Source of the DNA: Candidatus Nanohaloarchaea archaeon
GTDB taxonomy: Archaea > Nanohalarchaeota > Nanosalinia > Nanosalinales > Nanosalinaceae
Assembly: GCA_041639695.1 (NCBI GenBank)
Contig: JBEQBQ010000003.1
Coordinates: 12,505 to 65,398 of the forward strand
Direction: 5' to 3'
DNA: 52,894 bases
Position numbers and translations under genes: made by a program. The notes beneath the pieces were generated by a model. The model saw only the letters and a program-made list of their open reading frames with translations, did not search any database and was not told where the DNA came from. Shown here piece after piece: positions 1-52,894 of the stretch. Positions within the stretch are counted from its first letter, which is position 1. Each line of letters starts with the position of its first letter.

Positions 1-1250
1 AGTCCTTCCTCCCAGATACTTGTCGAGACAACAACATCGTACTTGTCCTGTCTAAACTCTTCAAGTACTTCTTTCTGCTGTGTCTGGCTCATCCCTTTCT
101 CACCCTGCTGGCCGATAAACGTCGTTGCGTTTAGTCCTTCGGTCTCCAGCTCTTCAGTTATCATCTCGGTCGAGTCACGGTACTCTGTGAAAACTAGAGC
201 TTTCTCGTCCTCCTCCATGTCGGACAGGATCTCCCTTAATTTATCGAGTTTAGGATGTTCCTCGCCTTTTTTCATCAAGTGTTCGACCAGGTTTTTCGCT
301 CTCTTGAACTGATCGTTGTTTAACGCTCTCTTCGCAGCCTTTGAATCATCTGTTTCCAGTCCGTCCATGTAACGATACGTTTGTGTAATTCCCTGTGTCT
401 CCAGTAGTTCGGATGCCTGAGAGATTTTCAGTGCTGTCGCGACAAGAGAGATCGCCTTGTAGAGTTTTGGATCATCAGAACCTGATAGCTTCGAACTTAT
501 CTTACCTCTTAGCTTCAATAAATCGCCTTTATGTACATTCGAGGTCGAGCTAATATGTCCGAGCTTTTTCAGCTCTTTAAGCTGGTCTCTCTGCGCCTCT
601 TCAAGATTTCTTTTAGCGGCCTTGAACCTGTCGTCAAGACTTACCTTCAGCCATTCTACCTCCCTCTCCTGTATATAGGGTTCAACGTCAGGATCATCTT
701 CAGTTCTTACCTCGAAGTTGTGGATATCCAGATTTTCAGCTACCTCCATGATTTTTTCCTTCGATCCGCCGGGTGAAGCAGTTAACGCCATCTTATGTAC
801 AGGCATCCGTTCGCTGATAAACACGTAGCTATACTCTCCTGTAGCTCTGTGCGCCTCGTCGAATATTACAAGTGAGAAATCGTCTACAGGTACTTCTCCA
901 GATATTAGGTCGTTTTCAACTACTTGAGGTGTCGCGAAGAACGCTCTTTTCTCCTCCCACAGTTTGTAACGTTCATCGGGCCTTGTCTTACCTGTCATAA
1001 CCGCCATTTCTTCGTCGTCAATATCTATGAACTCCTTGAAGCTGGAAAGATGTTGTTCGGCAAGAGGTTTTGTGGGGGCCATGAAAAGAACTTTGCCGTT
1101 TTCAAGCTTCTCGGCTGCCACCATAGCTGCTATAACGGTCTTCCCTAGACCGGTTGGTAAAACCACTAAAGTATTTTGGTCTATCGCTGAAGCAGCTATA
1201 ACTTCCTGATATGTACGTGACTCGATCTTGTCGGACTGAAGCAGATCCAT
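1..1250 (-). CDS. hef: Hef/ERCC4-related (FANCM-like) SF2 helicase, 5' part; runs off the window start
   Basis: Manual translation from ATG at 1250 (not in ORF track): MDLLQSDKIESRTYQEVIAASAIDQNTLVVLPTGLGKT...MAPTKPLAEQH...ATPQVVEND...VIFDEAHRATG...LTASPG...HPKL...LVFTEYRDS...STSIWEEG; open to position 1. Confidence 0.92.
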   Translation of the reverse strand, partial: MDLLQSDKIESRTYQEVIAASAIDQNTLVVLPTGLGKTVIAAMVAAEKLENGKVLFMAPTKPLAEQHLSSFKEFIDIDDEEMAVMTGKTRPDERYKLWEEKRAFFATPQVVENDLISGEVPVDDFSLVIFDEAHRATGEYSYVFISERMPVHKMALTASPGGSKEKIMEVAENLDIHNFEVRTEDDPDVEPYIQEREVEWLKVSLDDRFKAAKRNLEEAQRDQLKELKKLGHISSTSNVHKGDLLKLRGKISSKLSGSDDPKLYKAISLVATALKISQASELLETQGITQTYRYMDGLETDDSKAAKRALNNDQFKRAKNLVEHLMKKGEEHPKLDKLREILSDMEEDEKALVFTEYRDSTEMITEELETEGLNATTFIGQQGEKGMSQTQQKEVLEEFRQDKYDVVVSTSIWEEG

Positions 1251-1300
1251 CTAGGGTAGTTCGAGTAGCGAAGAGTTAAACCGGTTTGGAAAAACTTCGT

Positions 1301-1810
1301 CTATCTCATACCAAAACTGTCCTGGGCCGGCGTCTCAAACATTTGAATCACTTTGAAACCGATGTTAGTGGCTATAATGAATATCAGTGACGCCTTCAAA
1401 ACCGTGTTATTTACAGGTATGTTCGTTTTAACCAATACTACGGTTACGTAAGCTAGTGAGTAGACTATTCCGGCTGATGAGATGATGAAAGCTACAGATT
1501 CCGACCATTTGTGGTAGAAGTTCATGTAGCCTACGAGAGATCCTACGCCTGCCAGGAAGTATGATGCATACCGTTCCATTTGTGCTAGATCGGAGGTTAT
1601 CAGAAGCGAGATGCCTGTTGTAACCCAAATGATGGCGTTACCGACTGAGGTGTTCCATCCCAGACTTTCGGATTCATGTTTGCCGAAATAGAGCTCTATA
1701 ACAAGTGCGCCGCCTATAATCGGCAGAAGCGATGGCAGAAGCTCGTAGTTGGTTGGCGCCATCACAAAACGTTTTAGAACCTCTTGAACAGTAAGTGCGT
1801 CGAAAACCAT
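1301..1810 (-). CDS. Multi-pass membrane protein, unknown function
   Basis: 169-aa ORF with about five hydrophobic segments; starts 8 nt after the ATPase stop codon. Confidence 0.75.
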   Translation of the reverse strand: MVFDALTVQEVLKRFVMAPTNYELLPSLLPIIGGALVIELYFGKHESESLGWNTSVGNAIIWVTTGISLLITSDLAQMERYASYFLAGVGSLVGYMNFYHKWSESVAFIISSAGIVYSLAYVTVVLVKTNIPVNNTVLKASLIFIIATNIGFKVIQMFETPAQDSFGMR

Positions 1811-1818
1811 TTTTGCTA

Positions 1819-3081
1819 TCAGTCCTCGAATGCGTCAGGTGTTCCTCCGGCGTGCCATGACTTTCTTGGTCTCATCTGGATGGGGTAGATCCTCTCAGAG
1901 TTATCGTCTAGAATCAAACCGGTTCCTGGATTGTCGGGCAGTGCATCGATGTAGTGTTCGATGTCGTGGCGCATATAGGTCTGCATGATCTCTCCTAATG
2001 CGTTAATGTCCTGTTTTGCTGTTAAACGGTGTGAAAGAATTATGTCACACTGTGAGAGCGCGTTGGGATGTAGTTTTGCGGGTTGCTGGGTGGCTAAGAC
2101 CAGTGATACGCCTGGTTCTCTTCCGATCTTAACCCATTTCAAGAGCGGGTCGGTTGCAGGAGTTTTGCCTTCGGCGGGGAGGAACTCGTGTGCCTCGTCT
2201 ATAAGCATCCATGTAATAGGCATCTCGTTCTGAGAAATATTGTCCATCTCCTCTATCTCTTCAACCCTTCTCGCTGTCATCCTTTTCCTAAGTATTCTTT
2301 TAGCCATCAATCCAACGATCAGTGATCTTACGGACCATCCTGATGAAAGTTCTCCGAAGACGGAAACGTCTACTATAGACATTTCCGCTCTTTCGGTGAA
2401 TTTCTCTATGGTTGATTCTTCTCCGAAGACTCCCCAGTCCTCTGCCGCTCTAAAACGATTGACAAGACCTTCTTCAATCTCTTTAGGGAAGTCGAACTTT
2501 CTGGCGCCCTCTACAATATCTTCTAGGGTGTAGTCGGTTCCTTTTTTCTCCTTCAGTTTGGAGATAACTCTTTCAAGCAGAATTCCTTGTTGTGAGCTTA
2601 GGTCGAAGTCAAACGCCATCGCCCACTCTGAGGCAGTGAACTCTCCAGGGTTTAGGGTGAAGGTTCCGTCGTATGGCATTTCCTTCTCTTCAAACTCTCT
2701 TGTCTTACCTTCGGGAATGTAGACGTTGGCGTCGTAGCCTTTAGGGTCGATGTCCCAGTCTTCAAGTATAGATATTGAACGATTGTTCGGGTGTTTCATC
2801 GACCAGTAGATTCCCATAGAATCGATTATAACTGTTGAGAGGTTGTCCGCGACATCTGAGGACTGTATTTCTTCCGCTATAGTTCCCATCGAGTATGATT
2901 TACCGGTACCTCTTTTACCGAAGACGCCCATCACGTGTGGCCTTGCTAAATCAAAGTAGATCGGGTTAGCTTTGTGTGCCTCTTCGTTTTCACCAACCAG
3001 ATGTTTCCCTATAACGCCGGTACCTTTCAAACCGTGCTTCTCTCTGTCGTCCTTGTCTCTTCCGACGCTGATCTTCGGCAT
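1819..3081 (-). CDS. HerA/FtsK-superfamily ATPase (DUF87-type)
   Basis: Walker A GKRGTGKS, IIDSMG, Walker B MLIDEAH, GREPGVSLVLATQQP. Confidence 0.88.
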   Translation of the reverse strand: MPKISVGRDKDDREKHGLKGTGVIGKHLVGENEEAHKANPIYFDLARPHVMGVFGKRGTGKSYSMGTIAEEIQSSDVADNLSTVIIDSMGIYWSMKHPNNRSISILEDWDIDPKGYDANVYIPEGKTREFEEKEMPYDGTFTLNPGEFTASEWAMAFDFDLSSQQGILLERVISKLKEKKGTDYTLEDIVEGARKFDFPKEIEEGLVNRFRAAEDWGVFGEESTIEKFTERAEMSIVDVSVFGELSSGWSVRSLIVGLMAKRILRKRMTARRVEEIEEMDNISQNEMPITWMLIDEAHEFLPAEGKTPATDPLLKWVKIGREPGVSLVLATQQPAKLHPNALSQCDIILSHRLTAKQDINALGEIMQTYMRHDIEHYIDALPDNPGTGLILDDNSERIYPIQMRPRKSWHAGGTPDAFED

Positions 3082-3114
3082 GTAATCACATGGTTGAAAG
3101 CTCGAATATAAAAT

Positions 3115-3720
3115 CTAGAGTACGGCCACAGAGATCCAGGCCAAAGCAAACCAAAGAATCCATCTAAAACCGTTATGTTTCAGGATGACGGCGCCGTCCA
3201 ACCGGCCTGTAGGAATGTCAGAGTAGTCGAAAGGCAGTAACTGGAAGATAGCGAAGAAAGAAACTGCTTCAGCACCTCTTGTGATTCCCAGCGAGTAGAA
3301 AGCTATCCACAAAATGCTTAAAGCAACTAGGCCGGCGTTCACAAACCACTGCTCTCTTTTAATCCACATGGCGTCGATGCCTTTACCCCAGTGCTCATAA
3401 CTGGTTATAGAAAAGTTCGAGGTTATCGGGAAAAGCATTATCACCGGTATAGAACTTAGAAAACTCATTCCGGCACCTAAAAGTGTCAGTATGGTTCCTT
3501 CGGGGGATAGCTCTAGTTCGACATCCGCTTCCATCCACTGGGCGATTGTTCTCTGACCTATCTCTCTAGAAAGCAGTATAAGCCCTGAGACAGCGCCGTA
3601 AAACACAACGGAGCTGACAGTAATATTTCCTTTAAACGCTGTGAATGCTGCCGTGATCGCCACAGTCGCGGCTACGAATGCAGTTACTTCCTCGATCGAG
3701 GGTTTGAAACGGTTTACCAC
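3115..3720 (-). CDS. Membrane protein resembling a site-2 protease (M50) with a degenerate zinc motif
   Basis: SREIGQR at the HExxH position and FQLLP...LDG matching the M50 NxxPxxxLDG motif; multiple TM helices. Confidence 0.6.
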   Translation of the reverse strand: MVNRFKPSIEEVTAFVAATVAITAAFTAFKGNITVSSVVFYGAVSGLILLSREIGQRTIAQWMEADVELELSPEGTILTLLGAGMSFLSSIPVIMLFPITSNFSITSYEHWGKGIDAMWIKREQWFVNAGLVALSILWIAFYSLGITRGAEAVSFFAIFQLLPFDYSDIPTGRLDGAVILKHNGFRWILWFALAWISVAVL

Positions 3721-3759
3721 ACCAAAAATTTCTGGTTCTGAAACCTATAAAGTCTCGGC

Positions 3760-4239
3760 CTATATCTTCATCTCCTGGCAGATCTCCGCGATAGAATAGG
3801 ACTCGCTTGAACGGAAGATCTCAGGGTACTGCTTTATCTCATCGATATGAAGCCCTGCTTCATCGTTTCTGTAAGCCGTTCTCACAGCCGACCATGGAAC
3901 CATGTAGGCTTTCCTCGGCTTACCTCTACCTCTCTTAAGCTCAACCGCAAGAAAACCTGTTCTGCCTGATCTATCCACAAAATCCGATATACGTTCGACC
4001 TGATGTCCGCCATCGCTCACCGAAAAATGCTGGGAGAAGTAAAGCTTGTTAGTGCTTGAAGTCTTGACCGATTTGTTCTCTATAGCCAGGTAAAACATTT
4101 CATGCGGTGAATCAACCAATACATCGCACAACTGGCTTGAGAAACGGTGCTGCTTCTTTCTATGCGCGATACCCTCCAAACTTTCTTCCTCGAAAAAGTT
4201 GTTGAAGGAGTTTACGAGCGCTCGCTCGAAATCAGTCAT
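3760..4239 (-). CDS. PD-(D/E)xK nuclease, Holliday-junction-resolvase-like
   Basis: N-terminal FE helix, CDVLVD...AIENKS catalytic pattern, 159 aa. Confidence 0.65.
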   Translation of the reverse strand: MTDFERALVNSFNNFFEEESLEGIAHRKKQHRFSSQLCDVLVDSPHEMFYLAIENKSVKTSSTNKLYFSQHFSVSDGGHQVERISDFVDRSGRTGFLAVELKRGRGKPRKAYMVPWSAVRTAYRNDEAGLHIDEIKQYPEIFRSSESYSIAEICQEMKI

Positions 4240-4273
4240 ATCTAATACTTGTTATCGTATTGTTTAAAGATCG

Positions 4274-4426
4274 TTACCCGAAGTCCCAGAAAATCCACAG
4301 AACCATGAAAGACGAGATAAACGCCGAAGAAGCAAAGTAGTAGTTCCCAATCATTAACTCGATAAAACCGAGTAATGGAACAAGCAACAGGCTTGAAATC
4401 ACGAATAAATTAACTAAACGACTCAT
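4274..4426 (-). CDS. Small two-helix membrane protein (50 aa)
   Basis: Manual ORF MSRLVNLFVISSLLLVPLLGFIELMIGNYYFASSAFISSFMVLWIFWDFG fills the gap between co-oriented genes. Confidence 0.5.
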   Translation of the reverse strand: MSRLVNLFVISSLLLVPLLGFIELMIGNYYFASSAFISSFMVLWIFWDFG

Positions 4427-4461
4427 CAAATCGGGATTAGAGTATTTTCGATTTAAAACCT

Positions 4462-5175
4462 TCAGTAATCGGCTAGTCCTCTCTGCTCCGGCTTCTTCAA
4501 GACCTTTCCGGAGCCTAAAATCAGGCCATAACGTCCGTTCGAAACAATCTGGCCCTTAACTTTTTCGACAGGTGAAGGAAAACGGCCTTTTCGTTTAAGT
4601 TCGCAGTTTATGGACTCCGCAATATTCTGGATCTCGGCATCAAAACCAAGCTTCTCCAAAGTAGATCTTAAACGCGTAGGATCCGATTCACCTGATTTCT
4701 TGGACTTACTAATTCTTTCACTAATGCCTTCGTCCGAGATCTCTTTCTCCTTTTCTAAAGCGGTATCGCCACTTACTTCAGATATTGTCTCGGCTGCGTA
4801 CTCTGCACCCTGCTCCAGCCAACGCTCCTGAAGCCTTGAAGTCTTTGTAACGCCGACCTTCACGTTGTCGCTCGACTGCACAAGATAAACAGAATAGTCC
4901 GCATCGTAAGGTGTTGAATTTCCTTTACGCCAGTCAGTGTAGATATCCTTTCTTCTGCATTCCTGGCACTGGTCGCCGCTATCAATCTGCTTAAAATCCG
5001 GGCAAGCAACATGGTTCCCACGGGACTCAAAATGGCCGGTACATCTTCTATCCGTTGTAAGTTCGTATTCAAGCTTCTTCCCTTTCTCCAGCTCCACGTA
5101 TTCGAAGCCGTTTTCAGTCGCTAGCTTTAGAACAGGTTTTCCCGAATTCCACGAGATTTTAACTACTGATTTCAT
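4462..5175 (-). CDS. DUF2797-family protein
   Basis: RRCTG...CP...QCQEC zinc pattern, YSVYL, VKVGVT...RWLEQGA. Confidence 0.8.
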   Translation of the reverse strand: MKSVVKISWNSGKPVLKLATENGFEYVELEKGKKLEYELTTDRRCTGHFESRGNHVACPDFKQIDSGDQCQECRRKDIYTDWRKGNSTPYDADYSVYLVQSSDNVKVGVTKTSRLQERWLEQGAEYAAETISEVSGDTALEKEKEISDEGISERISKSKKSGESDPTRLRSTLEKLGFDAEIQNIAESINCELKRKGRFPSPVEKVKGQIVSNGRYGLILGSGKVLKKPEQRGLADY

Positions 5176-5891
5176 ACTTCGAGTGTTTGCTGAGAAGTCT
5201 TAACCTCTTTTCCGTTCAACTGTTTCTCAAGCTCTTTTCGATGTGCCGCACCTACAAAAGCAACGATATCGGCGTCAGGATTGTTTTCCTGAAGCTTAAG
5301 TAAAGCTCTTCTCATGTGCTCGTTTCTCTCCTCAACTAAAACACGGTACATGTCAGGGAACTTGAACTTCATCTCAAACAAGAGCTGGTCGATTAACTCT
5401 TCTTCCGGTATGTCGTTGAAGTCGAAGCCGCCGGAACCGATAAAGCCTACGATCAGTTGTGCGAACGCCTTCACTTTTTCTCTCAACTTAATGGATTTGA
5501 GTTTGCCTACGGTTACCTGTATCTCTTGGTCTATCAGTGCGACTTCTCTGCTTTCTTCCATCGATTTTTTGTATGCGTGAAGCATTTCTTCGCCGGGCAT
5601 AACACCTGTCTTACCTCCAGCAAAGTCTTGGAAGGCTTTGATCATTCTGATGAATGCCGGGCCGCCTTTTGAATGGTCCTGATCGCTTAGAAGTGCGTTC
5701 AGACGTGCGAAGTCGAGTTCAAGTGCGACAATCTCGGGGTCGTGCTCATCGATCTTCTTCTCAATCAGGTCGAGGCTTTCGTTGGAGACGTGGGAGGTGC
5801 CGTAGACGTGTATCACACCGAAGTCTTGGATGCCAACTGTTGTAAAATCAACTGTGGATGACCATTTGTAATACAGAGGTCGGTTTAACAT
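5172..5891 (-). CDS. TraB/GumN-family protein (true start may be slightly downstream)
   Basis: GTSHVS, VALELDxxR, PGEEM, LIDQEI, LVEERN, VGAAH motifs. Confidence 0.85.
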   Translation of the reverse strand: MLNRPLYYKWSSTVDFTTVGIQDFGVIHVYGTSHVSNESLDLIEKKIDEHDPEIVALELDFARLNALLSDQDHSKGGPAFIRMIKAFQDFAGGKTGVMPGEEMLHAYKKSMEESREVALIDQEIQVTVGKLKSIKLREKVKAFAQLIVGFIGSGGFDFNDIPEEELIDQLLFEMKFKFPDMYRVLVEERNEHMRRALLKLQENNPDADIVAFVGAAHRKELEKQLNGKEVKTSQQTLEV

Positions 5892-5960
5892 GCTATTTAT
5901 GGGTTATTGTAATACGGTTTTCCGTAAAAGCTATAGTCCTAGCACAGAAAAGACAGCAGT

Positions 5961-6467
5961 ATGGCTCTCGAAAAACAGGTTATGGAACTTATACTCTCTC
6001 TAAGAACGCCAGTATTTAATGAGTTCTTCCAAGGTTTAACAGCTTTAGGAAGCACGGCATTCGCAATAGTTCTAATAGGCTTCCTCTACACCCGCAAAAA
6101 GAAGCTAGCTTACAGAACACTACTAGGATTCTCCCTCACAGGACTAATTGTGTATGGATTGAAGTTCAGTTTTGCTAGACCTAGGCCCACAATAGAATCA
6201 TTAGGAACTGCCTTCACTCAACACTCATTCCCTTCTGGCCACACCGCGACAGCGTTCGTACTCGCAACAATACTCTACACACGTTTTAAAACATACTATC
6301 TGTTTTTAGTTGCGGGCTTAGTAGGGTTCTCAAGAATCTATCTAGGTCTTCACTATCCGTCCGATGTAGTGGTTGGGGCTTTGATTGGAACCGGTTCAGC
6401 TCTTGTTGTAGAAAAGTTGTGGAAAACAAGTGGCTCCCGGGGATGGACGCTCCTCGAGGCCCAGTAA
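5961..6467 (+). CDS. PAP2-family membrane phosphatase
   Basis: KxxxxRPRP, SFPSGH, SRIYLGLHYPSDV. Confidence 0.92.
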   Translation: MALEKQVMELILSLRTPVFNEFFQGLTALGSTAFAIVLIGFLYTRKKKLAYRTLLGFSLTGLIVYGLKFSFARPRPTIESLGTAFTQHSFPSGHTATAFVLATILYTRFKTYYLFLVAGLVGFSRIYLGLHYPSDVVVGALIGTGSALVVEKLWKTSGSRGWTLLEAQ

Positions 6468-6690
6468 ACCTCCTCGAGTCTCAGGTCCGCCACCCTCCGA
6501 ACATACGCCTGACCGCTTAGGGCTGCTCCCGTCAAGGCCTGACCCGGTTCACGACCAAGAGTATCCCGGAGGACGGACCCTCAGCGAACCGAAGAGGGCT
6601 GAGTCCCGGGGAGACGCCGCTCCCTGGTTGACGGCTCCGGCATCACGAGGATTTCCGGACAGAGGCGACCCCAAGCCGCCCGGCCTGCCA
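6431..6690 (-). ncRNA. ffs: SRP (7S) RNA, ~260 nt
   Basis: GC-rich island. Minus strand begins UGGCAGGCCGGGCGG (archaeal Alu-domain start), contains the helix-8 signature GAACCGGGUCAGGCCUUGACGGGAGCAGCCCUAAGC, and ends CCCCGGGAGCCA, which pairs with the 5' UGGC. Confidence 0.9.
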
Positions 6691-6712
6691 TACCTGAGAG
6701 TGGAGGTGGGAA

Positions 6713-6720
6713 AGTTAAAA
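6713..6720 (-). promoter_or_regulatory. Probable TATA box of the SRP RNA gene
   Basis: TTTTAACT on the minus strand 23-30 nt upstream of the predicted 5' end. Confidence 0.5.
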
Positions 6721-6733
6721 GTCGGACGGTTAT

Positions 6734-7120
6734 CTAGAATAGTTTGTCCTCCTTATAATCCTCAATCAGTTCTTCGCTTAAGTCCTCAAAGTAAGTTTCT
6801 AAGTAGCTTGAGTACATAGATTGGTAATGGTTTGAGGTCTTGAAGGCGGAATAACTACTATATCCGAATATGATTATTAGACAAGAGAAAAGAATCGAAA
6901 CCAGTGAGAATACTAGAAAATCGCCTAATGATTCAGCGGTTTTCAGATAGTAATTTATGAAAGCAATAAAAACAGCTGTTGTTGATACTAGTAGGCTTAG
7001 GAGAAAACTAGAGTTCCTTCTATAATGGCTTCTTTTACTCCAAGCATGTTCTAATAGAAATTTTTTATCTTCCTTAGATATTTCGCCTTTGAAAATATCA
7101 GGAACTTTACTAGCAGACAT
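6734..7120 (-). CDS. Hypothetical two-TM membrane protein, AT-rich
   Basis: 128-aa ORF with two hydrophobic helices. Confidence 0.65.
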   Translation of the reverse strand: MSASKVPDIFKGEISKEDKKFLLEHAWSKRSHYRRNSSFLLSLLVSTTAVFIAFINYYLKTAESLGDFLVFSLVSILFSCLIIIFGYSSYSAFKTSNHYQSMYSSYLETYFEDLSEELIEDYKEDKLF

Positions 7121-7133
7121 TAGTTATCAGTCT

Positions 7134-7301
7134 CTAAATGTTTCTTTTGATCTGATCTTCTATCTCCAAGGTCAAGCTCCCGCCTACTGTCATCAGTCCC
7201 GCAGCCAAAGAGAACATTTTCAAGTGGTTTCCTGACCGTAAAACCAGTGCGGTGGTTACTGAGGTAAGGAATGCTTTCAGAAGGTTTAATTTCTTGATCA
7301 T
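7134..7301 (-). CDS. Small hypothetical protein (55 aa)
   Basis: Manual ORF MIKKLNLLKAFLTSVTTALVLRSGNHLKMFSLAAGLMTVGGSLTLEIEDQIKRNI directly upstream of the 6734 gene. Confidence 0.4.
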   Translation of the reverse strand: MIKKLNLLKAFLTSVTTALVLRSGNHLKMFSLAAGLMTVGGSLTLEIEDQIKRNI

Positions 7302-7416
7302 GGTGGATCGAGTTGGATAGAATTAGTTGAGCGTTTTGACTGCTCTTAAGAGCACAAATAAGAAGAAAGCTTTATATACGAAAGGCTAAACAGGGTCGAA
7401 AGAGGAGTTGAGGTCC

Positions 7417-8223
7417 TTAAATCTCGAACTCCATCCCTCTCTCGACTATCTGGAATCCTTTCTCCTCCATCTCTTTTCTCTCCTCAGAGTCCTCCAGCAG
7501 AACTGGGTTGGTGTGGTTCATGTGGGTGAAGTAGATCTCCGTATCCACATCGGAGAACTCTTCTATCGACTTCTTGATCGGCGGGTGTGGAACTTCCTCG
7601 AACCTGTCCAGCTCCTCCTTCGTCCAGAAACAGCCATCGACGATCGCGATATCGGCCTCTTTAACTGATTCAATCGCATCCTCAGTCCATTTGTCGAGGT
7701 CTGAGACGTAGTAAAGTTTTTTGTCCTCTCCGTGGATCATGAAGCTTAACGCATCAGCGTAGTCTCCTCTATGAATTACTTCTCGAGGCTCTACGTGGCC
7801 TCCCTGGACTTCGACTTCCTCGCCTTCATCGACAACCTCTGTCTCGATGTTTCCACGGTCTACCATGTAGCGGTAGGGATCGTTTTTCATTATGAAGTCC
7901 TTCACGCCTTCTGCACAGTAGACAGGTACTCCGGAGGCGTCCATAGAAGACTCTCCTAAGAACAGTAGTCCTGTGATATCTCCGAGGTGGTCGTCCGACA
8001 CAAATACTCCGTCAAGGAACTCTCCCTTTATCTGGTTTCTAATATCGGGGCTGGCTCCGATCAGATACCGGATCGAGTTTTCATCGTCATTCTCCTTTAA
8101 CATGACGGCGTGAACGTATCTTTGTTTTGAACAGTCTTGTCTAGCTTCCTCGCATACCCGGCAGCTACAGTCCATGTGTGGAACGCCTCCGTCCTGGACC
8201 GTGCCGAGAACCTCGATCTTCAT
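7417..8223 (-). CDS. Metallo-beta-lactamase-fold hydrolase, PqqB/PhnP-like
   Basis: LGTVQDGGVPHMDCSCRVC, DGCFW, VPHP, FTHMNHTNP. Confidence 0.82.
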   Translation of the reverse strand: MKIEVLGTVQDGGVPHMDCSCRVCEEARQDCSKQRYVHAVMLKENDDENSIRYLIGASPDIRNQIKGEFLDGVFVSDDHLGDITGLLFLGESSMDASGVPVYCAEGVKDFIMKNDPYRYMVDRGNIETEVVDEGEEVEVQGGHVEPREVIHRGDYADALSFMIHGEDKKLYYVSDLDKWTEDAIESVKEADIAIVDGCFWTKEELDRFEEVPHPPIKKSIEEFSDVDTEIYFTHMNHTNPVLLEDSEERKEMEEKGFQIVERGMEFEI

Positions 8224-8296
8224 ATAGAATATCTGCCTCCGTTGATACGTCAGATAATCCTTGACTAATAAAAACCCTTTCCATAAACCGTTGTAT

Positions 8297-8389
8297 ATGG
8301 CAGAAAACGGAAGTAAAGACGTTGAAACTGGTGAAGATGGAGAAGAGAACGAGTGCGGATGTGGCGAAAGCTGTCCGTGTAACGACTGA
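8297..8389 (+). CDS. 30-aa acidic microprotein with a CxCxxxCxC metallothionein-like tail
   Basis: Manual ORF MAENGSKDVETGEDGEENECGCGESCPCND; TATA-like TAATAAAAA about 25-30 nt upstream of the ATG. Confidence 0.6.
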   Translation: MAENGSKDVETGEDGEENECGCGESCPCND

Positions 8390-8439
8390 AAGCGGTTTTA
8401 AGCTTTCTCACCGACTATTTAGTTGAAAGAGGATTTTTT

Positions 8440-8510
8440 GCCGGGATGGCAGAGGAGCTATGCAGCGGCCTGCAAAGCCGCCCACCGGGGTGCAAATCCC
8501 CGTCCCGGCT
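8440..8510 (+). tRNA. tRNA-Cys(GCA)
   Basis: Acceptor GCCGGGA/TCCCGGC, anticodon arm GCGGC-CTGCAAA-GCCGC, U73 discriminator. Confidence 0.93.
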
Positions 8511-8552
8511 ACCCTTCAAGTACAAAAGGTTCTTCCTAAATCTGTGTTACTT

Positions 8553-8945
8553 ATGCGAGAAGGACAGGGTAGGGCTTTAAAACACTCTATAGATGAGATA
8601 CTGGACGAAGATTCTAAACAGGCTGATGCAACTATAGAAAGTATTCTGGATGAGGCGCATGACGATATTTATGCGTTTTCGGCAGCTGTAGATCTCGAAA
8701 AAGTTCAGGACTCTAATCTGAGCTCCCCTGTAGGAAAAGTTGGCTCAAATGAGATAGAGCAGGTCTACACCACTTTATATGAAACCGTGAAAGAGACTTT
8801 TGGGGTTGAGGTGGCGAGTATAGACGAAGATTTCTACTTTATGCAGGTAAGAGGTGATCCCGAGGACGTTAAAGAATCATACGAGGATAAAGATGACCCT
8901 TACGCCAACTGGGATCTGATATCGGTTGACGAAATAGATTTCTAA
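8553..8945 (+). CDS. Acidic hypothetical protein
   Basis: ORF track start overlaps tRNA-Cys; ATG at 8553 (MREGQG) gives 130 aa of typical acidic composition. Confidence 0.7.
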   Translation: MREGQGRALKHSIDEILDEDSKQADATIESILDEAHDDIYAFSAAVDLEKVQDSNLSSPVGKVGSNEIEQVYTTLYETVKETFGVEVASIDEDFYFMQVRGDPEDVKESYEDKDDPYANWDLISVDEIDF

Positions 8946-8983
8946 TAACAGCCAATAATAATCTTCGAGGTCTAAAACAATCT

Positions 8984-9763
8984 ATGGCCGACACAAAAGA
9001 CGTAGCCCAGCTAGTGATAAGATCGCAGGAAAAATATTTCTTGGCGCAGAGAACGAAGGACAGCTACTGGGAGTGGATAGGCGGGAAAAGAAAAGAGAAT
9101 GAAGCTATAGAAGAAGCGGCAGTACGCGAGCTAAAAGAAGAAATACGGCTTACGTGGAAAGAAAACGATTACAGTATAGAGAAAGTCGCCGATCCGTATC
9201 CTAGCGAAGATAGTCCGAAATACGATCTTTACCCCGTACTAATAGAACTCGATCCGGAAAAGGCGGACGAGACTTCAGAAGATGTTCTCTCTGAGGAACA
9301 TGATGGTTTCGAATGGATGGATCTAACTGAGTTCTATGAATATGATAGTCTGGGGCAGTTCAAAGCTATCAAGCAGCTTGGACTGGTTGAGGGCGAGGTC
9401 GCGACAGCAGTCCCCAGGAAAAACGGGAAATATGTTGTTCTCAGGCGTTCGGAACAGACTTCTAGCTCAGGTTACTGGAACTTTCCGGGGGGAAGAATAG
9501 AGGAAGGCGAAACGAAAAAAGAAGCTGCGCTTAGAGAGCTAAAAGAGGAGACAGGGCTTGAAGGCCAAGCGGTTAGATCTGGAGATCCGTACTTGAATCG
9601 TGGAGAACTAGGTGTTTGGAGATTACATCCTTTCCTTGTCGAAGCAGAAGGAGAAGTAGAGCTTAATCATGAACACGACAAGGCTAAGCTAGTTAGTCTG
9701 GGCGAACTTGATGACCTGAAAACACTTGGAGAAATGGAATCTATTGAAAGACTAAATCTATGA
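8984..9763 (+). CDS. Tandem two-domain Nudix hydrolase
   Basis: Two Nudix boxes: GGKRKENEAIEEAAVRELKEEIR and GGRIEEGETKKEAALRELKEETG. Confidence 0.9.
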   Translation: MADTKDVAQLVIRSQEKYFLAQRTKDSYWEWIGGKRKENEAIEEAAVRELKEEIRLTWKENDYSIEKVADPYPSEDSPKYDLYPVLIELDPEKADETSEDVLSEEHDGFEWMDLTEFYEYDSLGQFKAIKQLGLVEGEVATAVPRKNGKYVVLRRSEQTSSSGYWNFPGGRIEEGETKKEAALRELKEETGLEGQAVRSGDPYLNRGELGVWRLHPFLVEAEGEVELNHEHDKAKLVSLGELDDLKTLGEMESIERLNL

Positions 9764-10149
9764 ACCACGATGTTGTAGTCGCGGTAACCTATAACCCCGA
9801 GATGGAGAAGTTTCTTCTGGTAAAGAGGGCTGAATCCAGAGATCGTTACCCGGGAGAGTGGGAGTTCTCTTCCGGATTTCTGGAGGACGAAACAGAAAGA
9901 GAAGGCGCTCTACGTGAGCTCGAGGAGGAAACCGGTCTAATAGGAAAGACAATCAAAACTGCGGAACCTTTTACCGTTGAATCTGGGGAATACCACTTCA
10001 CGATCCATCCCGTGCTTGTCATAGTTGAGAGCGATGAAGTTGAGCTGACTCGAGAACATGATAAGTTCGAGTGGGTAAAAAGAGGTCAGATCGATGGTTT
10101 TGAAACGGTACCTCAGCTTGAGAAGGATATGAGGGTCCTGGGCGTATAA
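9760..10149 (+). CDS. Nudix hydrolase
   Basis: SGFLEDETEREGALRELEEETG; ATGA overlap with the upstream gene. Confidence 0.9.
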   Translation: MNHDVVVAVTYNPEMEKFLLVKRAESRDRYPGEWEFSSGFLEDETEREGALRELEEETGLIGKTIKTAEPFTVESGEYHFTIHPVLVIVESDEVELTREHDKFEWVKRGQIDGFETVPQLEKDMRVLGV

Positions 10150-10187
10150 CCAAAACATTTTTATGTATTGACTATTTAGTAACAAAT

Positions 10188-10844
10188 ATGACTAAGAAGT
10201 GTTCCCGGAGAAAGGTTTTAAGCGGAATCGGCGCAGCACTTACTGCCGGAGCAGCAGGATGCACCTCTGACGGAGAACAGAAAACACAACAAACCAAAAA
10301 TGGAGTGAATACTGCAAATTCGGGTTCGAGAACAAGCAGTATCGATCATCCGTATGATGACGAAGCCTCAGAGCTTGAATCGGAACTAAATAGTATAGCT
10401 AACAACTACGGTATGCTTGAAGAACCTGATGTAGAGGTAACAAACAAAGGGGTCGCAAGCGTCAGTAAAAATAAATCGGAATACGTCAAACAGGACAGAT
10501 ACGGAATCAACATATCTATTGACGCCACAGGAGAACTATCCGAATTTAACCACACTCTGGATGAAGCAGGAAGAGAAACAGCCGTTAACTACATCACAAA
10601 TGTGCTGATGGAATTCAACGACGAGCTTGGGGACGAGACAATATCTGGTTACTCTGATCAACCTGTAGAAGGAGAGGTCATAAGCCAGGTCTCCGTCGCT
10701 GTTGAAGGCGAAGAATCCGGAAGAGCTTCGGTAAACTACGGTCACCGTAACCCGGAGACACATATTGATGACATGATCGAGACGGCCGAGCAGGGAGAGA
10801 CCTCACTGAGAAAAGAGGTAGAGGACAGCCTTGCTGTCTTCTAA
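10188..10844 (+). CDS. Putative twin-arginine lipoprotein
   Basis: SRRKVL + hydrophobic stretch + lipobox AAGC, acidic mature part. Confidence 0.75.
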   Translation: MTKKCSRRKVLSGIGAALTAGAAGCTSDGEQKTQQTKNGVNTANSGSRTSSIDHPYDDEASELESELNSIANNYGMLEEPDVEVTNKGVASVSKNKSEYVKQDRYGINISIDATGELSEFNHTLDEAGRETAVNYITNVLMEFNDELGDETISGYSDQPVEGEVISQVSVAVEGEESGRASVNYGHRNPETHIDDMIETAEQGETSLRKEVEDSLAVF

Positions 10845-10853
10845 CATCTTCAT

Positions 10854-11621
10854 TTAATTAAGTACTTTCTCTGGTATGTAGTCCCTAAACTTCTCTTCGA
10901 TATCCTCTGACTTTACATCGAGTCCTTCTCTATCGGCTAACTTGATGTAGGTGGAGGCCTCCACAGAAATAAAGTCTGAGGCTGTTGAAAGTTCGTTGTC
11001 TCTGTCGTGGTATTCGAGCAAATTGTTCAAGCCCTCCAGAAACTCATCGAGGTCACTATCGATAAGGCCCCTAAGTCCGGTGCTCAACGATCTGTAGTAG
11101 TTGGCGTAATCCTTGTTAAGGTCAAAGGCGTCAAGCCTGTCAAGAAAATTCTCTGCCTCGCTTTTTTCGCCTTTAAGATACTCGTTTAATGCCTTTACAT
11201 GCAGATAGAGGTGTTCAAAATCGGTGTGCTCGTTCAGGTACTTCTCGTCCAGCTCATCTCCGTAATCGATAGCTCTCTGAATGTTTTCTTTGTTCCCTGA
11301 GAGGATAGCACTGTAAAGCATGTTCTGAATATCGTATGGTCGATGAGCCCTATGTGAGCCCTCAACTTCATCGCCTAATTGATCGATCTTGTCTATCTTG
11401 GTCATAAATTTTTCTGCTGCGGTAGAGAACCATTCTCCAGCTTCTTTGTTCTGGGTAAGCTTACAGAGACCTATGTTTCGGGAAGTCTTTGCGATCATGC
11501 TGTGAGAAGAAGGTATTTGGGGCTGTACAACTTCTCCGTTTTGAAGTAAGTCTCTGTGCTTGTCGTTGAGATGTTTCTGCCACTCTATCTCCTCTTCCAG
11601 CTTCTCTTCAGATACTATCAT
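10854..11621 (-). CDS. Putative immunity protein, Imm49-like
   Basis: All-helical; C-terminal GLIDSDLDEFLEGLNNLLEYH...YIKLADREGLDV...YIPEKVL fits the Imm49 pattern; ATGA overlap with the upstream toxin gene. Confidence 0.75.
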   Translation of the reverse strand: MIVSEEKLEEEIEWQKHLNDKHRDLLQNGEVVQPQIPSSHSMIAKTSRNIGLCKLTQNKEAGEWFSTAAEKFMTKIDKIDQLGDEVEGSHRAHRPYDIQNMLYSAILSGNKENIQRAIDYGDELDEKYLNEHTDFEHLYLHVKALNEYLKGEKSEAENFLDRLDAFDLNKDYANYYRSLSTGLRGLIDSDLDEFLEGLNNLLEYHDRDNELSTASDFISVEASTYIKLADREGLDVKSEDIEEKFRDYIPEKVLN

Positions 11622-13384
11622 TCTCTCACCTTCCCTGTTTTGATCAAGTTTATTTTGTCCAGTTTGACATCTTCGGAGTTAACTGAACTAACTATAGTTT
11701 TGCCATCTTGAGGTCTGTTCTGTATCTGTGTCAGTTCCTTTCTTAGGTTTCCCTTGGCCCTCGCAGTATCAATCTCATCAGCTAGAGATTTACTAATTCC
11801 TCTTCTGTTGTCCACTATGTTTTCCATATAGTCGTTTGAGAGTTGGTAGACTCCTCCATTCTGTGTGGTTCCAAGGTCTGATTTACCCACGTTTCCCGTG
11901 CTACTGCTGAACTTCACCTCCTCAACCACCAGCTCTCCTGTATCCGAATCCTTGTATATGATATCTATTCCTTTGGAGTGTACGTTTCCATCGTAACCTT
12001 CCCGTATAACGGCTTCCGGTTCCTTCCCGGTTTTCTTTGCAATATCTCTGACTCTTTTTTCGGCGATTGCTTCACCTAACTGGCCGGGTGAAAGATCATC
12101 GACTTTTTTGACGTTTCCAAGATCCTCAACGCTTTTCAGAAAGTCTTCGCTGTCATCGATATATCTGGCTTCGATGAGCACGCCGTGTCGCTTGCCGAGG
12201 ACTTCCACACCATGGCTAAAGTCGTTTACATAACGAAACTCGTCGAGGTTTTCTACCAGCTGCCTTGAGGCCTGGTCGGGAAGCCTCAACAGCCTCTTAG
12301 CCTCATCCGGGTCCAGTTTGTTGAGAACGTCCGCGGCTTTTCCGTCCGTAGATTTTACAAGCTCCTCAAGCCTCTTTATGTTGAACTCTTCGGTCGCTTC
12401 CTTGCTGAACCCTATTATCTTGTCGTCGCTCAGGCCGTTTTTCTTGAGGTAGGTCGCGGAACCGCCGTAGATCTCATCGAGGTTCTTTATCTTGTCGGCT
12501 TTGGACAGTTTGCCGGTCTTGGATGTTATCCTTGAGAGCTCATCTCCATGCTTTGAAGCTTTTGAACCGGCTTTCACACTTGATTTCGCTAGATCTCCGG
12601 CACCTAGGCCTAAACCAATAAATGCCAGTCCGGCGTTTACAGTATCCCTGCGTTCGACGTTAACGATTACGTCTCTTACATCTCCGTAGACAAGTACTCC
12701 GCTTGCTGTCTGGCCAAGGGTATACTCTACCCAGTACTCTTCCTGGGTTTTGCAGACAGTTCTGTCAGTATAATTTCCTAAACATGCATCGCCGTACTCG
12801 GCTCCTGCCACAAAACTATCGATCCTGTTGTAGTTCTCAGTAACCTTTACTGTGTATATCTCAACGTTGTAACCTTGCTGATCGCTGCTTTGGCTGTACG
12901 AAGGTGCTGTATATTTTTCATCCGTATTTTTGTTGTCGGTAAGCGTTGTTCTGACTTTGAATTTTACTGTTCCAGTCTCTTTAGGTACGAAGGCTAAGTT
13001 GTAGAAATGTTTTTCGCCGGACTTCCAGTCGGCTGAAAGCTCATAAAGCTTGTCCTCCGCTTCTATGGTCGAGCCGTTCTTCGCGTAGACCTTTGCACCG
13101 GCGTTTTTGGTGCTGGGTTGCGTGCTGCCAAAACTTAGGCTGTGATGTTCCTCCAGCTGGCTGCTATTAGGTGTGGATATCGAAATTGTTGAGAGTCGGC
13201 CTGCTTTCCCTCCATTGTTCTGAGCTGAGACGTTTATCGAGAACGGAACTCCTTTACCGATCCTATCCGGGATGTTCACCTCCATATCGGGTTCAGGGGG
13301 TGGTTCCTGTGCCTGTGAAAAAACGGTGAGAGCTAGGACGGTTATCAAGGAGGTTAAGACGAAGGCAGTTTTTCGATTATACAT
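11618..13384 (-). CDS. Secreted polymorphic toxin with C-terminal PD-(D/E)xK nuclease domain
   Basis: Sec-type signal peptide, Pro linker, Ig-like domain, pre-toxin segment (GVLVYGDVRD...LAFIGLGLGAGDLAK), tip GQLGE...KGIDIIY...VVEEVK...LGTT...YQLS. Confidence 0.78.
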   Translation of the reverse strand: MYNRKTAFVLTSLITVLALTVFSQAQEPPPEPDMEVNIPDRIGKGVPFSINVSAQNNGGKAGRLSTISISTPNSSQLEEHHSLSFGSTQPSTKNAGAKVYAKNGSTIEAEDKLYELSADWKSGEKHFYNLAFVPKETGTVKFKVRTTLTDNKNTDEKYTAPSYSQSSDQQGYNVEIYTVKVTENYNRIDSFVAGAEYGDACLGNYTDRTVCKTQEEYWVEYTLGQTASGVLVYGDVRDVIVNVERRDTVNAGLAFIGLGLGAGDLAKSSVKAGSKASKHGDELSRITSKTGKLSKADKIKNLDEIYGGSATYLKKNGLSDDKIIGFSKEATEEFNIKRLEELVKSTDGKAADVLNKLDPDEAKRLLRLPDQASRQLVENLDEFRYVNDFSHGVEVLGKRHGVLIEARYIDDSEDFLKSVEDLGNVKKVDDLSPGQLGEAIAEKRVRDIAKKTGKEPEAVIREGYDGNVHSKGIDIIYKDSDTGELVVEEVKFSSSTGNVGKSDLGTTQNGGVYQLSNDYMENIVDNRRGISKSLADEIDTARAKGNLRKELTQIQNRPQDGKTIVSSVNSEDVKLDKINLIKTGKVRE

Positions 13385-13500
13385 GTGCTGTCAAGTTCTT
13401 TGTTCCATAAAAACAGAACTATAAGTTATAGGAACCGTTGTAAGCCCAATCTTACGCCTGAAAAATGCTGATAAAAAGCTAGGTCTAGAAAAATGCCTTT

Positions 13501-13950
13501 ATGTCAAGAGAAAACTTCATGGTCGCAGCCGGAGCGATCGTAACACACAAAGGCAAAGTACTACTTGGAAAGAAAGTCGACTCAGATGATCACCCGATGT
13601 CAGGTCAGTGGCACTTCCCTGGAGGCCACATAGAAGAAGGAGAAGATCCGGAAGAATCCGCAAAACGTGAAGTGAAAGAGGAAACCGGGCTTGAAGGAGA
13701 AATATTTCAGTTAGTTGAAGTCAACTCGTCAAGCCAAGTCGATCAAGGCCCTGACAACTTAGTCAGAGTTCTCTACCACATGGAAGCTGATTCGGATGAG
13801 GCAGAACCCAGGGAAGACCTTCAAGAGATTAAATGGGTTGAACCTTCCGAAGTAGAAGAGGAAGTTGGAGGGATCGACAAAGGATACATGGAAAGTAGCG
13901 AGAGAATCGGGAAGTTTCTTGAAAAACTGGAGAAGATGCCTTCTATCTAG
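13501..13950 (+). CDS. Nudix hydrolase
   Basis: WHFPGGHIEEGEDPEESAKREVKEETG. Confidence 0.9.
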   Translation: MSRENFMVAAGAIVTHKGKVLLGKKVDSDDHPMSGQWHFPGGHIEEGEDPEESAKREVKEETGLEGEIFQLVEVNSSSQVDQGPDNLVRVLYHMEADSDEAEPREDLQEIKWVEPSEVEEEVGGIDKGYMESSERIGKFLEKLEKMPSI

Positions 13951-13986
13951 AAAGGTTTCAAAACTTTTCTCAACTGAACACTTAAC

Positions 13987-15414
13987 ATGGCTCTACGGCT
14001 GTTCAACACCTTGACCCGTGAAAAAGAAAAGTTCGAACCCAAAGAAGAAGGAAAGGTAAGATTCTACAGCTGCGGCCAGACCATTTACGACGATCTACAT
14101 ATCGGAAACGCAAGGCCTTACGCAGTATGGGACACGTTAAGACGTTACCTCGAATGGAAAGGATTTACTGTAAGACACGTCCAGAACATTACCGATGTAG
14201 GACACTTAACGGACGATGGGGATCAGGGCGAGGACAAGGTCGAGAAAAGAGCTAAAGAACTTGGACTGGAACCTATGGAGCTAGTCGAAGATCAGATCGA
14301 ACGGTATTTCGAGGACACTCAAGCAATCAACGTTGAGAGACAGGACATCGTTCCTAGGGCGACAGGCCACATTAACGAGATGATTCACTACATCGAAAAA
14401 ATAATTGAAAACGGTTATGCCTACGAAAGAGAGGGCAACGTCTATTTCGATATTGATGCTTTTGTAGAGGACTATCCTTACGGAGAGATGGCGAAGAAAG
14501 ACCTCGAACAACTGAAAAAAGAAGCAGAATCAAGGGTCGATGAGGACAGCAAGAAAAAGAACCAGTACGACTTCGCCCTTTGGTTAAATGCGGAAGGAAC
14601 CGGCCATCTAATGAAATGGGAAAGCCCTTGGAGCACAGGCTACCCAGGATGGCACCTCGAATGCTCAGTAATGGGACAGAAATACTTGGGCGATGAGTTT
14701 GATATCCACGCTGGTGGAAAGGACCACATATTCCCACACCACCCAAACGAACGTGCACAGTGCTTTGCAGCAACAGGAAAAGGTCAGGCACAGTACTGGC
14801 TTCACAACGAATTCATCCAGTGGGAAGGAGAGAAAATGAGTAAATCCAAAGGAAACTTCGTCACCGTAAGAGAACTCTTAGAAGAAGGATACAGCGGAAA
14901 CGCACTAAGACTGTATCTTGTTTCTTCACACTACAGATCTGAGACCAACTTCTCACGTGAAGGTTTTGAGAAAGCAGAAAAAGAACTGAAGAAACTGAAG
15001 AGAACTCTAAAACGTATAGAGAAAAGCGATCAGGAAGGAGAAAATGTTCTAGAAGAGGAGACGCAGAAATTGAAGAAAAGGTTTGAAGAAGAGATGGATG
15101 ATGATCTCAATACTGCGAACGCCAAACAAGAATTAATGGAGTATATCAACTCGGTTAACGCCGCTCTAGATCAGAACTCCGATGCGAACACTGGAGAAGC
15201 AAAACAGGTTCTAGAACAGCTTTTCGAAATTCTCGGAGTCAAGTTGGAGGAAGGATCGGAGAAATCAGAACTGGTCGAAACCCTACTGGAGTTAAGAGAG
15301 AGTGCAAGAGAAAATGAGGACTATGGGACATCGGACTTCATCCGCGAAAGGCTAGGAGAAGTCGGTTTCGAGATAGAGGACACGGATGAAGGAGCAATCT
15401 GGGTAGAGAGCTAG
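13987..15414 (+). CDS. cysS: Cysteine--tRNA ligase
   Basis: YSCG, HIGN, NITDV, PGWHLECS, DIHAGGKDHIFPHHPNE, KMSKS. Confidence 0.97.
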   Translation: MALRLFNTLTREKEKFEPKEEGKVRFYSCGQTIYDDLHIGNARPYAVWDTLRRYLEWKGFTVRHVQNITDVGHLTDDGDQGEDKVEKRAKELGLEPMELVEDQIERYFEDTQAINVERQDIVPRATGHINEMIHYIEKIIENGYAYEREGNVYFDIDAFVEDYPYGEMAKKDLEQLKKEAESRVDEDSKKKNQYDFALWLNAEGTGHLMKWESPWSTGYPGWHLECSVMGQKYLGDEFDIHAGGKDHIFPHHPNERAQCFAATGKGQAQYWLHNEFIQWEGEKMSKSKGNFVTVRELLEEGYSGNALRLYLVSSHYRSETNFSREGFEKAEKELKKLKRTLKRIEKSDQEGENVLEEETQKLKKRFEEEMDDDLNTANAKQELMEYINSVNAALDQNSDANTGEAKQVLEQLFEILGVKLEEGSEKSELVETLLELRESARENEDYGTSDFIRERLGEVGFEIEDTDEGAIWVES

Positions 15415-15418
15415 AAAA

Positions 15419-16027
15419 ATGGAGATGATTGGAGAAGGACTTCAGTACAGAGTGTACACCGATGAGGAAAACGTTAAGAAAGAGCCTAAGAGCCGATTTG
15501 AGATGGCTATCAAACTTCTCGGCTGGAACAGTTTTCTAGGGTTAAAGCCATGGGAACTCGCCTCAAGGACTAATGAAGTCTACAAAGACCGTGAAAAATC
15601 TCTTGAATGGGTTCAAGGAACAGATTTTCCTCTTGAAAAACTTGGAAACCCCAGCGTTAATGGAAATTCGTTGGAGCAGGAAAGATTGACTCCTCTAGAC
15701 TCCATAGATAACCCTGACCCGCAGAAGGTGGTCGAAGGCTACGTTGAAAATGTTAGGGAGATGTGGCGGCACGGCGCGATGGAGAAAACTTTCAATCTGA
15801 TCCAAAACTATGGTTTCAGCGATGAAATACTTGTTCTTCATGATTTTGGTGAACTGATTTATGAAAAAGACGAGGCAGCAGAACTCCTGGAACAAGAGGC
15901 CTGGAAAAGCTGGGACTACCGGAACCTGATGGATGAAGAGCTTCAAAGCCGGTACGCGAAAGCCCACAGAGAGAGGTTGACCTCTGGAAACCTAGAAAAA
16001 TACTGGGCCGAAGAACTAGAGACATAG
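15419..16027 (+). CDS. Hypothetical protein with protein-kinase-like motifs
   Basis: IGEGLQYRVY glycine loop, VKKEP lysine, HDFGE (DFG-like). Confidence 0.6.
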   Translation: MEMIGEGLQYRVYTDEENVKKEPKSRFEMAIKLLGWNSFLGLKPWELASRTNEVYKDREKSLEWVQGTDFPLEKLGNPSVNGNSLEQERLTPLDSIDNPDPQKVVEGYVENVREMWRHGAMEKTFNLIQNYGFSDEILVLHDFGELIYEKDEAAELLEQEAWKSWDYRNLMDEELQSRYAKAHRERLTSGNLEKYWAEELET

Positions 16028-16039
16028 GGTGAATAGATT

Positions 16040-16601
16040 ATGGAGAAGATTGGAGAAGGCCTTCAGTACAAAGTTTATGCTGAGGAAGACAGGGTTCGGA
16101 AAGAGCCAAAGTCTCGAGAAGAAATGATAGAGATGGCTGCCAACTGGTACGACTCCCGGGCAGAGGCCGAGGAAAACGTAGATATGGCGATTGTTCATCT
16201 TCGGGAATATTCGGATAGACGACGGTACTGTTTATCAGGACAGGCTTGTTCCGGTACACGATAAGCTTGAATCTCTCAGCGATCTAGAAGAGAAGAAACA
16301 GGTTATAGATGATTACGTTGATCTTCTGGAAACTCTCTGGAGCCACGGCATAGGGGACACGGTCTACAACTTCACTCTCAACAACGGATACGATGATCAA
16401 GGACGTATGGTACAGCTTGATTTCGGAGAGATCGTTTTTGACAAAAAGAAGGTCTTGGAAGCTATAGAAGAAAACCGCTGGGAAAGTAAGAGAAGCTTAA
16501 ATAAGGATATTTCCGGAGCACTCAGGAAGTATGCCCTCGATAAGATGGAGGAAGAATTTACTGAGGAAAAAGTGGAAAAGTTGTGGAGAGAAAACTGTTA
16601 G
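16040..16601 (+). pseudogene. Frameshifted tandem paralogue of the 15419 kinase-like gene
   Basis: 5' frame MEKIGEGLQYKVY... and 3' frame FGNIRIDDGTVYQDRL...QLDFGE each align to the neighbour; frame change near 16190-16200. Confidence 0.75.
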
Positions 16602-16744
16602 TCTTTCCGTTTCTCCTCTAGCTCTTTCTTCTTCTGCTGTTTCCTGTCAGGCTGTTCCTGGAAGATTTCTTCCGCCCGGTCATCGTCGATGCCGAGCATT
16701 TCTTTGGCTTTCTGCTTCTGTTTTTCGGCCTTGTCCTTGCTCAT
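16598..16744 (-). CDS. Small charged hypothetical protein (48 aa)
   Basis: MSKDKAEKQKQKAKEMLGIDDDRAEEIF...; TATA-like TTTAAAA upstream. Confidence 0.55.
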   Translation of the reverse strand: MSKDKAEKQKQKAKEMLGIDDDRAEEIFQEQPDRKQQKKKELEEKRKD

Positions 16745-16787
16745 AGTTCTGTATAACTTGTTCTTCTCGGGTTTTAAACAGGTTTTC

Positions 16788-17882
16788 CTATACAAGCTCC
16801 GTGAAGTTTTCCTTGAACTCCTCCAGATACTCGGGTTTCATCGAGGCCCCAGCAGCTTTTTTGTGCCCGCCTGCTTCTGCACCTTTTTCATGAGATCCTT
16901 CAGGTAAAGCCTTCTGCATCAGATCTCCTAGGTCTACTCTTCCTGACTGGCAGCGTGCGGAAACGTTTATCTCGTTTTCATCCCTCTGGATAACTAGGTG
17001 AATCCATTCTGGGGTCTTGGTTGACATGTTTGTGGCGATCGAGCTAGTTATGTGAAAATCGCTTTCAAGCTCGAAGAAGATTATCATCTTCTGTCTATCG
17101 ATCTCTCTTTCCTCCTCGTAATCCTCAACTGCATCGTTGAATTCATCCTGCATCTCCAAGTAGACCTCGTAGACCTTTCGATATTCTTCCTGGGCCTCAA
17201 GTTCCAGAAGGTTCTTTGAGTTCATTAGGGCCTCGTAAGCAAGCTTTGCGTAATGCTTAGAGTCTCTGTAAGGCTTGATGTTCAGAACGGAGGAGTAACG
17301 CCCGTACTCACAGTTTTTCGCAAGCTCTTCCTGTGTAAGATTTTTAGGTAGATATTGCTCATGGTCCTCGTAAAGTTTTTCAAACAGTTCCGGACATGAG
17401 TCGACACCGAAGTCCTGTATGACCCCAAGACCTGCTATCCATCTAAGTTCGTCCTCAAGCCCGTACTCGGATGCTATGTCAAGACAGATTTTTGAGCAGG
17501 GGACGTATACATCCTCGTTCTCATCTCTCGGATTCACGAATGAGACTTCAGGCTTTCTGTCGAACGAGTGGTGGTCGACAACCAGGACGTCAAGCTGTTT
17601 GTTTAACTCTTCTAGTTCATCGGCCTCAAGATTGAAATCAAGGACAATAAGCTTGTCCGCGTCCTCGATAAGCTTGTGATCCTCTTCTGTCAAATGGTAT
17701 GATCGTTGTGCGGGAATAGTTACTTCTTCTGCGGGTTTCCCCCTCAGATCCTCAAGTATCTTTGAAATAATGGCTGATGAGGAGATCCCGTCCATATCCC
17801 AGTGGTGAACGATCACAACCCTGTCATTTTGTTTGACGTTTTCAAGATATTCTCTGGCCGGTTCTAACTTTTCGGTCTTCAT
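16788..17882 (-). CDS. DHH/DHHA1 phosphoesterase (RecJ/GAN-like)
   Basis: HWDMDG, VLD, VVDHH, VSAR, GGHKKAAG. Confidence 0.88.
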   Translation of the reverse strand: MKTEKLEPAREYLENVKQNDRVVIVHHWDMDGISSSAIISKILEDLRGKPAEEVTIPAQRSYHLTEEDHKLIEDADKLIVLDFNLEADELEELNKQLDVLVVDHHSFDRKPEVSFVNPRDENEDVYVPCSKICLDIASEYGLEDELRWIAGLGVIQDFGVDSCPELFEKLYEDHEQYLPKNLTQEELAKNCEYGRYSSVLNIKPYRDSKHYAKLAYEALMNSKNLLELEAQEEYRKVYEVYLEMQDEFNDAVEDYEEEREIDRQKMIIFFELESDFHITSSIATNMSTKTPEWIHLVIQRDENEINVSARCQSGRVDLGDLMQKALPEGSHEKGAEAGGHKKAAGASMKPEYLEEFKENFTELV

Positions 17883-17908
17883 ACTTCTCTAACCTCCTAA
17901 GAAGCTTT

Positions 17909-20900
17909 TCAAGCCACCGGCTCCGAGAAGCTGAACTCGAGTTTCCTGCCCTCGAATTCCACGGACCCTGAGTGTTCGTAGCTTTCCGACTCTATATCGA
18001 TCTCTTCCACGTTCACACGGTCCCGGATCTCGTCCAGACGGTCTTCAATAGGATCAGTGGTGCCTGAGAACGAAAGGTTTACCCTGTCATCGACCTCAAG
18101 TTCTGCTTCTTTCCTCTTCTGTTGGATCGCTCTGACGACCTCTGCGACAAATGCTTCATCCAGAAGCTCCTCAGTCATCTCATCATCTATGTAAACCGTT
18201 CCCTCTGAGAATTCCTCGCCGTCCATGTCCTCAGGTACGTGAGTTCTCACGTCAAACATGACTGATTCAAGCTCGTGGTCTGCAATTTCAACGGTTTCTC
18301 CGTCTTCAACCTTTCGAGCTATCTCCGAATGATCCATTCCGGCGAGTTCAGACTCTACCTCTCCTACATCGCCGCCGAGTAAAGGTCCGGCCTTCGAGTA
18401 CTCAAGCTTCACCTCGTAATCCAACTCAACGTTCTCGAACTCCACTTCCTTGGTGTTCAAACGTTCCTTAAGCAGATCGTTCAGATTCTTAACGGCTTCT
18501 TCAACTTCTTCAGACCCTGAAACAGTCACCTTTTTGATAGGATGTCTAAGACTGATACCGTTTTCCTGTCTAAGCCTTGCAACCGCTTCCTCAACGTCCT
18601 GGAAGATCGCCATATGGCTTTCGAGATCTTCATCTTTCAGCTCCTTCTCTACAGTTGGATAGCTTTCTAGATGGGCTGTCTCCTTATCCCCTTCGTATAG
18701 ATATTCTGCGAGGTAAGGTGTGAAAGGTGCGAGAACCTTCAGAAGTTCGTCCGTCACCTTTCTCAGTGTCCATTCAGCCGATTCACGGTCGTCACCTTCG
18801 TAACCAGGTTTCAACCGGTCACGGATCATCTTGATGTATCCTCTTGAAAGTTCGTTGACAGCAAAGTCCTCAAGCACTTCAGCTGCTTTGAAAGCCTGGT
18901 AGTTCGGCTCTGTCGAAAGTTCCTCGACCTCTTCTACTACAGAGTTAAGCCTAGAAAGAATCCATCGATCCTCAATCTCTAGATTGTCAGGTCTTTCCCT
19001 TGATTCAGTGTATGTGTCTCTGTAGTTGTAGGTGTTCCAGAGCGTGTTGAGGAAGTCCATGTTCTGCTCCATCTTCTCCCAGGTGAAGTTGAGGTCGTCG
19101 GAAGGATCTCCTGAGAGGATGAAGAACCTGAGAATATCTCTACCATACTTCTCGATAGCTTCCTCCGGTGAGACAACGATACCTTTCGACTTAGACATCT
19201 CTTTACCGTCAAGCATGACTTTACCATGGTAGATCACATTTTCGAACGGTTTCTGATCGTAGGTCATCTTGGAGCAGATGAACTGACTGTTCCACCAGCC
19301 TCTGATCTGGTCGAAGCCTTCAAGCTCTAGATCGACAGGCCCCTGCTCCTCGAACGAGAAGTCCACTTCGGGATGTTTGAGTGAGGCCCACGGCGCGACA
19401 CCTGAATCGAACCAGACATCCAGAACATCCGGGATACGCTCCATATCGGATCCGCATTCATCGCATTCAAGCTTTACCTCATCGATGTAAGGCCTGTGAA
19501 GGTCGTCTGGGACCTCAGGAAGTTCGTCCCTATCTCCAACGACCTTGGTGTGGTCGCATTCGTTACATTCCCAGATAGGTAGAGGGATTCCCCAGTATCT
19601 CTGTCTTGAGACCGGCCAGTCACCAAGCTGTTCAAGCCATTCATCGAACTTCTGCCCGGCCCAGTCAGGAACCCAGTTAACATCATCGTTGAACTCTAGT
19701 AGTTCGTCACGGAACTTTGTGGCTCCGAAGAACCACTGAGGGATCGAAAGCTGCAATAGAGGTGTGTCGCACCTCCAGCACTTCGGATACTCGTGTTTCA
19801 TGGTGCCCGAGAACAGCAGAGCATCCCCTAGATCCTGTTTGATCTTGTCGTCAGCATCCTTGACGTACATTCCCTCGTATTTTCCGGCTTCCTCGGTGAA
19901 CTGTCCTTTCAGATCGACAGGTGAGACCTGGTCAAGATCGTTCTCCTGTCCGACCTCGTAGTCTTCTTTACCATGTCCGGGCGCTGAGTGTACCAGTCCG
20001 GTTCCTCCTTCAAGATCGACATAACGTTCGGAAAGAACGACGCGTCCCTGAACATCTTCCTGAGCAGGCATGATACCTTCGAGAGGATGGCTGTACTCCT
20101 CTCCTTCAAATTCTTCGCCTTTCCTTTCTTCAATTACGCTGTATTCGTTTTCTTCATAGCCAAACTTGTTCATGATGTCTTCCACAAGTTCGGAGGCCAT
20201 CCAGACCTTTCTCGAATCGAACTCTACGAGGGAGTAGTCGTAGTCGGGATGCATCATGATCGCGGTGTTTGCGGGTAGGGTCCAAGGTGTGGTGGTCCAG
20301 ATCATGAACTCTTCGTCCGAGTTCTTCCGCTGCATCGCAACATAGACCTGTGGATCCTCTAATTTGGTGTACTCAACTTCGTTGTAAGCAACCGCGGTCT
20401 CACATCTAGTACAGACGTGTACAGGATACTGGTCCTTGTAGAGGTAGTCTTTCTCGAACGCTTGCTTGAATGTCTGCCAAGCTCCTTCAATATAGTAGTC
20501 GTGGTAGGTGACGTAGGGGTTCTCCCAGTCCATCCAGATCCCTATATCTTTGAAGTCATGGTTCATCTGTTCCATGTGGTCGTCGACAAAGTCCTGGCAC
20601 TCTTTGATGAAGTTCTCCACACCGAAGTCCTCGATCTCTTTCTTCGAGTTGAAGCCTTTCTCCTCCTCGACCTTGTTCTCGATCGGAAGTCCGTGTGTAT
20701 CGTAACCGGGCTGTGAGTGAACGTTGTAACCTTTCATCCTGTGAAAACGCAGGTAGAAATCCTTCAGGATCTTGTTCATTCCTGTACCCATGTGGATGTT
20801 GCCCGAGGCGTAAGGCGGACCATCCAGGTAGTAGAAACGTTCCTTGCCCTCGTTTGAATCGAGAACTTTTCTTCTAGTGTTGTTCTCCTTCCATTTCTGT

Positions 20901-20941
20901 TTTACTTCGGACTCAACTTTTTCCGGATTGTAGTCTGTCAT
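17909..20941 (-). CDS. ileS: Isoleucine--tRNA ligase
   Basis: DGPPYASGNIHMG, GYDTHGLPIE, WTTTPWTLP, GTGLVHSAPGHG, SRQRYWG, DVWFDSG, DQIRGW, EMSKS. Confidence 0.97.
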   Translation of the reverse strand: MTDYNPEKVESEVKQKWKENNTRRKVLDSNEGKERFYYLDGPPYASGNIHMGTGMNKILKDFYLRFHRMKGYNVHSQPGYDTHGLPIENKVEEEKGFNSKKEIEDFGVENFIKECQDFVDDHMEQMNHDFKDIGIWMDWENPYVTYHDYYIEGAWQTFKQAFEKDYLYKDQYPVHVCTRCETAVAYNEVEYTKLEDPQVYVAMQRKNSDEEFMIWTTTPWTLPANTAIMMHPDYDYSLVEFDSRKVWMASELVEDIMNKFGYEENEYSVIEERKGEEFEGEEYSHPLEGIMPAQEDVQGRVVLSERYVDLEGGTGLVHSAPGHGKEDYEVGQENDLDQVSPVDLKGQFTEEAGKYEGMYVKDADDKIKQDLGDALLFSGTMKHEYPKCWRCDTPLLQLSIPQWFFGATKFRDELLEFNDDVNWVPDWAGQKFDEWLEQLGDWPVSRQRYWGIPLPIWECNECDHTKVVGDRDELPEVPDDLHRPYIDEVKLECDECGSDMERIPDVLDVWFDSGVAPWASLKHPEVDFSFEEQGPVDLELEGFDQIRGWWNSQFICSKMTYDQKPFENVIYHGKVMLDGKEMSKSKGIVVSPEEAIEKYGRDILRFFILSGDPSDDLNFTWEKMEQNMDFLNTLWNTYNYRDTYTESRERPDNLEIEDRWILSRLNSVVEEVEELSTEPNYQAFKAAEVLEDFAVNELSRGYIKMIRDRLKPGYEGDDRESAEWTLRKVTDELLKVLAPFTPYLAEYLYEGDKETAHLESYPTVEKELKDEDLESHMAIFQDVEEAVARLRQENGISLRHPIKKVTVSGSEEVEEAVKNLNDLLKERLNTKEVEFENVELDYEVKLEYSKAGPLLGGDVGEVESELAGMDHSEIARKVEDGETVEIADHELESVMFDVRTHVPEDMDGEEFSEGTVYIDDEMTEELLDEAFVAEVVRAIQQKRKEAELEVDDRVNLSFSGTTDPIEDRLDEIRDRVNVEEIDIESESYEHSGSVEFEGRKLEFSFSEPVA

Positions 20942-20977
20942 AACCTCAGGAGCGGAGTTGAAAGTTAAAAGAATTGG

Positions 20978-21238
20978 TCAGTCGTATTTCCATTCATCCC
21001 CATCTTCTGTTTCCTCTCCACGTCTAGTTAGTAGAAGTGCTGCCCCTGCAAGCGATAAACCTGCCAAACCTTTTGTGAAACCTGATCCATCGAGGGCTGC
21101 TGAAAACTCATCGACATATGTTGCTGCTTCTGAAAACTCTTCTCCGTATTTGGATAGGCTGTATGTTATCTGTTTCTCTGTAGTATTCATCAGGTTCCTG
21201 GCGTTTTCAGTTACAATCTCCGTGTATTCGGAGGCCAT
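20978..21238 (-). CDS. Small hypothetical protein with a near-C-terminal hydrophobic helix
   Basis: 86 aa, acidic, GLAGLSLAGAALLLTRR. Confidence 0.55.
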   Translation of the reverse strand: MASEYTEIVTENARNLMNTTEKQITYSLSKYGEEFSEAATYVDEFSAALDGSGFTKGLAGLSLAGAALLLTRRGEETEDGDEWKYD

Positions 21239-21269
21239 ACCGAGAACTATATGTGAAAAATTTAAGAGA

Positions 21270-21854
21270 TTAGACCCACTCGAAGCTTTCCCTGTCTGAA
21301 CTTGTCAAACGCTCATCGTCCTCATCCCCGTTATCTTCAGAGCTTACGTTTTTCTCCTTGAACTTCTGTGACTCGGGATCAGGCTCTATTGTCTCCTGTT
21401 CAAAGTTCACAGTTACAGAACTCATGGAGTCCTTGATCTCGTTTAACTTGGATCCGTCCTGTAAATCTTCGCGGTGCTGGAAGATCGCTCCTGTAGGAGT
21501 ACCTGCGTTCTCATCCTCCTCGAATCTAGGGAATACCGAAATGTAGAGGTGTGGCATCATCTGTCCGCCCGCCTCTTTAACATTCATAGTTACCGATGCG
21601 CCGTCAGCTCCAAGACCGTCCATAGCTTTCTCCATAACCTCTCGGACAAGACCCATCGCTTCATGGTATTCTGAAGGGCCCAACTCCATAACGGATTCAA
21701 TATGTTCTTTCGGCACGATCTGTGTATGTCCTTTCGCCCTTGGCTGAACCTCTAACCAGGCGTAGAAGTTTTCTGTTTCTCCCACCAAGTTCAATTGTTG
21801 AGGGTTGTCGATTAGTTGGCAGTAGATACACTGGTCGCCATGTCCCGGAGGCAT
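21270..21854 (-). CDS. HIT-family protein with degenerate histidine triad
   Basis: CIYC, PRAKGHTQIVPKEH, GGQMMPHLYISVFPR. Confidence 0.85.
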   Translation of the reverse strand: MPPGHGDQCIYCQLIDNPQQLNLVGETENFYAWLEVQPRAKGHTQIVPKEHIESVMELGPSEYHEAMGLVREVMEKAMDGLGADGASVTMNVKEAGGQMMPHLYISVFPRFEEDENAGTPTGAIFQHREDLQDGSKLNEIKDSMSSVTVNFEQETIEPDPESQKFKEKNVSSEDNGDEDDERLTSSDRESFEWV

Positions 21855-21919
21855 AAGTCCATGTTTGGGCGTGCCGAGTTTTTAGTTTAAGGGGAGGGGT
21901 TCTGTATAGAATCTTATCA

Positions 21920-23182
21920 CTATCCTGCCGTTTCTAGACTGCTTTCTAGTTTCTCATACTCTTCTGGCTTGAAATCTAGTCTTTCAGCAGCTAGAAGCCT
22001 TGCTTCGGCTCTTAGGTAATCTGTGGTAGAGTAATCCAAGTTTTTGATCTCGAACGCTGAGCTCTCTAAAGCTCTTTTTGCCGCCTCTTCTTCTCTTTTA
22101 ACCCTTATTAAGGACTGACTTCCTTCAGGGCTTGCCACACCTTCAGTGTACTCTTTTTCGCCGTCGAGATAAGCTTTTAGATCCTGGAATTCACTTTCGA
22201 CTAAATTGCCGAAGAAAGGAAAACCTAAATGTTCTGCTGCTCTATCTAGCTCTCGATCCAAATCGTTCTTGTCCGGATTCTCTATCAGAGTTTTCCGGGC
22301 CTGGGTTTCGGCGTATCTATTCAGACTTGGGATATGAACTGCTGGGTAGGGCTCTTCATTTTCTTCCGCAATCCTATCTGTTCTCTCTTGTCGGTGAGCC
22401 TCTTCTAGGAAGTAGGCTGCGAGCTCTCCATAGCTGTAAGGGTCCGAAGGCTTCCCATTCGAATCAATAACGTTATTTCTCCAGAACTCTGGTATTTGTT
22501 GAGGGTTGTGTATTACCTCTTCTGCTTGTCTATCCACTTCGGTTTCCTTGAATTCCTCGTATTTTGCAAGACCTTCTGAGGATGCTCTTTGAATGTCTCT
22601 TGACCCTGTCTGAGACCATAATTCGCTGAATGCAGGGTTTACGGTTCGCTGCATCGCATGTACGGATTCGTGTCTTGCGGTCCTTTCCGCAGGGCCTTCA
22701 ACAACTCCTTCTATAGGGTCGATCCATGGGAAGTAAGAGAAATCTACGACAATATAGTTGTCTCCTCCGGAGTTATCAAGGAATCTTCTAACTTTTTTGC
22801 CTAAGTGGGCTCCGGCGTCGTCTAAGTCAGCTACCTGCACTCCGTTATATTTCATGTCAAAATCGTCTAGGAAGTCAAAACGGTCTCTTAAAACTTCTCT
22901 CTGGTTTTCGACCTCTTCTTGAATGGCTTTTTCGAAGGATGCCTCGATTTGTGGCATTACTTCGTTCTCGAAACGTCCGTAGTCTCTATTTATCTTATTT
23001 AGTTTCTCTGGAACTGTTATTACGCCGTCTTCCCATTTGGCCGGGCTGGGGCCTGTTTTGCCGTCTACAATTTGAACTTGCTCGATTGGAGGTTCTCCGG
23101 ATCTAAAATCGTTCCATACATCTTTTAATCTGTCTACGGCTTCTTGCCCTGAGTAAAATTCTTGGTCCTGCTCCCCCGACAT
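21920..23182 (-). CDS. Hypothetical protein with zincin-type metallopeptidase motif
   Basis: ARHESVHAMQ followed by SEGLAKY. Confidence 0.6.
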   Translation of the reverse strand: MSGEQDQEFYSGQEAVDRLKDVWNDFRSGEPPIEQVQIVDGKTGPSPAKWEDGVITVPEKLNKINRDYGRFENEVMPQIEASFEKAIQEEVENQREVLRDRFDFLDDFDMKYNGVQVADLDDAGAHLGKKVRRFLDNSGGDNYIVVDFSYFPWIDPIEGVVEGPAERTARHESVHAMQRTVNPAFSELWSQTGSRDIQRASSEGLAKYEEFKETEVDRQAEEVIHNPQQIPEFWRNNVIDSNGKPSDPYSYGELAAYFLEEAHRQERTDRIAEENEEPYPAVHIPSLNRYAETQARKTLIENPDKNDLDRELDRAAEHLGFPFFGNLVESEFQDLKAYLDGEKEYTEGVASPEGSQSLIRVKREEEAAKRALESSAFEIKNLDYSTTDYLRAEARLLAAERLDFKPEEYEKLESSLETAG

Positions 23183-23317
23183 GATTTACTTCTAATTAGT
23201 AACAATCTTATATTTTTTGGGTCTGAACCTCTGAGCACAATAGAGTTTTCTGATGTTCATCGCTTATATAAAACTCATCGCAGAGTATTATTCTACATTA
23301 TTGAAGGTGTACTAAAC

Positions 23318-23701
23318 ATGTCAGATTTCGATTCTCAGTTTGACGACCAGTTTGAAGACGAAAATGAAGAAGAATTCGAAGACGATTTCGAAGAAGAAAA
23401 CGAAGAGTTTGAAGACGACTTCGAGGAAGAAGAAAACTTCGATGACCAAGAAATAGACGAAGAAGAATCCCAAGGTCAGGAAGATTCACAAGACTCCTCT
23501 GAAGACGATGAAGACTTCGACAAGCCTGTAGAAGAAGGCGACGTAGTGGAAGTTGAAATCGATGATCTAGGCTCGAAAGGCGATGGAATCGCAAGAATCG
23601 ACGGCTTCGTAATCTTTGTACCTGGCGGAGAAGTCGATGAAACATACGATGTTGAGGTTACCTCGGTCGGCAGAAAGTTCGCTTTCGCCGAAATCCAGTA
23701 A
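23318..23701 (+). CDS. TRAM-domain RNA-binding protein with long acidic N-terminal extension
   Basis: KPVEEG...IDDLGSKGDGIARIDGFVIFVPG...KFAFAE; ATG at 23318 preceded by GAAGGTG. Confidence 0.9.
   Translation: MSDFDSQFDDQFEDENEEEFEDDFEEENEEFEDDFEEEENFDDQEIDEEESQGQEDSQDSSEDDEDFDKPVEEGDVVEVEIDDLGSKGDGIARIDGFVIFVPGGEVDETYDVEVTSVGRKFAFAEIQ
23350..23447 (+). repeat. Imperfect tandem coding repeat (ENEE(E)FEDDFEEE)
   Basis: Two near-identical units gaaaa(t/c)gaa...tt(c/t)gaagacga(t/c)ttcga(a/g)gaa plus partial copies within the TRAM gene. Confidence 0.6.
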
Positions 23702-23732
23702 CTTTTATCGTTTCCTACCCTTTTCTTCTTAC

Positions 23733-24284
23733 ATGAACCGACTGATCCCTGTTGCTATAATTATTGTATCGGCTGCAGCAGGCTTTATACTGGCTACACA
23801 GCCCACTATGCTCGAAGGAGCCAAGATAGGAGAAGTAAAGAACGATATCAGGCAGGCCGTTGAAGAACCTAAACATAAACACGCTCTTTTCCATGTGGTG
23901 GTTAATGGTTCAGAACTCTCTTTTACAAACAAAAAGTTCCAGCTGAACTCTGAATATGCACATCTAGAGAATAATGAATCATCAATAGTCCACACTCACG
24001 CTAAAGGCGTGACGTGGAAAAACTTTCTGAACACAATTAATACCTCTATTAGGAAATCTAACGCTTCGGAAATCTGCCTAGACATCTATGAAAAGACCTG
24101 GTGCGGAACAGGAAAGGCTGTGCTCAACGGAGAGGAAACGAATCTTTCCGCAGAAATCGGCCAAGGCGATAACTTCCTGGTTATACTGAATACGGAAAAT
24201 TCCGCACAGATAACAGAAGAATACATGAGGGAGCAGCTTCCTAGGCAGTACAAACCCGAAGAAAAAACAGGGAGAAGGATATGA
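23733..24284 (+). CDS. Membrane-anchored protein with His-rich putative metal site
   Basis: N-terminal TM helix from ATG 23733; HKHALF...AHLE...VHTHAKGVT. Confidence 0.7.
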   Translation: MNRLIPVAIIIVSAAAGFILATQPTMLEGAKIGEVKNDIRQAVEEPKHKHALFHVVVNGSELSFTNKKFQLNSEYAHLENNESSIVHTHAKGVTWKNFLNTINTSIRKSNASEICLDIYEKTWCGTGKAVLNGEETNLSAEIGQGDNFLVILNTENSAQITEEYMREQLPRQYKPEEKTGRRI

Positions 24285-25405
24285 ACTGTGTTCTGATTAG
24301 GTTTGGGGAGATGGGATCCAAATCGAACCAGGTCAGAGGAAAGATGGTGAAGGTGCTTAGGCAGAGAGTCCAGGGAATCCTAGACCACGAAGGGATTGAA
24401 GGAAAAGCAAGGACAACTGAAGGCCGCATAATTGTAGAAACTGACCAAGTAGAAAAAGCGGCAGAACTGATCTCCATGGTTCCCGGAGTATCTTCTGTTT
24501 CACCTGCTTCAAAAGTTGGAAACAGCATAGAGGAGATAAAAAAGAGTGTAGACAATATCGAGGTCGGCAAAACTTTTGGTGTAAGAGCAAACTCTGCGGG
24601 AGACAGAGAATACAGTTCTAGGGAGCTTGAAACCAAGCTAGGTTCTTACGTTGAACAAGAAACCGGTTCGGAGGTTGACCTGGATAATCCGGATACCTGG
24701 ATAAGAGTTGATTTGAGAAGAAAAGGCGCGTTTGTTTTCCAGCACAAAATTAAAGGGCCGGACGGCTTCCCTGTCGGCTCCGAAGGCGAGCTAGGGGCTT
24801 TAATTTCAGGCGGGATTGATTCTCCTGTTGCAGCATATGAGGCTATGACCAGAGGTTCAAGCATAACACCCATTTATTTCTACAACCGGCCGATAGCTGC
24901 TGAGGATCATAAGTTCCGTTTCAAGTCAGTTGTCAAAAAGCTGAAGAAGTTCCATCCCTCGAAAGACTGGGAGGCAGTAATTGTGGATATGAAGAAGGTA
25001 AATGAAGAGTTGATGGAGATTAATAGAGGCAGGATGGTTGTTCACAGGAAGCTAATGTTAGAGGTGGCTTCCAGAATAGCGGAAGAAGAGAGGCTGGAAG
25101 GCCTGGTTACGGGAGAGTCAATAGGCCAGAAATCGTCCCAGACGCCTCGAAACCTTCGGGTGACAAAGCCAGAGATGCCTGTTCACAGACCTCTTTTGAC
25201 CGGTTCGAAGTCGGAGATAACTTCTAAGGCCAGAGAGCTTGGAACGTTCGAGGAAGCAAAAGTTAACTCTGCCTGTCAGACATTAGCGCCCAACAATCCA
25301 AGGACTAGGATGAAAAAGTCGGAGCTAGAGTCTTTGATGGCTAAAGTTGGGTATGAAGAGCTTGTTGAGGATGCGGTTGAAGCCGCGGAAAAAGAGATCG
25401 TTTAA
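24281..25405 (+). CDS. thiI: tRNA 4-thiouridine synthase (THUMP + PP-loop)
   Basis: IRFGEMGSKS, VDLDNPD, ISGGIDSPVA, TGESIGQKSSQT, HRPL. Confidence 0.93.
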   Translation: MNCVLIRFGEMGSKSNQVRGKMVKVLRQRVQGILDHEGIEGKARTTEGRIIVETDQVEKAAELISMVPGVSSVSPASKVGNSIEEIKKSVDNIEVGKTFGVRANSAGDREYSSRELETKLGSYVEQETGSEVDLDNPDTWIRVDLRRKGAFVFQHKIKGPDGFPVGSEGELGALISGGIDSPVAAYEAMTRGSSITPIYFYNRPIAAEDHKFRFKSVVKKLKKFHPSKDWEAVIVDMKKVNEELMEINRGRMVVHRKLMLEVASRIAEEERLEGLVTGESIGQKSSQTPRNLRVTKPEMPVHRPLLTGSKSEITSKARELGTFEEAKVNSACQTLAPNNPRTRMKKSELESLMAKVGYEELVEDAVEAAEKEIV

Positions 25406-25447
25406 ATACCGTTAAAGTTTTATACTCTGGAGTGACGGTAAAGCCAT

Positions 25448-25777
25448 ATGAGTATACAAGAGAAGAGGGAGGAGGCCGAGGCAGTACTTGACTCGGCGGA
25501 AATGGTGTTGGAAACAGTTCCAGAACCAAGGACAGGCAAAGCAAAGAAACTTGAGACAAAGCTTTCAGAACTTGAATCCGAGATACAGGATCCGGAAGAT
25601 GAGAAAGCGCTTAATGATCTGATTACCGAGGTCCGAGAACTTATGGATCAGGTTCAGGAGGACGCTATGCAGGATGATCCTATGATGGGCCCTGACGATG
25701 AGATGGGTGGAATAGGTCCCGGTGGTGCGCCGCCCGGCGGACCAGACGCGGGAGGTCCCGACGAACCGCCTTTCTAG
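25448..25777 (+). CDS. Hypothetical helical protein with Gly/Pro-rich tail
   Basis: 109-aa acidic ORF. Confidence 0.7.
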   Translation: MSIQEKREEAEAVLDSAEMVLETVPEPRTGKAKKLETKLSELESEIQDPEDEKALNDLITEVRELMDQVQEDAMQDDPMMGPDDEMGGIGPGGAPPGGPDAGGPDEPPF

Positions 25778-25826
25778 CCGCCCTCGTTCCGGCTTTATTT
25801 ATACCTGCATCATTTAATTGTAAGGT

Positions 25827-27191
25827 ATGAGGAAAACCGTTCTACTAGTTCTAATACTTTTATCTGTACAACTAGCTGTAGGTTTCCCTCTAAAACTAGA
25901 TGTAAATGAGAGAACCACTATAAACGGTGAACCAGCAAAGTTCGCTCTCCAAGGAACAAATAGCTTTTCCCAAAACCGTAGCTTCAGGATAAGCAGTATC
26001 CAATCAGTTCCAAAAGCTTCAAACTGGTTCAGCCACTCCAACGCCGTCAAATCAGCTCCCGGAGAAAACTTCACTCTCAAAATAAATATTACGGCGCCGG
26101 AAAACACGATACAAGGCAACTACGGTTTCACCGTAAACGCAAGGACTCTACAAGGCGACAACCTTAAATCACGTACAAGTTACTTCTCGGTCGACTCCGA
26201 CACCGATTTGACGATCACATCCTACTCAACTGATTCCGGACCATTCCGCCCTGCAGAAACTGTTTCCGCAAACCTTACTATAGTAAACACAGCACCTGAA
26301 ACAGTTAGAGACGTAGGATTTAAAGCTCAGCTTCTGGACGCACGTACATCAAGAACTGGGTTTCAGCTGCCTCCTGGTGCTAAGCTCTCACAACAACTTC
26401 AACTAAAACTGCCTGTAAACGTTTCTCCGGGCGAAGAAATGCTAAAACTTTCGATAACAAGAGGAGAAAGTACTATAGAAAATATAAGTCAGTCTTTGAC
26501 TGTTGAAGAAGTTACAGAGGTTAGGAAGACCTCGGAAATCGATGACAGAATACTTGTAAATAAGAAAACTTTGAAAGTTGAAAACCTAGGTAATGCCCCT
26601 AAAAAAGTAAGATTAAACGCTTCAATCCCTTCATACCTGGAATCTCTTACGGTTTTTAGTCAGGAACCAAACAAAACGGAGACTGGGCAGGGCGATACAA
26701 CGTACTACTGGTCTTTCAATATAGAGAGGGGGGAAACCAAAAGCGTAAGCTACACTACGCGTTATTGGCCTCCTCTAGTTTTAATAACGGTTATAGTGGC
26801 CGGTTTACTGGTTATAAGAAAGATTCAGAGTTCTATCTCTGTCTCAAAGAAGGTTATTCAGAAAGAAGATGGACTTAAGGTGAGAATCAGTGTAAGAAAC
26901 TCCTCTGGCTCAGAATTTGAAAGCCTGGAGTTAAAGGACTTCGTGCCCGATATTGCTTCGGTCAAAAGGGAGTTTGAGATAGCGGAACCGGTAATCCGTA
27001 AGACCAACGATGGAACAAGGCTTGTTTGGGAGCTTGAAGATCTCTCTCCGGGAGAGGAAAGAGTTCTCGAATACACGATCGAACCTCTCTACGAAGTAGA
27101 GGGTGGTGTAAACCTTCCGCCGACAGAAATATACGTGGGGGATGAAAAGGCTGCTGAGTCCGGTGAGGTCTCGACAGAGTTCAGTCCCTGA
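25827..27191 (+). CDS. Secreted/membrane-anchored multi-Ig-like-domain protein
   Basis: Signal peptide, repeated beta-sandwich motifs (N...PGE), internal TM helix, C-terminal LVWELEDLSPGEERVLEY domain. Confidence 0.75.
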   Translation: MRKTVLLVLILLSVQLAVGFPLKLDVNERTTINGEPAKFALQGTNSFSQNRSFRISSIQSVPKASNWFSHSNAVKSAPGENFTLKINITAPENTIQGNYGFTVNARTLQGDNLKSRTSYFSVDSDTDLTITSYSTDSGPFRPAETVSANLTIVNTAPETVRDVGFKAQLLDARTSRTGFQLPPGAKLSQQLQLKLPVNVSPGEEMLKLSITRGESTIENISQSLTVEEVTEVRKTSEIDDRILVNKKTLKVENLGNAPKKVRLNASIPSYLESLTVFSQEPNKTETGQGDTTYYWSFNIERGETKSVSYTTRYWPPLVLITVIVAGLLVIRKIQSSISVSKKVIQKEDGLKVRISVRNSSGSEFESLELKDFVPDIASVKREFEIAEPVIRKTNDGTRLVWELEDLSPGEERVLEYTIEPLYEVEGGVNLPPTEIYVGDEKAAESGEVSTEFSP

Positions 27192-27244
27192 AACATGTTT
27201 TAAAGCATTACCCTCTAACTCAAAGATGTTGAAGAACCTATTAA

Positions 27245-27318
27245 CCCGGCTTAGCTCAGTCTGGCAGAGCGGTCGACTGTAGATCGACTTGTCCCAGGTT
27301 CAAATCCTGGAGCCGGGA
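27245..27318 (+). tRNA. tRNA-Tyr(GTA)
   Basis: CCCGGCT/AGCCGGG acceptor (C1-G72, A73), GTCGA-CTGTAGA-TCGAC, GGTTCAAATCC; no intron. Confidence 0.96.
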
Positions 27319-27330
27319 ACCTACTTTTTT

Positions 27331-27708
27331 CTATTGAACATCTGATACATTAGTAATATCTTCGAAGTAGCTGCTTACTGCATAGGCTGTTGCAACTCCT
27401 CCGCCTAGAATTGCTGCAGAAGCCTGTCCTTCAGGTGTTGCTGCTTGTGCTGCTGTTTCTCCTGTAACGTCCATTAATTCTTCTGAGTGATATGCGGTGA
27501 ATGCTGCTCCTCCGGCTATAATTGCTTCATAAGATCTATCCCTAATACTGGATCCGGCTTCGCTTAAGGCATCGTTAACTGCATTCAGAACTCCGCCATT
27601 ATTGTCCTGATCTTCTTCTGGTTCAAGAATGTAGTCGGTTTTTTCTTCGACCTTCTCATAGTCTTCGAAATGCTGGTCGCTGCCAGAATCATAAGAATTT
27701 GTGCTCAT
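27331..27708 (-). CDS. Hypothetical protein, acidic N-terminus with two Ala/Gly-rich helices
   Basis: 125-aa ORF. Confidence 0.65.
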   Translation of the reverse strand: MSTNSYDSGSDQHFEDYEKVEEKTDYILEPEEDQDNNGGVLNAVNDALSEAGSSIRDRSYEAIIAGGAAFTAYHSEELMDVTGETAAQAATPEGQASAAILGGGVATAYAVSSYFEDITNVSDVQ

Positions 27709-27795
27709 TATGTGGTAACAAAAAAACTGTTAGTGTTAAAAATCTTTTGATCCTTCCAAAAGTAAAGAGGGGTGGAAAAAGAACTTTCTCCTAGT

Positions 27796-27996
27796 TTACT
27801 CGTCTTCAGGATCGTCCTTTCTAACCCAGATCCTAACCTTTCCGGGTGGTGCATCCCATCCTCTGTCACCAAATCTTATGTTTTCATCGAGATCAAGCTT
27901 CTCCTCGATTTTCTCGAACTCCTCGTTTGTAACTACAACTTCGTCCAGCTCCTTAGGGTGGCCGGGATCGAACTCAAAATCATTTACCTTTTCCAT
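27796..27996 (-). CDS. Small acidic hypothetical protein (66 aa)
   Basis: MEKVNDFEFDPGHPKELDEVVV...; acidic composition begins at ATG 27996. Confidence 0.6.
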   Translation of the reverse strand: MEKVNDFEFDPGHPKELDEVVVTNEEFEKIEEKLDLDENIRFGDRGWDAPPGKVRIWVRKDDPEDE

Positions 27997-28106
27997 AAAA
28001 TCATATTGTACAACAGGCTTTATGATAACTGCTAGCATGTCGAAAATAATTCTTCCCGTTATAAGGTTAAGCACTCAAGTAGTATTTATTAAGGAGGTGT
28101 ATTATT

Positions 28107-28301
28107 TTGAAAGGAACAGTAAAGTTCTTCCATGATCAGAAGAACTACGGTTTTATCGAGACTGACGAGATGGACGACGACGTATTCTTCCACAACGAAG
28201 AACTCGAAGACGGACTTACAGTCGAAGAAGGAACTGAAGTCGAATTCGAGCAGGAAGAAGGCGACAGAGGTCCAAAAGCCGTTAACGTAACAGAGGCTTA
28301 A
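28107..28301 (+). CDS. Cold-shock domain protein
   Basis: MKGTVKFF...NYGFI...DVFFH...GDRGPKAVNV; TTG start after GGAGGTG. Confidence 0.95.
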   Translation: MKGTVKFFHDQKNYGFIETDEMDDDVFFHNEELEDGLTVEEGTEVEFEQEEGDRGPKAVNVTEA

Positions 28302-28355
28302 AGCCTAAGAGCGCTGGATAGTCCAGCCAAACACGAATTTTTCTCAATTTTATTC

Positions 28356-28541
28356 TTATCCACGATACTGTACATACTTCGAAGCAACGAAGTAGATAAT
28401 TATGATTACAAACGTTGTTGTGATAGCGCTTATATCGTATAGTTTCTGAAGCAGCGGTGGCACAACCAAGATCCCTGTCAAGGCTGCTGCAACACCTAGT
28501 ATTCCTGTCCACTGTTGCCTATCAAGATCTTTCAAGTTCAT
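28356..28541 (-). CDS. Small two-TM membrane protein
   Basis: 61-aa ORF with two hydrophobic helices. Confidence 0.6.
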   Translation of the reverse strand: MNLKDLDRQQWTGILGVAAALTGILVVPPLLQKLYDISAITTTFVIIIIYFVASKYVQYRG

Positions 28542-28600
28542 ATTTTTTCTTTCAGGTCAGAGACCTAAATATTAAAGCCTGAAACCCGATCCCCAATTAC

Positions 28601-29167
28601 ATGAGTTTCAAACAAGAATACAGTGATTTCTTCGAACAACTAAGTGAGGAGTACTTCGACGAGGAACGCTTCGTTCCTGCTGTAGGGCCTCAAGATGCAA
28701 AAGTAATACTCGTAGGGGAAGCGCCAGGAGCCAACGAAGTAGAACAGGGAGAACCTTTCGTCGGCAGAGCAGGGGATAGGATGAACGATATACTTAACGA
28801 TATCGGCGTGGAAAGATCCGATCTTTACATCACTAACTTGGTGAAGGTACGGCCCCCAGAGAATCGTGATCCGAAAGCAGATGAAATCGAGGCATGGGCA
28901 CCACTACTCGAAAAAGAAATTGAGAGGGTAGATCCTGATGTAATTCTGACTCTAGGTAATTTTGCGTCGAAACAGATGCTCGATACCTCGAAAGGAATTA
29001 CCTCGATACACGGTAAGATGTTCCAGAGGAACGGGAGAAAGATCATGCCGGTTTTCCACCCTGCCGCAACTTTATATGACAGGTCTAAAGCCCCGGAGCT
29101 CGAAGATGACTTGAGGAAAGCTTTCGGTAAAAAGAACGCGGGGCAGCAAAGCCTGAAAGATATCTGA
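28601..29167 (+). CDS. udg: Uracil-DNA glycosylase, family 4
   Basis: VGEAPGANE, PFVGRAG, YITNLVKVRPPENR, FHPAA. Confidence 0.93.
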   Translation: MSFKQEYSDFFEQLSEEYFDEERFVPAVGPQDAKVILVGEAPGANEVEQGEPFVGRAGDRMNDILNDIGVERSDLYITNLVKVRPPENRDPKADEIEAWAPLLEKEIERVDPDVILTLGNFASKQMLDTSKGITSIHGKMFQRNGRKIMPVFHPAATLYDRSKAPELEDDLRKAFGKKNAGQQSLKDI

Positions 29168-29168
29168 A

Positions 29169-29729
29169 CTATTCGTATAGAGTTTCTAACACCTGTTTAG
29201 TTGAGTCAGTAAATTCGGCAGGTCTTGCTTCACCTTTCCGTTCCAGTATGTTTTCTACAGGTTCGAACCATGCTGATTCAACCTCTTCAGAAAGCTTTGG
29301 TGCATAATCAGGTGTTTCCAGAGCTTGTCTGGTTGTAGAGTAAATTGCTAACATCTCAGGGTTGTCTTCCGAATCTTTCTCTATAGTTCCTATATATTCA
29401 AGATCGTCCGTGCTCAGTCCAATCGTTTCGGGGGAGGTGTCATGAAGTTCCTCCGCGTATTCTCTTACTGCGGCGTATCCTATCTCGGAATCTGATTCAA
29501 GTACGTGTCCGGCCGTTAGTTCATGGAAACCGGGTTTTCTCTGCTTTTGATCGGATCTTCGCTGGACTAAGAGGTTTTCCCGGTTTTCAGTCTCGTATGT
29601 TAGAATAACTACTGACCAGTTCATCTTGGGTTTTTCTCCGCAGCATTCAGATCTCGGTGCTACGTCGTAGCTTTCTGATCCTTCTGCAAGCTTGATTCTT
29701 TCTTCTCCGGGTTCCTGAGGCATAGACAT
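29169..29729 (-). CDS. Nudix-fold protein, IDI type 1/YfcD-like
   Basis: LLVQRRSDQKQRKPG..ELTAGHV...AAVREYAEEL; EEVE. Confidence 0.75.
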   Translation of the reverse strand: MSMPQEPGEERIKLAEGSESYDVAPRSECCGEKPKMNWSVVILTYETENRENLLVQRRSDQKQRKPGFHELTAGHVLESDSEIGYAAVREYAEELHDTSPETIGLSTDDLEYIGTIEKDSEDNPEMLAIYSTTRQALETPDYAPKLSEEVESAWFEPVENILERKGEARPAEFTDSTKQVLETLYE

Positions 29730-29778
29730 CCGTAACGTAATACGTTGTAATACGTTTCCTTATAAGGATTTTGATCTG

Positions 29779-30135
29779 TCAGAACTCAGACTCATCAAGA
29801 TACTCTGGAAACCCATTAAACCGGTAGTTCTTACTGTATCCTGACGCGCAACTACTTTCCTGTTTTTGCATCTCAAGTATCTCCTCGTCAAGTAAAAAAT
29901 CCAGTCTAGTCCGACCGTCAAGCATTTCGAGAGACCTTTGCAGATTACTTCCTGATGATTCGATCTCCGAGAAAATTCCGTACTCGGAATAGGCTTCGTC
30001 CTGATTATGATAGAATAGTTCTACAACCTCGCGCGTAGTATCATCTCCCATGATAAAATCCGCTTTCGTCTCGTGATACTTACTTAGCCCAAAACCGTCC
30101 AGATCGATGAACGGATCCTCATGCTTTTGACTCAT
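29779..30135 (-). CDS. Hypothetical protein, possibly winged-helix
   Basis: 118-aa acidic ORF. Confidence 0.55.
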   Translation of the reverse strand: MSQKHEDPFIDLDGFGLSKYHETKADFIMGDDTTREVVELFYHNQDEAYSEYGIFSEIESSGSNLQRSLEMLDGRTRLDFLLDEEILEMQKQESSCASGYSKNYRFNGFPEYLDESEF

Positions 30136-30201
30136 AGCGAAACTTGATTCGAGACTTAATCTTTTGAATGAATAATAAAGATTCAGCCCGGAAAACTGAA
30201 T

Positions 30202-31077
30202 ATGGAACGTTACAAAACCCTGATCAAAGATTGGAAAGCCTTCAAGGACGCGGTTGAGAAACCTGCTGTATCAACTGTCAGGAAGAACAGAATTAAAGCC
30301 CGTGAAAACTTTGAGGAAGAACTAAGAACTAGCTTTCCGGAAGTAGAGCAGGCAAACTGGAACAACGAGGTCTTCCGTCTTCCGGAAACGGAAAAACCAG
30401 GTAAGTCGGTGCTTCACTGGATGGGCGAGTATTACGTCCAGGAGGAAAGTGCGATTGTACCGGTTGAAGTTCTTGATCCCCGAAAAGGCGACAAAGTGCT
30501 TGACATGGCTGCCGCACCAGGCGGAAAAACCACACAGATCGCATCGAAGCTCGAGAACAAGGGAAAGGTCATCGCCAACGATGTATCCGGTCAAAGAATG
30601 AAGTCTCTGCACGCCAACATCTACCGCACAGGCAGCGCGAGTGTTGCCGCAACAAACTACGATGCGAGGAATCTTCCCGAAGACGAGGAATACAATAAAA
30701 TTTTGCTTGATGCACCGTGCTCGGGAGAAGGCGATAAAGCTAGGAGAAACTTCACAGCTGCGGATAAAGGAGAGCGCGAATCACTATCAAACCTACAGAA
30801 ACAGCTAGGTGAGAAAGCAGCGAGAATGCTCGAAAAGGACGGAAAAATGGTTTACTCTACCTGTACCCTAGCGCCAGAAGAGAACGAAGAAGTTGTTCAA
30901 CACCTTGTTGAGAACACTGAGCTTGAATTGGAAAATATAGAGCTTGAGGCAGAACACAACAGAGGGGTAACATCTTTCCGGGATAATGAGTATGGAGAGG
31001 AGATGAGGAAAACCGTTAGGGTTTATCCGCACCATCAACAGTCGGGGGTGATCTATGTTGCCAAGTTCAGAAAATAA
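30202..31077 (+). CDS. NOL1/NOP2/Sun (RsmB/RsmF) RNA m5C methyltransferase
   Basis: YYVQEES, DMAAAPGGKT, LDAPCSGEG, YSTCT, EENE. Confidence 0.95.
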   Translation: MERYKTLIKDWKAFKDAVEKPAVSTVRKNRIKARENFEEELRTSFPEVEQANWNNEVFRLPETEKPGKSVLHWMGEYYVQEESAIVPVEVLDPRKGDKVLDMAAAPGGKTTQIASKLENKGKVIANDVSGQRMKSLHANIYRTGSASVAATNYDARNLPEDEEYNKILLDAPCSGEGDKARRNFTAADKGERESLSNLQKQLGEKAARMLEKDGKMVYSTCTLAPEENEEVVQHLVENTELELENIELEAEHNRGVTSFRDNEYGEEMRKTVRVYPHHQQSGVIYVAKFRK

Positions 31078-31507
31078 CGTCGAAGAGGCATGGAACTACC
31101 TTGAAAACAGGTTTAGAGTAGACAGGGAGAAGATGCGGGAGTTCAGAATAGTTCCGAATTCCGGCGACTACTGGCTAACCTCGAAACAGATGGAAACAGA
31201 TCTTGAGGTCGAAACATACGGCTTCAGACTTCTCAGGACAACAGGCAGAGGTCTTAAACCAACTACTTATGCTCTCCAGTTCCTTGATGGAAGGATAGAG
31301 AAAAATATTGTTGAGCTCGATAGAGATGAGTTACTGAAGCTGCTAAAAAGAGAGGAGATGATTCCTAGAGAGATGGATGAGGAAGGTTACGTGGCTCTAG
31401 AGTATGACGGAAGGGTTGTAGGCTGCGGTTTTTACAAAGGTCAAAAGGTTTCTTCCCGTGTACCTAAGGGTCGTGGGAAGGAGTTAGCGCAGGTTTTCGA
31501 AAGTTAG
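31055..31507 (+). CDS. PUA-like partner of the m5C methyltransferase (RsmF C-terminal-like)
   Basis: YLENRF, GFRLLR...LKPTTYALQ, GYVALEYDGRVVGCG; overlaps the upstream gene. Confidence 0.75.
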   Translation: MLPSSENNVEEAWNYLENRFRVDREKMREFRIVPNSGDYWLTSKQMETDLEVETYGFRLLRTTGRGLKPTTYALQFLDGRIEKNIVELDRDELLKLLKREEMIPREMDEEGYVALEYDGRVVGCGFYKGQKVSSRVPKGRGKELAQVFES

Positions 31508-31527
31508 AACTTCAGGCCCTCGGATGG

Positions 31528-31535
31528 TTTATAAG
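31528..31535 (+). promoter_or_regulatory. Probable TATA box of the 5S rRNA gene
   Basis: TTTATAAG 24-31 nt upstream of the 5S start. Confidence 0.55.
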
Positions 31536-31558
31536 TTTTAACCCTAACATGTTGCATA

Positions 31559-31671
31559 CTGGCGGCCAAAGCGAAGGGGCAACGCCCGTACCCATCCCGA
31601 ACACGGAAGCAAAGTCCTTCAGCGATCTGACCGGTACTGCCTTACAGGCGGGAGATTCAGGACGCTGCCAG
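31559..31671 (+). rRNA. rrf: 5S rRNA (stand-alone)
   Basis: CTGGCGGCC...CCCGTACCCATCCCGAACACGGAAG..AAG...GTACTG...GGGAG...GCTGCCAG; ends pair. Confidence 0.93.
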
Positions 31672-31742
31672 ACTATTTTTCCACACTTTTCCCAGTTGAA
31701 CTACAACAACTAGTTAATATCTTCGAAACAAGAACTAGGAAT

Positions 31743-32606
31743 ATGGTAACAGCCTCAGGACTCAAGGCCAACCTGAAGATATTCGGACTTCTAACAATAC
31801 TTACAGGTATATTCATAGGTGTAGGATACGCTTTAGCAGGAACCGGCGGGATGATAATCGGACTAGTATTCGCCGGTTTGATGAACTTTGGGTCCTACTG
31901 GTTCTCCGACAAAATCGTTCTCAAAATGTATGGTGCCGAGGAAATAACCGAAGAACAGAACCCGGAGCTACACGAAAGACTGGGAAAACTGGCTGAAAAC
32001 GCCGGTATACCGAAACCCCGGCTTTACCGCTCATCGATGGATGTACCTAACGCCTTTGCTACAGGCAGAAACCCTGAGAAAGGAGTTGTATGCGTGACCG
32101 ATGGACTAGTAAACAACTTGGATAGTGATGAGGTTGACGGGGTTATAGCCCATGAGCTAGCCCACATCAAAAACAGAGATACTTTGATTAATGCATCAGT
32201 AGCCACTATCGCAGGAGCAATATCTATACTTGCGGAGATGGCTTTCTGGGGCGCCATGTTCGGAGGAGATGAGGACGGAGCAGAAATGGTTTCAGCTTTA
32301 GCATTCATGATCATAACTCCTATTATTGCCACGATTATCAGGATGGCGATCTCCAGAAAGATGGAGTACAGAGCAGATTCGGATGCAGTTAGAATTCACG
32401 GCCAGAAAGAAGGACTTAGTACCGCTCTCACCAAAATCCATGAGGAGGGGAAGAAGAAACCAACCAAGCACGTCTCAAAATCGCAGGAAGCAGGTGCAAA
32501 CCTGTTTATCTCAAACCCGTTCTCGTCTGACAAGTTGACGAAATGGTTCTCTACACACCCACAACTCGAGAACCGTATACAGAACATCGAGGCCACGAAT
32601 CTATGA
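31743..32606 (+). CDS. htpX: Zinc metalloprotease HtpX (M48)
   Basis: PNAFATGRNP, AHELAHIKNRD, SRKMEYRAD, FSTHP. Confidence 0.95.
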   Translation: MVTASGLKANLKIFGLLTILTGIFIGVGYALAGTGGMIIGLVFAGLMNFGSYWFSDKIVLKMYGAEEITEEQNPELHERLGKLAENAGIPKPRLYRSSMDVPNAFATGRNPEKGVVCVTDGLVNNLDSDEVDGVIAHELAHIKNRDTLINASVATIAGAISILAEMAFWGAMFGGDEDGAEMVSALAFMIITPIIATIIRMAISRKMEYRADSDAVRIHGQKEGLSTALTKIHEEGKKKPTKHVSKSQEAGANLFISNPFSSDKLTKWFSTHPQLENRIQNIEATNL

Positions 32607-33415
32607 GTGCGATGCCGCCGCTGAACCTGAACAAGAACGGTGACTGGAAACATCTCGAGGAAGCAGAAGACGTAACAGAACTTAACATCACGGATGCATT
32701 TGACTCTGTTAAAAGAACAAGGCTGCCTCAGGATGTTCCTGCTGCAACAAGAACCGAGTACGGTTTGAACGAAGCGAATACCGAGTTACTTCTTGACTAC
32801 GACTTCGAGAAACTTTCTGAGTCCGAAATGCTTAACGCATCTATCCATGAAGGGCTACATGCTTTAGATCATAAAGGAATATTAGAGGAGGAGCTTGAAT
32901 CTATAGGCGTTGATCCTGAAGTATCAAGCCATATTGATAGTTTAACTGATGGACCTCTAGAGGTAGAAGAAGGAACTATACAGGCTGTTTCTAACGCTCT
33001 GGATCCCAACGGCGGAAGTAACTATGCCTATCCCTATGAAACTCAAATGGTTGAAAGCTATCTAGAGCAAGAAGGAATCGATCTAGAATCAGAGCTTGCA
33101 GAAGATATTCAGGATACCAAGATGGATCTTGTTGATGAATACCGGGATGTCTATGCCCGGTTCTCGACGGACAACCTTTACTTCGAGGCAGGTTCTATTG
33201 GAGACCAAGAATATGGTGTGATGGCGATCGGCGATAACGCTGATGTCTATGGCGAAGAGATGGCTGATAGCATTGTCGAGGATATAGTTGAGAACTACGG
33301 TATTGAGGCCGAAGGATATAGTCCGGAAGAACAAGACTATGAAGAGGAATTGTTAGATGGTTCGGTATCTATGGAGGACTCTGAAAATCTAGGTTTGCAG
33401 CCGGCTGAAGTTTAA
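32603..33415 (+). CDS. Very acidic hypothetical protein with HExxH motif
   Basis: IHEGLHA...EEG; ATG at 32603 overlaps the htpX stop (ATGA). Confidence 0.65.
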   Translation: MSAMPPLNLNKNGDWKHLEEAEDVTELNITDAFDSVKRTRLPQDVPAATRTEYGLNEANTELLLDYDFEKLSESEMLNASIHEGLHALDHKGILEEELESIGVDPEVSSHIDSLTDGPLEVEEGTIQAVSNALDPNGGSNYAYPYETQMVESYLEQEGIDLESELAEDIQDTKMDLVDEYRDVYARFSTDNLYFEAGSIGDQEYGVMAIGDNADVYGEEMADSIVEDIVENYGIEAEGYSPEEQDYEEELLDGSVSMEDSENLGLQPAEV

Positions 33416-33429
33416 GAGAAGTAGAAATT

Positions 33430-34398
33430 TTATAGGGAGGAGTGTTCCCCTATGATAGCGCCTTCAAGGTCTTTATTCTCTACTTCTGCCTTTTGATCGA
33501 CGAGCGAGTCTCTGATCTCTGAATCAACGATATTTGCTTGAGGGAAGATTATCGAGTTTTCAAGCCTAGACTCTTTTACCTCGGCGCCGTCCATTACAAC
33601 TACGTTTTCACCTAATTCGGCGTTCTCTGTTTCTCCCCTAACTATGTTGCCGTCAACCACTTTTTCGGTGGCCTCAAGGTAGCCTCTCGGTGTTCCAACA
33701 TCGAACCAGTCTCCATCAAAGGAGAAAGCAAACATGGGTGTCTTCTGATGCGCCCATTCGATTAAACGTCCTGGCTCATCCAGGTACTGTTCCGCAGGCA
33801 CATCGGTCTGTTTGAAATGCTCTTCGTAGTCGTGGAAGAGAGAAACTTTGTCTTTGGGGAAGTAGTAGACTGCGATAGAAGCTAAAGTTGAAGGCGGTTC
33901 TTCCGGTTTTTCAACAAATCCGGCGATACGGTCTCCTTCTGTGTCAACGATTCCGAAGCTTGTAGCCAGCTTCTCGTCCTTCACATCGTATGTTACGTTG
34001 GCAGGAGCGTCTTTTTCTTTACAGAAATCTAGGAATTCAGATGTGTCGAAGCTGTAGAAGTTGTCGCCGCCGATAACAACCAGATCGTCATCGAGATCCA
34101 GGTCTTCCCGGTCAAGCATCTTAATGATGGCGCCGATTGTCCCGGGTTTTTCTTCTTCGCTTCCCTGTTCTTCGATTGCGACGGTTACGTTGTCTCTGTT
34201 GTACTCTTCGGCGTAGTCCTCGAAGTCTCCGGCAAACTTTCTGTTTGTGGAGATTATTACTTCGTCGATATCTTCGAGGTCTTCAAGTATGTAGTCGATT
34301 ATCGGTTTTTCTCCTAGTGGTAGAAGGGGTTTGGCCCTATGTTTGGTGATAGGCCAGAGTCGGGTGGCGTGTCCTCCCGCCAAGACAATAGCTTTCAT
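33430..34398 (-). CDS. Sugar-phosphate nucleotidyltransferase
   Basis: MKAIVLAGGHATRLWP...KPLLP, GGDN, FVEKP, WFDVG, C-terminal beta-helix repeats. Confidence 0.92.
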   Translation of the reverse strand: MKAIVLAGGHATRLWPITKHRAKPLLPLGEKPIIDYILEDLEDIDEVIISTNRKFAGDFEDYAEEYNRDNVTVAIEEQGSEEEKPGTIGAIIKMLDREDLDLDDDLVVIGGDNFYSFDTSEFLDFCKEKDAPANVTYDVKDEKLATSFGIVDTEGDRIAGFVEKPEEPPSTLASIAVYYFPKDKVSLFHDYEEHFKQTDVPAEQYLDEPGRLIEWAHQKTPMFAFSFDGDWFDVGTPRGYLEATEKVVDGNIVRGETENAELGENVVVMDGAEVKESRLENSIIFPQANIVDSEIRDSLVDQKAEVENKDLEGAIIGEHSSL

Positions 34399-34455
34399 AT
34401 TACGGTGTATTACTTCGGAGGTTTTTATTCGGTTCGGAAGAACAAACATATCTTT

Positions 34456-35400
34456 CTACTGCTTAGCTTTCTCGACTTCCTCAAGCAACTGGCACTTACG
34501 ACAGACCTTCGAAGAACAAGGCTCTCCGCAACGTTCACATTCTCTAAGCTGGTTCTCCTCAGAATCAAAATCCTTATGCTCATTAACAATATCGGAGATT
34601 TCACGTCCCTGAGAAACAATCGAGTGCTTGATGCCCGGCATCTCCGACTCTAAACGGTTCAAGAAACTCTTCATAATAGGTCTCAGAGAACCTTCTTCTA
34701 CGTGAGGACAACGATCAATAACACCTAGATCATGAAGCTTAGAATACAGAGCGATCTCCCTCTCCATCAAATCCTTCAACGGCTTAATCCTTTCAACGAA
34801 CTTGTCGTGGTCTACAGGATCTGAACCCGAGATTCTCGCCAACCTCTTCATGTCGCCTTTCACATGGTTCATCATGATGGCCTGGGCCTCATCATCCAGG
34901 TTGTGGCCGATAGCGATCTTATCCGCGCCAACCTCTCGGGAAAGCTTGTTCAAGAGATCTCTACGCATAATCCCGCAGTAGGTACAGTTCGACTTCTCAA
35001 GATTGTCGACAACATTCTCCATCCTCAAATCGTAATAATCTTCGTAACGTCCGATCTCAAGTTCAACATCCATCTCCTCGCACATCTCTTCCGCAGCTGA
35101 GATAGATTCGTTTCTGTACGGATCAATACCTTCATGTACTGCAACTGCAACGATCTCGATGTCAGGACGGTCGCCAAAGATTTCCACTAATTGTTGAAGC
35201 ATGACTGCCGAGTCCTTTCCTCCAGACAGGCCTACAGCAATAGTGTCGCCGGACTCCACCATGTCGTTCTTCCTGATCGTTCTCTTGATCTTCTTGTTGA
35301 CATCGATGGAGAAATGTTCCTGACAAAGTCCTCTTCCCTCGTACTCACGGAAAATCACTGTGTCCTTATCGCATTTTGCGCAGGTTTGCTCGTCGGTCAT
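34456..35400 (-). CDS. ncsA: tRNA 2-thiolation protein (TtuA/NcsA/Ctu1 family)
   Basis: CxxC...CxxH, SGGKDS, CTYCGIMRR, GHNLDDEAQ, CP, CxxC...CxxC. Confidence 0.88.
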   Translation of the reverse strand: MTDEQTCAKCDKDTVIFREYEGRGLCQEHFSIDVNKKIKRTIRKNDMVESGDTIAVGLSGGKDSAVMLQQLVEIFGDRPDIEIVAVAVHEGIDPYRNESISAAEEMCEEMDVELEIGRYEDYYDLRMENVVDNLEKSNCTYCGIMRRDLLNKLSREVGADKIAIGHNLDDEAQAIMMNHVKGDMKRLARISGSDPVDHDKFVERIKPLKDLMEREIALYSKLHDLGVIDRCPHVEEGSLRPIMKSFLNRLESEMPGIKHSIVSQGREISDIVNEHKDFDSEENQLRECERCGEPCSSKVCRKCQLLEEVEKAKQ

Positions 35401-35480
35401 ATCCAACCCTTTGGAATGAAGTTTTAAGTCGGCTTTAGTTGAGGAGCAAAAACTTAAGTGAAAACACGCCATTTCGGTAT

Positions 35481-36347
35481 ATGGAAGATAAAATAGAGAG
35501 ATTAATCGAAGAAAAAGTTGAGGAAAGAGTTAAGGAGGAAAGAGAGAGATTGAAGTCGGAAATGAGAGACATTCCTTTAGAGGATAAACGCACAGGCCAA
35601 TTCTCTCGTCGAAGTTTTCTCAAGAAGATCGGTGCGGGAGCCATAGGTATAGGTGCATTAAGTTTAGCGCCTGCATCTGGGCTGAAACTGACCAAAAATG
35701 GAATTTATGATTCCGGTGTAGAGCGCAAACTGATGCAGGAGGGAACGGATTCTGGTAAGCCCTCAGCTGGCGTTAAAGGAAGATACTACTATGCTAAGGA
35801 TGTGAATTTGCTTTACCGGGATAATGGTAGTTCTTGGGAGGTTGCGGCAGGAACTGGCACCACTTCGAGTCCTGTGCCTGTGGAAAACGTTCAATCCCTT
35901 TCTTCAGAGAAAGCCTCTATAACGAATGAAACGCTGATTCGGTTCTATCCGGAATCCGACACCTCGCTTTCCGCGGGTTCTTGGACGAACATGCCAGTAG
36001 GAACTGTGGAGGCTGATGAACTAGGCGAAGTTGATGCCGCTAATAATAAAATCAATCTTAACTCATCCGGTTGGAGACTGGTTGTAATAAGTGCGCGTTT
36101 TGATTCGCCCTCAGATAATGATGCTCTTGGGATGAAGATACAGAATCTCGATACCTCTAAATCTTTCAGACTTAATCAGCCTACAGCGGCAGGTTCAAGA
36201 ATAAATATCTATTCTTTTGCAACACTAGTAAACTTGCCTGCTGGCACAAATATCGCCATCCAGGTGAGAAATAAGCATAACTCGGATACTTTGCGATCGA
36301 ACGAGACTCAGACATATGTAGAGATCAGAGACATGTTCAGAAGTTAG
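35481..36347 (+). CDS. Fibre/adhesin-like protein: coiled-coil leader, internal twin-arginine segment, phage-fibre-like motif, C1q-like head
   Basis: MEDKIERLIEEK...FSRRSFLKKIGAGAIGIGALSLAPASG...GTDSGKPSAGVKGRYYYAKDVNLLYRDNGSSW...C-terminal beta-sandwich. Confidence 0.6.
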   Translation: MEDKIERLIEEKVEERVKEERERLKSEMRDIPLEDKRTGQFSRRSFLKKIGAGAIGIGALSLAPASGLKLTKNGIYDSGVERKLMQEGTDSGKPSAGVKGRYYYAKDVNLLYRDNGSSWEVAAGTGTTSSPVPVENVQSLSSEKASITNETLIRFYPESDTSLSAGSWTNMPVGTVEADELGEVDAANNKINLNSSGWRLVVISARFDSPSDNDALGMKIQNLDTSKSFRLNQPTAAGSRINIYSFATLVNLPAGTNIAIQVRNKHNSDTLRSNETQTYVEIRDMFRS

Positions 36348-36354
36348 AACCTAT

Positions 36355-37005
36355 TTAGTTGCTGACAATCTCCACTACTTCGTCAAGTTGCTCTGCCTCG
36401 TAAGTTGGATCTGTCTCGGAGTAGCCGTTGTAGTCAACGTGTATGGAGTCGATTCCAGCATTTTCAGCCGCCACGATATCGTCGTCCGAGTATCCTACCA
36501 TCACAGGGTTCTCCGCGTCAACACGTTTTATTATCTCCTTGATCATGGTAGGCCTCGGTTTTTTCCGGGAAATATAGTTTTCTAGACTTGAGAGTTGAGG
36601 TGATTCGATACTGTGAAAATAGTTCTTGATATCAAAGTGTTCGAGCGTGAACTTTGTGGCTTTCCACGGCGCATTAGATGCCAAAGCCTTTGTGGACTCG
36701 ATAGAATTAAGCACGTTCTTAGTATGTTTGCAGAGCCCGATCTCACCGTTCCTCATCATCTCGATCTTCCTGTCCGCGATCTTATTCTCCATCTCAATAA
36801 TCTCGTCACTGGTTAGACCGGTGTTTTTCGTGAACCTGTCTAACTGCTTCATGGAATCTATCTCGACAAGGTCTCTCGCTTCTTCAATAGAAATATTTTT
36901 GCCGTGCTGTTCCGCTACCTTCACTCGGATCTTGTCAGCCCATCTGAAGTCGCCTGAGTCGAGTAGAACTCCGTCTTTGTCGAAAATGACTGCGTCGTAA
37001 CCCAT
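36355..37005 (-). CDS. HAD-superfamily hydrolase
   Basis: VIFDKDGVLLDS, ASN, KKPRP, MVGYSDDDIVAAENAG. Confidence 0.88.
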   Translation of the reverse strand: MGYDAVIFDKDGVLLDSGDFRWADKIRVKVAEQHGKNISIEEARDLVEIDSMKQLDRFTKNTGLTSDEIIEMENKIADRKIEMMRNGEIGLCKHTKNVLNSIESTKALASNAPWKATKFTLEHFDIKNYFHSIESPQLSSLENYISRKKPRPTMIKEIIKRVDAENPVMVGYSDDDIVAAENAGIDSIHVDYNGYSETDPTYEAEQLDEVVEIVSN

Positions 37006-37068
37006 CCAAGAAACGAGGCGACTTGAACGATTATAAGCTTTCCCTAACTTTTTGCTTATGTATACGTT

Positions 37069-37157
37069 GCCGGCGTGGCAGAGTCTGGTTGAACGCGGCA
37101 GATTCGAGATCTGCTGGCCCATACGCGGCCTCCCCGGTTCAAATCCGGGCGCCGGCG
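37069..37157 (+). tRNA. tRNA-Ser(CGA)
   Basis: GCCGGCG/CGCCGGC acceptor, G73, GCAGA-TTCGAGA-TCTGC, long variable arm. Confidence 0.95.
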
Positions 37158-37228
37158 ACGCCTTTCCCTTGTACCTATTTTTCTCCGAGTTACTTAGGTT
37201 TTTTTATCAGGCTCTCTCATTCAGTTTC

Positions 37229-38143
37229 ATGGGTTTAGAAAGTAGAATCGAAGAACTTGTAGAAAGGGTCGATCAACTAGAGAAGAAAAATAGGGATTTA
37301 GAGGAAGAAAATAATCGGATAAAACAAGATTACAGAAAGATTAAGCAGGAGAACAAACAGATCAAAGCTAAATTGTTTGGAAGGAACTCCTCAAAAAATG
37401 GCAACAAAATTTCTCGCAGAGGTTTTCTGAAGAAGCTTGGTGTGGGTGCTGCTGGTCTTGGTGCTTTCGGTCTAGCATCAGCCTCAGGTCTGAAGCTTAC
37501 CAGGAACGGTATTTCGGGTAGCTCTGGTCTTGATTTCTTGGATTCGGGCTCTGAGTATTTTTCCTTAAGTTCTGGAGGCCCTTTAAAGCTGAATTCTGTT
37601 GACTTGGATTTATCGGGTAATACTATTACTGATTCAACGCAGGACTACCTCGACTTAACCGGCGACGGAAACAACGTTCGAATTGGAACAGGACAGGCGA
37701 TCGAGGATGGGAGCGGTTTCGGTCGTGTTGAAATACTTAGTAACGGGTCGTATCTTCATGGTGAAGGCGGTTCAAAGGATAACAGTCTAGGACTCAAGAA
37801 TGAGTCAAAATCGTATCTACGAATGGGGAAGAATGACTTCGATTTTATCGATAGAAAGGGTAGTTTTAGCGCATTTAAATATTACTCCTCGTCCTCAGCC
37901 CCCGGCACGCTGGAACTGACGAACGCGAGGTTGTATTCCACAGAAAACAACATCGTATATGAGGGAACGGGATTTGAAACTGGTTTTAGATTGTTTAATC
38001 GTTCTACGTCTAGTGCTACACCCACAGTTAATTTTGAAAATGATGACACTACAGGTACAGCCCGCCTGTGGGGTAAAGTGCAAAATGGAACTATGGAAAT
38101 TCTTGCCGAAGATGGAGATGGAAATACCACTACTATAAGTTAA
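37229..38143 (+). CDS. Second fibre/adhesin-like protein with coiled-coil leader and internal twin-arginine segment
   Basis: MGLESRIEELVERVDQLEKKN...ISRRGFLKKLGVGAAGLGAFGLASASGLKLTRNGI followed by a G/S/D/N-rich beta-strand region; ORF track start overlaps tRNA-Ser. Confidence 0.6.
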   Translation: MGLESRIEELVERVDQLEKKNRDLEEENNRIKQDYRKIKQENKQIKAKLFGRNSSKNGNKISRRGFLKKLGVGAAGLGAFGLASASGLKLTRNGISGSSGLDFLDSGSEYFSLSSGGPLKLNSVDLDLSGNTITDSTQDYLDLTGDGNNVRIGTGQAIEDGSGFGRVEILSNGSYLHGEGGSKDNSLGLKNESKSYLRMGKNDFDFIDRKGSFSAFKYYSSSSAPGTLELTNARLYSTENNIVYEGTGFETGFRLFNRSTSSATPTVNFENDDTTGTARLWGKVQNGTMEILAEDGDGNTTTIS

Positions 38144-38662
38144 TACCTTACCCAACAACCTGAACATCATTAAGTGGGGATCACTACCGTTCGCAGCAAT
38201 AAATATCCTTACTCATAGAGAAGAGAAAGTTTCAGACAGGAATTACGACCCTAGATAGCAAATCGTGAACTAGTCGACTTCGAGTGTTGAGGGACGGTCC
38301 TCAGCAACTGGCCCGCTAAACGTCTAAGTGGGGGCCCGAGAAATGATACGGGGTTTCGCCCCTAATTCAAACGGTTTCAGAATTGAAGATGGTGGAGATG
38401 TTGTGGCATGGGTTCAGCAGGTAACCAAACTACCTTGACATAAACTGATTGAACTTAGTAATGATCTCTGTCGGTGAAGTCACAGCTATCTGGCTCGATT
38501 TTAGTCTTTTCTCAATAAGGAAGAACAATATTTCGGATCTCTTATCGGTTTGAAGCAGAACCTCCGGTGAATGGCCGGTCGATGATAGTTATACGAGCAT
38601 TTCACTTGATGTGAGATGTACCCCCTGATCTGGAGCTAGAAAGAAGCATTAGTTGAACTACG

Positions 38663-39340
38663 TCATAAGAACCTTGGAACTTCCTCCATATAATCGCTGT
38701 ACCCATCGACTTCTTCTCGAACTTCTTCCTCCTCCTTTAAAGCAGCTCTATGGTAGACGAAGAGCAGGATCGGAAGCATGATTGTTGTCAATAGTGTCGG
38801 CCATCCTATGAACCATCCTATCACGATTAATGAAATTCCTATGTACTGTGGATGCCGAGAGTAAGAGTACACTCCGGATGTAACGAGTTCTTCATCGCTT
38901 GTGTAGAGTTGGTACCAGCCTATAGAGACTATAGCTGCTCCTATACCTGTTATTGCTAGTCCTATTAGCATCCAGAGGTTTAATCCGAAGTAGATTCCTA
39001 GTGCGGTGAACTCGAAGAGGTATGCCGGTGTCTGGGTTGCGGAGCCTAGACCGGAAGTAAGGTAAAGTGTCAAGGGGATACCATACATTTCAACGAATAG
39101 AGAGACTATGAATGCGGCGTATATTCCGTGGGAGCTCCAGTCGGTTTTGTGCCGGTACCTCAAAGGTATCAGGAAAAGCAGGAACCCTATAATACTAAGA
39201 GCGACCAGATCCCAGCGTTGCTGTATAACAACTAGGTTTTCAACCCTTCCGGTCATTAAGGCGAGGTAGTGTTGAAGAAATGCTGGGAGTGCTATCAGAC
39301 AAACGAGTGCTATTAATGCTCCAAGGATTTTCCTCTTCAT
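38663..39340 (-). CDS. Isoprenylcysteine carboxyl methyltransferase-family membrane protein
   Basis: AFIVSLFVEMYGIPLTLY, LVTSGVYSYSRHPQY, EE...Y..Y...VPRF. Confidence 0.88.
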   Translation of the reverse strand: MKRKILGALIALVCLIALPAFLQHYLALMTGRVENLVVIQQRWDLVALSIIGFLLFLIPLRYRHKTDWSSHGIYAAFIVSLFVEMYGIPLTLYLTSGLGSATQTPAYLFEFTALGIYFGLNLWMLIGLAITGIGAAIVSIGWYQLYTSDEELVTSGVYSYSRHPQYIGISLIVIGWFIGWPTLLTTIMLPILLFVYHRAALKEEEEVREEVDGYSDYMEEVPRFL

Positions 39341-39551
39341 ATCTAGGCGTGTTGTAGTTTCATTCAAATAGGTTTATCAGCGATAAGTATTGTTTCAAAA
39401 CAACGATTTCTTAATCTTCCATTCTTGCGGTTGTCAGGGTTCTGAAGCCCTAAAACAAACCGTTTAAGTAAGAGAGGGCCTTCTTCTACCCGTTGTTTGA
39501 GCAAAACCTGAAGTAAAGCCGGGCGACCGGAAATCAGGGAGGTGACAAATT

Positions 39552-40013
39552 TTGAAGAGAAAGATCTTGATAGGCCTTATCGCAGTAGGCATGGTAGGAA
39601 CCGTAGCAGCATCAAAGAAAGGGATGAGTTTTGATGACAGCTTCTTCAGCGATTCGGAAAAAGACTTTTTCAGCGATGATTTCGAGGAGAATTTCTTCGA
39701 GGACGACTTCTTTGAAGAAGAGTTCTTCGACAAGAAATCAAACAAGTTGAGCTTCATGAAGACTTCCACCAGTTCAAGCTTTGAGAAAAGCTCAAGCTCC
39801 AGCACCAAGGAGTACAGCATGAAGGATCAGAAAACCAGCTCTACGAAAGACTCCTGGTCCAGCAAAGAATTCGAGAAGGACATGAAGAAAGATGACAGTA
39901 ATGAAACAAAGGAAGACAAGCAAATGAAGGAAGAAGAGAGCAAGGAAAAAGAACAGGAAAGCAAAGAGAAAGACGAGAAGGAGGATGAAAAATACAACAA
40001 GGACGACAAGTAA
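39552..40013 (+). CDS. Secreted low-complexity protein (F/D/E block, S/T block, K/E block)
   Basis: Signal peptide MKRKILIGLIAVGMVGTVAAS; GGAGGTG then TTG start; downstream terminator. Confidence 0.7.
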   Translation: MKRKILIGLIAVGMVGTVAASKKGMSFDDSFFSDSEKDFFSDDFEENFFEDDFFEEEFFDKKSNKLSFMKTSTSSSFEKSSSSSTKEYSMKDQKTSSTKDSWSSKEFEKDMKKDDSNETKEDKQMKEEESKEKEQESKEKDEKEDEKYNKDDK

Positions 40014-40018
40014 GGGTT

Positions 40019-40047
40019 CCGGCATAGAGGCCGGCTTTTTCTCTTTC
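40019..40047 (+). terminator. Hairpin plus pyrimidine tract
   Basis: CCGGC-ATAGAG-GCCGG followed by CTTTTTCTCTTT just after the stop codon. Confidence 0.55.
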
Positions 40048-40200
40048 TTACTAGAGGAACTTTGCATGGTTGTATAATCCCTCAATATTGGTTTTTTGAG
40101 GAATTTAGGGACTGAAAGAATCCGTATAAATTCAGGAAGCCTCAAGATCTACTGTCCTTTCCCAAAACCCTTTAACAACCATTAATGGAGGTGAAAAAAT

Positions 40201-41211
40201 TTGAAGAAAAAGCTAGTATTGGCCTTTACCACAATTGGTCTCGTTGCGTCAAGCTCCGCATTTGTCAACTTTGATTCAAGCTTCGGAGACTTCGATACAT
40301 CGATTGATTTCGAGGATTCTGACGAGAACGAAAGCTTCTGGGACAACGGAGACTTCTGGGACGATGACTTCTTCGACGACTCTGAAGACGAAGAAGATAC
40401 TGAAAACAACACCGAACAGCCTGGGTGTCAGGAAGGAGAAGTCCATATACCTGAGGATCAGGACTGTGACGGCGAGATCGACGACCGGTTCAGATCCAAT
40501 AACTCTGAAGACTCCGAAAACGAGTCTGAAGCAGGAATCTGTGTGATCGGTGTCGACAGCCCATGTAACTCGGAAGAGTACGATGGCGACAACGAATCCT
40601 ACGAATCTGAAAACGAGGCCGAAGTTGAAGAGAGGCATGTCACTCCCGCACCTGAACCCGAGGCTGCAGGCGAGAACTGGATCTCGTACCCGAACCCGAG
40701 AGACCACGTACTGAACTATGACACGATCAACGACCACGGCGACATCAAAGTATGTACAGTACTGCTCAACCAGAACGACCAAGTAATCACAGGAGAATCA
40801 GTTAACGTAGAATTCTCTGTAGACACTAACATTTCCGAAGGTGTTTCGGAGTACACCGACTCAAATCCTGTCAGGTTCGACACGCCTTTGAACCAGGTAG
40901 CGGATCTAGTAGGCACTTCGGACGAATACCGTGAAGGCGATGGAATGCTCGACGCAGAATGCGCCGAGTACCATAATCTTCCGTTCGGAACCTACACTTA
41001 CAGCAACATGACTGTTTCAGGTGAAGACTCCGGGCAGGTCGAAGTAGTCGGCCTTACCGAGTACTGGGACGACAGGCCTGAAGGCAACCCCTTCAACCTT
41101 GATCTGAACAGTTATGGGGAGAACAGGCTTTCCGACGGAGTACTGAGAATAACTCCCGATGAAGACAACAACCACGCAGAAGTTATTTTCGTTGCAAAGA
41201 TTGAAGCCTAG
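40201..41211 (+). CDS. Secreted acidic Cys-containing protein
   Basis: Signal peptide, F/D-rich block, DQDCDGEIDD and CVIGVDSPCN motifs, beta-rich C-terminus; GGAGGTG then TTG start. Confidence 0.75.
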   Translation: MKKKLVLAFTTIGLVASSSAFVNFDSSFGDFDTSIDFEDSDENESFWDNGDFWDDDFFDDSEDEEDTENNTEQPGCQEGEVHIPEDQDCDGEIDDRFRSNNSEDSENESEAGICVIGVDSPCNSEEYDGDNESYESENEAEVEERHVTPAPEPEAAGENWISYPNPRDHVLNYDTINDHGDIKVCTVLLNQNDQVITGESVNVEFSVDTNISEGVSEYTDSNPVRFDTPLNQVADLVGTSDEYREGDGMLDAECAEYHNLPFGTYTYSNMTVSGEDSGQVEVVGLTEYWDDRPEGNPFNLDLNSYGENRLSDGVLRITPDEDNNHAEVIFVAKIEA

Positions 41212-41386
41212 TACCCCGGTATTCTTCTTTTCTCTTTTTTAGAAAGAGTTTCTGGATACATTATTGTTTGTCCAGATCTATTTAGGATGCATACGTCAGC
41301 TGAAAATCTATTGAGCGCGTCCGGATAAAGTTTTTACGAGCCGCTTCACCCACAATTTTTAAGTGCTACTTGACAATAACAAAGAC

Positions 41387-41662
41387 ATGGCTGCAGGAAA
41401 CCATGATTACAACCAAGACGACTCGGATATTTATTCAAGTCCATTAACTGAGCCGTCAGTATATGCCGAACCTATACTGATGACTGAATACGGCGCTGCT
41501 GGAGGAGCTATAGGTGGCGCGGCCTCCGGAGGAGAGGGTGCGGCAGTCGGGATAGTAATAGGAGGATTCCTTGGATACGTACACGGAATGGCCGATCATG
41601 GTAAAGGACTAGGAAGCAAACAGGCAGCATGGATCAAAGATGTCCTGACAGAGGAAGAATAA
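41387..41662 (+). CDS. Small glycine-zipper protein
   Basis: YGAAGGAIGGAASGGEGAAVGIVIGGFLGYVHG. Confidence 0.6.
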   Translation: MAAGNHDYNQDDSDIYSSPLTEPSVYAEPILMTEYGAAGGAIGGAASGGEGAAVGIVIGGFLGYVHGMADHGKGLGSKQAAWIKDVLTEEE

Positions 41663-41715
41663 GTAACTAAGGCGTTTTTACTTAATTATTGCTTCTATAT
41701 GATTATTAGGAGATT

Positions 41716-42486
41716 TTATTTAGCACCTCTTACGATCTGACTGTACTTCATCAACCCTACAAAGACCGCTCCCCCTATTGCGTTCCCGATAGTGGCGAGT
41801 GAGAGGAACGAAATGTAGTCGGTTAAGCTAATGCTGGGTGATGTAAACAGTCCGAACAGCACTTCCACGTTACCTGCTATGGGGTGTGGGAGGTGTAGTA
41901 TTCCGATAGTTGCTGTTACGATCCAGATTATGAAAACCCTGCTCAGTGTTTCCTGTGCGGCAGTTATTAGCCATGCAAGCAAGCCCATCAACCATCCTGC
42001 GAACATCGCGGCGATTAGCAGCCAGTGAAGATTGTGGCACACCAGTTTGAGTGCGATGGTCTCGAAAGCTGCGGGACTAACTACGTCAAGACCTGGCATC
42101 AGAAGCACAGCTAGACCTGTAAATATGGCTCCTCCTACTATGTTACTGGTGAATACGATGCCCCAGAGACGTCCAGGTTTTTTCATGGATGCCTTTCCGT
42201 CAAGAACCGGTATCACTGCCAAGGTGTTGTGCTCAGTAAACAGCTCGGAACGTCCAAGAACCACAAGGATGAAGCCTACGGCGTAAGCGCTCATAATCAG
42301 TAATTCGGTTCCCAGATCGCCGTAGCTCCCGGCCGAAAGGGTAAGTATCACGCCCATAAGCAGCGGCCCGAAACCTATGTCAAGTCCTGCCTAAAGCCCT
42401 GAGATGAAAAGTCCGTCACCGTCCCTGTTCAGCTCGTGGGCTCTCTTTTCTATCATCGAGTCAAGGACTTCACGGGTTGGCTTCAT
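41716..42486 (-). pseudogene. Formate/nitrite transporter (FNT) family gene interrupted by an in-frame TAG
   Basis: MKPTREVLDSMIEKRAHELNRDGDGLFISGL*AGLDIGFGPLLMG...GRSELFTEH...GNAIGG; TAG at 42393-42391 (codon 32). Confidence 0.82.
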
Positions 42487-42621
42487 AAGTTCGAAAGTTT
42501 AGAAAACTGCTTCTTTTCAATTTCCTATACTGGTTTGGCGGCGTACCGGTTGTTTCTGCTCTAAAATCACTCTCTTTGTTGTCGATTAATAGTAATAAAA
42601 GTTTATGTCTACTATAGTTGT

Positions 42622-43827
42622 ATGGCTGATCACTACAGCGTAAATGTTGGGTGGGACAAACCTATACCTCTAAATGATGTCCTAGAATATCTGGAGAAAG
42701 TGGATGAAGAGTCTAGTTTTTCTCCAGAATTCAAAGATCCGCAGTTCAAGGATCAAATAGATTCGATAGTTACGACAGGAGACGGCAACTTCGTAAAATA
42801 CGGGACAATCGTATTCAAACCTGAAATAGGGTCAAGAAATAGGAGATCGGGCTCAGCCGGCATAGTAATGCAGATAGATGGAGACTCCCCAACCAATAAC
42901 ACCGAACTATACATTTACTCGACTTCGAGCAAGTACGATGATCACGTTGACCAGATGGCTGAGACATGGACTCCGGAAAGCTCCAAAGATATAATTACTA
43001 GAGAAGATATCGGGGGATACGAAGAAGAGATGGAAACAGTATGGAACAACGTAGTTAGGCCTATTGAGAATCCGAACCTCTTCAGGAGCGCTGGATACGA
43101 ACCAGACGGAGTTATACTCTACGGACCTCCGGGCACCGGAAAATCGATGATAGCAAATGCTGCTGCAAACGAGGCAGGTGCCGAACTCATAGAAATTCAA
43201 CCTGATGAGATATTTGGCAACTTGGTTGGAGATTCCGAACAAAACGTAAAGGAACTCTTTGAATACGCCAGAGAAAACACGCCTTCCGTGCTACTGATGG
43301 ATGAAATCGACTCTCTGACCAGTGAAAGATCAGAAAGCGACGATGGCGTAGAAACCAGAGTAAAAAATATGATACTAAGCGAGACACAGGACTTAAGCAG
43401 CAACCTAGACATACAAATGGTGGGAACCACCAACAGACTTGAAGCATTAGATTCAGCCTTCCTAAGGCCGGAAAGGTTCGGAACACATGTTAACATCGGT
43501 GAGCCTGGAGAGGAGGCAAGAAAGGAGATATGGAAAGTTCATACACGGCTTCCGGGGGAAGAGTCTGAGGACGTGCCTGTAGAGGCAGAAATAGACTACG
43601 AAAAGTTAGCAGCCGAGTCAGAAGGTCTTGTCGGCGCTGACATCAGGAATATGCTCTACGATGTTATGAGCGAAAATATTGCCGAGGTGTCGAGTTCAGT
43701 CGAGAACTTCGATGAGGCTAGGTTTGAAGACCATGCAGATGATCTCAGAATTACTGAAGAAGAACTACTAGATATACTGGAAGAGGATGAAGACAGCAGT
43801 CCTTCAGGTAATATTGGCTTTAACTAG
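42622..43827 (+). CDS. Single-domain AAA+ ATPase (CDC48/PAN clade-like) with unrecognised N-terminus
   Basis: DIGG, GVILYGPPGTGKS, LLMDEIDS, TTNRLEALDSAFLRPERF, GADI. Confidence 0.88.
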   Translation: MADHYSVNVGWDKPIPLNDVLEYLEKVDEESSFSPEFKDPQFKDQIDSIVTTGDGNFVKYGTIVFKPEIGSRNRRSGSAGIVMQIDGDSPTNNTELYIYSTSSKYDDHVDQMAETWTPESSKDIITREDIGGYEEEMETVWNNVVRPIENPNLFRSAGYEPDGVILYGPPGTGKSMIANAAANEAGAELIEIQPDEIFGNLVGDSEQNVKELFEYARENTPSVLLMDEIDSLTSERSESDDGVETRVKNMILSETQDLSSNLDIQMVGTTNRLEALDSAFLRPERFGTHVNIGEPGEEARKEIWKVHTRLPGEESEDVPVEAEIDYEKLAAESEGLVGADIRNMLYDVMSENIAEVSSSVENFDEARFEDHADDLRITEEELLDILEEDEDSSPSGNIGFN

Positions 43828-44085
43828 ATGAATTTATAGATGGGGTTGGCTCACGATCTAAGCTGTAGTTGATTTGCTTGATACAGTAATTGGCTTTATG
43901 AAGTCTGAAGGAATTGAAGAGCTTGGTTGGGCTAAAAAAGAAACTCCTGTAGCCGGAAGAGATAAATTGGCAGGTCTCAAGGAGTTCAAAAAGTTCAGAG
44001 AAGGTTAAGCTGACGGTTATTTCTATGGCTGTCTTAAATCTAGAAACTTTAAGCAGAAGATTTTTGGTTTAGATTCGATAGATGG

Positions 44086-44853
44086 CTACTCGTCTTTCTC
44101 TAGATTGAAGCTTTCGTCCGGAGGTGTCTGCATCATGTCTGTCGGTATTGCAATATCTGCTTCTTCCTCGTTCTCCTGAACCCATTTGTCCGTTACTGTT
44201 ACCTCCTCGACTATTTTCACTATACCTGTTTCAACGCTTAGCACGTATTTTTCCGGAGCGCCGGGGTTAAGCTCAAACTTGTTCTCTGGAGTTCTTCTAA
44301 ACCTGGGGGTGATATCAGAGTTTAGGTCCGATTTTCTGATCTCTTGCGTCATGAAAGTTTCAACGTCCCTGGGTTCTGCATCATAACCGAATCCATTCAG
44401 ATACATGCAAAGCTCTTCTGAATCCAGAGGTCTGTCATTAGGATTGAACTTATCTCTGCAGTAAGATGAGGTCAAACCGTGTCTCGATGAAGTTACATCC
44501 CCCAGCGCAAGCAAGATTACGTGTGAAGGGTCTAACCAGATATCTTCGACTTCTTCCAAGTCCTTTTTCAAGTTGCCGTAAATTTCCTCCGGAATGAGTT
44601 CAGAGTCCTGTTCTATCCCGGTAATGTCAGTTCTTTCGTAAAACTCTCTATCCGCCAGTCTGTGGGACGGAACCTCTCCCTCATAGTAATCTAGGTATTC
44701 AACCTCATCAGTATAGTCGTCATGGTTGACAAAATCAAATTCTTCTTCATCCATAAGTGCGCCTAGACGCATCACCTGGCTCATCGAAACTCCGTACTCA
44801 TCCGCTATTTCACTCATCCTATGAGGTGTAGACATCAAGCCCGTATTCATCAA
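44086..44853 (-). CDS. Acidic hypothetical protein
   Basis: 255-aa ORF, possible N-terminal HTH (MSEIADEYGVSMSQV). Confidence 0.7.
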   Translation of the reverse strand: MMNTGLMSTPHRMSEIADEYGVSMSQVMRLGALMDEEEFDFVNHDDYTDEVEYLDYYEGEVPSHRLADREFYERTDITGIEQDSELIPEEIYGNLKKDLEEVEDIWLDPSHVILLALGDVTSSRHGLTSSYCRDKFNPNDRPLDSEELCMYLNGFGYDAEPRDVETFMTQEIRKSDLNSDITPRFRRTPENKFELNPGAPEKYVLSVETGIVKIVEEVTVTDKWVQENEEEADIAIPTDMMQTPPDESFNLEKDE

Positions 44854-44898
44854 GAAACTCTTTAATCTGCTAGGTAGTATTTTGAGAATCCTAGAGAG

Positions 44899-45999
44899 CT
44901 ATGGGGATAAGTAATTAGCAGGACCCGGAACTGAATTTTCTGGTCGATACAGCCGAACTTTGTTAGGTGATTCTTTGACTCCTTTTTGGTCTTCAGGCCA
45001 TCTTTTCCAGTAAAAGTCTGCATCGGGACCATGTTCCATTAATTCTATTTCTTCCGGCATATGGTCGTCAAAAACCACTCTACCTTCATCTGGATTGCTC
45101 CATCCTAAAAGCGTTACTTCGAGATATGCTCCTTCCTCAGAACTGAGCGAATCAATAATATTAGTAGTTCTTTCTGAATCAACGTAATCAAAAACATTAT
45201 TGAAAAATATGGCGTCGTATTCACCAGAAGCATTTCTTACATCCTCTATTCTTATATTATCTACAGCGGAAAAGCTATTAACATCTTTAAGTACCTCTTC
45301 CCAGTTATAACTGGCTTTACCGGCATCTGATAGCGTTAATCTATCTGGCCCATCTTCTCCAACGCCCTCTATTAAATGTGCCCAGGTCACATCATCCTCA
45401 TGTTCTTTAGAGTGGTTTTTGAGTTCTCTAATTCGGTGTAATGATTTTTCACTATCCAAGTTCTTTGCACCCAACTTATCCAATAGTATTTCGGAAAAGC
45501 TAAACTCTGGCTCTTCTCTTTCAAATTCGGACTCATATAGTATGTCTTCCGCAAATCCATAATCATGGTTCCACCAGTTCGAACTAGCAAAATCCTGATG
45601 TTGTTTAATATTATTGTTTAAATCCTCTCGGTCAATTCCTATAGCTTCTAACTCGGTTCGATAATTCCAAGTATGTAATACCCCATTTTCAACTTCTGCG
45701 CTATAATCGAAAAGCTGTGCTTTGACTTCGTCTTGGTTATAGCCTTGGGCAAACTGGTGTGAGACAAAAGCCTGTAGGTATGCTGTCAGAGGATTTCTTT
45801 CTACAACATCTACATCGGCTTCAGGATGGTCGTCTTTGAAGTCATGAGCGTACATGGTGCCTCCGACAAAGAGGACATCTGAATTCTCGTAATCCAGACC
45901 GTCCTCTTCAAAAATATCTGCTACATCTCTGAAGTAGGGAAGGTGCTGATTAGGATAAACATATACATTATCTTCATCAGCAAAATGTTCCTCATTCAT
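44899..45999 (-). CDS. Hypothetical protein, possible class I SAM-methyltransferase fold
   Basis: DVLFVGG, VDVVERN, EDVRN, YDAIFFNNVFDY; AT-richer codon usage. Confidence 0.55.
   Translation of the reverse strand: MNEEHFADEDNVYVYPNQHLPYFRDVADIFEEDGLDYENSDVLFVGGTMYAHDFKDDHPEADVDVVERNPLTAYLQAFVSHQFAQGYNQDEVKAQLFDYSAEVENGVLHTWNYRTELEAIGIDREDLNNNIKQHQDFASSNWWNHDYGFAEDILYESEFEREEPEFSFSEILLDKLGAKNLDSEKSLHRIRELKNHSKEHEDDVTWAHLIEGVGEDGPDRLTLSDAGKASYNWEEVLKDVNSFSAVDNIRIEDVRNASGEYDAIFFNNVFDYVDSERTTNIIDSLSSEEGAYLEVTLLGWSNPDEGRVVFDDHMPEEIELMEHGPDADFYWKRWPEDQKGVKESPNKVRLYRPENSVPGPANYLSP
44913..44935. repeat. Degenerate direct repeat of the tRNA-Pro 3' end (att-like)
   Basis: AATTAGCAGGACCCGGAACTGAA versus AATTGGCAGGACCCGGATTTGAA at 46692-46714 (20/23 identical). 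Confidence 0.7.
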
Positions 46000-46135
46000 G
46001 TTGTTACTTTATAATTGCAACAATAAAAGCATTACGGTGCGAAACTTTTCAACCACTTTAATATTTTAGTAGAAACAAGGATACAGAGATTCTGAAGCAA
46101 GTCCTAAACAAGTCCTCGGGACAGTCAGGAATCAT

Positions 46136-46315
46136 TCAAGGTAATAATGCAATCAGAAGTGTGAAAACTGTTTCAATTGCTTTTTCCAAGCCTGAAAGAA
46201 GAGGAGAATCTCCTACAATTGGCAGATTCAAAACAAAAGCAAATACAATAGCGAACATAGTGAGGGTAACGAGAACCTTCACTGCCTGACTAAAATCTAC
46301 TTCTGCAATATCCAT
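46136..46315 (-). CDS. Small membrane protein (59 aa)
   Basis: Manual ORF MDIAEVDFSQAVKVLVTLTMFAIVFAFVLNLPIVGDSPLLSGLEKAIETVFTLLIALLP. Confidence 0.5.
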   Translation of the reverse strand: MDIAEVDFSQAVKVLVTLTMFAIVFAFVLNLPIVGDSPLLSGLEKAIETVFTLLIALLP

Positions 46316-46366
46316 AACTTATCTATGTACATCAAATTTACAACAAGAATTCCGGAATAAATCTCT

Positions 46367-46627
46367 ATGAATACTGCCAACTATGATGTTGAAGACCTCA
46401 AGAACTTTCTTTTGGCTTCAATAATAGGCGTAATATCGTTAACTGTAATCGGTTATGCAGGTTGCTCTATACTTTCAAAGTTGGGCGGGACTGCAATTAA
46501 ACGGTGCCAAGCTATTAATTTGATGATTTCACTTCCTTCAGGAATATTCATCGTATTATTTTTTATTCTGATAGGGATATTGGTTAAATCCTTTAGAGAT
46601 AGTCAGGGAGCCAGAGCAAGAGCTTGA
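46367..46627 (+). CDS. Small two-TM membrane protein
   Basis: 86-aa AT-rich ORF, two helices with a Cys pair. Confidence 0.55.
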   Translation: MNTANYDVEDLKNFLLASIIGVISLTVIGYAGCSILSKLGGTAIKRCQAINLMISLPSGIFIVLFFILIGILVKSFRDSQGARARA

Positions 46628-46694
46628 AATACAAAAGAACTCAAGAAAACCGTCGGCAGTTCCCACATCCCTATGAAATGTGGAGATATGCAAT

Positions 46695-46767
46695 TGGCAG
46701 GACCCGGATTTGAACCGGGGTCCAGACCTCCCAAAGGTCCGATGATAGTCCACTACACCATCCCGCC
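46695..46767 (-). tRNA. tRNA-Pro(TGG)
   Basis: Minus strand GGCGGGA/TCCTGCC acceptor, GGACC-TTTGGGA-GGTCT, GGTTCAAATCC. Confidence 0.92.
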
Positions 46768-46858
46768 AAAAGCGTATAGAAACAGGTTTCCTCCAAGTCT
46801 TTTAAACCAATCCATCTGGCCGGATTATTTTTAACCTATCCGGACGAAAGCTTTGTTT

Positions 46859-47926
46859 ATGCCGGAAAAAGTGGTTGTAGCGGGCGCAGGATTCTTCGGA
46901 CTAAACACCGCACTAAAACTAGCGGCAAAAGGCTACGAAGTAGAACTACTTGATAAAGACAGGCAGCACGAGCACACGCCCGGAATAATCGATATATTCA
47001 GGGACAGAACCTCCCAGAAAAAGTTACAGCTAGACCTGGAAGAGTTTCTAAGTGATACGGAGGTAGAGTTTTCGGAGGAAAAGATAAGACAGATCCTGCC
47101 CGAAAAGGACAGGATTGAAACCGATTCCAGCGCATACAACTACGACTACCTTGTACTAGGTCTAGGTGGACAGCCAAACACGTTTGGAACCGATATAGAA
47201 AATGTGGAGACTTGTTACAGTCTTTCGGACGCGAGAAAGATCGATCAGAGGCTTGACGAATCCGATTCCGCGCTCGTAATCGGCGCAGGATATGTAGGTG
47301 TTGAGGTCGCCTCCGAACTAAAAGAGAAAGGTCTGGAAGTCGAAGTTCTTGATGTTGCGACAAGACCTATGGTAAACGCGAATATAGATGCTTCGGAGAT
47401 AGCCCTGGACTACATGAACGAAAACGATATTGTTTTCAGAGGAGACAAAAACGTTGAAAGCGTTGAAAGACACAAAGCCATACTTGAAAACGGTGAAACG
47501 GTTGAGGTCGACATGGTAATATGGACGACCGGCATACAGGCATCAAAAATTGTACAGAGAGATTTTGACACAGGTAAAAACGGTTTAACCGTAAACAAAG
47601 GTCTTTGTTCGCAAAAGTATTCTAACGTCTTCGCTGGAGGGGATTGTGCTGACGTCGAATGCATGAAGACAGCTCACAACGCCATGAACCAGGCTGAAAC
47701 AATAGCTGAAAACATAGGCAGGCACGATTCCGAGAACCTGAAAATGTTCAAGGAGAAGTTCCCGGCCATATTGATCTCTATGGGCGACGATGGAATGCTG
47801 GAGTACGGGGAAAAGGCGTACAGATCAAAATGGTTCAGAAAACTCAAAGACCTGGTAAGGATAAGATACTACTACATTTTGAGGAAGAAAAGGTTGAAGC
47901 TTAAGCTTCTCAGCTTCATCCGTTAA
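46859..47926 (+). CDS. FAD-dependent pyridine nucleotide oxidoreductase (NDH-2-like)
   Basis: VVVAGAGFFG, YDYLVLGLG, VIGAGYVGVE, NVFAGGDCA. Confidence 0.85.
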   Translation: MPEKVVVAGAGFFGLNTALKLAAKGYEVELLDKDRQHEHTPGIIDIFRDRTSQKKLQLDLEEFLSDTEVEFSEEKIRQILPEKDRIETDSSAYNYDYLVLGLGGQPNTFGTDIENVETCYSLSDARKIDQRLDESDSALVIGAGYVGVEVASELKEKGLEVEVLDVATRPMVNANIDASEIALDYMNENDIVFRGDKNVESVERHKAILENGETVEVDMVIWTTGIQASKIVQRDFDTGKNGLTVNKGLCSQKYSNVFAGGDCADVECMKTAHNAMNQAETIAENIGRHDSENLKMFKEKFPAILISMGDDGMLEYGEKAYRSKWFRKLKDLVRIRYYYILRKKRLKLKLLSFIR

Positions 47927-47969
47927 CTCCGCAGACTTTATGTTCAGACTTTTTCAACAACTACCTATT

Positions 47970-49328
47970 ATGGAAGAGTTTGATGTTATAGTGGTAGGCG
48001 GGGGTTCAGGTCTTGAAGTCGCCTCAGCCTACGTAGCAAGAGGCAAAAACGTTGCAGTAGTAGAACCAGGGCCTCTAGGAGGCACATGCCTCAACAGGGG
48101 ATGTATTCCATCAAAAATGCTTATACACAGAGCGGATATCGTTGAAACTATCGAGAATTCTGAAAGCTTCGGTATCGACTCTGAACTAAACAACATCAGC
48201 TTCAAACAGATAGTTGAAGACGTAAACACTACAGTATCAGGGGACGCGGAAAATATAGCAAACGGTCTCGAAAGCTCCGAAAGCCATACCTTGTACAGAG
48301 AAGAAGCCTGTTTCAAGGATGAAAAAGTATTAGAGGTCGGAGATGAAGAGATCACGGCCGAGAAAATCTTTATCGCCGCAGGAACAAGACCTATGATCCC
48401 ACCAAGTGAAGGTCTTGAAGAAACAGAATTTATGACAAGTAAAGAGGCCTTGAGACTCGAAGAAAAACCGGATGAACTAGTTATAATCGGGGGAGGTTAT
48501 ATCTCGGTCGAACTCGCACATTTCTTCGATTCGATGGGTACAGAAGTTACGATACTTGAGATGACAGACTCCCTTGTCGGAAGAGAAGACAGAGAAGTTT
48601 CGGAAAAATTCACTGAGCTTGCGAAAGAGAAATACGATGTTAACCTGGGTTTGAAAGCTTCTGAAGTAAGACAGGAAGACGGAAGTATTGAAGTAGTAGC
48701 TGAGGACAAAGAGGGTAATACTGAATCGTTTGAAGGCGATAAGCTTCTGGTTGCTGCAGGAAGAGTTCCGAACTCCGACAGGCTAAAGGTTGAAAACGCA
48801 GGTATCGAAACCGGTGAGAGAGGGTTTATCGAAAACAACGAGTACCTCGAAACCAATGTCGAAGACATCTACGTCTTAGGAGATATTGCTGGTAACTTCC
48901 TTTTCAAGCACAACGCCAACCTTGAGGCCGAGCACGCATTCAAGAACTCGTTGACAGGGAACAAGCATCCTATAGATTATACTGCGATGCCTCACGCTAT
49001 CTTCTCCAGTCCAAGAATTGCAGGAGTCGGAAAAACCGAACAGCAGTTAGAGGAAGAAGAAGTTAGTTACAGGAAATCGGTCTACAACTACTCAGATACC
49101 GGTATGGGACTGGCTTTGAAGGAGGAAGACGGTTTCGTAAAGGTGTTAGCTTCGGAGAATGGCGAGATACTTGGATGCCATATACTAGGTCCTGACGCAC
49201 CTACACTGATTCACGAGGTCTTGGTTGCGATGAAAGCCGGTTCAGGAAATGTAAAGGACTTGCAGGAAACTGTTCACATCCATCCTGCTTTGAATGAAGT
49301 GGTTCAGAGGGCTTTCAACCAGCTTTAA
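47970..49328 (+). CDS. Flavoprotein disulfide reductase (dihydrolipoamide dehydrogenase/mycothione reductase-like)
   Basis: VVGGGSG, GGTCLNRGCIPSK, IIGGGYI, HIHPALNE. Confidence 0.92.
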   Translation: MEEFDVIVVGGGSGLEVASAYVARGKNVAVVEPGPLGGTCLNRGCIPSKMLIHRADIVETIENSESFGIDSELNNISFKQIVEDVNTTVSGDAENIANGLESSESHTLYREEACFKDEKVLEVGDEEITAEKIFIAAGTRPMIPPSEGLEETEFMTSKEALRLEEKPDELVIIGGGYISVELAHFFDSMGTEVTILEMTDSLVGREDREVSEKFTELAKEKYDVNLGLKASEVRQEDGSIEVVAEDKEGNTESFEGDKLLVAAGRVPNSDRLKVENAGIETGERGFIENNEYLETNVEDIYVLGDIAGNFLFKHNANLEAEHAFKNSLTGNKHPIDYTAMPHAIFSSPRIAGVGKTEQQLEEEEVSYRKSVYNYSDTGMGLALKEEDGFVKVLASENGEILGCHILGPDAPTLIHEVLVAMKAGSGNVKDLQETVHIHPALNEVVQRAFNQL

Positions 49329-50086
49329 TTCTCTTCTTTAGTTCTTTGAGGTTCTTCTTTGTCGGGTTCGCCGAAACCAGCGCTCAGGATCCTTGTTAAT
49401 GCCTGTTCGGCGTTTTCATCCGATTCGCTGAATCTTTCCTCGTCAAGCTCCACCACAAATCCTGAAGTTATGTTTGGAGCGGTAGGCACGAAAACAACGT
49501 CCCTTTCGTCCTCAGTCTTGTTGCCTGTCTTGAAGCCTGTAACCCTTAAACCGTTTAAATCGATTTTAACCGGTTCCCTGAACTCTTCCGCGCCGCTCAA
49601 AACAGTGTCGAAAGTAATTTTTGAGATGTTGTAAACTGATCCGAGGAAAGGGATTTTCTCGAAACCTGAGTCAACCATTTTCTCGGCCTCGAAACCTTTA
49701 CTGGTTCTCACAGCTCTCCCCACTCCTGTAACAATAACTGCGCCAAAAACAAGCAGTATTCCTAGCTTGAAGCTCTGGTTGATGTAGTAATGATTGGTTA
49801 TATCGAAGTAGGTGTTGCCCGGTATCTCGGCGATCTTGGAGAAAAGCCAGTCCACAACAAGCAAAGTAATCAGTATAGGTGCGACAACAATAGTTCCGGC
49901 GACAGCAGGCTCTTTCGCCTCTATGGAGGAGATGGCTTTCACGAATTCGTTCCTGTTCTGCCTGTAGTAGTCTATCTTCTTCCTCTGCTTCTTACTCTTC
50001 TCTATACCGTGTTTTAGAAGGGCTTCTGTTCCTTTCTCGAAGTGTTTCTTGCCCTCGCTGAGGTAGTCGTCGTCCTCCTCGCCCAT
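49325..50086 (-). CDS. DUF502-family membrane protein
   Basis: AGxxVVAPILIT, KIPFLGSVY, VFVPTAPNITSGF, ILSAG. Confidence 0.88.
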   Translation of the reverse strand: MGEEDDDYLSEGKKHFEKGTEALLKHGIEKSKKQRKKIDYYRQNRNEFVKAISSIEAKEPAVAGTIVVAPILITLLVVDWLFSKIAEIPGNTYFDITNHYYINQSFKLGILLVFGAVIVTGVGRAVRTSKGFEAEKMVDSGFEKIPFLGSVYNISKITFDTVLSGAEEFREPVKIDLNGLRVTGFKTGNKTEDERDVVFVPTAPNITSGFVVELDEERFSESDENAEQALTRILSAGFGEPDKEEPQRTKEEN

Positions 50087-50123
50087 ACAACTTAATGGTC
50101 ACCGTTTCTCTTAACTTTCCCGG

Positions 50124-50231
50124 TTATACCACCTCCAAGGCTTTCTCTGTTTCTTCCTCTTCTGAGTGTTGTTCGCAGAAGATTTTGTTGCTTTTAGCGT
50201 ATTCAAGGCATTTCGGCTCGCAGCAGATCAT
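50124..50231 (-). CDS. 35-aa putative zinc-finger microprotein
   Basis: Manual ORF MICCEPKCLEYAKSNKIFCEQHSEEEETEKALEVV; purine-rich GGAGAGGGGG upstream of the ATG. Confidence 0.6.
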   Translation of the reverse strand: MICCEPKCLEYAKSNKIFCEQHSEEEETEKALEVV

Positions 50232-50312
50232 TTAGTATATCCCCCTCTCCCCTTACCGTAAAATCAACTCCACTCGGTTTAAAAACGAGCGAGGAATGTT
50301 CCGGCAGTTCCG

Positions 50313-51161
50313 CTAGTAGTCGTAGAATATATCGCCAAAACCAATCTCCAAAGGAACTCTTACATCCGTATAAGCACCGTCAGCGTATTCAAGATCCATA
50401 CTCAAGTTAGCACGTCTCACACCCATATCAACATTCTTACACGCCGTGTCTAAAGCCACTTGGACAGTGAACTCGCCACGACTTGGCACATGTTCGGTCT
50501 CACTCTTTGCCGAAATAACTTCTGCCGAAAGACTGAACTCGGAGTTATCAATACTTCCGGAACCTTCTAACTTGGTTTCAATACCTGTAGAGCTTTCCAG
50601 GTCCACGTCCACCATAGTATGGTATTCCTGTTCGCCTTGGTCTCCGTCCGAATCACACGGCACAGGCACCCTTACAAAGCCCTCGGTATACGAAATGCCG
50701 CCCGGGCTCTTCCTAAACTCCGGGGCTTCAAACTTCAGGTTATTCTCTTCACCGCCCCGGTAATCAACGAAAAGCTCGTCGCCGGGACCGGCATTAACAA
50801 AGCTGACAGTAAAGGATTCACCGGGATCAACAGTTTCAGCCCCGTATTGATCCAAGGATTGTTCTCCCGTATTCTTCACCGTAACGTTTAACCGGGAGTT
50901 GTTGTCTAGAAGCCTTTCGCCCGCCCAGTTAGTGTTCCTCTCCAGGTTAGCTGTTTCAAAGTCCGCCGGGACCTTAACCCACTTCATCGAAGTAATCCTT
51001 ACATCCTGGTTCGAAGCCTTCCTGATTTCGCCGGGCATCAAGGGCTCGGTACCGGTATCTTTAGGTCTATTTGACTCTAGGTCTGGCTGCCAGACTAGAA
51101 GTACGGGAAGCAAGAATATCAGGAATACAAATATCAGGCCGCCGGCTACCGCCCTATCCAT
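50313..51161 (-). CDS. N-terminally anchored surface protein with beta-sandwich domains
   Basis: N-terminal TM helix, LNVTVKNTG...DPGESFTV. Confidence 0.7.
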   Translation of the reverse strand: MDRAVAGGLIFVFLIFLLPVLLVWQPDLESNRPKDTGTEPLMPGEIRKASNQDVRITSMKWVKVPADFETANLERNTNWAGERLLDNNSRLNVTVKNTGEQSLDQYGAETVDPGESFTVSFVNAGPGDELFVDYRGGEENNLKFEAPEFRKSPGGISYTEGFVRVPVPCDSDGDQGEQEYHTMVDVDLESSTGIETKLEGSGSIDNSEFSLSAEVISAKSETEHVPSRGEFTVQVALDTACKNVDMGVRRANLSMDLEYADGAYTDVRVPLEIGFGDIFYDY

Positions 51162-51256
51162 AAATATTTATTTCGTCTCTGAATTTGATAATGGTTTTGC
51201 TGAAGAATCTATAAAATTCGGAAAGTTTGAAAACTTTTCAAACAAATTAATTTGTT

Positions 51257-51715
51257 ATGAATAGGGTTTGTACGGTACTCACGGTTCTCCTTGTCTTCCT
51301 GATCCCATTATCTTCCTCGGCACTCAAGACCTATGAGGGGGATCTAACTGTTTGGAAACAGGAATGCAGGCAGACAGGAGGAGAAGTAGTTAACTCGACT
51401 TGTAGCTGTCCTGAAGAAGCTGTAAGGTTCAGCAACCAGTGCTGGGAGAAAACACCTAAACAGGCATGTAAGGAAAAAGGAGGTAAGTTCATGAGATCTA
51501 CCGATATCGAACACTGGGTATGTGAGGATCCAAAAGCAGAGGTTTACGACGAAATCGAGATAAGTCCTGAGAAATACAGCCAAACTTTACGTGAAATATC
51601 CGTAAATGAATCCGATTCAATCGACACCGGAAACCGGACAGTTGAAGAAAACAGCGGAGAAAGCTCTAATGGCTTAGTTTCGGGTATAATAGGTTTTATC
51701 TCGTCTCTTTTCTGA
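51257..51715 (+). CDS. Secreted Cys-rich protein with amphipathic C-terminal tail
   Basis: Signal peptide, two CxxxGG repeats, tail GLVSGIIGFISSLF. Confidence 0.7.
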   Translation: MNRVCTVLTVLLVFLIPLSSSALKTYEGDLTVWKQECRQTGGEVVNSTCSCPEEAVRFSNQCWEKTPKQACKEKGGKFMRSTDIEHWVCEDPKAEVYDEIEISPEKYSQTLREISVNESDSIDTGNRTVEENSGESSNGLVSGIIGFISSLF

Positions 51716-51773
51716 AGGGTCGGCATCCCTTTATTTAACTGTTTAGGCAGCCATTCATTTTATACAGAAAAAT

Positions 51774-51848
51774 GCCTCCGTGGCTCAGTCTGGCTAGAGC
51801 GGCCCCCTTGTAAGGGGCAGGCCGAGGGTTCAAATCCCTCCGGGGGCT
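51774..51848 (+). tRNA. tRNA-Thr(TGT)
   Basis: GCCTCCG/CGGGGGC acceptor, GCCCC-CTTGTAA-GGGGC, GGTTCAAATCC. Confidence 0.95.
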
Positions 51849-51874
51849 CTACTAATTTCGGTTCCATTCTCTTG

Positions 51875-52612
51875 CTAGTCGGTTGCTGTGAACATAAATA
51901 GCCAGATCCGTTTCTCTTTTACATTCGCTATTACTAGGGTGTCGTCCCAGTGCTGGGTTATGTCGAACCATTCTGACCACTGCTTGTTATTGATGCGTCT
52001 GGCGAAGAAATCCTCATAGTTTTCGTCAAAGAGTTCGGTTTCAAACTGTCGGCCCCATTCCTTTGCTTCTGCCTGTGTTCCATCAAAACTATCGTAAGCG
52101 CCTCCTCTTATCATTAACCAGGCAATATAGCCATCAACGAAAACCGGTTGATACCAGTCTAACTCTCTATCATCATTTGTCTCATCTTCGTGATCTTTGT
52201 TCCAGTGCCAGCCTGAGAAACCATTTTCCGTATTTAAGCCGCCTATACTCTCATTTAGCTTCTTGGAGGTCAAAAATCTATGTATGAACCTGCCGTTCTC
52301 AATTAAGGATTGAGTAGCGGTAATTGTGCCTTCCGCACGATTATCTGACTCTACGTGTTCAAAGATTCCGTTATCATCAACTATCCTAAATTTACGGAGA
52401 ACTGTTTTCGCATTAGGTGAAACAGAGGCAACCTTATCAACAACTTCAATTAAATCCTCGTTCTCAACTTCCTCTTCCTCTATACTTAGTCTCTTCGCCA
52501 ATTCTCTATATTCCTTGAAGCCAAGATCATCAGGATCCTTGTCTAAAGGGTCAGTACCAAGAAAACTCATTAATACCTCCTCTGTATACGTGATGATCGG
52601 GTTACGAGACAT
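51875..52612 (-). CDS. Hypothetical protein (start may be at MSFLG, 52572)
   Basis: 245-aa ORF; Trp-rich C-terminal block GGAY...WSEWF...WDDT...IWLFMFTATD. Confidence 0.65.
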   Translation of the reverse strand: MSRNPIITYTEEVLMSFLGTDPLDKDPDDLGFKEYRELAKRLSIEEEEVENEDLIEVVDKVASVSPNAKTVLRKFRIVDDNGIFEHVESDNRAEGTITATQSLIENGRFIHRFLTSKKLNESIGGLNTENGFSGWHWNKDHEDETNDDRELDWYQPVFVDGYIAWLMIRGGAYDSFDGTQAEAKEWGRQFETELFDENYEDFFARRINNKQWSEWFDITQHWDDTLVIANVKEKRIWLFMFTATD

Positions 52613-52689
52613 ATAAATATATCTTCTTTTGGACTCCGATATAGAATCTCTTAGGTTTCAATTTCGGTTCTTATCTCTCTAATCAAAAT

Positions 52690-52894
52690 TCAAGGCCAGT
52701 CCGGGTGTTGGTTCTCTGATTCCTTAGGGTCCCTTGTGTGTTCTAAACTATCTTCGTCGTAAGCTCCAATTTCTTGAAAGTTTTTGATAGCCTTCTTCAG
52801 TGTGATGTGGTTGGGCCCTGAAACTTGTTCAGGATTGTCGTATCTATTGCGTCATCCTCCCAAAAAACAGACAGGACAGATATAATATGTGCCT
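52690..52894 (-). pseudogene. CPCC-family cysteine-rich protein, 3' part, disrupted
   Basis: Manual translation GTYYICPVCF[WEDD in shifted frame]...YDNPEQVSGPNHITLKKAIKNFQEIGAY...HPDWP*; in-frame TGA at 52854-52852. Confidence 0.7.

Follow-up and report, generated by a model that had tools for sequence, protein, structure and literature searches.

We found two genes on the forward strand of the window (the whole 52,894-nucleotide stretch of nanohaloarchaeal DNA analysed here) whose predicted products share an N-terminal module. Gene 1 (35481..36347; P0001, 288 aa) encodes a helical leader, a Tat signal, a beta-hairpin stalk and a C1q/TNF-like head, as judged from its translation, an AF2 model and Foldseek comparisons. 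Gene 2 (37229..38143; P0002, 304 aa) encodes a leucine-zipper-like leader, a Tat signal and a module of the myovirus-tail-fibre type, as judged from its translation, its homologues and viral loci. Immediately 5' of gene 2 is a tRNA-Ser(CGA) gene (37068..37159, + strand; ARAGORN; Rfam tRNA, 47.1 bits), and a TATA-like box in the sequence (TTTTTTATC; 37200..37208, + strand) lies 21-29 nt 5' of the gene 2 ATG. A longer ORF from 37052 overlaps the tRNA gene, and its start is therefore spurious. Both gene regions (34900-36454 and 37128-38800) are unbroken in an independent assembly of a public run, which bears on contiguity only.

The two proteins are related through their N-terminal parts only. 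BLASTP aligns residues 1-75 of P0001 with 3-95 of P0002 (43% identity, E 1e-17), and the next best segment has an E-value of 0.38; the C-terminal parts are therefore unrelated in sequence. This agrees with the first-pass annotation, which had described two nearby genes with a common block of about 35 aa, 40-60 aa into the protein, and unrelated sequences beyond it. The block occupies residues 41-75 of P0001 (35601..35705, + strand; SRRSFLKK, a G/A-rich h-region, a putative APA↓SG site and an LKLTKNGI strand) and residues 61-95 of P0002 (37409..37513, + strand; SRRGFLKK, an h-region, ASA↓SG and LKLTRNGI). As a whole, the N-terminal module comprises a charged helix of 40-60 aa, a Tat signal (SRRxFLKK) whose putative cleavage site is made up of small residues, and a conserved first strand, SGLKLTxNGI. 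Conservation of the block is far above chance: its amino acids are kept across 66 pairs of 12 paralogues at a median DNA identity of 66%, with identical residues using the same codon in only 35% of cases. Between P0001 and P0002, 10 of the 35 block codons are identical, 15 are synonymous and 10 are non-synonymous. Besides the Tat models, only sub-threshold coiled-coil families matched the two proteins in Pfam and NCBIfam.

Judged from the sequences, the long leaders are real, coding and under protein-level selection. The leader of gene 1 (residues 1-40; 35481..35600, + strand) is charged and is modelled by AF2 as a helix over residues 2-29, and that of gene 2 (residues 1-60; 37229..37408, + strand) as a helix over residues 3-55 with pLDDT above 90. 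The leaders are 41-62% charged and net acidic, and the P0002 leader has sub-threshold matches to ZapB and bZIP coiled coils. The RR pair falls at residues 43-44 in P0001 and 63-64 in P0002, so neither protein has the usual Tat layout, in which the signal lies at the extreme N-terminus and its n-region is short and basic. These proteins would be missed by prediction rules that demand RR near the N-terminus. Nearer possible starts do exist 5' of the RR pair, an ATG at 15 codons in P0001 and a TTG at 14 codons in P0002, but most of the 30 family members described below have no ATG, GTG or TTG near it. Of 23 long-leader genes, 13 have a TATA-like box between -40 and -19 relative to the leader ATG, and none of the 23 has one before a hypothetical short start. 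The closest leader to that of P0001, in the paralogue at C5:50166, is identical to it over the first 17 residues save one, with 7 synonymous and 6 non-synonymous changes in 24 codons. Starts just before the RR pair, which the first-pass annotation had allowed for, are thus contradicted by start-codon, synonymous-change and TATA-box evidence. Leaders of 41-69 aa also occur in relatives from other genera, including a protein of Ca. Nanohalobium constans, which is annotated as a 'twin-arginine translocation signal domain-containing protein'. In the main texts of open-access papers and bioRxiv preprints, we found no description of helical leaders before Tat signals or of this family.

The signal peptides and the export machinery point to the Tat pathway. 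Against the curated TIGR01409 cut-off of 16.7 bits, P0002 scores 22.1 bits by hmmscan and 25.6 bits in the genome search, and P0001 scores 16.6 bits (just under) and 20.9 bits (over), respectively. The genome contains 29 TIGR01409 matches, all within the 30-member fibre family. A search for tatA and tatC, as proposed with the first-pass annotation, found both, adjacent on one contig, C2 (tatC, PF00902, 184.3 bits; tatA, PF02416, 44.1 bits). One family gene begins about 100 bp after tatC (ORF from C2:41480), and four more lie at most 5 kb from tatC. Among the 14 genomes in which both tatC and a block were detected, the two are no more than 5 kb apart in nine. The genome also has two matches to archaeal signal peptidase I (TIGR02228). 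The family conserves small residues at -1/-3 together with a c-region proline. In one homologue (E 3e-15), whose signal is short, hydrophobic and lacks RR, cleavage is predicted directly before the same conserved strand. P0001 and P0002 are thus probably exported by Tat, and the site pattern suggests that their signals are cleaved. They resemble canonical Tat substrates (TIGR01409/PF10518) in the SRRxFLK motif, the weakly hydrophobic h-region, the A-x-A-type site, the presence of TatA/TatC and the use of Tat in a 'salt-in' halophile. They differ in that RR lies 43-64 residues in, after a structured net-acidic helix rather than a short basic n-region. The 'internal twin-arginine segment' of the first-pass annotation is more aptly called a Tat signal whose n-region is extended and helical and which is probably cleaved off. 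Some relatives of the C1q-like head (P0058 and P0071) have a short Tat signal of the ordinary kind, and so the long leader is not needed to export such a cargo.

The mature part of gene 1 combines a stalk shared with phage proteins and a jelly-roll head. The AF2 model of P0001 has a pLDDT of 82.6 and a pTM of 0.60. The stalk (35745..35927, + strand) consists of a beta-hairpin repeat unit (GKPSAGVKGRYYYAKDVNLLYRDNGSSW) and a neck. Large proteins contain many copies of this unit, with as many as 14 stretches in a single protein; the unit also adjoins a Phage Tail Collar domain in P0035 and matches phrog_19068 (E 1.7e-7). In a tblastn search of the P0001 mature part against named phages, it was the only region matched (13 mycobacteriophage records, E 9e-5). 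The head (residues about 150-288; 35928..36344, + strand) is modelled with pLDDT above 90 and has 398 PDB matches at E<=1e-3 in Foldseek, including C1QL1 (4d7y; TMt 0.81, rmsd 2.9 over 142 columns), C1q, Eiger TNF, the spike knob of phage phi812 (E 5e-8) and the lectin BC2L-C. Halorubrum virus HRTV-4 gp60 (R4TKF4) matches it both in structure (TMt 0.73) and by BLASTP (E 2e-6). P0001 itself has no match to Pfam C1q (PF00386) at E<=1, and its link to C1q therefore runs through its homologues and its fold. Two head homologues exceed the Pfam cut-off of 23.7 bits (P0059, 36.4; P0045, 24.2), and the head-family profile matches Eiger (E 5e-4) and C1q-related factor (E 0.018) in the PDB. Of 10 head homologues looked up by cluster, almost none carried a name; one is a hypothetical protein of a 'Deltaproteobacteria bacterium' MAG. 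We are confident that the P0001 tip is predicted correctly as a ten-strand C1q/TNF jelly roll, in line with the C1q-like head proposed by the first-pass annotation. This fold is known only as trimers. The likeness to the C1q/TNF superfamily (PF00386, BclA_C and TNF ligands) lies in the jelly-roll head, with TMt of about 0.8 to C1QL1 and C1q, whereas a collagen stalk is absent here and the kinship is with viral fibre knobs rather than animal proteins.

The mature part of gene 2 has its counterpart in haloarchaeal virus contigs. It (37514..38140, + strand) contains the unit (N/D)(V/L)R(I/L)xTGQAIEDGSG ... SSSAPGTLELTNA, which is conserved in 27 homologues, and a C-terminal strand, GNTTTIS. Residues 126-304 align, up to the last residue, with the C-terminal half of the product of an IMG/VR gene (L027:2791-4254; 34% identity over 160 aa, E 1e-20). 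In three distinct IMG/VR loci (L026, L027 and L029; a 7-row alignment query returned four, of which L028 and L029 are apparently one locus), the module lies 3' of genes for the baseplate wedge (phrog_6) and the baseplate (phrog_1160). Baseplate J in these loci shares 79% identity with that of phiH and 51% with that of HRTV-7, and haloarchaeal hosts are assigned to the contigs from this similarity only. By this alignment and gene order, the P0002 module is a homologue of the protein in the tail-fibre slot of phiH-/HRTV-7-like myovirus contigs, which bears out the earlier remark that the downstream parts recall tail fibres. The P0002 mature part had no tblastn match among 50,697 named phage records. 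Its monomer model is poor (pLDDT 66, pTM 0.30) and matched nothing in the PDB at E<=1e-3 by Foldseek, and a VIA-align wide search with P0002 matched only the leader helix, to generic coiled coils (Z<=5.9). In the ESM Atlas, the best scores for residues 85-304 (0.85) were to viral 'hypothetical protein' clusters, which we treat as leads only.

The two proteins belong to a large, modular family. An HMM of the block detects 30 ORFs with E-values below 1e-3 in the genome (971 kb), amounting to about 2% of its DNA. Leaders are at least 39 aa long in 24 of the 30. Behind this one N-module, the mature parts form nine BLAST groups, among which leader types are mixed. The proposal of a modular family with a constant N-module and variable C-terminal parts is thus confirmed at the level of the whole genome. 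The proteins are 200-410 aa long, with a constant mature part of about 10-40 residues. The S74 chaperone is absent from P0001 and P0002 in Pfam scans; one of the 30 members, on contig C13, matches Peptidase_S74 at 20.5 bits, below the cut-off of 22, retains the distance between Ser and Lys found in the SDxxxK motif as given in PMC10769870, and matches PHROG tail-fibre families (phrog_1980, E 5.8e-9; another, E 3.5e-7). The nearest viral counterparts of the tip and fibre modules are tail fibres and virion proteins of haloarchaeal tailed viruses (phiH-, PhiCh1- and HRTV-7-like myoviruses, HRTV-4 gp60 and an HSTV-1 virion component). In contrast to the viral fibres, however, the genes here are solitary and cellular, the P0002-type module is absent from named phage records, and the viral N-terminal baseplate-attachment domain (phrog_33574) is replaced by the leader, the Tat signal and the SGLKLT strand.

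Family copies are gained and lost rapidly between congeners. A same-genus genome, G064 (99% complete), has two block matches versus 29 here. Its flanking sequences are 77-89% identical, but gene 1 is missing, so that HAD and TtuA lie 28 bp apart, and the slot of gene 2 is occupied by other genes. Compared with G064, the insertion junctions of gene 1 show only weak GAAGTT microhomology. Across the phylum, 17 of the 70 genomes surveyed have a block match and 20 have tatC; the fibres are therefore not the general host-attachment device of nanohaloarchaea.

The genomic setting is cellular. Seven of the ten neighbouring ORFs scanned (31743-43827) have Pfam matches (M48 peptidase, NTP transferase, TtuA, HAD hydrolase, PEMT/ICMT methyltransferase, formate/nitrite transporter and AAA ATPase), the other three have no family and none is viral, so the earlier statement that viral structural genes are lacking nearby is upheld. 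Elsewhere in the genome, copies stand singly among genes for eIF1A, RIO kinase, thermosome, SRP54, FtsY, prefoldin, ribosomal proteins and the like. Baseplate_J has no match in the genome, which is 89% complete. Confinement of the family to proviruses, raised in the first-pass annotation as a possibility, is not seen. Assembly onto a virion tail does not fit the housekeeping neighbours, the missing Baseplate_J or the absence of the viral N-terminal domain. We rejected integration at the tRNA gene, as there is no att-like repeat or repeat of the tRNA within 34000-46000, and a tRNA lies within 200 bp of 2 of the 30 family genes versus 4.1% of random intervals. A mobile cassette was also rejected: the 200 nt up- and downstream of the 30 genes contain no conserved sequence, only one 18-nt pair.

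We propose, with a probability of roughly 0.6, that the family consists of Tat-exported, probably trimeric fibres with swappable receptor-binding tips made from viral tail-fibre parts, which most likely serve as host adhesins. The charged helix of 40-60 aa would stay in the cytoplasm as an extended n-region, and the twin-arginine signal would be recognised by the cell's own TatA/TatC. The fibres would fold, and probably trimerise, in the salty cytoplasm and cross the membrane folded via Tat. Signal peptidase I would most likely cut the signal, leaving the SGLKLTxNGI strand as the mature N-terminus. Shafts and tips would be interchangeable and drawn from a pool that also supplies haloarchaeal tailed viruses with their tail fibres. 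Outside, the fibres may bind surface structures, most likely those of a haloarchaeal host, and so act as determinants of attachment and host range. We recognised no anchor that would hold a cleaved fibre on the cell.

It is possible, if unlikely, that the Tat signal remains uncleaved. The h-region would then be a membrane anchor, the coiled-coil leader would be cytoplasmic and the fibres would be trimers anchored in type-II fashion, comparable with TNF-family ligands and with Tat substrates of class III or class V. In type-II TNF ligands, similarly, a cytoplasmic segment at the N-terminus is followed by a hydrophobic segment, a stalk and a head at the C-terminus. Such a topology would account both for retention of the fibre on the cell and for a conserved, structured cytoplasmic helix, and uncleaved N-terminal or internal Tat signals are known, including FecR with its cytoplasmic N-domain, as described in PMC13673990. 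Nevertheless, the P0002 h-region is short and Gly/Ala-rich, with a mean Kyte-Doolittle value of about 1.3 over 19 residues (hand calculation), under the value usual for anchors. The conserved small -1/-3 residues, the c-region proline and the relative whose mature part begins at the same strand after a short, cleavable-looking signal also argue against anchoring. Class V proteins are described as having a folded globular cytoplasmic domain before an uncleaved internal signal (PMC13673990); the N-part here is a single long helix, and the site pattern suggests cleavage. The proteins might instead be secreted decoys or competition factors, whose tips would mask receptors on the host or on the cell itself and so block viruses or rival symbionts. 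We consider such decoys quite improbable. A signal of the cleavable type, with no anchor recognised, would fit soluble release, the tips are homologous to viral tail-fibre parts, and fast turnover of copies between congeners is in keeping with a conflict system; however, a common mature strand on 30 otherwise differing proteins suggests docking to a shared cellular element, an argument that has been made for the conserved end of Bdellovibrio MAT fibres (PMC10769870), and defence genes were not seen beside the family copies.

That the proteins are general envelope or nutrient-binding proteins, such as lectins or S-layer accessories with no part in partner specificity, appears very unlikely. C1q/TNF-like domains also act as lectins, BC2L-C is among the Foldseek matches, and nanohaloarchaea are described as using host polysaccharides (PMC9765267), yet 30 paralogues, nine unrelated tip groups and strain-level turnover are atypical of housekeeping envelope proteins, and the homology is to tail fibres rather than S-layer proteins. 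The evidence largely refutes the idea that the genes are provirus or tailocin-like remnants or, alternatively, ordinary Tat substrates with over-extended starts, and we hold this to be highly improbable. The tail-fibre homologies, the tRNA gene adjoining gene 2 and the nearer start codons of P0001 and P0002 would be consistent with it. Set against these are the absence of Baseplate_J, of viral neighbours and of a tRNA repeat, the tRNA adjacency of 2 in 30 family genes versus 4.1% of random intervals and the incompatibility of a Tat signal with cytoplasmic virion assembly, together with the scarcity of start codons near RR and the protein-level selection on the leaders.

A close parallel to the proposed host adhesins comes from a bacterium. 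The mosaic adhesive trimer (MAT) fibres of Bdellovibrio bacteriovorus comprise 21 paralogues, with surface display shown (Caulton et al. 2024, PMC10769870). As described there, they too form a big paralogous family (21 there, 30 here) in an organism that needs to attach to other cells, with a conserved end behind the signal peptide and diverse, swappable, phage-tail-fibre-like C-terminal tips, including TNF-like ones. By the same account, the S74 chaperone is present in 13 of the 21 MAT members, as opposed to one of 30 here, below cut-off, and the conserved mature part is a domain of about 130 aa, as opposed to about 10-40 residues in the much shorter proteins described here. The present family is also archaeal, uses the Tat route rather than a general signal peptide and carries a helical leader of 40-60 aa before that signal. 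The resemblance is thus an analogy, not membership.

A more speculative reading joins these elements, and we think it improbable as a whole: TatAC would be a dedicated fibre-export machine, the leaders would trimerise and the tips would be host-range determinants captured from viruses. TatAC would in effect be dedicated to fibres because all 29 detectable Tat signals belong to this family. If this were true, the helical leaders would be a new functional part of the Tat signal, zipping three precursors together in register, and the pre-assembled trimer would offer three signal peptides at once to a three-fold TatC receptor complex. The tips would then come from viruses of the haloarchaeal host, and their gain and loss by strain would reflect an arms race over receptors that the viruses use as well.

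Details of host recognition by DPANN symbionts are said to 'remain unknown' (PMC11329633). Here, about 2% of the 0.97 Mb genome of a tiny salt-lake symbiont encodes predicted exported proteins whose modules recur in tail fibres of host-lineage viruses, providing numerous candidates for host recognition, and Ca. Nanohalobium constans, a relative that has been cultivated, carries homologues. For the Tat field, the interest lies in a natural family that is marked by a long, conserved acidic helix before RR and to which every detectable Tat signal in the genome belongs. PMC10266531 describes the Tat system of some nanohaloarchaea as 'likely inactive'; in this genome, the system has an obvious clientele. 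Because the family parallels the MAT fibres of Bdellovibrio, this archaeal counterpart suggests, by analogy, that cells living on other cells have repeatedly recruited viral receptor-binding parts.

The first-pass annotation described two nearby genes that share a block of about 35 residues and are unrelated behind it, and both observations hold. Gene 1 (35481-36347, + strand; translation P0001, 288 aa) and gene 2 (37229-38143, + strand; translation P0002, 304 aa) align by BLASTP over their N-terminal 75 and 95 residues, respectively (43% identity, E 1e-17), and beyond these N-termini the next best match has an E value of 0.38. The block occupies residues 41-75 of P0001 and 61-95 of P0002, and TIGR01409, a curated model of the Tat signal, matches both. 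Between the two genes lie a HAD-hydrolase gene (36355-37122, - strand) and tRNA-Ser(CGA) (37068-37159). A longer gene 2 ORF, starting at 37052, crosses this tRNA and was rejected as spurious. In a public run, word depth rises from ~10 to ~1,100 over the tRNA-Ser gene (36996-37257), because short contigs of other organisms have the same tRNA sequence.

The two genes belong to a family of 30 in this genome (0.97 Mb in 38 contigs, 89% complete, 45% G+C, with acidic proteins), which its composition and its homologues assign to the Nanohaloarchaeota. A regular expression detected 12 copies of the block in a six-frame ORF set; an HMM made from these 12 (cut-off E<1e-3), the paralogue count that had been proposed, gave 30, and a separate profile search gave 29. 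Together the 30 genes comprise about 7,200 codons, or some 2% of the genome. All 29 genome-wide TIGR01409 matches above cut-off lie inside them; three further RR-containing ORFs have short N-regions and are found only at E>0.1.

The constant module has the consensus ISRRSFLKKxGAGAAGLGAxGLASASGLKLTxNGIS (17 aligned copies). Over 66 pairs, median DNA identity of the block is 66%, and identical residues use the same codon in only 35% of cases. The paralogues are old, and it is selection that keeps the peptide constant; recent duplication or gene conversion is rejected as the cause of the likeness. After the h-region, small residues stand at -1 and -3, often with proline (ASA-SG, APA-SG); the corresponding sites in other genera are SPASA-L and PSVSA-Y. 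Such a pattern is that of a signal peptidase I site, and the genome has two archaeal signal peptidase I genes. A leader-less, RR-less homologue on contig C7 (C7:21681-22808; locus L006, 4802-5893, - strand; E 3e-15) carries instead a short hydrophobic signal, which stops immediately before the strand that is conserved in the block (AVKITSDNVYKNG). From the site pattern and the end of this signal, we infer that the strand is the mature N-terminus, and that leader and signal form a removable pre-sequence. The homologue adjoins a Tat-type member, C7:20880-21584 (L006 is G000:C7:16880-25584).

By BLAST, the mature regions of the 30 copies form nine groups: a mosaic group of 19, groups of three and two, and six singletons. 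Both leader types are found within BLAST groups. For the mature part of P0001, phmmer against 1.84 billion representatives returned 507 matches at E<=1e-3, in two modules. Module 1 is a hairpin unit of ~45 residues (GKPSAGVKGRYYYAKDVNLLYRDNGSSW), which recurs in giant proteins, as many as 14 times, and in one of them stands beside a Phage Tail Collar domain. Module 2 is a head of ~150 residues, and here profile, predicted fold and viral matches agree with the C1q-like head of the first-pass annotation. Homologues of the head exceed the Pfam C1q cut-off (36.4 and 24.2 bits vs 23.7), and a 51-sequence head profile finds Eiger TNF (E 5e-4) and C1q-related factor among PDB sequences. The AlphaFold2 model of P0001 has a pLDDT of 82.6, with the head above 90, and matches 398 PDB chains at E<=1e-3, headed by the phage phi812 spike knob, C1QL1 (TMt 0.81), TNF ligands and cyanophage short tail fibres. 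Against a viral library, the matches of the model include R4TKF4 of Halorubrum tailed virus 4 (TMt 0.73), a virion component of HSTV-1 (rmsd 2.0 across 143 columns) and numerous tail fibres labelled ‘C1q domain’; P0001 also matches HRTV-4 gp60 by BLASTP (E 2e-6).

Gene 2 has 26 homologues at E<=0.001 with the unit DLRLxTGQAIEDGxG ... SSSAPGTLELTNA. Those with a taxon name are all nanohaloarchaeal; the rest are metagenome proteins, some without the Tat header. Relatives are also encoded in four IMG/VR loci. In three distinct loci, the gene for the relative stands directly behind those for a baseplate wedge (phrog_6) and another baseplate protein (phrog_1160), which is the tail-fibre position. 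The alignment of P0002 residues 126-304 with one IMG/VR protein extends as far as the last residue (E 1e-20; 34% identity over 160 residues). Baseplate J of these contigs is 79% identical to that of Halobacterium phage phiH and 51% to that of Halorubrum tailed phage 7. The viral tail-fibre relatives have an N-terminal domain that the cellular genes lack. Another paralogue, C13:29361-30503 on contig C13, appears to end in an S74-type intramolecular chaperone: the match is below the cut-off (20.5 vs 22 bits), PHROG tail-fibre families match at E 5.8e-9 and 3.5e-7, and the Ser...Lys spacing is kept.

If translation began just before the RR, the proteins would be ordinary Tat substrates. Nearer starts do exist in P0001 (ATG, 15 codons before the RR) and P0002 (TTG, 14 codons), and short forms of these two, taken alone, are possible. 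The family-level evidence argues for the long leader form as the real one. In 24 of the 30 genes, at least 39 residues separate the first ATG from the RR, 41-62% of them charged, and many long-leader genes have no ATG, GTG or TTG over a stretch of at least 20 codons leading up to the RR. P0001 and the closest leader (C5:50166) differ over their first 24 codons by seven synonymous and six non-synonymous changes, and three other leader pairs behave likewise. Of 23 long-leader genes, 13 carry a TTTWW[ATC] box 19-40 nt ahead of the leader ATG, and none carries one ahead of a hypothetical start placed six codons before the RR (random 22-mers, 5.5%); in gene 2, TTTTTTATC occupies positions -29 to -21. 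Absent near starts, synonymous changes and box positions thus speak against ordinary Tat substrates. AlphaFold2 predicts the leaders as single helices (P0002 3-55, pLDDT above 90; P0001 2-29). Relatives in other genera have in-frame charged leaders of 36-69 residues; one, in Ca. Nanohalobium constans, which is cultivated together with Halomicrobium, bears just the annotation ‘twin-arginine translocation signal domain-containing protein’. Two head relatives, P0058 and P0071, carry ordinary short Tat signals, so the cargo itself does not require the long leader. It might delay targeting until folding is complete or, if the signal is uncut, serve as a cytoplasmic anchor. More speculatively, it might register three chains before export, an idea made attractive by the TatBC receptor, which PMC13673990 describes as three-fold.

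The family might also have been confined to proviruses. The relatives in viral loci fit this, but the copies stand singly amid core genes, including those for eIF1A, RIO kinase, NMD3, thermosome, SRP54, FtsY, prefoldin, ribosomal proteins, Trk, a class I aminoacyl-tRNA synthetase and eRF1, and the genome (89% complete) holds no Baseplate_J match; these neighbours and this absence argue against confinement. No conserved sequence flanks the copies, no att repeat was found, and there is no excess of tRNA adjacency. A genome of the same genus (G064, 99% complete) has the regions that flank the two genes at 77-89% identity. It lacks gene 1, its HAD and TtuA genes being 28 bp apart, and two unrelated genes fill its slot of gene 2. 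G064 has tatC and only two block matches. Beside gene 1, the TtuA-like tRNA thiolation gene (34456-35472, - strand) is probably called 24 codons too long: its G064 orthologue begins MTEEQTCAKCD, corresponding to an ATG near 35400, which would leave ~80 bp of divergent promoter region in common with gene 1.

As the first-pass annotation advised checking, tatA and tatC are present and are neighbours on contig C2, with family members on both sides. Across 70 genomes of the phylum, the block occurs in 17, tatC in 20 and both in 14, nine of which have the block within 5 kb of tatC. Because the profile was built from the copies of the present genome, block counts elsewhere are lower bounds. The tatA-tatC cluster (L002, G000:C2:37480-45791) includes several short or start-less family ORFs, such as C2:41480-41791 (104 codons, no ATG), which may be decayed copies. 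Elsewhere on this contig (L004, G000:C2:18810-27868; locus 1329-3165, - strand), three tandem genes without a Pfam match have N-termini resembling the type IV pilin signals of archaea (MKRKGITPVIAVVLLLL...); they lie immediately downstream of family member C2:22810-23868 and beside a thermosome gene.

Other features of the window were recorded. The ~520 bp 3' of gene 2 (38144-38662) hold no ORF >=50 aa and no Rfam family at gathering threshold; the matching G064 slot is filled by an 86-aa and a 241-aa membrane-protein gene. Two + strand genes (39552-40013 and 40201-41211) encode proteins without a Pfam family, in which a hydrophobic N-terminal signal precedes low-complexity sequence that is extremely acidic and rich in Ser, Asp and Glu. 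An archaeal SRP RNA (120 bits; 6428-6695, - strand) and a solitary 5S rRNA gene (68.6 bits; 31558-31673, + strand) are also present.

The best-supported reading of these sequences is that the family comprises Tat-exported fibres built from viral receptor-binding parts. The known kinds behind it are Tat substrates and cell-encoded tail-fibre-like adhesins, and a close analogue is the mosaic adhesive trimer (MAT) family of Bdellovibrio. Searches of open-access papers and bioRxiv found neither this family described nor any Tat signal preceded by a helical leader. The fibres are probably trimeric, since C1q/TNF heads are known only as trimers. The putative S74-type end of the C13 paralogue is a further reason, as PMC10769870 describes S74 chaperones as acting on trimers. 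Tat fits such fibres because it is described as moving folded, oligomeric proteins and as favoured in ‘salt-in’ halophiles (PMC9765267, PMC13673990). Most genomes of the phylum are without fibres. The tips are shared with viruses for which the nearest relatives with a name are those infecting Halorubrum, Halobacterium and Natrialba. These three genera are haloarchaea, the class on which, according to PMC9765267, nanohaloarchaea live. Attachment to host cells would thus be the most economical function for these fibres.
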